DNA of 64,000 bases from Macrostomum lignano. Taxonomy: Eukaryota. Below the pieces are notes generated by a model. That model did no database searches. It saw only the letters and a program-made list of their open reading frames with translations, and was not told the DNA's origin. The translations under genes and the position numbers were made by a program. The stretch is taken from contig NIVC01003890.1 in NCBI GenBank assembly GCA_002269645.1, positions 1 through 64,000 on the forward strand, written 5' to 3'. This document shows positions 1-64,000 of the stretch, piece by piece. Within the stretch, counting starts at the first letter, position 1; each line of letters starts with the position of its first letter.

Positions 1-385
1 ACTGATGGTCGCTGACTGACGGATGATTGCTGACTGGACGGATGGTTGCTGACTGGCGGATGGTTGCTGACTGGATGACTGCTGACTGGATGGTTGTGAC
101 TGGATGGTTGCGACTGGATGATTGCTGACTGGATTGTTGCTGACTGGATGGACGGTTGCTGATGGATGGCTGCTGACTGGACGGATGCTGATGATGGTTG
201 CTGACTGGATGGTTGCTGACTGGATGGATGCTGACTGGCGAATGGTTGTGATGGTTGCTGATGTTTCTGACGATGGATGTTTGCTGACTGGATGGTTGCT
301 GACTGAGATGGTTCTGCTGGATTGTTTGCTGACTGACGGCTGCTGACTGGACGGATGCTGACTGGATGGATAGTTGCTGACTAAA
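1..385. repeat. Degenerate ~15-bp minisatellite (GACTGGATGGTTGCT-like) immediately 3' of the RepHel stop codon
   Basis: Visible periodic repeat; the ORF at 122-346 is its translation. Confidence 0.9.
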
Positions 386-397
386 TAGTTGCCGACT

Positions 398-1019
398 TTA
401 GAATAGCAAGTTAGCGCTATCAGAATTCGCGGATGAGCACATTCTCAGCAAACGCTTTTGCTCATGCAACTGCGTCTGCACTTTTTGTGCAGAAAAAAGG
501 CTCACGAAATTGTTGTAATCGCAACTTGATACTCGCAAATCTGCAAATGCACGAACTCTACTCACCGCAGTATAAAATAATCCAGCTGGAATAGCTTTCC
601 TGCGCCTCCTTTGCTAAACGCCACGTACGCTTTTGGAATTGTAAGTCCTTGGCTCTTGTGAATCGTACTAGCCGCCGCATCGTAAGTGGAAATTGTTGAC
701 GCGACATTGGGCTCCTCCTTTAAACTTTTCATTCGTTACTGACAGAATTGGCACTACACGAATTGCACGATTATCTTGTACAATTGCCCCCATTGCTGGG
801 CCAGAAATTGTCAAATTCAACCCAAATACAATCTGGCCAATCCTTTGGTGATTGCCTTCCAGGAGCGTAGCAAATTCCTCGTACAGTTCCAACTGATCCA
901 TTCACAAGTCCATTGCGTACTGACAGATTTCTAGTTAGCATTACTCGAGCACCAATACACAAATAGAGTCGCTTCTCCAGATTCGTATCCGATTTTTTAT
1001 GTTCCTTCTTTTGCCACAC
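398..1019 (-). pseudogene. Frameshifted C-terminal part of the PIF1 helicase
   Basis: Pieces in different frames: LYLCIGARVMLTRNL...VEFDN; SGPA...VVPI; SRQQFPLT; ASTIHKSQGLTIPKAYV...YTAVSRVR...LLF* (TAA at 400-398). About four frame changes are needed. Confidence 0.8.
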
Positions 1020-4000
1020 AATTTTGCTTCGTCTCCTTTACAAATTGCGTTAATTTGCCGCACAGGATTCAATTCGGAAACCATCTTTCCCAATAGCATG
1101 TAGTTGCGATTTCTCACATCCTCGTTAGTGTGATATAAAAATGTACACCCGCTTTGGAAACCTTCAGGCAAAAGGTCGGGAGCATAGACGCGACAATTGT
1201 TCATCAACGAATTCCAGCAGGCTTCGTCGGCCTTGCCTTCGCGAAGTTTATCCAACAACTGGGCGAATTCCGTATCGTTTGCTTGTCGGACTTGTTCTGT
1301 CAGATGCACAACCTTTTTGAACTCCATGTACAATTTATAGCCTTCAGATTTCAATATATCGTGCTTCTTTTGATTTGGATTGTAAACGTACAGTTGCGTG
1401 TCCAAAACTGGAGGCAATTGAAACACGTCGCCAATTAGGATTACAGATCGACCACCAAAACTCTGTTTACTGTGTTCTGGAAACAATTCGCGCAAACGAG
1501 CATCCACCTTACGGAGTAACCTTTGGCCAAGCATGCTAAATTCGTCAATAAAAATGTAGCGCACATCTTTCCACTGCTCTTGCATCTCCATTAGGGATTT
1601 CTTGCCAACACCAGCACTAAAATTTACATTCAATTTCAAAGCCGAGTGCAAAGTTTCGCCTGCAATATTGAAAGCGGCTACGCCTGTTGATGCCATAATT
1701 CTGCATCTTGATTCTCCAATCAACCGACGCAATGTAGAAATCAAGTAGCTTTTTCCAGTTCCAGCGCTACCATACAAAATTGCTTTGAGAGGCTCCGGCT
1801 TTTCGCCTTGGTTTTCTTCGGCTAGTCTTGAAAGCTGCAAATGACTTTCAATTAGGTTGTACATTTCTCGCTGCCGAACATTAAGCGATTCAACACTGTT
1901 TATCGGCATGTCAGCGACCTCTCTTGCGCCAAGTTTTAGGTCGCTACTTAAAAACGCCTTTGCTTCTCCAACCGTTGGAAACTGGCCGCCACTAGCTGCG
2001 CTCCAGTCAAAATTTTCTGGCGGCTTTGGCAATTGATCTTCTGGACAGGCCAATAGATTTCTCTCGCGATGAAGTGCCCCCACTGCAACCATCCAATCTT
2101 CTTGCTCTTCGTGCTCATAAGTTGGCTGAGCAGCAGATTGCGCATTTGCGTTGGTCATTTCGGGTAGCTCCGCAACTGCTTCGACTTCTTCGTCAGCTTC
2201 GTCGTTGCGCAAATCGTCCAAATTGGGCAGCTGCAGCTCGCATCGATTCTCAGCAGGCATGGCTTCGTACGCTTGCTGCCAGCTTGTGTGCAAACCTTTG
2301 GCTTCTCGCTCATTTCGCCAACAACTGTACAACAAAACCTGCTGCCGATAATAGCCTTCGCGTCTTTCGTCTGATTGCTCATTCGGTCGAAAAAATGGAC
2401 TGATTAGCAAAACTACTTGTTTCGGCCTTTTTGTGCACCTCCCATTAGGGCTGAGACAGTAGTCGGAAAAGAAACGAAACATTGTTACATTTTCCAAATT
2501 CTTTGCACGCTTTGAATACTTGTCGCAACTATTCCTGCAAACACCCTTTTCCTCCACTGCGCGGGTTTCGCCAGTCTGAACAAAAACAAATTCTCGCGAA
2601 CCCTTGTACATTGACGTCTGCAATAGCAAATGCATTGCCTCTTGCGCCGAATAATCACGCGCTCCAACTTGCGCCATCAAGTGTTGTTGTACAACACGCC
2701 TTGCAGTGTTGCTACGCTGAAAATTGTTATCGGCATTCTGTTCTGCATTATCTTCCAACTCCTTATGAAGACGCTTTGTCAGCTCCGCCATATAATCCGA
2801 CTCCTTTTCGCTTTTTGTCGCATACTTGATCAAATAGCGAATCAAATTCTTCACGGACGAAATCATTTGAACATCGACATTGGCTCTCCACATGCACAGC
2901 AACTGCGGACTGTGAGAAATCATTCGCTCGTCGTTGCGCTGCGTCTCAACTTGCCAATTTAAACGGGATACTCGCTTTGCAACAGTCTTTTCCTGCGGCT
3001 CGCGCGGATACTTGAATCGGCACTCTTGTTTGCCTTTTACTGTTCGCAAGCACTTTTTACTGCAAATAGTGTGCCTCTCTGTCAAATGCGAAATTAACTG
3101 CAAATCTTGCTTGTCATTTTCAATCTCTTCCGGTTTCAGTTGAGCTGGATGACCTTGACCTGCTAAACTGCCATTCAAAACTTGATTTCCATAATCCGAT
3201 TCGTCCATGGCCAAATTCCAACTACAGATGTACTTGTCAACAAAGCTCGTCAATTCTTCTGCATTCAATGTATTCGATGTCACATCAACACCATCTGGCA
3301 TCCAAATGCAACCGTGAACGTGTGGACTTCCGCGACTCTGATATTCTATGCGAAACCAATAATCGTTTACTTTCCAGTGCTCGACCAAAAAACGTTTCAA
3401 ACATGTTTCAAATCGCAACCAAAACACAGTGTCTGCCATTCCGGGATCTTTTTGCAACTTTGACAACATTTCTGCTCTTAGTTCTACATTGCTTTCATAT
3501 TGCTCTGCATCGATTCCCCAGGCATGCTGCAACTCTGGCCAATGTACATCTGCTGCCGATAGTGTCACGAAAAAATGAGGAACACCAAGCGTTCGAATCA
3601 TGGCTTCCAATTGCCGTCCTTTACTCTGCCAATAAGCGCTTGTGCCTCGCAAATCTGATGCTCGAACTGACACGCTAGCCAATACTGCCGGGTCATTTAG
3701 TGCTTCAATCATTTCCTTGGCACTTAATCCAGCATACTTGTTGTCGTGTACAAACACGCGACCAACTTCCAGCGCCCTCCAACGCATCACCATATTTTCA
3801 ATGTAAAATTTAAACCGCAAATCGGTACGAAATCTTGGACACCGGAATTGCATCAAATGCTTTGCATAGTCGCCCAAACTTAGTCCAAAATTACGTGGCG
3901 TACTATAATCTCCTGCTCCATCCGGAAAGAGATGAGGATAAGCCAATGTAAAATATCCTTCATCCTGAAATTCGTTTACCGGCTCGTTGCTTCTTGCTGG

Positions 4001-6432
4001 CCATTTCAATTTTTCACTCAAAAATTTGTCTCGTACTGCCGATTCCAATCGACGCAAAGGAGTCTCCAACAGCGAACTAATTGTTTCCTCGAGCTCGTTC
4101 GTCTCGTCCGCATTTTTTTCTACTTGTTGCTGCAATCGCTCAGCTCTGGCTGAGCCGCCTTCTTGCTGTGCCGCCTCGAAATTCACTTCATTGTCAGACT
4201 GCATTTCGACAATCATACCTTCTACTTGATGAGCATAACCATCTTCAGGCAGATGTAGCAACGCATCATTATTCATTGAAACCTGATACTGTCTAAAGTA
4301 CTTGTTGTTTGCCATTAAATAGCGCATCGCATTAGTCACTTTGTCGCGTCGAACTCGCAAATTGTTCATTGTGCCGCTTTGCGCTTCTCCAGGCTGAACA
4401 CGGGCTCTTTCGTCGTACATTAAAACAACTGGCAGAGATCGTCTTGGCAGCTCTCGCAAAACGTGCGACTGATCTTGAGGCAACATGATTCCGTGTCCTC
4501 TCGATTTTGTTTGCTTTTGGGGAAAAATTTGTACCACAACAATAACCGACAAAACTGGCGAAATCAACATTTGCTCTGCTACACTCAAATCTTGCAAATC
4601 TTCTGGCTGCTCCAACATCGGAATCGCATTGTTTTCTTGGCTAAACGATTTCGGCTCATTGTCATCTCTGAAACAACGATCGCACATGTCTTCAGAATCG
4701 ATGCTAAAATATTTTCCAGGAAACTTTTCCCTACACACGTAGCACTGTTTCAAATGTGATACTTTTGTTATGTTTTCATTGAAAAAGTCTTGCCTCATCT
4801 TTTTGAACTGGTCTGTGAACGGATTGCGAAGGCACTTTGGCAGATTAGGATCTCCGATTTCATCTTCAACAATTGGAGCATCTTGAGCGCTCTCTTCTGA
4901 AGTGCTGCTCTGCGGAACATTTTCTTTAGCTGGCTGCTGCTCCATTGTAGGCCGCTTTCTGGGTGACGAACGGATCGCTTCATCAGGCTTCTCCTGAGTA
5001 GCACGTGTCTTTCGTGGTGATGAATACGTAGAAGTAGCTGGAATATTATCAGACTGACGTTTATCTTGCTGCTCCTGCTGCAAAGGTGCCGTCTTCCTAG
5101 GCGACGATCGAACGGGTTCGCAGATATGATTTTCTGCGTTTGTCAATCTCTGTTTCCGTGGTAAAGAATTTGCATAGTTGACCACTTGCTGCTGGTTTTT
5201 CAAACGCTCGCTGCGACGAGTAGGAGCACTTGGTACAACGTCGCTCTTCTTTTCTCGACCTCTTCCTTTTTCCAAATGGCAAGAAACGCTTGAAACCGCC
5301 GAAACTGAGTCGCCACAACCGATGCAACTGCAACATGGTGCTCTCCGAGTGCGACTGCTTCTTCTCAATAAGCTCTGACCAGATACACTAGAGGCTGCAA
5401 CAGACACAGACTCTAATGTGTTTGCTTTAGCGCTCAGTCGACTACTCCGACGCGTAGCGCAACTTGCCTTCCCAACATCCTTTTTACGCCGACTGCGCCG
5501 CGGAACATTTGATGGCACGGACTCTGACACACGATCACTTTTAACTGACTCTGACACATGCTCAATTTCAACTGACTCTGCGCTATCCTCCGCGTCAAGA
5601 TCGACATTCCAATTCCAGACAGAGTTGTTCCGATCCCGAAGCACTTCATATGAATTCGGATGCGCAAACAAACTCGTATTATTTTCCAAGGACTTTGCTT
5701 GATTTCTACAACGTCCCTTCCAATGCCTACTTTGAACTCGGGTCCAGTCTGCAACCTTTTCAAAAGGCGTCATTGGTGGAGCTGGAGGTGGCATCATTAC
5801 AACAGGATCTTCGACAACATGAACATTCTCGTTGAGAGGGGGCATTTCCACATTCTTGGCGCTCAAATCTCCTTGGCCAGTCGGCCGAACTGAGCTTGCT
5901 TCATTAACTTCCAAATCATTGACACGAACGATTTCGTAGTGTTGACTACCAGGATTAAACAACAATCGAATAGTAGCCAAACGTTCTCCAATATTCGGTC
6001 GGGAATAATGGCCAGGCCGCGCTAGATTAAGCATGTTTGACTGATAAATAAACACTTCTAGCCGCAACAGTTCACCAATTAGTTCTGGAACTCCGCATGG
6101 CACGTACATACGGGGACGCCTTGTATCGTCGCGCACTTTTTCCCAATTCAGTCCTGTTTGCATAATTCTTTCCTGATTATTGACATCGCGATGCACCCAT
6201 TGCTCGAATTCTGCAGCAACCGCATCTCGAAAATCTTCTACGCTTAGCGATTGATAGGCGGAAAAACCTGGCAGTTCTTGTAATTGTCTCAATATGGCCG
6301 TGAAAAAACAGTTGCCGTCACCTCGTACATTCTCAACGCGACACGAAGAAAAAGGAACCCATACAGGTTGGACTTGTACAGCAGCAGTTACATGACCTTC
6401 GGCAAAATCCATTGCAGTAGCACCTGTTTCAT
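941..6432 (-). CDS. Helitron RepHel main exon: OTU-like cysteine protease, Zn-finger-like CxxC pairs, HUH Rep, PIF1 helicase (N-terminal part)
   Basis: 1835-aa ORF; OTU VRGDGNCFF...QHYEIV; acceptor TTTTACAG before 6432 is in phase with the upstream exon. Confidence 0.9.
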
Positions 6433-6617
6433 CTGTAAAAGAATACAACTCTTAAACAGTGAGGTATGATAATTTTAAGGAATTGAGCATTAATTGTATT
6501 TTGCACAAGTCGTAAACACTAAAATCTAATTTTCAATATTCGCAAGCAAAGTCAGATGTAAGAAAGAAAATTAACTTGTACTATGCATAGAAATTCAATA
6601 AAAAATAAAACTCTCAC

Positions 6618-7847
6618 CAGCACTCAAGTAGCCTATAAGTTGCTCATTGTAAGCAGCACCAGAATTGGGCACTTCAGCATCACCTTCGACCACGGGGTAT
6701 TCCGAAGCAGCCAGAGCGTCGGCCAGAGCAGCATCATGTTCAGCTAGCAGGGCAGCCAGACCAGCCTCGTCCAGCTTAATCACAGACTCAGTTTTAGCAG
6801 CAGCATCAGCAGAAGCACCAGCTTTAGTCCCAGCAGCGGCAATAGAAGAGGCAGCAGCAGCTTCCGGTTGTACATCTGGCTCTTGAATCTGTTCTTCGCC
6901 AGCAGTTAAATCACCGACAGCAGCAACTTTAATATTATTCTTGGAGCGGCTCCAGTTTTTCTTCTTCGGCCGTCCGCACTTTTTCGCACCTGTTTAAAGT
7001 CACAGTAAAAAAGAAATTTATAAATCTACCTATATATATATATATATATATATGTCTGTCCATCTATTTCGCTCTAGAGCGTGCCATTCTTGATCAATTT
7101 TGATAGCGTTTTTTCTAAACTATTGCAGATTTTGCACTGATTATACAGTGGTCAAAATTTCTTAAATCTGCTCAAATTCTAAGGGTGTTAAACATTCGAA
7201 AATAGAGTTTCTATAATTATTTTAATGATCTGTCAAACAAGGTCAGATTCCAATTGAATTTATTCCCTTTGTCGAAACTATTCAGTCGAAACTACTCAGT
7301 CGAAACTATTGAGTTCACACTATTCAGTCAAAACTACTCAGTCAAGATTATTAAGTCTAAACTATTCAGTTGTAACTATTCAGTTGAAATTATTCTGTCT
7401 GTCAAAACTATTCAGGCGAAACTATTCAATCTAAACTATTGAGTGTGAACTATTGATTTGAGCTGCGTCAGTTAAGAGTTTGAAAAATTCACATTTTTAG
7501 ACATCTGAAAAACACTTTTTTACAGAATTACCTGTGAACTATTCAGTGTGAGTTATAGTGTGAACAATTGAGATTTATTGTTTGGTAAATAAATTGTGTA
7601 GTGCAGGAACTTTTTAGTTTGTCTGTTGCCCAAATGGGCAGCCAAGAATGCTAGTAAAAGCTGGTTTCCTAAGGTGTGAATATTAATAATAAAGGTAGGA
7701 TTGCTTTGAAACTATTCCTGAAAGTAGCACCTATCACCTGCAAGTTGCAACAAATGTACAAAACTTACTATTGGCAGCAACAGAAGAAGCACTTGTATCC
7801 TTGTTAATGCTAGTGTTGTCCTTGATGCTGTTTTTGTCGTTGCCCAT
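6618..7847 (-). CDS. Two upstream coding exons of RepHel (7847-7769 and 6989-6618)
   Basis: ATG at 7847 (MGNDKNSIKD...); donor A|GTAAGT; acceptor AAACAG|GT; donor G|GTGAGA; both introns phase 1, joining in frame to the 6432 exon; includes KKCGRPKKK. Confidence 0.7.
7255..7450. repeat. Degenerate ~14-bp minisatellite (AACTATTCAGTCGA) in RepHel intron 1
   Basis: Visible periodicity. Confidence 0.7.
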
Positions 7848-9342
7848 CCTGTCTAAATAAACATGTTAGTAAATATTTCAGAATGATAAAGAAACTAATT
7901 AGCTAAACACAGAAAACATGCTACTCTTTACCAAGTTAACTCAACTCTTTTCTGGTGGCAAATTTAGTTAAACTACGAACACTAGCACTGCTACTGGATT
8001 GTGGATTAATATGCTGCAGCATAATATACTGGCATATAGGCGGTGTGTGCCATGTAGTTTTTGTGCTTTCAACATTTTTTCTTGGATTTAGTGCATATTT
8101 TCTAGAGTTTTTTCAGGCATATTCCATGTTTTTGTACATGCTTCTAGGAATTCTATATCAGCAAAAAAACATCCCTTGGTAAAAATTCACCATAAACTAA
8201 GTGTCTAGCACTTTCAAGCATTGCTTGATATAAGGAGCATTGGCATGTATATATTGTCTAGCAAAAATGCTAAATTTATAATAAATTGAGCAGAATTTAT
8301 AAAAAGTGTCCACAAACTTCTACCATTAAGCAGAGTACTACAGATATTTGTACTATGCTAAACATATGAAGAAATAAAAAGAATACTTACTTCAAAACTA
8401 AAGTCTTAAGTCAAAATTATGCAAACAAAAGGAAAATTCAAGTTAAATTTGACTGATAACTACAAAATAAAATGTGAAAGGATGAGTACTTTTAAAAGAT
8501 ATATGTAAATATGACTATAATTTATAAAAATATGGAGCAAAAAGCAAAGCAGAGAAAAAAAACGTAAATATTTGGCAGAATACAATTAATTAGCTATAAA
8601 ATAATATTAAAGTACTATACTTCAGTTATATTTCAAATAAAATTTGAAGCTTACACTTACAGTGTAAAACTGATAACAATTGAATATATTACAATTAAAA
8701 CTTGTACTTGTAGAATATAATATATTGTACAATAATTATATATAATGTAGTAGGATACGAATAAATAGCGTAACAAAACCGAATATTATAGCTACAGATT
8801 GAAGCTTGAAAATATTTCAGATTTAGATAGCGTTTGCTTAGATAAGTTGCTTTGAAAATTTGGGGTCAAATTTGTCCTACAGCAATAAACTACTGTTAAC
8901 ATAACCGATTTAAATTTAAATTTTTGTAGAAATTATAAGGAACAGAACGACTGAAATGTACAGTTTAATTATTTCAAAATTAAATAATTTCGAATTCTAT
9001 TTTACCTTATTGCTTTCTTCAATTAAATTTTGTTATACAATTTATAAAATGCCTATTTTCAAAATATACCTCAAAAAGTAAGTTCAACAGCTTTAAAAAT
9101 GCGCACGTTTTTACACTTCACGGCTCCAAAAAGTCACCATAGAAGATTTTTGCAGGACGCAAGACTTTTTACGTTACAAAATAGCACTTTTATGTGCATT
9201 TTTTATTCAGTTTCAAAAGGCTTTTTAGTTACCTATTTGGTATTTTTTGTTTTAAAGATTTTTGCGAAATCAGGTCATTTTAACTTGTTACGAAACTGTG
9301 GACCCACACTTTTACGCAACGCAATGCGCATGATGTCATCTT

Positions 9343-10400
9343 AAAGCACTTGCTAAATGCTATTTATTGACACTACACTGAAGGCCTGGCGTAGGATAGT
9401 TAATAAATGGCAGCGTGAAATATAGCAAAAAAACGCATAGTACCGGAACCTCGTAATTCGGTAAAATGTTAATAGCGTCAAAATACGAATTTTCGCACAC
9501 TAACGAAGATGGCAGTCATCTGTACGTGTTTACTGGGCACAATAGTGCTCTTGGAAGCTAAGAACCTCATAGCGAAAATTAATATATTTTCCGCCCTATG
9601 TAGTGCTCAAATGGGTTGTTTTTGCACAAAATCACGTTTTTCGATTTTGAGAGTCAATTAAAAATTTTTTTTGCAACTGACAGACGTGAATGTCACTTTT
9701 TCTGAGAGTATTCATCTAGATGTTTCTAATAAGTACTAATATGGGTCATTCTTATGCTTCACCTATCCTTAGTATAGGTACAAAGTCATTATTTCATTTC
9801 CAGCAAGTCACGTGACCTGGCCTGAGGTGTACAACGCATCGTGCAATGCCAGCGAACATACACTCAAATTAAAGCACTTTTTAAATGCTAACTATTGACA
9901 CCACACTGAAGGCCTGGCGTAGCATCGTTAATAAATGGCAGCGTGAAATATAGCAAAAAAACGCATAACACCGGAACCTCGTAATTCGGTAAATGTTATT
10001 AGCGTAAAAATACGAATTTTCGCACACTAACGAAGATAGCAGTCATCTGTACGTGTTTACTGGGCACAATAGTGCTCTTGGAAGCTAAGAACCTCATAGC
10101 GAAAATCAATAAATTTTTCACCCTATGTGTGCTCATATAGGTTGTTTTTGCACAAAATCACGTTTTTCGATTTTAAAAGTCAATTATAACAAAATTTTGC
10201 AACTGACAGACGTGAATATCATTTTTTCTGACAGTAGTCATCTAGGTGTTTCTAATAAGTACAAATTTTGGTTCATTCTTACGCTTCACCTATCCTTAGT
10301 ATAGGTACAAAGTCATTATTTCATTTCCAGCAAGTCACGTGACCTGACCTGAGGTGTACAACGCATCGTGCAATGACAGCGAACATACATTCAAATTAAA
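9343..10400. repeat. Diverged tandem duplication, unit ~530 bp
   Basis: 9343 AAAGCACT...CACTGAAGGCCTGGCGTAG recurs at 9871 with scattered differences. Confidence 0.85.
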
Positions 10401-12715
10401 GTACATCTAAAATGTAGTTCAATGACACCAAGCGCGTCGCGCTCCGGTAATCCGCTCAAAAGTTACAGGCTAAAAAGTATGTTCGATATGCAAGCCCCCC
10501 GTACCGTCGTTAAAGTACATTTCTGTACCGGCAGCGACTTCAATAAACTAAGACGAAATTTCAAAATATACATATTGTGCGCAATTTAGTTGTGCACCTT
10601 GCCTAAAAAGTCTGATTTTCCTAGCATGTCGTCGTTTCTTATTTTTTGTACATTTGTATCATGAAAAATACATAAAAATAGCCTAAATCACGTTTATCGA
10701 CTTTAGCAGTGTATGGCTCAGAGTCAGTGCAACGAAACGGCTCAAAATGTATTATAAACATGTAGATCTTACCTAAATGACCGCATTCATGTACTTTTTA
10801 GAGTCTCGCAACAAGGTTGAATTTCCTTTATTTCGGTTCGAATACCTACCCGTCGAATATTCGAATGTAATTAACAGGTGCGAATGTACAGTTAAAGTGA
10901 GTATCTTGGTTAAAGTCGTGCGTCATGTAAGAGTCCCAGGTGCCATTGTTAGAATGACGCAGCTCAAAGGTCGCGCTGACGCGCGACCTTTGAGCTGCGT
11001 CAGTTGAAAGTTGATAAAAATGCGCATTTTTTGACACTTAAAAAACACACTTTTACAGAATTACCTATCAAGGTAAGCATTTAGCGGAAAATAACCAATC
11101 AGTGTCTTGAAGGTCTGAAAATTCGCCAAAAGTTGGGTTCAATCAATTTTTGACTCCATATTGTGAATCCTTATTTTTTGAGATTCAAGATTTGGACGGG
11201 TCTAAAAAAAGTCACTTTTTTGTTGCCATGGCAACCAAGACGCGTTGCTATGGAACTTTCACGTCACACATCTTGTAGCCCTAAATGTTTTACGTCCATA
11301 GAGGGGTCACACATGGTTTCATCTCAAGTGGTTTTAACTCTGCATCAATTTTATTTTCTAAAACGTTGATTTTACGTTGGGGGAGTCTCCGGGACATCTT
11401 ATCTCGGTCTCGTTTGTCCGAAAAAATTGCCAATTGCAAAAAAAAAAATATGGAACTTTCACGTCACACATCTTGTAGCCCTAAATGTTTTACGTCCATA
11501 GAGGGGTCACACATGGTTTCATCTCAAGTGGTTTTACGTGGTGTAGCAAGTGGTGTAGCAAGTCACGTGACCTGACCTGAGGTGTACAACGCATCGTGCA
11601 ATGACAGCGAACATACATTCAAATTAAAGTACATCTAAAATGTAGTTCAATGATACCAAGCGCGTCGCGCTCCGGTAATCCGCTCAAAAGTTACAGGCTA
11701 AAAAGTATGTTCGATATGCAAGCCCCCCGTACCGTCGTTAAAGTACATTTCTGTACCGGCAGCGACTTCAATAAACTAAGACGAAATTTCAAAATATACA
11801 TATTGTGCGCAATTTAGTTGTGCACCTTGCCTAAAAAGTCTGATTTTCCTAGCATGTCGTCGTTTCTTATTTTTTGTACATTTGTATCATGAAAAATACA
11901 TAAAAATAGCCTAAATCACGTTTATCGACTTTAGCAGTGTATGGCTCAGAGTCAGTGCAACGAAACGGCTCAAAATGTATTATAAACATGTAGATCTTAC
12001 CTAAATGACCGCATTCATGTACTTTTTAGAGTCTCGCAACAAGGTTGAATTTCCTTTATTTCGGTTCGAATACCTACCCGTCGAATATTCGAATGTAATT
12101 AACAGGTGCGAATGTACAGTTAAAGTGAGTATCTTGGTTAAAGTCGTGCGTCATGTAAGAGTCCCAGGTGCCATTGTTAGAATGACGCAGCTCAAAGGTC
12201 GCGCTGACGCGCGACCTTTGAGCTGCGTCAGTTGAAAGTTGATAAAAATGCGCATTTTTTGACACTTAAAAAACACACTTTTACAGAATTACCTATCAAG
12301 GTAAGCATTTAGCGGAAAATAACCAATCAGTGTCTTGAAGGTCTGAAAATTCGCCAAAAGTTGGGTTCAATCAATTTTTGACTCCATATTGTGAATCCTT
12401 ATTTTTTGAGATTCAAGATTTGGACGGGTCTAAAAAAAGTCACTTTTTTGTTGCCATGGCAACCAAGACGCGTTGCTATGGAACTTTCACGTCACACATC
12501 TTGTAGCCCTAAATGTTTTACGTCCATAGAGGGGTCACACATGGTTTCATCTCAAGTGGTTTTAACTCTGCATCAATTTTATTTTCTAAAACGTTGATTT
12601 TACGTTGGGGGAGTCTCCGGGACATCTTATCTCGGTCTCGTTTGTCCGAAAAAATTGCCAACGAGGAGCTACGCTCGCTTCGCTCGCTTCGCTCCTCGTT
12701 GGCAATTTTTCCGGA
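10332..12715. mobile_element. Near-identical 1228-bp tandem duplication of a hairpin-bearing, probably non-autonomous element
   Basis: Identical ORFs offset by 1228 (10777/12005, 11163/12391); 22-bp-arm hairpins at 10955-11002 and 12183-12230; 25-bp-arm palindrome at 12645-12715. Confidence 0.7.
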
Positions 12716-15408
12716 CTGCACTTCGACCTAACTAGTTTGTTTGTCATTGTGCAGGCAATATGTACGAGTATCCAGCATGCAGTAAAGGCAACCAGCATGC
12801 AGGATATGCATGTTTATCGTACCTAAAATTGTGCTGAATTCGCGTATAAACTGCTGACACGGGTGTAATTTTACGGCGTAACTAAACTTAATAAAAAACG
12901 GGACTGATTTTTTTAACTTGTAGTTCAATGGCTAGTGTTAACAACTTGTTTTGGTGTCAGGGTTAACACGCGCAGCTTGCTTGTTGCTGTAATGCTGGCA
13001 TGCTAAGATTTTATTATTACATACATATACATATATGTAATGCCGATTATTAAGCTTATGACATCACTTGTGGTAGCTGGCCTACAAAATTTTTGTTTAG
13101 TTTAGACAAATATGCCCTTGCCTAGTCCTTCTTAAGTTTAGTGTTTAGTTCGACTTCGACGTAGGGTAGGCCTAGGGCTATAAAACAAAGAAACAAGGAA
13201 ACAAAGTAGTTGCATAAGAATAATTGCTTAGTAGGCCTAAAGGCAAGCTAAAGGATATATATATAAAACAATTAGTGATAGCAGATAGGCCTAGGCCTAT
13301 TGCCCTGGCCCCTGGGGCCTGGGCTAGGTTTATAACAAAACAGTTCAATTCCAATAACATTTATCAAATGTTAATTACACTATTTAGCAGGCCTACACTA
13401 CACTTTGACTAAGTTAAGAATTTAGGCCTAAGGCTAAGCTATTTATTTGTTAAGACCAAGTTGGTTTAAAATATTTGTGTAAATTTGTTTTTTAGGCCTA
13501 TAAATAAATCTTTAAGGGGAACCAGTTAATTTAGCAACAGGTTGACTCAGTGATAGTGACAAACAACCAATTTGATGACAGTCAGTTTGGCAACATATGA
13601 GGGGGTGGTTAAAACAGGACAGTAATTTGTCATCTATTGCATTGAGTTTGCTTATATACTCCAATTTCAAAATAAGCCAAAGTGGTAAGCCTCACACCAC
13701 ATGTATACATATAAGCTTTTTCACAATATAGTCATACCTTCTTATAGTAAAACAAATGTTGATACACTAGGCCTAAGAACAATTGTTAAAGAGACTAAAC
13801 ATCAAAAATCCTGGTTGAATTATATTTTATACTGAGTCATATAGGCCTATACTTTGTTTTGGTTTTTGTTAGCTTGTGCCAGTTATATCAATAAGAGTGC
13901 TGGCTTTTGTACTCTGATACTGAAAATATATACAATTTAGGCTCAGCTAGAGATATGTGCAAATAAAATTAAAAAAGTAAAAATGAGCTATACTTGAATG
14001 TGTAGTCTTGCCTTGAACTCAGTGTTTTCAAGGACATGTGCACTAACAATGACACAGAAGCATGACATAGGAAGCTGAATTCCAGAGCACAGTGCGGTCA
14101 ACTTTAGGTTACCTGCTGGTATGGCTGTTGCACAAAGAGGCCCAGATAGTTGCAATCAAATTGTGGCTTGTTGCTCAAGGTGCTTAGCAAAAGCAACAAA
14201 GACAGAATTACTGTTGAATGGAATAGCAGTACTAGCACTTCTGGGGCAAATACATATCAGGAGTGTGGACTGCCAAAGCCTTGCTAGATTCATATAGCCT
14301 ACTAAATGGCCCTAAATGATTTTTATGTTGTTGATTTTTTAACTACATTTATGCCTCTTATTTTATAGGGCCTATTATTGTATAGCCTAGTCTACCTAGT
14401 TTTAACTTTTAAACTTTTAACTAACTTTTTAACTTGTCAATTGTTTGATTGGCAACTTAAAATGCTATGACAAATTAGCATTATTCATGTAACTATTCTG
14501 TCACATACCTATTATATGTTTATAATTATAACCTAAAATTATAATTATATTATAATTCAATTTTGCTTCCTATGCCTTAGGCTAGGAAGCTAAATGTATA
14601 TACTAAATTCTAAATTCTAACATGCTAAATTTCTTTTTTTATTAGGCCTATTTTATACTCTTCTTTTCTACCTTATTTATATTGCACAATTATTTTCCTC
14701 TTGTTTATCATGCCATACCATATTGCCAAAAGGAAAAAGGTCTATTTAGCTATGCTAGGACCTATGCTATGCTTGAAACAAAGGTAGTAATTATCCTTCA
14801 TAAAAATGATATATTTTTCTATAGGGTTTTTTTATACTATACCATTTTTCTCTGTTGATATATCATGGAATATGCTACAACAAACTAAGATATAAGTTAA
14901 TTATTGTTTTTTTATCTTTCATTCAAAACATAATGTTGTTATTTTCTGCATGAACTTGGATTATCAACAATAAAAACAGTCAGACTTGAATTAAAATCTT
15001 TGTCAGTTTTAAAGAACTTGTTTAGAAAAGTAATATCAAAACAGTACAAGCATTGCTTGCAACATATTAATGTTGCATTTTTAAATCTGGTTTCTACAAC
15101 TTCTATTGGATTCTGACATCTTTTTTCAATAATAATGTAAGTTTTTTCATTTAGATGTGCATTTGCTCAGGAATCAGTGGAATGGGCAGAATTGCCTCAG
15201 CTCTGATTTTGTTGTGGGACAATTTTGCCAAATTATCACCAATTGTCACAGCTCAGTCTCTGATCATTTAGCCAATGTCACGTGACTTGGAGCCTGTAAA
15301 GCAACCCTTCCCTTGACCCTGGCGATCTTAACAAAGCTTATCCGAGTTGGGAGCGTGTGCTGCTATCTACAGTGTACAGTGCTATATATTTTACTATATC
15401 TATCTGTA

Positions 15409-15575
15409 GGGGGTTGTAGCCTAGGGGTCAGAGTGTTGGACTCACGACTTGAAGGTCGGGGGTTCGATTCCCGATCCCACTGGAACAATTTGTGTCCTTG
15501 AGCAAGACACTTGAACTCTACATTGCTTCAGTTCACCCGGCTGTAAAATGGGTGCCAGCATTAGCTGGGGTAATT
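15409..15575 (+). mobile_element. tRNA-derived SINE with a CORE-like central domain
   Basis: A box TAGCCTAGGGG, B box GGTTCGATTCC, then GTGTCCTTGAGCAAGACACTT...CTGTAAAATGGG. Confidence 0.75.
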
Positions 15576-15666
15576 GGGGGGTTTGGCGACCCCCCCAGTC
15601 CAATTACACCAATTGGGGCAGGTGTAATTAATTATATTAATTATCTGTACACCAAACATCCCGCAG

Positions 15667-17477
15667 GGGATCACGCGGCGGACCCGAATTTAATGCTGAA
15701 GAAGAACCGCAGACCACTGTGTACATTGGAAACCTGCCTAGCGACTCAATTCAAGGCGATGTTGAGCACATTTTTAGCGCCTGCAAAATCCGCAGCATTC
15801 GGATGGTTCGCGACAGGGAGACTGACGCGTTTCGCGGCTTTGCGTATGTGGAGTTCGAGGACACGGTCTCTGTGAAAAAGGCTCTGGAGCTGAATGGCGC
15901 TGTACGTGACCTTGATTTGATTCTTTTATTGATTTTTTGGACTAAAGGATGATTTTCAGATTGAACTGCCTGCCACTTGCATCCCCTCTCAGATCCTCAG
16001 ATTGAACTGCCTGTCACCTGCATCCCCTCTCAGATCCTCAGATTGAACTGCCTGCCACCTGCATCCCCTCTCAGATCCTCAGATTGAACTGCCTGTCACC
16101 TGCATCCCCTCTCAGATCCTCAGATTAAACTGCCTGTCACCTGCATCCCCTCTCAGATCCTCAGATTGAACTGCCTGCCACCTGCATCCCCTCTCAGATC
16201 CTCAGATTGAACTGCCTGTCACCTGCATCCCCTCTCAGATCCTCAGATTAAACTGCCTGTCACCTGCATCCCCTCTCAGATCCTCCGATTGAACTGCCTG
16301 TCCCCTGCATCCCCTCTCAGATCCTCAGATTGAACTGCCTGCCACCTGCATCCCCTCTCAGATCCTCAGATTGAACTGCCTGTCACCTGCATCCCCTCTC
16401 AGATCCTCAGATTGAACTGCCTGCCACCTGCATCCCCTCTCAGATCCTCAGATTGAACTGCCTGTCACCTGCATCCCCTCTCAGATCCTCCGATTGAACT
16501 GCCTGTCCCCTGCATCCCCTCTCAGATCCTCAGATTGAACTGCCTGCCACCTGCATCCCCTCTCAGATCCTCAGATTATAAATCTTTAGTTTAGACAATA
16601 AAACAAATGAAAAACTTTACCTACACGTTCATTTCAGCTCTACGATGGCAAAGAGTTGAAAATTGACGTTGCCCAAAACCGCAATAGAAATGGCGGATTT
16701 CGAGGCGGTAAGAGTCTTTTGTGTCTTCTGCATTAAATATTTTACTCTTCTCCTACTTAAAGTAAAGAAATAATTAAAAGCTCAGTCCATCTACTTACAG
16801 TAGAAAAAGCAGGATTTATTACAAGTGCAAAATGCATAACAACCGCAGGTCGCGGCGGCGGCGGCGGCCCTCACCAACACCACGGCAACATGCGAGGCGG
16901 CGGCGGCAGCGGCTTTCAAAACTATGGCGGCGGCTCCATGGAGTTCACCAGGGGCGGCGGCCGCGGCGGCCGAGGAGGCGGCGGTCGCGGCCGCGGCGGT
17001 GGGCCCGGCGGGCCGCCCCAGTATCAGCAGAATTTCCAGCCCCCCTATCATCATCATAATCAGCCAAATTATTATCCGCCCCAGCATCACAGCCAGGGCA
17101 ATGGCCGCGGCGGTCGAGGCGGCGGTCCGCCATTTCACGGCGGAGGTGGCGGTGGCGGCCCGCCATTCCAGGGTGGCGGCCCGCCATTCCAGGGCGGCGG
17201 CCCGCCATTCCAGGGCGGCGGCCGACGCCAGCGCCAGGGCTCCAGCGGCGGCGGCGGCCGCAAGTCTGAGTCATCTTCGCCGCCTCCCCCGCCAGCCCCC
17301 GGCCGTCCGAAGCTGAAGCTGCTGCCCCGGACAGTGGCCGAACCGGTAAACGCTGAGCCACCTCGTAACTCCTCGATTTTCGGGTCTGGTCGGCCGCGCC
17401 CACCGACGCCGCCGAGCGCTGAACAGTCTGGCGACAGCGGCGCCGCCGAAGGAGGCGCCGCTGCTCCTAGCGAGTGA
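15667..17477 (+). CDS. EIF4H: Eukaryotic translation initiation factor 4H (exons 15667-15901, 16638-16707, 16849-17477; start exon not located)
   Basis: RRM with TVYIGNLP...RGFAYVEFED...LKIDVA; C-terminal RPKLKLLPRT...SSIFGSGRPR typical of eIF4H/4B; splice phases consistent. Confidence 0.85.
15955..16577. repeat. 41-bp intronic minisatellite, ~15 copies
   Basis: Unit ATTGAACTGCCTGTCACCTGCATCCCCTCTCAGATCCTCAG. Confidence 0.95.
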
Positions 17478-17714
17478 TCCAATTATTGATTGATTGATAA
17501 ACAGATTGATTAACGGGGTAGATTTCACGTTGAAAAGGTCACCGTGACAAGAATGGCTAATGAGTCATTGCAAACAGCTCTATACACAGTGATTTTGTGA
17601 CTCTTGTGACTTTTTAACAACTCAAACGACTGCAATGTGACAGAAAGGCGGCTCTTGAGTCACGAGCGCACACGTGAGTTGCAGAATTGTAAAAGAGTCG
17701 CTATGGCCCCAGAG

Positions 17715-18190
17715 TGGGAGGGTGCTTAGATTGTGAGTGAGAGGGTGCTTATATTTTGAGTGAGAGGGTGCTTAGATTGTGAGTGAGAGGGTGCTTATAT
17801 TGTGAGTGAGAGGGTGCTTAGATTGTGAGTGAGAGGGTGCTTAGATTGTGAGTGAGAGGGTGCTTAGATTGTGAGTGAGAGGGTGCTCAGATTGTGAGTA
17901 GGAGGGTGCTTAGATTGTGAGTGAGAGAGTGTTTAGATTGTGAGTGAGAGAGTGCTTAGATTGTGAGTGGGAGAGTGCTTAGATTGTGAGTGAGAGAGTG
18001 CTTTGATTGTGAGTGAGAGGGTGCTTACATTGTGAGTGAGAGAGTGCTTATATTGTGAATGAGAGGGTGCTTATATTGTGAATGGGAGGGTGCTTAGATT
18101 GTGAGTGGGAGGGTGCTTAGATTGTGAGTGAGAGGGTGCTTAGATTGTGAGTGAGAGGGTGCTTAGATTGTGAGTGGGAGGGTGCTTAGT
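17715..18190. repeat. 23-bp minisatellite
   Basis: Unit GAGAGGGTGCTTAGATTGTGAGT. Confidence 0.95.
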
Positions 18191-19309
18191 AGGAGGGTAC
18201 TGTTTTCATCTTGTTCAGATTTGACGCTGGATGCCAGAGCCCTCAGTTGTCGTGTGTGAAACCTCTGTCTCCCTTCCTAAACTGATTGTTATTAATGACA
18301 TCCTTGCAAAGTTAGCCATCTGTTTACTATTAATATTCTTGTACTAATCCTGTTTCCTGTCCAAAGCAGAAAGGCTCCAGTTCGGAAAAATCTGTCATAA
18401 AATGCGCATAAGTGTTTTTTCTTACTACTGCTCAGCAACACCATAGTAGTGTAGAAGAATATTATTCAAAAAAGCAAACTCGTTCCCCAAATTATTCATA
18501 TTTTTGTCATTTTTCTCTATTTGTTAAAACATAATTTGGTGAGCAAAATCGGTGCAATCTGTCTAATGTAAAACCAACAAACTGGTTTTTCTCTCATTCG
18601 TCTTCTCAGTTCTGCTTGTTTGTTTGTTTATTTACTTTCAAATTAATTTCAAACACAGGCGAAAATTCAAAACATTTATTAACGGAGTTTGGGCTGCCAG
18701 TGGGTGTTTCGTCAATAATTATTTTTGAAGAAGTCTTGGTTTTTAAAGTCTGACTGTTTTAATTGTGTTTTTTCTGTTGCTTTTGTTTTGCATTTATGTG
18801 TGCCTGTGTGTTCGGTTTATGTTTAAAAATTTGATTCTCTTGTTATTATCCTATATCTACGTAACATATAAAATAGTTTATGTAGCATTACTACTTCGGT
18901 AAAATACACCCACATTGTGCATGCATATATAAATATTTTTTCTCTGCAAAGGCATCCCAATATTACTGAAATTTTAATCTACTATTATTAATGTAATGCC
19001 CCATTGTTTTTTGTCTCCCGCCCCCATCGGCCCTTCATTAATTTGGTTTTTAAACATGCGCAGCTGATTCGTTGGAAAAGAGCCATTGCAGACCAATACG
19101 TTCGATTCTGTGCATTACACTGAATCACTCAGCGTGGTGCAAAAATAAACAAGAAGAAGGTTTGTGTACCTGGCCAGCAAATAGTGATTACTCATTCTGT
19201 TTGCTGCCTGATTTGTTGAATGAAAAACATTTTGCGAATTTGCTGCATTCTTTTTTTGCTTTTGTGATCGATCCGGACTTCCTGATGTCAGGTCACTGGT
19301 AACTGGTCT

Positions 19310-19800
19310 TTTCCTTCCCTTCCTGTTCCTCTCTCCCTTCCTGTCCCTCTCTCCCCTCCTGTCCCTCTCTCCCTTCCTGTCCCTCTCTCCCTTCCTGTCC
19401 CTCTCTCCCCTCCTGTCCCTCTCTCCCTTCCTGTCCCTCTCTCCCCTCCTGTCCCTCTCTCCCTTCCTGTCCCTCTCTCCCTTCCTGTCCCTCTCTCCCT
19501 TCCCTTCCTGTCCCTCTCTCCCTTCCCTTCCTGTCCCTCTCTCCCTTCCCTTCCTGTCCCTCTCTCCCCTCCTGTCCCTCTCTCCCTTCCTGTCCCTCTC
19601 TCCCTTCCTGTCCCTCTCTCCCTTCCTGTCCCTCTCTCCCTTCCTGTCCCTCTCTCCCTTCCCTTCCTGTCCCTCTCTCCCTTCCCTTCCTGTCCCTCTC
19701 TCCCTTCCCTTCCTGTCCCTCTCTCCCTTCCCTTCCTGTCCCTCCCCTTGTCCCTCTCTCTCTCTTACTGTTCCTCTCTTCCTTTCCCTCCTGTCCCTAG
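19310..19800. repeat. Polypyrimidine (CT-rich) tandem repeat
   Basis: Units such as CCTGTCCCTCTCTCCCTT; the ORF at 19115-19885 is its translation. Confidence 0.95.
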
Positions 19801-20850
19801 GGAGGGAAAAAGGTGCAGTCAGGTGCATTTCCAAAACATGCACGAAATAGGCCACTAAAGTGCCTCTTTTGTGCACCTCGCTCACCTTTTATGCCAACAC
19901 AGGTGCATAACTTTTCCAACGGGCCTCTTTCCTTGTTCTCCCTCTCCCTGTCCCCTTCCTGCCCGTTTCTATAATTTTTTATCTGTATTCATTTTATAAA
20001 TCTGAAATTCGTCAGCCAATACAAGTGGCCTTCCCCTATTAGCTGCTTCCACAAGTTGTAGAACCGCTATTCTAATTCGGTTCTTTTCGAACTATTAAAA
20101 AGAAGCTTGTTAAAAAACCCGAGAATTTTGAATCACTTGGCGAGGGCATGCAGAATGGAATTCTGTACTAGCGCAAAACAGTGTGGGCAGGGCGTTTGCA
20201 GTTCACCCAGGTCACAGTCAGCCACTTGAGGCTCCGTACGTGCATGCTCGTTTTAATTCGAAAAAAGGAGCACCCACCACCCCTTTGCGAGTCTTTAGGT
20301 AGGGGGTGGGGGTTGAATTTCTATTCTGTGCGGAAAATATGTAAATACAGGTTTTGGATTTGTCTGCACGACATTTTAGCCAAAAATGGTTATTCAGTGA
20401 GATGAGACAGACGCATAAAGAGAGACAGAGAGCTGTGCCGCTGGCTGTGTCATGGACAACTAGAATGGAACATCTGGTTGAGGAAAAGGGACAACCTAAC
20501 AGGTTGCTCTTATATATTCAGCAAATAAGTCACTTGCAACCGTATTTAGTATCAAAACTACGAGTATATGGACTGACTGATGATTCTATCTGAGCTCCTT
20601 TTCATCCCTTATCGTAGATTTGTCCTACAGAATTTAATTTCCAAATTCAATTTCGTATTTGTTAGTTGCAAGTGCTCCATGACCGCGCGCTTGAGTACAG
20701 CTGTTCTGAGCAACATCTTTCTTTTCGGAGCTGTGCTCGAGCGTACCTGTAAGGACAGCCATTGGAATTCTATTGTTCATATTCTCTTCTACGCAAGGGT
20801 GTAGTGTGCGAAGGCTGGGTGCTAGAGTAAGTGCGCTCGGGAGCCTTCTC

Positions 20851-20860
20851 GAGTATAAAA
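20851..20860 (+). promoter_or_regulatory. Candidate TATA box of the Mx-like gene
   Basis: GAGTATAAAA about 80 bp upstream of the ATG at 20937. Confidence 0.45.
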
Positions 20861-20936
20861 CCCTGTTGCCACCCATGCCTTCTATAACGTCTGAGCTGCT
20901 GTAGTGTAAAGGGCTGACTCAGCCACCGAGACAGAC

Positions 20937-23900
20937 ATGTTCAAACCGTCTGGTTCATCTGACGAATTCGGTTCGGCAATGCGCGGGTTGAAGTGAGTGC
21001 AACTTTGATGTTAATATTTTAATCTTTCTGTATTATATCCATATTTTAAATGCTATGATGTACCCAAGGCCAAAGTCATTTAAGTTTTTACCTCTTAATT
21101 ACGTCACAAATCTTTTTAAAACCAAGGTTACCAATCGTGGAAAGTTCCACAAGAAACAAGGTGACCAATCGTCGAAATTTCCACAAAAATCAAGGTCACC
21201 CATCGTGGAAAGTTCCACAAGAAAAGTCACGACTCGTGGAAAGTTCCACAAGAAACAGGGTCATGAATCGTGGAAAATTCCACAAGAAACAGGGTCACCA
21301 ATCGTGGAAAGTTCCACAAGAAACAGGGTCACCAATCGCGAACTTTTAAAGTTTCAATAAATAATTTCACAAGTCAAGGCCATGGAAAGCTCCCTTAGAG
21401 TCAAGGTCACCCTTAACCGCACCCGCCTTAATCCGCAGGGGCTCCCGAACGCCCGGCCTCCGCCTGTCGGCTCGTCCGAGTCGTCGTCCGAGCGGCAGCT
21501 CCAGCTCGAATGCCGGAGAGCTCAGCATCGCTGGACCAGCCTGGATTGTGCGCGGCCAGGAGGTGGTGAAGGACGAACCGGCCAAGGTGATCAAGTACCC
21601 GGAGCTGCACTCAGACCTGGCCAGGTAAAATACATATCCATTCATTCTGGTTCGAAGGCCGATTGGGTTGTCGTGCAAGGCTACCAGACATTTCCCCTCG
21701 GGCATTTCCCCCTCCGGCGTCCGGAGTTCATAAGCCCGTCGTGAAATTCTCGTTAATGAGGGCCCATTGAGTCGCTTAGCTCGTGCAACCTACTCGTGAA
21801 ATAAAACGCAATTTTCAGGTCCTACAACGAGCAAATCAAGCCGTGCTACGATCAGATTGCTAAACTACGAGCCCTCGGCTTTGCCAAGGAGCTCCGACTG
21901 CCATCCATCGTGGTGATCGGCGATCAGTCAACCGGGAAGAGCTCCGTTCTTGAGAGCATCAGCGGAGTTCGATTCCCGCGCGGCAACGGCGTTGTGACGC
22001 TCTGCCCGCTGCAGCTCAGCATGCGGACCAGCGATGACGGCAAGTGGCGCGGCAACATTCGCTACTACGACACCTACGGCAAGCTGATGAAGTGGGACAT
22101 CGACGGGCCAGAGGATGTCGAAGACGCCATTCAGGAAGCGCAGATGCGCATTACCGGCAATCAGCGCAACGTATCGAAGAGCATCATCGAGATGACGTTA
22201 GAAAGTCCGGAGTTGCCGAATTTGACGTTGATCGATTTGCCAGGCATTGCCAGGTACAATCACAACAGTGCGGAGAGCGGGAGCAGCCTGCACCAGCTGG
22301 TGAGTAGCCGATGGTTTCTGAGAAAGTGCCGCTATTGCCCATACCCAGAAATAAAGTTTTTGGAAAAAAGAAGATGCTTTGAAGTCTTAACCTTTAAAAG
22401 TTGGTTTCTTTGAAAGGTTTCCTTCTCAGAAGGCGTTAAAATAGTAGAAAGTTTTTTAGAGTTTCCTAGAAAACGTGGCTTTGCAAGAAAGCATGGCTTT
22501 TCTATAAAGTGTGGCTTTCATAGAAAGCGTGGCCTTTCTTAGAAAGCTTGGCCTTCCTAGAAAGCGTGGCCTTCCTAGAAAGCCTGGCTTTTCCTAGAAA
22601 GCCTGGCCTTTCCTAGAAAGCGTGGCCTTCCTCGAAAGCCTGGCTTTTCCTAGAAAGCCTGGCCTTTCCTAGAAAGCGTGACCTTTCCTAGAAAGCGTCG
22701 CCTTTCCTAGAAAGCCTGGCCTTTCCTAGAAAGCGTGACCTTTCCTAGAAAGCGTCACCTTTCCTAGAAAGCGTGGCCTTACCTAGAAAGAGTGGCCTTT
22801 CCTAGAAATCGGGGCCTTTCCTAGAAAGCGTGGCTTTTCTATAAAGTGTGGCTGGCTTTCCTTTTAAGTGTGGCTGTCCTAGAAAGTGTGGTTGTAATCT
22901 TTTTTTTCACAAGTCGTAGAATTTCTCAAAAATGAGAATGTAAAAAAGTTACGTTGCAGGAGCTGAAATGATTTTTTTGATTCTTAGACCGAGAAAAATT
23001 TTGTAAGAGTAATTCTTTCAAAAATTAGTCAGGCATTGAGATTTCAAAAAAAATACAATTTCGCACGTTGGTTGTAAGTCCTTAACTTTAAAACAGCATT
23101 TACATCAAAAACTATATTCGCACTCTGCCAGACAACAGACATCATCAAAGAGTACATCAGACGCGAGGAGACAATCATTCTGGTTGTGATTCCGCTGACT
23201 TCCGACACCGCCACAATGGAGGCACTGCAGCTGGCTAAGGACGCCGATCCCTACGGAATGCGCACAATTGGTGAGGTTCTCACATTTCAGACACTAAATT
23301 CATTCTTTCTTCGTGTCTAGACTACTGGTAGTAGCTCGAATGGAGCAACATACCTGAAGAAATTTAGATACATGTGAATTCCCTGGCTAGACGGTTTGAC
23401 AATTTGAAAAAACCTAGACCGGACACTGCTATTGCTGGTGAATCTTCTGAACTGTTGCGATTCAAAATCGTTAACAAAAACTTTTTACCCCAACTCAGGC
23501 GTGCTCACCTTTCCTGACCTGGTGAACAAGGGCGCCCAGGAGGAGAAGCTGATGATTGCCAGAAACATCACCTACCCCCTGTCTAAGGGCTACGTCACTG
23601 TCAAATGCCGGAATCAGGAAGATATTAAGAATCGCAAATCGCTAAAGGACGCAAAGGCTGACGAGGCTTTGTTTTTTAACACTGACCCGTTCTTTAAACA
23701 ACTGGACTCGATGTACCGAGGCTCCGATACGCTTGCTAGGAGATTGAGCGAGGAGCTGTTGTACCTCGTTAAGGTAAGACTTCTGTTACCCCGGTATAGA
23801 TAATTGCAAAATCGTCTAAATTAACTTTGATTCGTGCGTAAGTCCTCTGTTCTACAGAGCCTGGCATCAATGGGGTTGGGTGCGTGCCCAGTCCCCCAGC

Positions 23901-26900
23901 CCGGCGTCAATGGGGTGGGTGCCCCAGTCCCCCAGCCCTGCATCAATGGGGTGGGTGCCCCAGTCCCCCAGCCCGGCGTCAATGGGGTGGGTGCCCCAGT
24001 CCCCCAGCCCTGCATCAATGGGGTGGGTGCCCCAGTCCCCCAGCCTAGCGTCAATGGGGTGGGTGCCCCAGTCCCCCAGCCCGGCGTCAATGGGGTGGGT
24101 GCCCCAGTCCCCCAGCCTGGCGTCAATGGGGTGGGTGCCCCAGTCCCCCAGCCTGGCGTCAATGGGGTGGGTGCCTCAGTCCCCCAACCCGGCGGCGCCA
24201 ATGGGGTGGGTGCCTCAGTCCCCCAGCCCGGCGTCAATGGGGTGGGTGATCTAGTCCCCCAGCCCGGCGTCAATGGGGTGGGTGATCTAGTCCCCCAGCC
24301 CGGCGTCAATGGGGTGGGTGCCCCAGTCCCCAGCCCGGCGTCAATGGGGTGGGTGCCCCAGTCCCCCAGCCCGGCGTCAATGGGGTGGGTGCCCCAGTCC
24401 GGTGTCCCTGGGGTGGGTGCCCCAGTCCCCCAGCCCGGCGTTAATGGGGTGGGTGCCCCAGTCCCCAGCCCGGCGTCAATGGGGTGGGTGCCCCAGTCCC
24501 CAGCCCGGCGTCAATGGGGTGGGTGATCTAGTCCCCCAGCCCGGCGTCAATGGGGTGGGTGCCCCAGTCCCCAGCCCGGCGTCAATGGGGTGGGTGCCCC
24601 AGTCCCCCAGCCCGGCGTCAATGGGGTGGGTGCCCCAGTCCGGTGTCCCTGGGGTGGGTGTCCCAGTACCCCGATTCCTGAGTCACAAGCAGTTTTTCCA
24701 CCTATTAATTCGCCTTATTCTTCTCTGCAGAAATTCATCCCGGAACTCATTAGCGATGTGCAAAGCGTACGCGAGCGACTGGGCCAAGAGCTGGCCCAGA
24801 TGGGCAAAGGTCCGCCCGAGGACGACCGCTCGAAGGTGGCCCTGATTGCCAGAATGTTTAACGACTTTACCAAACTATTCGAGAAAGAGGCCTCAGGTAT
24901 GAGGTTCTAAAATGTGTCCAAATCCTACTAAGAAACTCTAGGGCACTAGGGCACAGTTAGTCAAGGCGGCGATGCGACCCCCCTCCCGACTAACTTATCC
25001 GCAGGCAAGTCGCACAACTTCCAAGAGGACTCCGGCAAGAAGAACCTCCACCAGCGCTGCCGACAGCACTGGTGCAATCTGGCCGAGCAGATTGAGAAAA
25101 CTGTGCGCCAGATCGGCGACGACGACGCCAAAATTCGCAAAGCCGTGCGCGACTTTTTGGACGATCAGCGCGGTCGCGAACTGCCTAACTTTCAGTCGGC
25201 TTACCCGGTCATCGAGTGCATCATCCGCCAGCGACTGGTGGCGCCGCTGCGTCAGCTGGCGTTGCACTGCCTCCGGGATGTGAGCGTCGAGGTTGACGAC
25301 ACGCTGAGGGATCTGGCTGACTCGGTTTTCACCTCCTATCCGAGGCTCAATCAGTATGTTAAGGTAAGTGTCTCCTGTGAGACATCAGTGACATTACAGC
25401 CGATGCTTAATTAAGAATGAATGACTCATGGGCTGTGTACACTGGTGCATGCTTTGGTTATTTAGACGAACGACTCATTGGCTGTGTACACTGGTGCATG
25501 CTTTGGTTATTTAGACGAACGACTCATTGGCTGTGTACACTGGTGCATGCTTCGGTTATTTGGACGAATGACTCATTGGCTGTGTACACTGGTGCATGCT
25601 TCGGTTATTTGGACGAATGACTCATTGGCTGTGTACACTGGTGCATGCTTCGGTTATTTGGATGAATGACTCATTGGCTGTGTACACTGGTGCATGCTTC
25701 GGTTATTTGGACGAATGACTCATTGGCTGTGTACACTGGTGCATGCTTCGGTTATTTGGACGAATGACTCATTGGCTGTGTATACTGGTGCATGCTTCGG
25801 TTATTTGGACGAATGACTCATTGGCTGTGTACACTGGTACATGCTTTGGTTATTTGGACGAATGACTCATTGGCTGTGTACACTGGTGCATGCTTTGGTT
25901 ATTTGGACGAATGACTCATTGGCTGTGTACACTGGTACATGCTTCGGTTATTTGGTCGAATGACTGGTCTACAGCGGTGGTAGCCAAACAATTTCTGACA
26001 AAACAGCTGCAATCGTGAGTCATCTCCAAACAAAACCGCAGGAGTCTGTGCAGGGCATCAAAGAGCGCATGTACTCTCGGGCCAAGGACGATCTAGATCG
26101 TCAGTTCGACCAGGAGAGCTACGTGTGGACCAACGATTTGACATTCGACGATGAATCCAACATACGCGAGGCTACCCGCTCTCTGGTGATGAACGTTATG
26201 GTGCTGCCGAATCGGAATATGTACTCTTTCACTGAGCAGTTCAACCGCCAATCCGTGGAGTGGATCGCTGACCATTGTTGTCGTGAGTGTGAAATGATTA
26301 TTTCATTTGTTTAAATTAAATTAAATTAAATTAATATCACGCAACTAGCTACTAAAGGAGAAATAGAAGAATATTACGCAACAAATTGAACACAGAGTCC
26401 ATGCACTTTTCATCTAGGTCCTGAGGACGAGTCTAACACGGAGTTCGCTGCCTGGTTTCAAGGCATTTTTCAGCGTAAGGGCACTTTTTCTATTTGTATC
26501 CCAAATACTACGCGTACACCTCTATAAAATCCTGTCATAAGCAGCACGTGTACTTTAAAATACACAGAGTACTTCAGCCAGAGCTCCGCGTCACAAGACG
26601 AGAAGGCATCCGGCCCGAAATCACCTCGCGGCGCCGATCACGAGCCTGATGAAGCCATCGAAAGGTGTCTAAACTCGTTGCACGCCTACATGAAGGTGAG
26701 TTAGAATAGTTTTGCATTGCAGTTCTTAAAATATGCTAAGAGAAAGCATTTCGAAGACTTTTGTTTTGTTTCTTTAAATAGAACTCTGTTCTGACGTCAG
26801 TCAATTTGTTTCTATAAATAGATTGAACTGTTGTGACGTCATTCTAAATGTTTCTAAAAATAGATCAAAGCTTTTTGATATGCTACGCTCGTATATTGTT

Positions 26901-27218
26901 ATTTAATCCGTATGATAGCGACTCTCTCGAAAAATAGCAAAATAAAATCGATTGAAAGAAATTACTTGCATCTTCACCGCCGAGCAGATCGCCTTCACCC
27001 GCATGATTGACAACGCGCCGCTCTGCATGATGCACTTCATGCTTTACAAGCTGGCCGACGAACTCTGCAACGAGGTCAGCATCTTTCAGCAGGAGTCTGA
27101 GAAGCTGGACCAGCTGCTAGAGGAGAAGGAAGGCATCCGGATTCACCGGATCGAGACTAAAAACCGGATGAAAGCTCTGGCCGAGGCTGAGAACGATCTC
27201 TGCCGCATCTCGCTTTAG
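20937..27218 (+). CDS. Mx: Mx-like dynamin-superfamily GTPase, 11 coding exons (20937-20992, 21439-21624, 21819-22299, 23132-23270, 23499-23773, 24731-24897, 25005-25363, 26042-26282, ~26417-26474, ~26568-26696, 26988-27218)
   Basis: YNEQIKPCYDQIAKLRALG; G1 GDQSTGKSS; FPRGNGVVTLCPL; G3 DLPG; G4 LTFPD; RGRELPNF; stalk/GED SLHAYMKIAFTRMIDNAPL; no PH domain; splice phases consistent. Confidence 0.85.
21115..21340. repeat. ~34-bp minisatellite in Mx intron 1 with palindromic GTGGAA-NN-TTCCAC
   Basis: About 6-7 units of GTGGAAAGTTCCACAAGAAACAGGGTCACCAATC. Confidence 0.9.
22455..22890. repeat. ~19-bp minisatellite in Mx intron 3 carrying TTCCTAGAA
   Basis: Unit TTTCCTAGAAAGCGTGGCC; about 17 TTCNNNGAA by hand count. 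Confidence 0.92.
23865..24670. repeat. 36-bp GC-rich minisatellite in Mx intron 5
   Basis: Unit GTCCCCCAGCCCGGCGTCAATGGGGTGGGTGCCCCA. Confidence 0.95.
25415..25960. repeat. 49-bp minisatellite in Mx intron 7 carrying ATGACTCAT
   Basis: Unit GAATGACTCATTGGCTGTGTACACTGGTGCATGCTTCGGTTATTTGGAC, ~11 copies. Confidence 0.95.
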
Positions 27219-27999
27219 ATTGGACAAGCTCGCGCGACGAATGTTTCGATACATATCGGTTCTATATCTTTAATCCATTTTTAAAAACCTTGTGGTACAC
27301 CAAGAATTTCGCTATTATCGAATTCTGATTAAACTTCTTTTATCGTCGTGTACTAATTAATATATATTCGCCTTTGATGCTGTTTTGACTCATATTAACA
27401 ATTTTATTTCGTCATGACCCGGGCATTGCTATCATAGTCTAATGTTAGATTTTGTTCTGTGTTATAACATCTTTAAATTTTCAATAATTGTGATACAAAA
27501 TTGTCAAACGAAACTTTTAGAAAACTTGCTTAAAAATTGTTTTTAATAAATAAAAGTGCTCATAAATCTATTAAAATCTATGATTATTAATGCTGTTAAT
27601 TTCTTATATACTTGTTCAATATTTTAGTTCTAAACTTACGTCAGTCTACTTTTTGTAGGTCTGCTGCGCGCATGTTTCGTTCGAGTTTACACAGTCAATA
27701 TCAGTCATTAGTGAACTTTATAATACTACTAAATTTATACAGTTGAGGTACATGAGGACTTTACCTACATGTTTATCCCACGGCTATCAAATAATTCAAA
27801 CTGTTTATTTGCGTGCTTTTGATAATAGGTGCCTGACAGGGCCCATTGATAAGGGGCAAAGGAGTGTAGGCCAAGGGAAAGGTTAGCTAGTGACCAAGTG
27901 AGGGATGAGAGTTAAAGATAAAAGAGAATTAAAAAAAACAGCCTAACAGACAGACAGGCAGGCACGAAGCCACTGAGACACCGAGAAACTAATTCACTA

Positions 28000-28955
28000 A
28001 GATACTAATGCACTAATAAGATACTGATGCACTAAGATACTAATACACTAAGATACTAAGGCACTAAGATACCAATGCACTAATAAGATACTAATGCAGC
28101 GGAATGGGCGCCCGCGCCTTCCCGCTGTGTCCCCTCCGGGACAGCCCTGCAGCTAAGATACTAATGCACTTGACACTAAGACACTAATGCACTAGACACT
28201 AAGGCACTAATGCACTAATGCACTAGACACTAAGGCACTAATGCACTAGACACTAAGGCACTAATGCACTAGACACTAAGACACTAATGCACTAGAAACT
28301 AAGGCACTAATGCACTAGACACTAAGACACTAATGCACTAGAAACTAAGGCACTAATGCACTAGACACTAAGACACTAATTCACTAGAAACTAAGGCACT
28401 AATACACTAGACACTAAGGCACTAATGCACTAGAAACTAAGGCACTAATACACTAGACACTAAGGCACTAATGCACTAGAAACTAAGGCACTAATACACT
28501 AGACACTAAGGCACTAATGCACTAGAAACTAAGGCACTAATGCACTAGACACTAAGGCACTAATGCACTAGACACTAAGGCACTAATGCACTAGACACTA
28601 CGGCACTAATGCACTAGAAACTAAGGCACTAATGCACAAGACACTAAGGCACTAATGCACTAGACACTAAGGCACTAATGCACTAGAAACTAAGGCACTA
28701 ATACACTAGACACTAAGGCACTAATGCACTAGACACTAAGGCACTAATGCACAAGACACTAAGGCACTAATGCACTAGACACTAAGGCACTAATGCACTA
28801 GAAACTAAGGCACTAATACACTAGACACTAAGGCACTAATGCACTAGACACTAAGGCACTAATGCACTAGACACTAAGGCACTAATGCACTAGAAACTAA
28901 GGCACTAATGCACTAGAAACTAAGGCACTAATACACTAGACACTAAGGCACTAAA
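28000..28955. repeat. 23-bp minisatellite
   Basis: Unit CACTAATGCACTAGACACTAAGG. Confidence 0.95.
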
Positions 28956-29439
28956 ACCGACAGTCATCAGTAACGCAAGGAATTGATACAATAAAGATAA
29001 AGACAAAATATAATCGATTGCGCACATACAAGACTTTTCATTTTTAGTATAATTGAAGAGATTTAGTATATTTAGATTGAAAGATAAAATTGACTTGTTT
29101 AACTTTTACTTCGCTCGTATGCACGATTCTAAGAATCAAACTAATTTTGTATGATGCGGGAAATTTTCGTCTCGTTAAAGTTTGCAACCTTTGCAAAATG
29201 GCTTAGTGCGTCTTCATACTAGGTCTCAGACATGCATAAGTCGATATATTCTGTGAATAAATTTGTATGACATTAATACCAGTTACCATTTTTATAAAAT
29301 ATTTATTGCAACAGAGGGCAGTTACAGGAAACATTTTGAGAGTTTTTAATCACCTTTGAGTCTAATCAGGATCAAGTTTGAGTCTAGATAAATAACAATA
29401 AGACAGAGTTTTGAGGCCGGGTTTCGGGTCCAGATTGAG

Positions 29440-29830
29440 ACAGGGTTTGAGTCTAGATTGAGACAGAGTTTGAGTCTAGATTGAGACTAGTTTTGAGTCT
29501 AGATTGAGACTAGTTTTGAGTCTAGATTGAGACTAGTTTTGAGTCTAGATTGAGACTAGATTGAGACTAGTTTTGAGTCTAGATTGAGACTAGTTTTGAG
29601 TCTAGATTGAGACTAGTTTTGAGTCTAGATTGAGACTAGTTTTGAGTCTAGATTGAGACTAGATTGAGACTAGTTTTGAGTCTAGATTGAGACACGGTTT
29701 GAGTCTAGATTGAGACCAGTTTTGAGTCTAGATTGAGACACGGTTTGAATCTAGATTGAGACCGGGTTTGAGTCTAGATTGAGACACGGTTTGAGTCTAG
29801 ATTGAGACCGGGTTTGAGTCTAGACAGAGA
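29440..29830. repeat. 23-bp minisatellite
   Basis: Unit TTTTGAGTCTAGATTGAGACTAG. Confidence 0.93.
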
Positions 29831-29935
29831 CAGTATTTGGGGACACTTAGGTGTTGGTTTGAAGTTAATTAACATCATGTTTGAGTCCGATTGACATGAA
29901 GAAGCATGAGTAGCAACAAAAACATTTTTTAATCA

Positions 29936-30568
29936 TCAGGACGACTTTGAGTAGAGATCGAAGCTGCTCTTCATCGCTTTCCCAGCCGGCTCGTCCTCCA
30001 CAGTGCCGATGTCCAGACTCTTGATGAACCTGGCCACGTGCACCACAGTGGGGTGGCTCAGCAGGTAGATGAACACAGACATAGTTGTCAGGATGCCGAG
30101 AGCATTGAACAGGATTGCCAAGCTTCCGTACAGAGCCGCTCGTTTATGCGACTGCTCGTCTTTCTTGTTCGCCAGCAGATTGTGCGCCCGCACTGACAAG
30201 GCTACGGCAATGGCGCCGAATATGAAATTGAAAAATATTGTCACAATCACCGACACAACAAAATTGGTGACTCGATTCTTGTTGTTTGTCTCGAACTCCA
30301 TGGGCAGCAGGCGAGGGACCCCGAGCTGTTTGGTTAGGGGAGCCTCCGGGACCGCCTCGACCGCATCAAGTTCCATCGGAGTCTGCCTTTGCTGCGGCTG
30401 CTGTTGCTGCAGAAGAGGCAAACGACTGCTTGACTCTGCTTCAGTGGATTGAAGCAGCGGATGGTTCATTAGACGAACCGACAGGAGACTGCTTGCCGCT
30501 GTCACGTCTGCGGCAGCGCCAACGCCTGCAGGATCTGCGTACAAATTGTTGTCAGGCAGTTCCTGCAT
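29936..30568 (-). CDS. CD225/dispanin (IFITM/PRRT-like) membrane protein, 210 aa, single coding exon
   Basis: Two hydrophobic segments FVVSVIVTIFFNFIFGAIAVALSVRA...AALYGSLAILFNALGILTT with CD225-like spacing; acceptor CTGCAG just before the ATG. Confidence 0.65.
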   Translation of the reverse strand: MQELPDNNLYADPAGVGAAADVTAASSLLSVRLMNHPLLQSTEAESSSRLPLLQQQQPQQRQTPMELDAVEAVPEAPLTKQLGVPRLLPMEFETNNKNRVTNFVVSVIVTIFFNFIFGAIAVALSVRAHNLLANKKDEQSHKRAALYGSLAILFNALGILTTMSVFIYLLSHPTVVHVARFIKSLDIGTVEDEPAGKAMKSSFDLYSKSS

Positions 30569-30931
30569 CCTGCAGCGGAGAGGCTGGAGATTGCAAGAGT
30601 AAACAGGTGGAGGGAGACAGGGAGATGAAGCTTAATATTCTATGAAATGCATATTTTCAGCAATTATTGCATCCCTCTTCCCTGACTGTACAGTGTTGAG
30701 TTGTATGCATTTGTTGCTAATAGAACTTGGGTTGGTGGCTGTTCATTAAGCGTGGCCAATAAAATCCGGAAGCAGAGAGCGGCTCTTTCCCAAATTCCAG
30801 CTCTTCATCTAGCGCACAAAATATCTGCAAATTTTGGCCTCTTCTTTTGCTAAATTATTTTGTATTTCCATAAATACTTCCCAGCGATTAGATACTGAAT
30901 CATATTCACCATCTCAAACTTGACATATCAT

Positions 30932-31535
30932 CAGGGCGTCGCTACCGGTGGAACAGGGGGGACATGCCAATGCTTTGTCCCCCCACCCCACCTTGTGACC
31001 CGTTATGGAAATCAATAATTTTGCTTCAGGGCGACAAAACATAGTGCCTGCGGCACCAAAATGAGTGCCTGCGGCACCAAAATGAGTGCCTGCGGCACCA
31101 AAATGAGTGCCTGCGGCACCAAAATGAGTGCCTGCGGCACCAAAATGAGTGCCTGCGGCGCCAAAATGAGTGCCTGCGGCACCAAAATGAGTGCCTGCGG
31201 CACCAAAATGAGTGCCTGCGGCACCAAAATGAGTGCCTGTGGCGCCAAAATGAGTGCCTGTGGCGCCAAAATGAGTGCCTGCGGCGCCAAAATGAGTGCC
31301 TGCGGCGCCAAAATGAGTGCCTGCGGCGCTAAAATGAGTGCCTGTGGCGCCAAAATGAGTGCCTGTGGCGCCAAAATGAGTGCCTGCGGCGCCAAAATGA
31401 GTGCCTGCGGCGCCAAAATGAGCGCTGACAACACCGATTTTGAAAATATTGTACATGTAGGAATTAAGTCATGTACATGTACATGTAGAATTATTGGCTT
31501 TGCACTCCACCGTAAAATTCATGGCGACGCCCCTG
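30932..31535. mobile_element. Putative hAT-type MITE with an internal 21-bp minisatellite
   Basis: Imperfect TIRs CAGGGCGTCGCTA / TGGCGACGCCCCTG; 8-bp flanks CATATCAT / GATATCAT (7/8 match); internal GAGTGCCTGCGGCACCAAAAT repeats at 31040-31425. Confidence 0.65.
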
Positions 31536-32299
31536 GATATCATCATCATCACCTAGGTAAGACTAAGGACCATTGGGTATATCTGAATATTAAAATTTTA
31601 TTTTGGAAAATTTAATTTTGAGAGAGCAATTTTGTTTAAAAAATGCATTAGCAAGATTGCGATTTTTCCCGATTAATTCCAGCTAACTCAACAAGGGCGG
31701 GCGAGGCTTGCCAACGTCTGAAGTGATTATTGTGAGTATAAATTCAGCATGAATTTGATTGCGAGTTGGTTGGCTTAAAAATATGCAAAAACATTAAATT
31801 GCGCTCGAGTGTCGTCCACTCTGACTTCACAAAAAACTGAATAGAAGGATGATACCACTTGGGCACGGCCATAGACTACAGAAAGGTAATTTATTTGCTG
31901 CATTAGTCTATGGTAGAAAGCGTGAAAGCGGAGGGACTACAATTGAACTCAAACTTTAAACTCAACCCCACTAGACTGACTGTACTGTAATCCCTCTTGA
32001 TGTCTTTACGCTTTCGAGTTGGTCTTCGAATATGGTGCTAACGAGAGACCTGACATCAGAACCTTGATTCTTTCATCATCAGATTGACTGTCACTGATCT
32101 ATGTCTTAACTTCAATATGCTCTGTCTCTGTCTGTGCCATCAATTTATTTTTTTTATTAGAGACTGTGGGTTGTGTGCACCCTGGCGCACTTTAAGCGAC
32201 ATAGGCACACAACCGGCGAGAGGCATTACTGCCCATTCCGCCGACTCCCCTGAGCAGGCAAACAAGCGCGCGGATACGTACGCAGGCACACACTCACAC

Positions 32300-32509
32300 A
32301 GGAGTGTACAGCGGCCCTAACTTATATTATCGTTAGGCATGTACACTTCACTGCGCCTTGGGGGTTTGGCTCTCAAGGCCGTTAATTGCACGAGCAGAGC
32401 CAAGCCGAGATTCCAATTCAGCCTCAAAATTAATGTGACTGCACTTGGAATCGAGCCTGGGTCGCTGGCACACCAGAGCCTGCGCTAGACCGCTGGGCTA
32501 CGGCCCCCC
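32300..32509 (-). mobile_element. tRNA-derived SINE (3' end uncertain)
   Basis: Minus strand GGGGGCCGTAGCCCAGCGGTCTAGCG...GGCTCGATTCC: A and B boxes, no convincing acceptor stem. Confidence 0.55.
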
Positions 32510-33134
32510 TTTCTGTGCCATGAAACCATAGACTGTGTTTCGACCATAGACTTGTAATATTCTGTCATTTTTACTATGAGTGACGTATCCAGAAGTACTG
32601 GTAAACTACTCGTCACTTCTTCTACCACCAAAACCAGCGAGTTATCTCTACTTAACAATATTGTCAATTAAGTACAAAAACCGAAGAAAAGTTCATTTAA
32701 TGCATTTTGCAGAAGCAGATCGCGTTCTTCTGCTTATGTAGCCTCATTTCCAGATTTCTCACTCCAGATGTCCATGGTTCTGCAAACCAAATTTCCCAGA
32801 AGAAAAATATTTTATGCTCCTTCCGGGAATTCGCTGCTGAACTCAATAAACAACTGTATCTTCTGATTGCTATATTATATTCTCTCATATATCGTCATGA
32901 ATCTTCTTGAAACCCTAAACACTATTCTATATATATATAGTTCTGCTTCTTCTCCTAGTGGAAGACACATTTTCTGCTCTGCTGGTTCTCACGATCGTCA
33001 ATGAAGGAATTATTGCCTATCATAAATCATAAATACGTACCACAGGGTACAGCTAGCATTCCATTATTTTGATTGGGATATTTTCTGTTAATTATAGTTA
33101 TTACTTAGCAAGCTTTAATACATACTACGGAGAT

Positions 33135-33575
33135 AGGGTAAATAGATCTGACAAATATAGGCCTATAGATCTGACAAATATAGGCCTATAGATCTGACAA
33201 TCTAGGTCTATAGATCTGACTAATATAGGCCTATAGATCTCACCTACATAGGTATATATATCTGACTAATATGGGTCAATAGATCTGACTAATATACTTC
33301 TATAGATCTGACTGATCTAAGTCTATAGATCTGACTATTATAGGTCTATATATCTGACTAATATAGGTCTATAGACCCGGCTAATATAGATCTATAGATC
33401 TGACTAATATAGGTCTATAGATCTGACTAATATAGGTCTATAGATCTGACTAATATGTCTATAGATCTAACTAGCATCTATAGATCTAACTATAGATCTG
33501 ACTAATATACATGTAGGTCGATAGGTCTGACTAATCTAGGTCTGTAGATCTGACTAATATAGACCTATAGATCTG
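33135..33575. repeat. 23-bp minisatellite
   Basis: Unit TATAGATCTGACTAATATAGGTC. Confidence 0.9.
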
Positions 33576-33819
33576 ATTATTTTTTTCAAAAGAACTTTTT
33601 AATAAGATTTAACAAGCATTCTATAGGTATTTCCTATAGAACGATCTGATTTGTTCGAATGCAGAAAGTCCCAGTCCATTATCGCCTTAGACTATACAAG
33701 GCTGTTTCATAAAATGCCCAACTTCAACGGACATTCAATACCTTGGAGCTGCTAGTGCACTAATGCACAGACACTTGACCCCGATGGCTTGTGAAAAAAC
33801 TGCAGGTAAATGGCGTCTG

Positions 33820-34590
<771 letters not shown>

Positions 34591-35482
34591 CGCTCACCGC
34601 TTGTACTTCAAAGTGCAGGTTCTTCAAAGTGTGCCCTTTATCTGATCTAAGCACTCTTGTGAAAGTTAGTGCAGATTTCCTTTATTTCTATCCTTTCCTT
34701 TGTCTAGTCTGCATCAGCCGCTGGCTCAGGCAGAAGGATGTGGGGTATTAATGGCAGGGATTTTAATGTGGACTGACGCTGATTGGACGCCTTGACTTGA
34801 GAATTTCTGGGATTCGCAGGTTTCATCCCAAAGAAAATACATATTTCCCCGCGAAGGATGTTAGGGAAAGAACTAGCCTATAGTAAATTCCAATTTATAC
34901 AATTTGGTGAAATTAATCCAGATCACTCTATCTGAATTCGACAAAAGCTGAAAGCGGCCATTGTGGTGAGTACATACAGGTACAGTGCATGCATTTCCAC
35001 TGCACAAGCTGATTTTGGCAAGGTTAATAATTAATTTAGTTTGAGAGCCTCACTGCTAGTTCATACTCGCCTCTCACCTCTCCCCGAGGCTTCCGTTTGT
35101 GCTGCGGATTCATACAGCAATTAGCACCAATTTTCGCCGAACTGCAGGTAATAAAAATTAACAAGGTGAAACGCGTGTAACGGCTGACTTGGGTAATTTA
35201 ATTAGGACAGAGTATTGTGCTAAAAAATCTTATTTGCAATGTAAACTGGTTTTTACACCTCTAGGGCGATTTAATCTTTTTCCATGTATTCTATTTTTTG
35301 TTTTAATGTTACAAAAAAATAACCAATTGAAAGCTATAGAAATTTGTTAAGAAAGTTAAATTAATTTGTTGTAAAAATAGAGACATGAATAATAAGCAGT
35401 GTAAACTTAAAAACGCAAATCTAAAAATAGCTTTTTATAATATTTTGTCGGGCTTGATTACTTAAAGTACATATAAGATATA

Positions 35483-35745
35483 AATGTACATTGGTTAGCA
35501 TTAACTGGGCAGAGATCGTCTCTGCTAAATTTATATCAAACCCGAATGTACATTGGTTAGCATTAACTGGGCAGAGATCGTCTCTGCTAAATTTATATCA
35601 AACCCGAATGTACATTGGTTAGCATTAACTGGGCAGAGATCGTCTCTGCTAAATTTATATCAAACCCGAATGTACATTGGTTAGCATTAACTGGGCAGAG
35701 ATCGTCTCTGCTAAATTTATATCAAACCCGAATGTACATTATTAG
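35483..35745. repeat. 62-bp tandem repeat (~4 copies), each with a GCAGAGA-TCG-TCTCTGC hairpin
   Basis: Direct reading. Confidence 0.9.
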
Positions 35746-35988
35746 CAGATCTGGGGAGTCAAAAACAAAAAAGTCAGCGTTTTTTGCAGATACAGTTGGC
35801 AAGGCCCTGTCTATGCGCATGCAAGTTTAATTGTTCGTCACGTGATGTTTACTTAAGTCACGAGCATAGTTTGCGATGTACAAGTACACGTACGTGTGTT
35901 CTATCTATTTTTAGCATCCAAGTAACGAGATAACGTGTACATTTATGTAACATGACACTCATCGATAAAGCGTTTCCAATCCATGCGT

Positions 35989-38900
35989 CTACTTTCTACC
36001 ATAGACGTCGAGGCTTCGGGCCCGGTCGAGAGCCTGGCGGAACAGCTGGTGCTCGCGACGCTCTCGCAGCTGGCAGGGCACAAAGCCGCGCATGTCGGCC
36101 AGGGTCTCAAGCTGATCAGCCAATGGTATGACCACCGGAGAACTCCGAGTGAGCAGCTGAATGTAGGCATTGCCTTCTAAGTCGGGCAGTAGATAGGCGT
36201 AGTGCAGCGGGGTTAGGCCTTCCTGTTTAAGGTTTGGAAATATGAAATATGAAATATGAAGGAATTGAAGGAAGAAATATCCATAAATATTCCATAAAAT
36301 TCTAAATTATCCTACTCTAAGTAGACAAGCTGCGAATATTCTATCGGAAATTTTCTTACATTATCGGCCATAGCCGCCTGCTGGGGCCGTTCGGCCAGAA
36401 TCCACAGCGCCATCTCGTAGCGATTGCAGGCGACCGCCCGAATCAGCGCCGAGTAGCCGTTGACATCGCGATAGTCGACTTCGTTCAGAGCTTTCATCTT
36501 TTCCAAGTCGTCTTGGCGGATGGCTTCAAAAAGCTCGCCGCACGATTTCTATAATGTATTTAAATTGCAGATGTGCACTCGCTGGGAAGGAAAGTGAGGC
36601 ACCAGAGGCGCCAGCACCAGAGGCGCCAGCACCAGAGGCGCCAGCACCAGAGGCGCCAGCACCAGAGGCGCCAGCACCAGAGGCGCCAGCACCAGAGGCG
36701 CCAGCACCAGAGGCGCCAGCACCAGAGGCGCCAGCACCAGAGGCGCCAGCACCAGAGGCGCCAGCACCAGAGGCGCCAGCACCAGAGGCGCCAGCACCAG
36801 AGGCGCCAGCACCAGAGGCGCCAGCACCAGAGGCGCCAGCACCAGAGGCGCCAGCACCAGAGGCGCCAGCACCAGAGGCGCCAGCACCAGAGGCGCCAGC
36901 ACCAGAGGCGCCAGCACCAGAGGCGCCAGCACCAGAGGCGCCAGCACCAGAGGCGCCAGCACCAGAGGCGCCAGCACCAGAGGCACTAGAGGCTCCCTGG
37001 CTAAAACCCTGAAGTACTACCGGTTCCCAGATACTAGAAGTGCATTTACTGAACTCACCTCAACCAGCTGAATGCGGCTGAGAAACTGCTCCTTCACGGG
37101 ATCTTTTGAGCCGCTAGTCGGGCCGAAATTCGCCGCCCCATAGAAGTTGGTTGCCAGCGTCATCAGGAGGCCCTTAGCTGGGCGGGACTTCGACTGGCGA
37201 AACAACTCGTCGATCACCGAGTCCATGGCTTCGGCGAGGTCGCGACGTCCCAGCCGGACGGCCATCTCGCGCGGAGTGCGCAGCTCGCAGGAGAACGGCA
37301 GCCGGTCCTTCAGCAGCAGGACGTTCTGGCCTTGACGAGCCTGCAGGACTCTGACGAAGTGCTGCGGCCGGATGTCGGTGCGGATCAGGCGGTGCAGCAT
37401 TGTGAAGCCATCCTGCGTTGTGCAGATTGGAGGAGGAGTGCTTGTAACTTTGTAGGAAGATGCAGGACTTCAATATTTCAAGGCAAACAAACATCATAAC
37501 AAACAATCATCAAGACAGACAACCATCAAGACAAACAATCACCAAGACAAACAATCACCAAGATCAACAATCAACAAGACGAACAATCAACAAGACAAAC
37601 AACCACCAAGACAAACAACAACAAGACAAACAACAACAAGACAAACAATCACCAAGACAAACAACCACCAAGACAAACAATCAACAAGACAAACAATCAC
37701 CAAGACAAACAATCAACAAGACAAACAATCACCAAGACAAACAACAAAAAGACAAACAATCACCAAGACGAACAATCAACAAGACAAACAATCAACAAGA
37801 CAAACAATCACCAAGACAAACAATCAACAAGACAAACAATCAACAAGACAAACAATCACCAAGACAAACAATCACCAAGACAAACAACCACCAAGACAAA
37901 CAATCACCAAGACAAACAATCAACAAGACAAACGATCAACAAGACAAACAATCACCAAGACAAACAATCAACAAGACAAACAATCACCAAGACAAACAAT
38001 CAACAAGACAAACGATCAACAAGACAAACAATCACCAAGACAAACAATCTGTTAAATCGACTAACTCTTCGAAACCGAAAAATAACTAAGTAGGCAAAAA
38101 TCGGATGCTTGTAGGCTTCAATACCTCTGCGTTCTCGCGCAGGCAAAGCAAAACAACCAAGTTAGCAAAAAACACGCTGACCAAAAATCACGCCCTTTTT
38201 AATTATTATTTAACGTGGGGTGGGGTTAGCAAATCGAGGGGGGTTGGCTCATGTACATTAAATAAAGAGCAAATACATGTACAATTAAATAAGTAAAACC
38301 CCAAAAATATGACAAAAAATGAACCTCCAGAACATTCCCCCTTCCTGATTGGGGCCAATCAGCAAAAAAGCAGAAAAAAAAATTGCCTCCTTGAAACTTA
38401 CGTGCAATTAATTGAAACGGTTGCAAGCATAATTCGAAAAAACAGTAAACTCCTGTAAACAAAAAAATAAATCGCGCGAAATCAGAAATTAACATTAAGA
38501 ACGCATGCAATGTGAAGTGTCAATTGGGATCAAAAGATAGTGTGCCAAATATAAACCTTTGCAATCGCTAGCCAACACAAAAAATCTCTGCTAAGAAACG
38601 AACACAAACGAACTCAAAGATGCTCAAACGATAATTAGTGAAATAACACGGGATGAAAAATGTCTTGAAAACTTAAATAATCCCTACTGTAAACATATGA
38701 AAAATATCAAAGCACAAAAACTGCCAAAAGAACTCGCATTCAAGCAAGCAACAGGTCTTTTTACTCAGAATAAAAAAACACAAAATACGCAAAAATAAGC
38801 AATCCATCACCACTTCAGCTATTAGGAGCAAAAAACGGCAAATAATGACACGAAAAAGATAAATAATTCCAAACACCATAAACTAGCCGTCAAAAAACTA

Positions 38901-41900
38901 CATATTTGAAAAGTTTTGTTTAGCAATAAGTCAACAGTCACTATTCACCTCGCTGCAGCACACACAACTTCGTCACGGGTCGCAGCACTGTCCCACCGCC
39001 AGTCCGCACCTTGGCCACGCGCACATGGCCGTCTCGTCCAGGAAATACCTCGAGAACTCGCCCGAGCGGCCAGTGTCCTCGAGGCGCATCCGCTCGTAGC
39101 GCCAAGACGATGTCGCCGACGGCGAGATCCGGCTGCTCCTTGACCCACTTGGATCTGGCGTTGAGTCTTGGCACCCACTCACGCAGCCATCGGTGCCAGA
39201 AGTGCCGCACCAGCTCTTGGACACGTCGCCACCGCCGGCGCGGGTCGCGGCTGACCTCGGTCGAGACTTCCGTAGCAAAGTCACCACCCAGCTGTCCATG
39301 CAAGAAATGGTTTGGCGTCAACGGCGTGTCGTCCTTTGGGCTTGCGGTTTGGTATGTCAGCGGCCTGGAATTGATGAGCGCTTCCGCACCTGTGAAGGCG
39401 GAATGCAGCTCTTCGTCGGTGATGTCAGCGTTGCTAAGGATGGCGCGCACAGCTCGCTTAGCGGCGCGAACCATAACTTCGTGGGCGCCGCCGAAATGGG
39501 GCGCCGACGGAGGCTGGAAGCGCCACTTGATGCCGCGCTCAGCTGCCGCTCTCTGGATTTTGTTCTGCTGCTCGTTTTCGAATTCTCGTAGTTCTCGCTC
39601 GCCTTTGACAAAGTTGCCGCCGTTGTCCGAGTAAACTTCGAGTGGCCGGCCTCTACGGTTGATCATGCGCGCGAAAGCATTCAGAAACGAGTCAGAATCC
39701 AAGCTATACGCCATCTCTAGGTGCACGGCTCTCGTCTCCAAACAGGTGAACAGGGCCAAATACCTCTTCGTTCGCCGTCTTCCGCGTCCTTGTACCGTTT
39801 CAAACGGACCACCGAAGTCGACTGCCACAAAGCTGAACGCTCGGAGAGAGTTCTTCAGCCTGGCCTCTGGCAGCGGCGCCATCTGCTGCACCTCCGGTCC
39901 TGCTTTTTGCCTTCTGCATCGCGCGCACTCCTTCTCCCATTCTCGAATGGCTTCGCGCCCACCGATCACCCAAAACTTCGTCGACATCGCTGCCAGCGTC
40001 TGGTTTGTTCCGCCATGTCCTTGATCTTCGTGATAGTGCTTCACCAACAACTTCGTGACCCAACTTCGCCTCGGCAGAATGACCGGATGCTTGGACTGAT
40101 ATGACAGATTCTGGTCGAACTTCAGTCTTCCGTCCACTCGCAGCAGTCCGTCTTCATCAAGAAATGGTTGGAGACAGCGAAGCTGACTGCTGGAGAAGAC
40201 TGGCTTTCCCCTACGCACCTGCTGAACTTCTGCTTTGAAAGCTTCTTCCTGAGCCACGCGTAGGATTCGATCCTCAGCTTCTTGCAGCTCCTCGACCTCG
40301 AGGTCACCAAGTCGTCTCTCATCTCGTGGAAGTCGGCAATTACTGATGAAGCGCTGAACCCATGCTGTCACGCTACGCAGCCTGCGGTAGCTCGAAAATC
40401 GCTCTGGATTCAAACGACAATCGTTGTCTGTGGTGTCGTTCGACAACAGAGTTACGGCCGCCGATTTACTACTCTTGCTCGCCTCTCGCCGAACTTCTTG
40501 ATCTCCGTCAACCGATGTCGGAACTAGCCTTGCCGGCCAGCCATCCTCATCTAGCAGCAGAAACTCTGGTCCCGCGCTCCAGACCGCTGATTGGCAAAGG
40601 TCTTTGGCGCTACAGCCTCGCGATACGGCATCAGCGGGGTTCAGATCGGTCGGCACGTGACGCCACTGACAAGTCTTCACCGCCTCCTGAATGAACGCAA
40701 CACGATTTGCTACGAACGGCTTGAAAATTCTACTGCGACCTCGAAGCCACCAGAGCACATTTGCACTGTCACTCCAGAACACCGACTCTCTCAGGTCTAA
40801 ATCGAGCGCATCTGCCACCGTCTGGGCAAGTCGCACGCCAAGCACCGCCGCCATGAGCTCGAGTCTGGGGATGCTGCATGCTGCCAATGGAGCTACACGT
40901 GCTTTTGCGGCTACAAGACGAACACAGATTTCGTCCAGGCTTGTGGCGCTCCTGAGATAGATTACCGCGCCGTAAGCCACCTGAGATGCATCCACAAAGA
41001 CGTGTAGCACTGCCTTTTTGGTAGGATCAGGCCATAGACATCGTGGAATTTTCAGCATGCTCAACTCTTCAATCTCCGCTGCCCATTGCGTAGCCTTCGC
41101 GGCAACTTGCTGGTCCAAGGGCTCATCCCAATCCGCTCCATTCTGCCAAATCTCCTGCAGAAGAATTCGCCCGCGAATTGTAAATGGACTCAGAAACCCG
41201 CATGGGTCGAACACCATCGCAACGCGCTTGAGCAGCTGTCGTTTCGACTCAACGGACACTTCCTTCGCACCTGCATTTCCCGTGATCGCGAGCATATCAT
41301 CATTGGCTGTCCAAGTCACTCCCAACGCCTTCGACGTCGCCATTTCTCCACGAAGCACGTGCTGCGCTTTCACCGCTCGATCCTCCGGAGCTACTGTCTC
41401 CAACACCTCAGACGCGTTCGACATCCATTTTCTCGCACGCATGCCGGCTTTTTCCCACAGAGCTGTCAGTTCGCGGCGCAACTGGATAGCTTCATGGACG
41501 CTGTTCACCGAGTCCAAACTGTCGTCCATGTAGGTCGACTTCAGAATGGTTTCTGACGCTCTTGGAAAAGTTTCCTGATGACTCCTAGCATGCTCCTGCG
41601 ACACGAACTGAGCAAGAAACGGCGAACAATTAACTCCAAAAACGACACTCTGAAACTCGAATACCTCAGGTTTGCCCGTTTCGTTCCTGTCTCGCCACAA
41701 AAATCGAAAGTAGCGCCGATCTTCTGGCTTGAGGCGAATTCTAAGGTACATCTCTTCAATGTCGCAAACGATTGCCACTGGACCGCGACGGAATCGAAGG
41801 AGCACTTGAAATAGGTCGTTCTGAAGCTTCGGTCCTGGAAGGATGACGTCATTGAGACTCACTCCTTGGCAGCGCGCGGAAGCATCAAACACGATACGGA

Positions 41901-44900
41901 CTTTGGTGGTGTCCTTGTCTTCTCTGATTACCGGAAAATGCGGCAGGTACCATTCGGTGTTTTGAAGCTCACTGCTGTCTTCGACCTTCTTGAGATAACC
42001 TTTTTCCAACTGGCCTTCCAACACCCCCTGATACGCTTTTGGCAATCCTTCACTCCTCTGCAGTCGCTTCTCCGTGCTGATCAGTCTGCGTTCCGCAGCT
42101 TCACGATTGCTCGGCAGAGCACGATTTTGAGACTTCCATGGAATGGCTACCTGATATCTTCCTTCCACCACCGACATCGACTCCTTGACTACCGCCACAG
42201 CATGCTGCTCATCCGCAGTTAACGTCCCTCTTTCGCGGTTCAGCTCAGCTACATCAGGAACTTCCTCGATCGCCCACAACCTTCGAACCTGACTGTCGAC
42301 CTGATCTTGACACTCGTGGCAGAGGAACGATTCCCCGCTCTTGCTGCTTCCCTCATCCGAACCTAACTGCCCGATGCAGGTCCATCCAATAGGAGTCAGT
42401 CGAGCTATTGGTTCCCCTGGCATTCCACAGACTTCTTTGCAAGCCAGATGCATCTCGGCATTGTCGACACCGATAAGCATGTCAACCGTCTTCCGGCTTG
42501 ATGTTGACTCAAACGGAATGCCTCTCAGATGCGCCCAGTGCTCCGCCAGTTGACTCCAATCAACTGCCTTCATTCCGCCGGTTACTTTCTCCGCTGTGAA
42601 AGCAACAATTTTTGTCTCAAACGCTGCATCGACACTCCGGACTGTCACCTCTACAGGCGCTGTTTCAAACGACTCGACTCCTCCGTTGAGCACCTTAACG
42701 TTTATGCGCTGAAGTTTACCTTCCAGTCCCAGCTCTGCTGCTACGTCCGCATTGAGGTACGTGCGCGTACTCGCATCATCAAGCAACGCGTTGATCCGAA
42801 CTTGGCGCTCACCAGCCACCAATATCACCGGCACCGTCCTCAACGCAGTTTCCTTTACGACTTCAGCCAGCATAGTGCGCTCCTTCTTCGTCGCCGCTGA
42901 TATGTCCTCCGCGGGTTTTCGTGCCTCTCCTTCGCCGCCTCTCGTCACTGCAGCTGCTGGTTTCGGCTCCCGCTTCTGGTGAAGCATTCGATGGTGTTTT
43001 CCTTGGCAACCATCTACGCCACAGGTTCTAGACCGCCGACAAGCTAAACCAGAGTGATTGACGCCGAGACAATGAAAGCACAGCTTCTTCTCACGAGCAA
43101 CGGCCCATCGCTTCACTACATCCATCTCCACAAACTTCGGGCACTCCCAGGCGCCATGGCTTCCTTCACAGACACGGCAGTTTTTCTTGCGCTGCTCATC
43201 GGCTCTCGTTGACTCCGCGACAGCGCCAAAATGCGTTCGAGCTGTTTCCGTGCGCTGCATCCCGCTGAATTTCTTACTTTGCTCCATCTTCCCTGCTCCT
43301 GGCCCATTCTGTGCCGCAACTCCATGCACTGCCTCCATAGCAACCGTCTGATACTCAGCCTCCCGCAGCAGCCATTGATGAAGAGCGCTGAGCGTGTCAT
43401 TTCTGCCATTCTCCCCGACCCATCGGTGGTACCGTGCCAAGGTGTCAGTCGGCAATTTCTTTTGCACGCGAAGATGAAGCAATCCATTGCTGTCTAGTTC
43501 AGCTTCACGACCCGCCTCCATCAGATTGATAACCGCTACATCCACCAGATCAGCCAGCTTCTTCAACTGAGGCGCACTCTCCGTCACAATGGGCCGAAAA
43601 CGGTCCAGGTCCTCCAACACTAGCACCAGCCGGCGCCTCTCTCCTCCATATTCTCTCTCCAACCTATCCAGAGCCGCCTTGTACGCAAATTCAGAATGCC
43701 CTAGGTTGGCTATTAGCTTTAGCGCATCGCCCTGCGGACACTGCCTCAGTTGCAATAGCTTGTACACTCGAGAGGAGGGTGCAGCATCTACACACGCGTA
43801 AAAGGCCGCCTTCCACCCTTCGTATTGACGCTTATCACCTGAGAAACTGGGAATCGCCACCCGCTGCAATTGCCGCCACATGTCCTGACTGACCTGCCTC
43901 TCCGCTTCTTCTCTCACCCTCTGTGTACACTCCTGCTGAACGATTGGCTCTCTGAGTTGCGACTGTACACTGGCTGACTGTGAGGTGGCTGGCCTGGGTG
44001 CAGGGTTTTGGTTTATCGATCGCTCGCCTGACCCCCCTTCGTGGGCAGTCCAATCAGCTTTTTCACTCCTGTCTGGCGCAGCGCTTACACCCACCTCAGC
44101 CCCAATCGACTGTTCAGCCAAACCTGAACCTGGGCTTGCCCTTTCACACGGGCTCTCTGCCTTAGTGCTGCCAGTAACAATTTTCAGTCGCCTCAGCTCC
44201 TCTGCCAACTGCTCATGCCGTTGTTGATAGTCTCTCTCTAGCTCTCTCTGCACCTCTTCCAACTCCAGCGCTCTGTGCTCTGCGGCTTGCACTTTTCGCT
44301 GCTCTTCCTCACGCCTCTGCTGTTCTTCAGACTCCGCCAAGCGATCCTGTTCCTCCCTCTCAGCTGCTTCGCTTCTGCTACGATCTTTCCAGAACTCGGT
44401 CATCAGACCCACAGTCTCACCGTAGTCCTTTTCAGCATTCTCCAGCTCCTTGATCGTTTGGCGACGCAGTGGCAGGTCGTTTCCGGCGAGCTCCAACAGC
44501 TTCTCCAGCTCAGTTGTCACCGCCTCGAATAGCTTCTCCATGAGAGTCGCTTGCTGTTGTACTTCGGCGCCGTCTTGACCACCAGCAGCGAGTTGTTGTA
44601 CCAGCCGGTTTCTTCCTTTGGTGAATGCGGCCTTGGCCCTCGTCTTGGCGGCCTTCGCGTCCATCAGCTTGCGTTCTTCCTCGTCAGCCGGCGGGTAGTT
44701 CGACTCGAATTCTTCTCCGTCCTTTTGCATTTTTCAACCACGCTCTGCTACCAGTTGTTAAATCGACTAACTCTTCGAAACCGAAAAATAACTAAGTAGG
44801 CAAAAATCGGATGCTTGTAGGCTTCAATACCTCTGCGTTCTCGCGCAGGCAAAGCAAAACAACCAAGTTAGCAAAAAACACGCTGACCAAAAATCACGCC

Positions 44901-47492
44901 CTTTTTAATTATTATTTAACGTGGGGTGGGGTTAGCAAATCGAGGGGGGTTGGCTCATGTACATTAAATAAAGAGCAAATACATGTACAATTAAATAAGT
45001 AAAACCCCAAAAATATGACAAAAAATGAACCTCCAGAACACAATCACCAAGACAAACAATCAACAAGACAAACGATCAACAAGACAAACAATCACCAAGA
45101 CAAACAATCACCAAGACAAACAATCAACAAGACGAACAACCACCAAGACAAACATTCATCAAGACAAACAATCATCGAGACAAACAATCAACAAGACGAA
45201 CAACCACCAAGACAAACTACCATCAAGACAGACAACCGTCAAGATAAGAAAACACCCAGGCAGACCAACAGATATACACAAGCAGAAATATTGCACAAAT
45301 CAACACTCACCGGATCTCTGGCTTCGGAGTCAACCCCAGCTTCCACCAGCATCATCAACAGGTCGAACTGGCACGCCGAAGTGATAGCATAGTTAGCCAA
45401 CGGCTCGCCATTCGGCCGCAGTCCCAGGGGAGAGGCGCCAGCGCTAAGCAGCGCTCTGGTCAGCGCCAGGTTCCGGTTCCCGACGGCCAGAGACAGCGGC
45501 GAGTGCTGCGTCTCCGGATGGCGCCGGTCCAAGTGCAGCTTCTTTGGCGGCAGTTTGCGCAGCAGCAGCTTGGCACCCTCGGTGTTGTCAGCCAGGATGT
45601 TGTGCACAAGATCGAGGAACGGCGACTCTCTGTCGATTGCCGCGGCCAAAGCGGGACAGTCGGGCGCGCCAGTCGACGACGGGTGACCCGAGTAGAAGTC
45701 CAAGGCGGTGTGACCCGGGAGCAACTGCGAGTGCGGGCTCACCCAAAGGTCAAGCGCTCTAACGCCGGCCTTGTAGCTTCCTCGTCTGAGCGCTTCAGCC
45801 AGGCCTGGCGAGTAGCGATTGAAAATGGCGGCTAGCGAGTCGGCAGCCTCGGCCGGTGCGCAGTCGACTGGGAGCTGGCCCAGCCGGTCTCTCAGCAGGG
45901 GGTCGGCGCCGCAGAGGAGCAGGGCGCGGCACATCTCCGCCTGGCCGCGTCTGGCAGCCACGTGCAGGGCGGTCTCGCCGGACTGTGTTGGGTCGGGTGA
46001 GAAATCGCCGGGAAACTAATGGGCGGTCTATCTCAATGTAATAACTTGCGTGTGAAGGTCATCTTAGTTGCACAGGCGCTTATAGTCACTGTACATTTGA
46101 GGGGGGAGAGATTGAATCGTTTCTCTTTTCCACTGCGGCTGTACAGTGAGCTGGGCGTCAGTCACTGTACATTGGGGAGAGAGATTGAATTACTTCTCTA
46201 TGAGCTGGGCGTCAGTCACTGTACATTGGGGAGAGAGATTGAATTACTTCTCTATGAGCTAGGCGTCAGTCACTGTACATTGGGGAGAGAGGTTGAATTA
46301 CTTCTCTATGAGCTGGGCGTCAGTCACTGTACATTGGGGAGAGAGATTGAATTACTTCTCTATGAGCTAGGCGTCAGTCACTGTACATTGGGGCCTTGAA
46401 TTGTTTCTATATTCCACTATAGCTGTACAGTGAGCTGGGCGTCAGTCATTGTACATTGGGGAGAGAGTGAGAGAGTTGTTTATTACTTCTCTAGGCCGCT
46501 ATATCATGAACATAGATTAGAGAATGGGGTTGTGCCCGTGTACAGAAATATTTAGTGTAACAAGCGTATGTATATAGATTTTTCATGTCAAAAATATACA
46601 TTCCAAATCCAAACCTTATTCTGCGTGTTGACATTGATGCCCATGAGTGCCAGAGTATAGGCGGTCACCAACGCTTGCAAATCCTGCGACGCGGCGCACA
46701 GATGCAACAACGTATTGCCGGCCTTGTCGCTTAGCGCGTTCTCGTAAATAGCTTGCTTAGCTTGCTCGTGAAGCTGCATGCGCGAATGGGGTGGGGTGAG
46801 TACATTAGGTACTTTATTAAAAGTTTGCTGATACCATTAGCATCACCAAATCACATTTTCAGCGGGGAGGGGCGTTGACACTGTCGAGCGCGCACAAGGA
46901 CGGTCGTGAATGCATACGCAGGTAACACGCTCTCACAGAGTGTACAGCTGTCCTGAATTACATCGTCAGACATATAGTACAACAGGAGGAAATGATTCAA
47001 ACAGAAGCTGCTCACACTACTAAGCTTCTCCTCGCGACACGTCTGAAGCAGGTTGTCGATCAACTGTCGAAATTTCTCTGTATCGCCGGAGCGCCGCAGC
47101 TCCATGGCGCGGCTGAACCGCTGGTAGTTGGCGTCGCGGGCGAGGCTCTCCACGCTGCTGCCATCATAGTCTCGATTGTGCGGAAATCCAAAATCCAGCA
47201 ACAGCGCCGCGCAGTCCTCTTCGCCGTAGTGCATCGCCAGGTAGAGTGGATCAAAGCCCGGTCGGCCCTGGGTAAGCTGGTCCCGGTGCGCCAGGTAGAG
47301 TTCTCGGTGATCTGACAGTAGCGTGTGCAGCTCTATGGGATTGCCGCTGAGCACTGACTCACGCAGCTGTGCATAAGTGTATTTGATTTTTTTTAAGTAG
47401 TTACATATGCATTTACTAATATATTAATTAACGAGAGTTAATTCAAAATTTACCTTGTCAAGAACTAAAGCCATTTTAGTGTCCGTTGCCAT
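35989..47492 (-). CDS. Ankyrin-repeat protein, 7 coding exons, all introns phase 0 (~670 aa; no specific family recognised)
   Basis: Exons starting [13 protein letters not shown] (47492-47454), LRESVLSG (47366), LHEQAK...[38 protein letters not shown]...[18 protein letters not shown]...GRK* (TAG at 35991-35989). Confidence 0.8.
36600..36985. repeat. Homogeneous 15-bp intronic repeat, ~26 copies
   Basis: Unit ACCAGAGGCGCCAGC. Confidence 0.97.
37480..38049. repeat. CAA/GAC-rich minisatellite, left half (continues at 45041-45240 beyond the retrotransposon)
   Basis: CAAGACAAACAATCAC-type units on both sides of the LTR element. Confidence 0.92.
38050..45040 (-). mobile_element. Full-length BEL/Pao LTR retrotransposon
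   Basis: 285-bp LTRs at 38050-38334 and 44756-45040, TG...CA, no differences seen; 5-bp TSD CAATC; PBS TGGTAGCAGAGCGTGGTT (44753-44736, tRNA-iMet-like); PPT next to 38335. Confidence 0.96.
38941..44730 (-). CDS. BEL/Pao Gag-Pol polyprotein (Gag with Cys/His knuckles, aspartic protease, RT, RNase H, integrase), 1929 aa
   Basis: [11 protein letters not shown]...F; [13 protein letters not shown]; ALLDDAS; KVRIVFDAS; TYMDD; FVDAS...PRLELMA; VDFGGP...SDNGGNF...GGAHE; domain order PR-RT-RH-IN. Confidence 0.96.
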   Translation of the reverse strand: MQKDGEEFESNYPPADEEERKLMDAKAAKTRAKAAFTKGRNRLVQQLAAGGQDGAEVQQQATLMEKLFEAVTTELEKLLELAGNDLPLRRQTIKELENAEKDYGETVGLMTEFWKDRSRSEAAEREEQDRLAESEEQQRREEEQRKVQAAEHRALELEEVQRELERDYQQRHEQLAEELRRLKIVTGSTKAESPCERASPGSGLAEQSIGAEVGVSAAPDRSEKADWTAHEGGSGERSINQNPAPRPATSQSASVQSQLREPIVQQECTQRVREEAERQVSQDMWRQLQRVAIPSFSGDKRQYEGWKAAFYACVDAAPSSRVYKLLQLRQCPQGDALKLIANLGHSEFAYKAALDRLEREYGGERRRLVLVLEDLDRFRPIVTESAPQLKKLADLVDVAVINLMEAGREAELDSNGLLHLRVQKKLPTDTLARYHRWVGENGRNDTLSALHQWLLREAEYQTVAMEAVHGVAAQNGPGAGKMEQSKKFSGMQRTETARTHFGAVAESTRADEQRKKNCRVCEGSHGAWECPKFVEMDVVKRWAVAREKKLCFHCLGVNHSGLACRRSRTCGVDGCQGKHHRMLHQKREPKPAAAVTRGGEGEARKPAEDISAATKKERTMLAEVVKETALRTVPVILVAGERQVRINALLDDASTRTYLNADVAAELGLEGKLQRINVKVLNGGVESFETAPVEVTVRSVDAAFETKIVAFTAEKVTGGMKAVDWSQLAEHWAHLRGIPFESTSSRKTVDMLIGVDNAEMHLACKEVCGMPGEPIARLTPIGWTCIGQLGSDEGSSKSGESFLCHECQDQVDSQVRRLWAIEEVPDVAELNRERGTLTADEQHAVAVVKESMSVVEGRYQVAIPWKSQNRALPSNREAAERRLISTEKRLQRSEGLPKAYQGVLEGQLEKGYLKKVEDSSELQNTEWYLPHFPVIREDKDTTKVRIVFDASARCQGVSLNDVILPGPKLQNDLFQVLLRFRRGPVAIVCDIEEMYLRIRLKPEDRRYFRFLWRDRNETGKPEVFEFQSVVFGVNCSPFLAQFVSQEHARSHQETFPRASETILKSTYMDDSLDSVNSVHEAIQLRRELTALWEKAGMRARKWMSNASEVLETVAPEDRAVKAQHVLRGEMATSKALGVTWTANDDMLAITGNAGAKEVSVESKRQLLKRVAMVFDPCGFLSPFTIRGRILLQEIWQNGADWDEPLDQQVAAKATQWAAEIEELSMLKIPRCLWPDPTKKAVLHVFVDASQVAYGAVIYLRSATSLDEICVRLVAAKARVAPLAACSIPRLELMAAVLGVRLAQTVADALDLDLRESVFWSDSANVLWWLRGRSRIFKPFVANRVAFIQEAVKTCQWRHVPTDLNPADAVSRGCSAKDLCQSAVWSAGPEFLLLDEDGWPARLVPTSVDGDQEVRREASKSSKSAAVTLLSNDTTDNDCRLNPERFSSYRRLRSVTAWVQRFISNCRLPRDERRLGDLEVEELQEAEDRILRVAQEEAFKAEVQQVRRGKPVFSSSQLRCLQPFLDEDGLLRVDGRLKFDQNLSYQSKHPVILPRRSWVTKLLVKHYHEDQGHGGTNQTLAAMSTKFWVIGGREAIREWEKECARCRRQKAGPEVQQMAPLPEARLKNSLRAFSFVAVDFGGPFETVQGRGRRRTKRYLALFTCLETRAVHLEMAYSLDSDSFLNAFARMINRRGRPLEVYSDNGGNFVKGERELREFENEQQNKIQRAAAERGIKWRFQPPSAPHFGGAHEVMVRAAKRAVRAILSNADITDEELHSAFTGAEALINSRPLTYQTASPKDDTPLTPNHFLHGQLGGDFATEVSTEVSRDPRRRWRRVQELVRHFWHRWLREWVPRLNARSKWVKEQPDLAVGDIVLALRADAPRGHWPLGRVLEVFPGRDGHVRVAKVRTGGGTVLRPVTKLCVLQRGE
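46140..46470. repeat. 54-bp intronic minisatellite
   Basis: Unit GAGCTGGGCGTCAGTCACTGTACATTGGGGAGAGAGATTGAATTACTTCTCTAT. Confidence 0.9.
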
Positions 47493-49439
47493 CAAACTTT
47501 TTTGTGTCATGAGAAAAAAATTAAATATATTGCTTTGGTTATTCTTAGTAAATGTAAGAATTAAAATATCAGACTTGAAATTTCTTTTTTGTACTACTAA
47601 ATCTTTTTATTCGTTTAAAAATCTTATTGAAATGCATTATCTCTATTTTTAAATGGCTGTACGGATCAGCCAGCATAATTTTATTTGCATAATAAATGTC
47701 TTGCTTTCAGAATAAGTAAAGGGGTATAAAGCTGTCATATAGCTTATAACTAAAGTAAAAAGCATGTGTCGTTTGAACTTCTGACATATGGTTGTTGTCA
47801 TTAGTATAGTATAGTATAGTATAGTATCACATGCTAAAAGTGGAAGGTTGTAAATGTGTCCTTCCCGCTTTGAGCAATAGGATCTAAAAGCTTCGAGTCT
47901 AAAAGCACTAACTAAATTTTTCTAAATTTTATAAAATTAGCTAATTTTTGTTCTAGTTTTTATAATGCATGCATAAACAATATAAAAATCCTAAATTACG
48001 TGTTCATTCTTTCTGTAACTATTAACAATAACTCTTTAGTAACTTAAGATTTATAGAAATACTGGATATGATCAGCCATACAAAAGATGCTCGTATTTGA
48101 TTATTTTTTTCGATAAAGTATCTGTGTAATAATAGATTAGGTTTATAAAAAGAGCGATTACTCTTCAATTCAAGTGTATGCATATTTACACTAGAAGTAA
48201 ACGTTAAAACGAATTTTTATTAGTTTTGCCCGAAACACTATTTATTGAAACAAAAAAAATTCTATAGTAAAAGATTTAAAAAGCAATAAAATTTTTAAAT
48301 AGAAAATTTTGCAGACATTGACACTAAAATTTTCATTGCTACGAACTCCATAGTAAATTTGACTGAAATAAACATACGAAAACTTAAAAATTAAACTTAT
48401 CTAGATTTTTCTTTATGATTTCCGTTAGTTATTAAGTTAGTGAATCAAATGAAACCTTATTAGCCTTTAGTGTTCGGGTATTAGAGTTACATTCTCAAAA
48501 TCGTTCAAAAATCGATTTGTCTCTCTTTAACTATGGTTTTCTGTTGCAGCAGCTTTCTATAGTTTCAGTTAAACAATTTAAGTAAATTTGCACAATAATG
48601 ATGAATGTGAAATTTTGTCCATTCAAAGCCATATGTAGTTAATAGCTACAAATATTCTGCATTTAGCATTGTTTTCCTATCCTTTATGTCAAAATAGTCA
48701 TGTTTTCAGTATTTATTAGGAATTCGACTTAAGCATATTGTAGACACCTAGGCACTAGGCTAAATTTCTATCAAATAGCTAAGCTTATTTACAGCCTATA
48801 GAAATGAAATTAAATGAATCAAATGACTAATAGACCCTTATTTGATTTCCATATAGCAAATAAATTACATATAAATTGTCTAGCTAAATAGCTAAAATTG
48901 CTAATCTAATTAATTTTTATATCAACAATTTCAAAACTATTTAGTTTAAGACTACTTGTAATTGATTCACATAAAAAATGTTTTTTTGTAAATAATTTGA
49001 CCAAAATGAGAATATGCTAGTTTATATAAAAAATAGCTCTACTAAGCTCTCTTATATAAGATTTATGCTTTTGTTACTAATTAAATGTTCAAAATAGACT
49101 CTACTTTGGTTTATATTTATTTCATATATTTTTATTAAACATTATATTTTTCAAATCTAACCAAGCAAACAATTAGAATGATTTTAACTAACTTAACAAG
49201 TTTAAGAATTTTATAAATTGTGATAAATTTTGTGAATATTTTGTTTTTCTATGCATTAATTAAGGTTATAATTGCTGAAAAACTTTTAAGTTGAGCTCAG
49301 AATTTTATTTAAATAATTTCAATCAAGAAAAATTACTTTCCTGTTTTTGTCACTGTTTTATACTACTTTATTTGTGCTCTTGTGAACTTCAAATAATCCT
49401 ACCTCACATACCTCCAACACCAATTTTCATTGCAATCAG

Positions 49440-50172
49440 GAGGCCTCAACATACTACTCGCTACGAGGGGCTGACATCGCCCCGTCTTGTCCTGCGTCAG
49501 CCGCAGCCACTGCCGCTGGCACAGCCGGCTCGGCGCATGATTTCATCGATTTTGAATTCTCCGATTCGGACACCTACTCTGCTGAGATTGCCGAGCTCTA
49601 CAGCTACTCGGAGGAGAGCGAGCTCGCGGAGAACTATCGCTGTTTTAGTCGGCTGTTCGCTCAACGAAGGAGATTGGCTGGTCGATGGCTGGACACAGAT
49701 GACGAGGAGAGGAGCGGCTTCATACAGGGACTGCTGGACGGACTGGAGGTGAGAACAGAGAAGTGACAGAATGGGGAAGTGACAAAGTGGGGAAGTAACG
49801 GGAAGGGAAAATATGAAATAGAGTAAAATTGACATATTGAGAGGAGTGACAGGATGGGGGACAGTGGAGGTACGTGGTGATACGAGCGTACGTATATACT
49901 TTGTAAAAACTTTATACTCAAGTGTAACAAATACGGCTTACGGCTTTCTATTTGTTAAACACTCAGGAGAGCCCAGCGGGTCCCCAGCGCCAGTCGCTTC
50001 TCCGAGGCCTGTTGTACCTGGCCCAGGGGGTGTGGGCCGAGTGCCAGGTGCCAGCTGATCAGCTGAGCTGGGCCTGGCGCAACTGCAGGCTGCTGATATG
50101 CAAGGACGCATTTTATGCAGCATGGAGTCTGCTGTCTGATGCTGCATCTGCGGAGGCTGAGCCGCCGAAGAC

Positions 50173-50207
<35 letters not shown>

Positions 50208-53200
50208 CTGACAGTTGCGCAGAGCTGCGAGTGCTGCTGAATTTAATGTACACTCTGCTTGAGACTGCTAGGTGAGCAGGTTACCTTATGCTACTTAATG
50301 TACTGGTATAGTAGCAGATTAGGGAAATTGTTAATTTAATTTAAAATTTATTCAAAAATTACTTTTTATAACTGCAGTTCTGATACTGACTACGTTCGTA
50401 GAAGCTTAATATCAATCTCAAAAACCCAAACCCGTCGACATTCTTTAACCAAGTCTATCCCAACACTAATACCAACTTCAACTCTCACATTATCGCCCCA
50501 ATGCTCCAACACCCTAACAAACCCTCAAACCCTATGACATAACTGCCCAACACCCAAATGCCCCAACACCCAAATGCCCCAACACCCCAACGCCCAACAC
50601 CCCAACGCCCCAACACCCCAACGCCCCAACACCCCAACGCCCCAACGCCCCAACACCCAACGCCCCAACACCCCAACGCCCCAACGCCCCAACACCCCAA
50701 CGCCCCAACACCCCAACGCCCCAACGCCCCAACACCCCAACACCCCAACGCCCCAACACCCCAACAACCCCTATGCCCCAACGCCCAACACACCAATGCC
50801 CCAACACCCTAACAACCCCTATGACACAACTGCCCAACACCCAAACGCCTCACCACCCCAACACCCCAAAACCCTAACACCCTAACGCCCCAACACCCCA
50901 AAACCCCTATTCCTCAACGCCCTAACGTCCCAACACCTCAACAACCCCTATGCCCAAAGCTCCAATACCCTAACGCCCCACCGACCCAACTTCCCAACAC
51001 TAAAAAGCTTGAAAGATTGGCGCCCCAAACCCCGAACCCGGAACTCTTCGTTCACCACACCCAATCCGTCCCTATTCCAGAGCTCACCCGGAAGCGGAGT
51101 GCTCAGTCAGGGAGAAGCTGCTTAGCGATCTGCTCGACCCCAGTCAAGCCGAACCCTTGCCAGTGTTCCTGCTCAACATGGTGACAAAGTTCTGCGCTGG
51201 TCAGTTCAGCCAACAGTTCCCGGTGAAGAAGGCTCTCCTGCTGCTGTGGAAGGCCAGCCTGCTCACCCTCGGCCCTCTAGCCGACATTCACGAGCGTCGG
51301 AATGCGGCGCGTCGAGCAGCCGGGCTGTCGCCAATCGCCGAAGATACTCAGCGAGTTTGTCGCGCTATGCGGCCGTGCAGTCCGCCTCCACCGTCGGGTG
51401 TGGACGGAGCAGATCCGCAGCAGCAGAATCTGGTGTTTGTCATGCCGAGGCGCGGGGCCGGCAGAAAGTCGGCTGCTGCATCTTCAGCGGCGGCCGCTGC
51501 TGCGGCTGCTGCTGCTGCTGCTGCTGCATCGTCGTCTTCTGCAGGAGCACAGGATCCTACTGATCTTGCTGATAAAAGAAATGAACAATCGGAGCAGCGC
51601 AAACGACTATTACCATGGCAACCGAAAGTTTCACAGCGAGAGTTACAGGTAGTTAATTTGTAATATTGTATATCGCTAATTGAAATATGTTTTCAAGTTT
51701 TTTTTACCGAATGTTTGTCCGTTTATGGAGTAAAATACCAGAATTTATTTCTTATGAAAATTATTTTAGATTTTGTACATTGAGGGGTAAAAAAGAAGTT
51801 TAGACTGTGCGTACAATGGGGGTAAGGAAGGAATTTTCTAGACTGCGCGTACAAGGGGGGTAGAAAAGAAGTTTCTAGACTGCGCGTGCATTGGGGGTAA
51901 GGAAAAAGTTTAGAGCGTGTGTACATTCGGGGTAAGGAAAGAAGCTTCTAGATTGTGCGTACAATTTGGGTAAGGAAAGAAGTTTCTAGACTGTGCGTAC
52001 ACTTAGGGTAAGGAAAGAAGTTTCTAGACTGCGCGTACAATGGGGGTAGGAAAGAGTCCAGAGCGTGTGTACATTCGGGGTAAGGAAATCGGTTTGCGCG
52101 TGCTGCGTACATTAAGAGCTGTTTAAGGCTTGCGCCTCGAAGTCAACCCTAGCCAATTTTATTATCAAATCAATTAGCACTATCTGAGATGAATCAAAAT
52201 GCAATTAAACCTTTCCAGGCCTACCTGCATCAGGTGCGCGAAAAATTTCTTGGCGCTAGAGCAGCCGCAGCCGCCGCAGGCGACACCGACAGCCTCGCCG
52301 GTCTGCCCCGGCCGATCCACGAGAGTGTCGCTGTGCTGAAGGCGCACCTGTACATCAGTCTGGCCGAGCTGCAGATGAAACGCGAAGACGAGATCGCCCG
52401 GTACCCGATGACCAAGGGCCGTTCCGAGAGGGTTGAGTGTACACCAGCCGAGCTGCTGTACAGAGCTATGCTGCCCAGCGTTCCGCAGTACATGATTGCT
52501 CTGCTGAAGGTTTGACCGCCGACTGCTGGGTCTTTAATCGTTTGTTACATCTGTTAGTTAGTTAATTAGCTCTTATGATGGGTTATTAAAACGACAGTAC
52601 GACTTCCAGAGTCCAGAGTTTTTGTCGCGACTTTTTGCACTCAAGTCTAGATTAATTATTGCATCAACTCGAAATGAAATCTAGTGCATCTGCATCTAAA
52701 TTCATATTAAATACATATGGAACCCAGATTTAAGTACACCTGCACTTGAAATCAGTTTAGAGTACACCTGAACTAGATGTCATTTAAGTTCACGTGAACT
52801 TGAACTCAAATTTAAGTACACGTGAACTTGACCTTAGACATAAGTGCATCTGCACTCGAACTCAGTTCCAAAGATTCGTTCTCCCCCCTCCACAACCTCA
52901 AAGATTCTCCTAGCAGCAGCGCCAACAAGTAAAAGTAAAACGGAAAGCATCAACCTGAGCATGGAGCTGCTCCAAGAAGACCTGCCTAGCAGCCTATCGA
53001 ATTCTCAGAGACTCAGCACGGACGTCAACCGGCACAAAGAAGTGATTGCCAAATCCGTCTCCGGATTTCTGCTTCTATTGTTAAAACACCTGAAACTCAG
53101 CCACGTGTACCAGTTTGAGTACATCGCCCAGCACCTGGTGTTCGCTAATTGCATCCCACTGATACTGAAGTTCTTCAATCAGAACATTGCTGGCTATGTG

Positions 53201-54380
53201 CAGAATTCCAATAGACTGTCCGGTTTTGAGTTTCCCGAATGCCTGTTTCGGCCAGACGATTTCGAGTTGTCCGAGGATTTTACGTCGGCCACGACTGGCT
53301 GCAGCTGGCGCAACATGTTCACCTGCTTGTGCCTGGCCAGGGTGCTGAACAAGCTCGCGAAGGCAAAGCACAGTCGCACAATGATGCTGGTTGTGTTTAA
53401 ATCCGCGCCAATCATTAAACGAGCCCTGCGGGTTCGGCACCCCATGCTGCAGGTGATTTTTATTTACATGAGTCTGCGCGCAAAAATCTGCCCCTAGAAT
53501 CTACTCTTAGAATCTACCCCCATTATTTGCCCTAAGAGTCTACCACTAAAATCTACCCTTAAAATCTACTCTTAGATCTACCCTCATTATCTACCCCAAA
53601 ATTTTTCTCTAAGAATCTACCACTAGAATCTACCCCAAGAATCTACCACTAGAATCTACCTCAAGAATCTACCACTAGAATCTACCCCAAGAATCTACCA
53701 CTAGAATCTACCCCAAGAATCTACCACTAGAATCTACCCCAAGAATCTACCACTAGAATCTACCCCAAGAAACTACCACTGGATTCTACCCCAAGAATCT
53801 ACCACTAGAATATACCCTAAGAATTTACTATTAGAATCTACCCTCATTATCTACCCCTAGAATCTTTCTCTAGAATCTTACCCCAAGGAGTCTGCCCCAT
53901 CACAACTACTACAGTAGGAAACTACTCACAGGGCCACTCTACACGTTGTTCTACTTCTAACCACCAAATTTTCAGCTCTACCTGCTCAAGCTACTAAAGC
54001 TGCAGACTAAATACCTGGGCAGGCAGTGGCGCAAAGTCAACATGAACCTGATGTCCTGCATCTACGAGAAAGTCCGTCACCGACTCACTGACGATTGGGC
54101 CTTTGCCAACGATTTAGACGCTCGACCTTGGGATTTTCAATCTGAGGAGTGCAGCCTGAGGAACGCTGTGGACAGGTTTAACCATAGACGGTACGGCCTG
54201 GGCGACCCAGCCCTCCCCGAAGGCTACCAACCGCTTGACAACAATTTGAGTAGCGTGCTCAGCAGAGAAGTGCCCTTGGCGCCGGACTTTTGTCGCGGCG
54301 GCTACGAGATGTGGCTTGAGCAGGAAGTGTTCTCAACTCCCATTAATTGGGATCTAGTGTTGCAGACGATTGCTTATTAA
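49440..54380 (+). CDS. STRIP1: Striatin-interacting protein (STRIP/FAM40/Far11; N1221 + DUF3402-type regions); start exon not located
   Basis: DFEFSDSDTYSAEIAELYSYSE; FPVKKALLLLWK; LPSVPQYMIALLKILLAAAPTSK; VFANCIPLILKFFNQ; KYLGRQWRKVNM...RHRLTDDWAFAND; splice phases consistent. Confidence 0.92.
50480..51000. repeat. CA-rich intronic minisatellite (CAACACCCCAACGCCC)
   Basis: Visible periodicity. Confidence 0.9.
51770..52085. repeat. ~39-bp degenerate intronic minisatellite
   Basis: GTAAGGAAAGAAGTTTCTAGACTGCGCGTACAATGGGG-like units. Confidence 0.8.
53490..53890. repeat. ~26-bp intronic minisatellite
   Basis: AATCTACCCCAAGAATCTACCACTAG. Confidence 0.88.
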
Positions 54381-54419
54381 AAAAGGAACTTAATGTGTTT
54401 GGAGAGTTCTTTAACACTT

Positions 54420-54745
54420 GAATTCTCATTGGCTGAGAGCAATTCTTTGGTTGTCATTGGCTGAGAGCGATCTATGGATTCTCATTGGCTGAGAGCGATT
54501 TATGAATTCTCATTGGCTGAGAGCGATTTATGGATTCTCATTGGCTGAGGTCGATTTATGATTTCTCATTGCCTGAGATCAATTTATGGATTCTAATTGG
54601 CTGAGGGCCATTTTTTTCTTACTGGCTGAGAGCAGTTCAATGATTCTCATTGGCTGAAAGCGGTTCCTTGATTTTTATTGGCTGAGAGCGATTCTTTGAT
54701 TGTCATTGGCTGACAGCGAGTCTTTGATTCTCATTGGCTGGGGGA
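54420..54745. repeat. Degenerate ~27-bp repeat (CTCATTGGCTGAGAGCGATT) 3' of STRIP
   Basis: About 12 CATTGGCTG cores. Confidence 0.85.
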
Positions 54746-55496
54746 GATTCTTTGAAGCCTGATCGACCAGTTGATTACCTATATCTAAATATGAATCTTT
54801 ATAAAACAGATTAATAGTTATGCGTGAAGACTGACAACTTATTTTCTTTGCCTAAAATTATATTTTAAATTTTTAAAAATGCGTTAGAATAGAATATTTC
54901 CAGCGCAGTATTTGTTGCAGCACTTTGTTAAAGAAAGAAATTTTACACTTTGAAATTCCACAATTTCGTTCAATAGTCTATTAATGTCTGTTTAGTGTCA
55001 CAGTGTCTTCTTTGTTCAACTTTTCCGTTTTCACGTGTCTTTTGCACCTGTTCACCTACCTAATCTCTCTTGAATTTTACACCTTTCTGTGAGCTAGCAT
55101 TTGTTTTAGCGATTATTTTTGCATGCTTTTTGTGTTGTCGTTTGAAGGATGTCGTTTTGACACTTTGCATCTAAGTCATTGTTGGCGTCTATGATTGACT
55201 TAAAAAGTTCACTTTGAACTTTTTAATATTTTTAAAGCCGTTCTATCATTCGTCCCTGTTAGTCGCTAATAACTGTTCTTAGTAGTTTCACCTCTTTCAC
55301 GCAGAGTTCTGACAGTCTCAGAGAAGTGCATTCCGTAGAAAATCTGTACTTTTCTTGTTCTCTTAGTATTTGCGGATGAGACCATATCGACAATATTAAG
55401 CTGCAATCAGTTTCCTGTTGTGATGTTTTGCGTAAACTGTTCAGTGATTACTTTTTTCTATTATTGAAATATTTGAGATTCAGGTATTATTTAAAA

Positions 55497-56097
55497 GAGA
55501 GTAGAGAGGCAGATTCTCGAGGACTGAGGGAGAGTAGAGAGGCAGATTCTCGAGGACTGAGGGAGAGCAGAGAGGCAGATTCTCAAGGACTGAGGGAGAG
55601 TAGAGAGGCAGATTCTCAAGGACTGAGGGAGAGCAGAGAGGCAGATTCTCAAGGACTGAGGGAGAGCAGAGAGGCAGATTCTCAAGGACTGAGGGAGAGC
55701 AGAGAGGCAGATTCTCAAGGACTGAGGGAGAGTAGAGAGGCAGATTCTCAAGGACTGAGGGAGAGTAGAGAGGCAGATTCTCAAGGACTGAGGGAGAGTA
55801 GAGAGGCAGATTCTCAAGGACTGAGGGAGAGTAGAGAGGCAGATTCTCAAGGACTGAGGGAGAGTAGAGAGGCAGATTCTCAAGGACTGATGGAGAGTAG
55901 AGAGGCAGATTCTCAAGGACTGATGGAGAGTAGAGAGGCAGATTCTCAAGGACTGAGGGAGAGTAGAGAGGCAGATTCTCAAGGACTGATGGAGAGTAGA
56001 GAGGCAGATTCTCAAGGACTGATGGAGAGTAGAGAGGCAGATTCTCAAGGACTGATGGAGAGTAGAGAGGCAGATTCTCAAGGACTGAGGGAGAGGG
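55497..56097. repeat. 33-bp minisatellite upstream of the dynein gene
   Basis: GAGAGTAGAGAGGCAGATTCTCAAGGACTGAGG. Confidence 0.95.
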
Positions 56098-56293
56098 AGA
56101 GAGTTTTAAGCAAGCTATATTTCAGATTTTGCTATAAAAAAGCAGCACTCACTGTATTTGCATTCCAACATACCCAAACATTGCATGCCTATTGAGTTCG
56201 TTGCGTACTAAATAAAGTCTTCATTGCTACAGCTAGCACCTAATAAAGCGCTGTGCTTCTGCCATTGCCGATATTTTTTAGCACCAAAACAGC

Positions 56294-64000
<7,707 letters not shown>

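What the first reader, a model, noticed from the sequence alone, without database searches (positions are those of the whole stretch)
20937..30568. Candidate invertebrate antiviral locus: Mx-like GTPase tail-to-tail with a CD225/IFITM-like gene
Seen: an intact multi-exon Mx-like gene and, 2.7 kb past its stop, a convergent CD225-type membrane protein gene. Established: vertebrate Mx and IFITMs are interferon-stimulated restriction factors, and Mx-like genes also occur outside vertebrates. Inferred: in an animal that probably lacks interferon, these two may form a co-regulated antiviral module, possibly with the neighbouring ankyrin-repeat gene.
Basis: partly seen in the sequence, partly recalled or inferred. 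Interest (0 to 1): 0.7.

Follow-up and report, generated by a model that had tools for sequence, protein, structure and literature searches.

The report
Flatworm Mx gene beside CD225-like gene
This stretch of a Macrostomum flatworm genome holds an intact, already published Mx-type GTPase gene and, 2.7 kb downstream on the other strand, a small unannotated membrane-protein gene only distantly related to CD225/IFITM proteins. Nothing found here shows the two work together.

Summary
Window 20937-27218 (+) is an intact Mx-clade dynamin-like GTPase gene of 11 GT-AG exons encoding 772 aa. It is 98.7% identical to Macrostomum lignano PAA94353.1. That protein already sits inside the Mx clade in a published phylogeny (Langley et al., PNAS 2025), which reports at least six Mx genes in this flatworm.

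An intronless 210-codon ORF lies 2,717 bp past the Mx stop, convergent, at 29936-30568 (-). It encodes a two-helix membrane protein. It is a real gene by conservation: 98.3% nucleotide identity to a second genomic copy against about 88-95% in flanking DNA, no indels, dN/dS about 0.26. It has small homologues in monogenean flatworms.

Its link to CD225 rests only on consistent sub-threshold Pfam matches (20-26 bits; threshold 27.1). It has no cysteine, G-D motif, loop GxxxG or conserved loop intron. It is therefore a divergent flatworm dispanin, not an IFITM.

It is absent at two other M. lignano Mx loci, at Owenia and amphioxus Mx loci, and at both monogenean homologue loci. Convergent genes separated by minisatellites cannot share a promoter or an operon. 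Co-induction remains untested. The finding is ordinary and of low interest.

The parts
20937..27218 (+). Mx-clade dynamin-like GTPase gene. The 11 exons are 20937-20992, 21439-21624, 21819-22299, 23132-23270, 23499-23773, 24731-24896, 25005-25363, 26042-26282, 26418-26474, 26568-26695 and 26988-27218.
   Evidence: Exon model and GT-AG introns. 772 aa, 762/772 identical to P0001/PAA94353.1. Pfam Dynamin_N, Dynamin_M, GED. Best homologues are all Mx. PDB Mx2 323 bits against dynamin 175. dN/dS 0.10 against L001.
21439..21624 (+). Exon 2 (186 nt, 62 codons, Ser/Arg/Pro-rich N-terminal extension). It is used in the annotated M. lignano model. Skipping it keeps the reading frame.
   Evidence: AG/GT borders and in-frame translation. 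Present in P0001.
21819..23773 (+). Exons encoding the G domain. G1 GDQSTGKS is at 21919-21942. The G4 box reads T-F-P-D at 23507-23518, a position where the lysine is almost universal.
   Evidence: Pfam Dynamin_N. Motif alignment. K at this G4 position in 108 of the 120 best hits, with the exceptions being all nine Macrostomum sequences (F or C) and Owenia (R).
23499..27218 (+). Exons for the middle/stalk region and the GED. Exons 9-10 (26418-26695) encode a Ser/Gln/Asp/Glu-rich insert just before the GED helix, the likely counterpart of the Mx stalk loop.
   Evidence: Pfam Dynamin_M and GED. No PH-domain hit. The PDB alignments to Mx stop at query residue 553 of the 710-aa model. Loop assignment is inference.
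21123..21338 (.). Minisatellite in Mx intron 1 (34 bp x 6.4). It carries five Rel/NF-kB-like decamers; a sixth lies just outside at 21384-21393.
   Evidence: TRF. Pattern scan. 13 such decamers in the same intron of L001. Copies of a tandem repeat are not independent events.
27219..29935 (.). Intergenic spacer of 2,717 bp between the two stop codons. Much of it is minisatellite: 27984-28098, 28174-28954 (23 bp x 34) and 29411-29833 (23 bp x 18).
   Evidence: TRF. Array lengths differ from L001.
29936..30568 (-). Intronless ORF of 210 codons. It encodes a divergent CD225/dispanin-like protein with two hydrophobic helices and no cysteine.
   Evidence: ORF. Pfam CD225 21.1 bits, below threshold. 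Conserved in L001 at 97.6% aa and 98.3% nt with no indels, dN/dS 0.26. Flatworm homologues. Hydropathy. Not annotated in GCA_002269645.1.
30065..30268 (-). CD225-like domain (residues 101-168): first hydrophobic helix, basic loop, second helix.
   Evidence: Pfam stretch 101-168 against profile 4-67 of 68. One nonsynonymous and six synonymous differences against L001 within it. AlphaFold2 gives a helical hairpin with core pLDDT 70-82.
30570..30575 (-). CTGCAG behind a pyrimidine-rich tract, ending 1 nt before the ATG. It fits the [T/C]TNCAG motif reported at M. lignano spliced-leader trans-splice acceptors.
   Evidence: Sequence. Motif: PMC8629364. Actual use as an acceptor is inferred, not shown.

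Best explanation
The window is nuclear DNA of Macrostomum lignano or a very close relative. It carries two independent host genes that happen to be neighbours.

Gene 1 is one of the flatworm's six or more Mx-clade dynamin-like GTPases. By homology it should bind guanine nucleotide, assemble through its stalk and GED into oligomers, and use nucleotide-driven conformational change against viral nucleoprotein targets. Its antiviral role is inferred from the family, not shown.

Gene 2 is an unannotated, intronless member of a flatworm-restricted, very divergent branch of the CD225/dispanin superfamily. Most likely it is a small hairpin membrane protein that modulates vesicle or membrane-fusion events or a membrane partner, as non-IFITM dispanins do. 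It is not an IFITM-type restriction factor.

The tail-to-tail adjacency is incidental. Each gene has its own promoter on opposite outer sides, and minisatellites fill the space between them.
For: Organism and gene 1:
- The product is 98.7% identical to PAA94353.1.
- The window is about 93% identical in DNA to NIVC01000012.1.
- All best non-self hits are Mx, and PDB scores separate Mx from dynamin by about 150 bits.
- In the published trees PAA94353.1 pairs with PAA83069.1 (100/100) inside a monophyletic M. lignano Mx group next to Owenia, Saccoglossus, lancelet and vertebrate Mx.
- Purifying selection: dN/dS 0.10.

Gene 2 is real:
- There are no indels, and nucleotide identity is 98.3% against 88-95% in flanks. 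Differences are 6 synonymous to 5 nonsynonymous.
- Homologues of 124-172 aa were found. The three that carry names are from the monogeneans Cichlidogyrus and Protopolystoma. There they are called as single-exon genes.
- A trans-splice-type acceptor sits 1 nt before the ATG.

Gene 2 is CD225-like but divergent:
- All eight family members tested have CD225 as their top Pfam hit, at 20-26 bits. Five match across nearly the whole profile and three match only its first half.
- Two members carry PF04505 in precomputed annotation.
- No cysteine, no G-D motif, no loop GxxxG, no loop intron (against features in PMC3282796 and PMC7665892).

Adjacency is incidental:
- No CD225-like sequence lies within 10 kb of the Mx paralogues at L002 and L005, or of Mx in Owenia L006 and Branchiostoma L007.
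- No dynamin-family gene lies near the monogenean homologues.
- M. lignano operons need genes in the same orientation (PMC8629364).
- There is no ISRE consensus anywhere in the window.
Against: - Expression was not examined, so co-induction is untested.
- The adjacency is retained in both near-identical copies (window and L001), though at about 4-6% synonymous divergence that is expected by descent alone.
- Both superfamilies contain antiviral members.
- The Mx intron-1 minisatellite carries arrays of Rel/NF-kB-like decamers. These could be regulatory.
- Only three of at least six M. lignano Mx loci could be inspected.
- The trafficking role assigned to the CD225-like protein is by analogy only.
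- The profile of the flatworm family did not reach any canonical CD225 protein in the large databases.
Confidence: 0.75

Rival explanations
1. Mx and the CD225-like gene form a co-regulated antiviral module in an animal without interferon, possibly together with the ankyrin-repeat gene.
For: - Both superfamilies include vertebrate restriction factors.
- The pair is kept in two genomic copies.
- Both genes are under purifying selection.
- Rel/NF-kB-like decamers cluster in Mx intron 1.
Against: - The linkage is absent at two other M. lignano Mx loci, at Owenia and Branchiostoma Mx loci, and at monogenean loci of the CD225-like family.
- Convergent orientation with 2.7 kb of minisatellite leaves no shared promoter, and operons need the same orientation.
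- The protein lacks cysteines, the loop GxxxG and the G-D motif.
- The ankyrin exons (45239-47354) lie beyond a 7-kb retrotransposon.
- There is no ISRE consensus in the window.
Confidence: 0.07
2. The 210-codon ORF is not a functional gene. On this view it is a chance or decaying open frame whose CD225 resemblance reflects only generic hydrophobic-hairpin composition.
For: - It is not annotated in GCA_002269645.1.
- It is absent from the 15-billion-protein collection.
- The Pfam score is below threshold.
- No PDB or Foldseek match was found.
- Only 11 substitutions support the dN/dS estimate.
Against: - It is indel-free at 98.3% identity, while neighbouring noncoding DNA is at 88-95% with indels.
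- Within the domain there are 6 synonymous differences against 1 nonsynonymous.
- Homologues reach E 1e-15 to 1e-9 and share 12 invariant positions. The named ones are from other flatworms.
- CD225 is the top Pfam hit for all eight members.
- A splice-acceptor motif lies next to the ATG.
Confidence: 0.08
3. The Mx paralogue here is no longer a guanine-nucleotide-driven machine. Loss of the G4 lysine in all Macrostomum Mx proteins would mark a shift to a nucleotide-independent or altered-specificity scaffold with a non-antiviral cellular role.
For: The G4 box is T-F-P-D or T-C-P-D in all nine Macrostomum sequences, while 108 of the 120 best hits have K.
Against: - G1, the switch-I threonine, G3 and the G4 aspartate are all intact.
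- There is strong purifying selection.
- The family has expanded to at least six genes, a pattern the published study links to host-virus conflict.
- Owenia tolerates R at the same site.
Confidence: 0.1

Closest known systems
Macrostomum lignano Mx protein PAA94353.1 (BOX15_Mlig014920g1) and the metazoan Mx clade (Langley et al., PNAS 2025, PMC11789081)
   Same: 762 of 772 residues are identical, with the same 11-exon structure in contig NIVC01000012.1. The architecture is Dynamin_N + Dynamin_M + GED with no PH domain. Scores to solved Mx1/Mx2 chains are about twice those to dynamin or DRP1.
   Different: - The window copy differs by 10 residues and about 6% at synonymous sites. It is therefore a second allele, a homeologue or a sister strain rather than the deposited sequence.
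- Unlike almost all other Mx proteins retrieved, the Macrostomum proteins lack the G4 lysine.
- No interferon system is expected in this animal, and no ISRE consensus is present.
- Antiviral activity has not been shown for any flatworm Mx.
Non-IFITM dispanins / CD225 superfamily (PF04505; DSPC/DSPD-type proteins such as the SynDIG/TMEM90 and PRRT groups)
   Same: - Two hydrophobic helices joined by a short basic loop, and a long N-terminal region of about 100 aa.
- The A-x6-A pattern at the loop/helix-2 junction, and a conserved glycine in helix 2.
- CD225 is the top Pfam hit across nearly the whole profile.
- The 2012 dispanin survey found that invertebrate dispanins resemble DSPC/D rather than IFITMs.
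   Different: - Scores are below Pfam's gathering threshold in every member.
- No G-D motif and no aspartate before helix 1.
- No double cysteine: none at all in the window protein.
- No intron in the loop.
- The C-terminal tail is about 39 aa rather than under 10.
- A profile of the family finds no canonical dispanin.
IFITM3 and the IFITM (DSPA) subfamily
   Same: Only the superfamily-level hairpin topology and the CD225 profile resemblance.
   Different: - The IFITM subfamily arose within vertebrates according to the dispanin survey.
- The window protein has no cysteine to palmitoylate. The survey reports that modification as required for IFITM3 antiviral activity.
- It has no loop GxxxG, the motif tied to IFITM3 oligomerisation and restriction.
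- No IFITM appears among any search results.

Membership tests
Mx clade of the dynamin superfamily | Dynamin-type G domain with intact G1, switch-I threonine and G3 | tested here: met
   GDQSTGKS, the GVVT threonine and DLPG are all present and align with vertebrate and invertebrate Mx. Dynamin_N E 8.4e-26.
Mx clade of the dynamin superfamily | Canonical G4 box T/N-K-x-D | tested here: not met
   The box is T-F-P-D. The aspartate is kept and the lysine is lost. The same loss (F or C) occurs in all nine Macrostomum sequences, while K is present in 108 of the 120 best hits.
Mx clade of the dynamin superfamily | Middle/stalk domain plus GED, without PH, Fzo or proline-rich domains | tested here: met
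   Pfam finds Dynamin_M and GED only, with no PH hit on any exon. Domain criteria are as used in PMC11789081.
Mx clade of the dynamin superfamily | Phylogenetic placement with Mx rather than Dyn, Drp1, Opa1 or Mfn | tested here: met
   No tree was built here, because the tools gave no outgroup sequences. Three lines support placement:
- The 98.7%-identical PAA94353.1 lies in the Mx clade of the published IQ-TREE files.
- All 111 non-Macrostomum best hits are Mx.
- PDB scores are Mx 309-323 bits against dynamin 175 and DRP1 151.
Mx clade of the dynamin superfamily | Induction by infection or innate-immune signalling, and antiviral activity | not testable with these tools
   No expression data are available. 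No ISRE consensus occurs in the window. Rel/NF-kB-like decamers lie in the intron-1 minisatellite, with unknown meaning.
CD225 / dispanin superfamily (PF04505) | Score at or above Pfam's gathering threshold | tested here: not met
   21.1 bits against 27.1. The seven homologues score 20.1-26.2 bits, all below threshold, but CD225 is the top hit for each.
CD225 / dispanin superfamily (PF04505) | Two hydrophobic helices with a short K/R-rich loop and a long N-terminus | tested here: met
   Hydropathy peaks are centred at residues 108-120 and 157-162. The loop is rich in K, R and H. The N-terminal region is 100 aa. AlphaFold2 gives a helical hairpin.
CD225 / dispanin superfamily (PF04505) | A-x6-A motif at the loop/helix-2 junction and a conserved glycine in helix 2 (PMC3282796) | tested here: met
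   The window protein and five of its seven homologues show A-x6-A around an invariant glycine. A second invariant G-I follows in helix 2. Motif definition.
CD225 / dispanin superfamily (PF04505) | G-D motif in the loop, aspartate before helix 1, double cysteine in helix 1 | tested here: not met
   There is no G-D in the loop. The flank of helix 1 reads N-x-N-R-V-T. The whole 210-aa protein contains no cysteine. Other family members have single cysteines only.
CD225 / dispanin superfamily (PF04505) | Conserved intron between the two helices in eukaryotic members | tested here: not met
   The ORF is uninterrupted here and in L001. The Cichlidogyrus homologues are called as single exons of 375 and 384 nt.
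IFITM (DSPA) subfamily | Orthology to vertebrate IFITMs | tested here: not met
   No IFITM or any canonical dispanin was retrieved by single-sequence or profile searches of the large protein collections or the PDB. The subfamily is described as arising within vertebrates.
IFITM (DSPA) subfamily | Palmitoylated cysteines and a loop GxxxG oligomerisation motif, both tied to restriction | tested here: not met
   The protein has no cysteine and no GxxxG between the helices. Features are from PMC3282796 and PMC7665892.
IFITM (DSPA) subfamily | Interferon or infection inducibility | not testable with these tools
   No expression data are available.

The most novel reading that the evidence does not exclude
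The flatworm-restricted CD225-like family would be an independently evolved membrane-fusion-blocking restriction factor. Its placement next to one Mx paralogue in Macrostomum would then reflect a young, lineage-specific immune gene neighbourhood. The two genes would be co-induced through Rel-type sites such as those in Mx intron 1, in an animal that has no interferon.
Probability: 0.04. Interest if true: 0.65.

Novelty: new member of a known kind. Interest (0 to 1): 0.22.

Why it matters
The Mx gene adds nothing beyond the published demonstration that Mx predates interferon and is expanded in M. lignano. Two small points may be useful.

First, an unannotated, conserved gene defines a flatworm-specific, very divergent branch of the CD225/dispanin superfamily. 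This extends the known range of that fold in invertebrates and should be added to Macrostomum annotations.

Second, all Macrostomum Mx proteins have lost the otherwise near-universal G4 lysine. This bears on how these expanded paralogues bind nucleotide.

If the two genes were shown to be co-induced, the locus would offer a simple entry point into interferon-independent antiviral regulation. Present evidence points away from that.

Tried and rejected
- Whole-ORF search of the 5.8-billion-protein collection with the CD225-like protein gave no hit at E <= 0.01. The exact sequence is not in the collection.
- A profile of the eight-member family, searched against the same collection, returned only the family itself. 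Against the PDB it returned only designed helical repeats, which are spurious. The single sequence against the PDB gave nothing.
- AlphaFold2 on the C-terminal 131 aa with a 7-row alignment gave a moderate helical hairpin (pLDDT 66). Foldseek against the PDB gave no match below E = 1. This is uninformative for so small a fold.
- No Mx-versus-dynamin tree was built, because the tools returned no dynamin or DRP1 sequences. The published tree files and score gaps were used instead.
- The three large proteins in the representative search (P0124, P0126, P0128) match only short stretches repeatedly. They were set aside as compositional matches.
- Short Logan/ENA contigs carrying homologues (L008, L009) gave no clue to organism or transcript status.
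- An ISRE scan found nothing. The window-wide count of kB-like decamers is not above chance (11 against 8.9 expected). The local cluster is a tandem repeat.
- One literature search failed on time-out.
Full report
**What the window is.** The spliced product of the GTPase gene is 98.7-99% identical to Macrostomum lignano BOX15_Mlig014920g1 (P0001 = PAA94353.1). The window aligns at about 93% nucleotide identity to contig NIVC01000012.1 of assembly GCA_002269645.1 (L001), with many differences in tandem-repeat length. Synonymous divergence between the two copies is 0.04-0.06. The window is therefore another allele, homeologue or strain of this free-living flatworm, which is a known hidden polyploid (PMC10468722, abstract). 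The rest of the window fits a repeat-rich animal genome. It contains a Helitron, a BEL/Pao retrotransposon, ankyrin exons, a STRIP/N1221-DUF3402 gene and an axonemal dynein heavy chain.

**The observation.** It holds exactly. The Mx gene runs from the ATG at 20937 to the stop ending at 27218. All introns are GT...AG. With exon 2 (21439-21624) the product is 772 aa, as in the deposited model. Without it the frame is kept and the product is 710 aa. Pfam places Dynamin_N, Dynamin_M and GED on the exons, and no PH domain is present. The second gene is a single ORF at 29936-30568 on the minus strand. The two stop codons are 2,717 bp apart and face each other. Three minisatellite arrays occupy much of the spacer.

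**Is the GTPase an Mx?** Yes, and this is already published. After nine Macrostomum sequences, the 120 best hits in a 5.8-billion-protein collection are all Mx or Mx-like. They come from vertebrates, lancelets, acorn worms, a chiton, Owenia and a tube worm. Against solved structures it scores 323 and 309 bits to Mx2 and Mx1, but 175 to dynamin and 151 to DRP1.

Langley et al. [quoted passage not shown] Their supplementary alignments and trees contain PAA94353.1 itself. It pairs with PAA83069.1 at 100/100 support, inside a monophyletic flatworm Mx group. That group is sister to Owenia and then to Saccoglossus, next to lancelet and vertebrate Mx. I could not build an independent outgroup-rooted tree, because no dynamin or DRP1 sequences were obtainable from the tools. 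The gene is under strong purifying selection: 28 synonymous against 10 nonsynonymous differences to L001, dN/dS about 0.10.

One departure is notable. The G4 box reads T-F-P-D. All nine Macrostomum sequences have F or C where 108 of the 120 best hits have lysine. G1, the switch-I threonine, G3 and the G4 aspartate are intact.

**Is the second ORF a gene?** The assembly annotation calls no gene there, and the exact protein is in no public collection. Four observations argue for a real gene.
- The ORF is kept in L001 without a single indel, at 98.3% nucleotide and 97.6% amino-acid identity. Adjacent introns and spacer are 88-95% identical and carry indels.
- Substitutions are 6 synonymous to 5 nonsynonymous (dN/dS about 0.26). 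Within the domain they are 6 to 1. The numbers are small.
- An exhaustive HMMER scan of 1.84 billion representatives found seven small proteins of 124-172 aa at E values from 1e-15 to 6e-4. They align over the domain and share 12 invariant positions. The three that carry names come from the monogenean flatworms Cichlidogyrus casuarinus and Protopolystoma xenopodis. There they are single-exon genes among housekeeping neighbours.
- The ATG lies one base after CTGCAG behind a pyrimidine tract. This matches the [T/C]TNCAG motif reported at M. lignano spliced-leader acceptor sites (PMC8629364). Use of the site is inferred.

**Is it CD225, and is it IFITM-like?** The window protein and all seven homologues have CD225 (PF04505) as their best Pfam match. 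Five of the eight match across nearly the whole 68-position profile and three match only its first half. Every score (20.1-26.2 bits) is below the curated 27.1. Two members carry PF04505 in precomputed annotation.

I checked the protein against the family features listed by Sällman Almén et al. (PMC3282796).
- Present: the two-helix topology, the basic loop, the long N-terminus, the A-x6-A pattern and a helix-2 glycine.
- Absent: the G-D motif, the aspartate before helix 1, the double cysteine and the conserved loop intron.
- The C-terminal tail is about 39 aa rather than under 10.

The window protein contains no cysteine at all. It therefore cannot be palmitoylated, a modification that survey reports as required for IFITM3 antiviral activity. 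It also lacks the loop GxxxG motif that links IFITM3 oligomerisation to restriction (PMC7665892). A profile of the family reaches no canonical dispanin in the large database or the PDB, and structure search is uninformative.

The fair description is a flatworm-restricted, highly divergent dispanin-like family. 'IFITM-like' is not supported. The dispanin survey also places IFITMs as a vertebrate innovation and finds that invertebrate members resemble the DSPC/D groups.

- No CD225-like sequence lies within 10 kb of the Mx paralogues at L002 (neighbours CIA30 and RRM genes) or L005 (XRN and a metallo-beta-lactamase-fold gene).
- None lies next to Mx in Owenia (neighbours a second Mx and a metalloprotease) or Branchiostoma.
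- The monogenean homologues sit beside DNA polymerase epsilon subunit B and an Arf GTPase, with no dynamin-family gene nearby.

The only other place with the pair is L001, which is simply the same locus at a few percent divergence.

The layout also argues against shared control. The genes converge, so their promoters lie 9.6 kb apart on the outer sides. M. lignano operons require the same orientation and repeat-adjusted gaps under 1 kb. The window has no ISRE consensus. The ankyrin exons (45239-47354, minus strand) lie beyond a 7-kb LTR retrotransposon, and nothing ties them to either gene.

**Most likely mechanism.**
- Shown: an intact, selectively constrained Mx-clade gene; an intact, constrained two-helix membrane-protein gene of a divergent CD225-like family; and an adjacency that is not conserved.
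- Inferred from the Mx family: the Mx protein binds guanine nucleotide (perhaps with altered affinity, given the G4 change), oligomerises through its stalk and GED, and acts on viral nucleoprotein targets.
- Inferred by analogy: the CD225-like protein modulates membrane trafficking or fusion. Non-IFITM dispanins do this, and the CD225 domain has been reported to carry a SNARE-like motif that engages SNARE fusogens (PMC11730294, abstract).
- I put about 0.75 on 'two unrelated neighbours', about 0.07 on a co-regulated module, about 0.08 on the ORF not being a gene, and about 0.10 on the Mx paralogue having changed its nucleotide dependence. The last is not exclusive of the first.

**Novelty and verdict.** The Mx half is already known. 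The CD225-like half is a new, unannotated member, in effect a new flatworm subfamily, of a known superfamily. The proposed antiviral locus is not supported by synteny or gene layout, and remains untested only for expression. Interest is low.

Noticed in passing
window 23507-23518 (G4 box), and P0001-P0008, P0018: All Macrostomum Mx proteins lack the G4 lysine. It is T-F-P-D in six sequences plus the window, and T-C-P-D in three. K occupies this position in 108 of the 120 best hits, and Owenia has R. This may alter nucleotide binding. The published Mx study does not discuss it in the passages read.
   Followed up: partly
window 21123-21393; L001 10114-10631: The 34-bp minisatellite in Mx intron 1 carries Rel/NF-kB-like decamers (GGAAAGTTCC, GGAAATTCCC). 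There are 6 in the window and 13 in L001, against 3.4 expected per 26 kb. These are tandem-repeat copies, not independent sites. Whether the species has a Rel factor was not checked.
   Followed up: partly
window 38050-45040: A BEL/Pao-type LTR retrotransposon with two identical 285-nt LTRs (38050-38334 and 44756-45040). It has one uninterrupted 1929-codon gag-pol ORF (38941-44730, minus strand; Peptidase_A17, RVT_1, integrase zinc domain, DUF1759, DUF5641). No stops or frameshifts were seen in that ORF. It appears to sit inside a 16-bp minisatellite (37479-38049 and 45015-45392), next to the ankyrin exons. The identical LTRs suggest a recent insertion.
   Followed up: partly
window 941-6448 (-): An uninterrupted 1835-codon Helitron Rep/helicase ORF (Helitron_like_N, PIF1, DUF6570). 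Element ends were not mapped.
   Followed up: no
window 45239-45961 and 46851-47354 (-); possibly 37017-37400 (-): Ankyrin-repeat exons on the minus strand. A further minus-strand ORF on the far side of the retrotransposon could belong to the same gene. If so, the element would lie in an intron. This was not tested.
   Followed up: no
window 51157-54380 (+) and 57467-63618 (+): Exons of a STRIP/FAM40-type gene (N1221, DUF3402), followed by the N-terminal part of a dynein heavy chain (DHC_N2). Both are ordinary housekeeping or ciliary genes.
   Followed up: no
window 18000-38500, many sites: There is a very high density of minisatellites with periods of 15-49 bp. Four of the ten Mx introns contain large arrays: 21123-21338, 22462-22891, 23858-24641 and 25419-25965. 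Array lengths differ between the window and L001.
   Followed up: partly
L006 (Owenia fusiformis CAIIXF020000012.1): The Owenia Mx gene has a second Mx gene 4 kb downstream in the same orientation. This is a tandem duplication, consistent with lineage-specific Mx expansion.
   Followed up: no
window 16890-17477 (+): A Gly/Pro/Arg-rich ORF of 195 aa in a 55% GC island, with no Pfam match. It is possibly an exon of an RGG-type RNA-binding protein.
   Followed up: no
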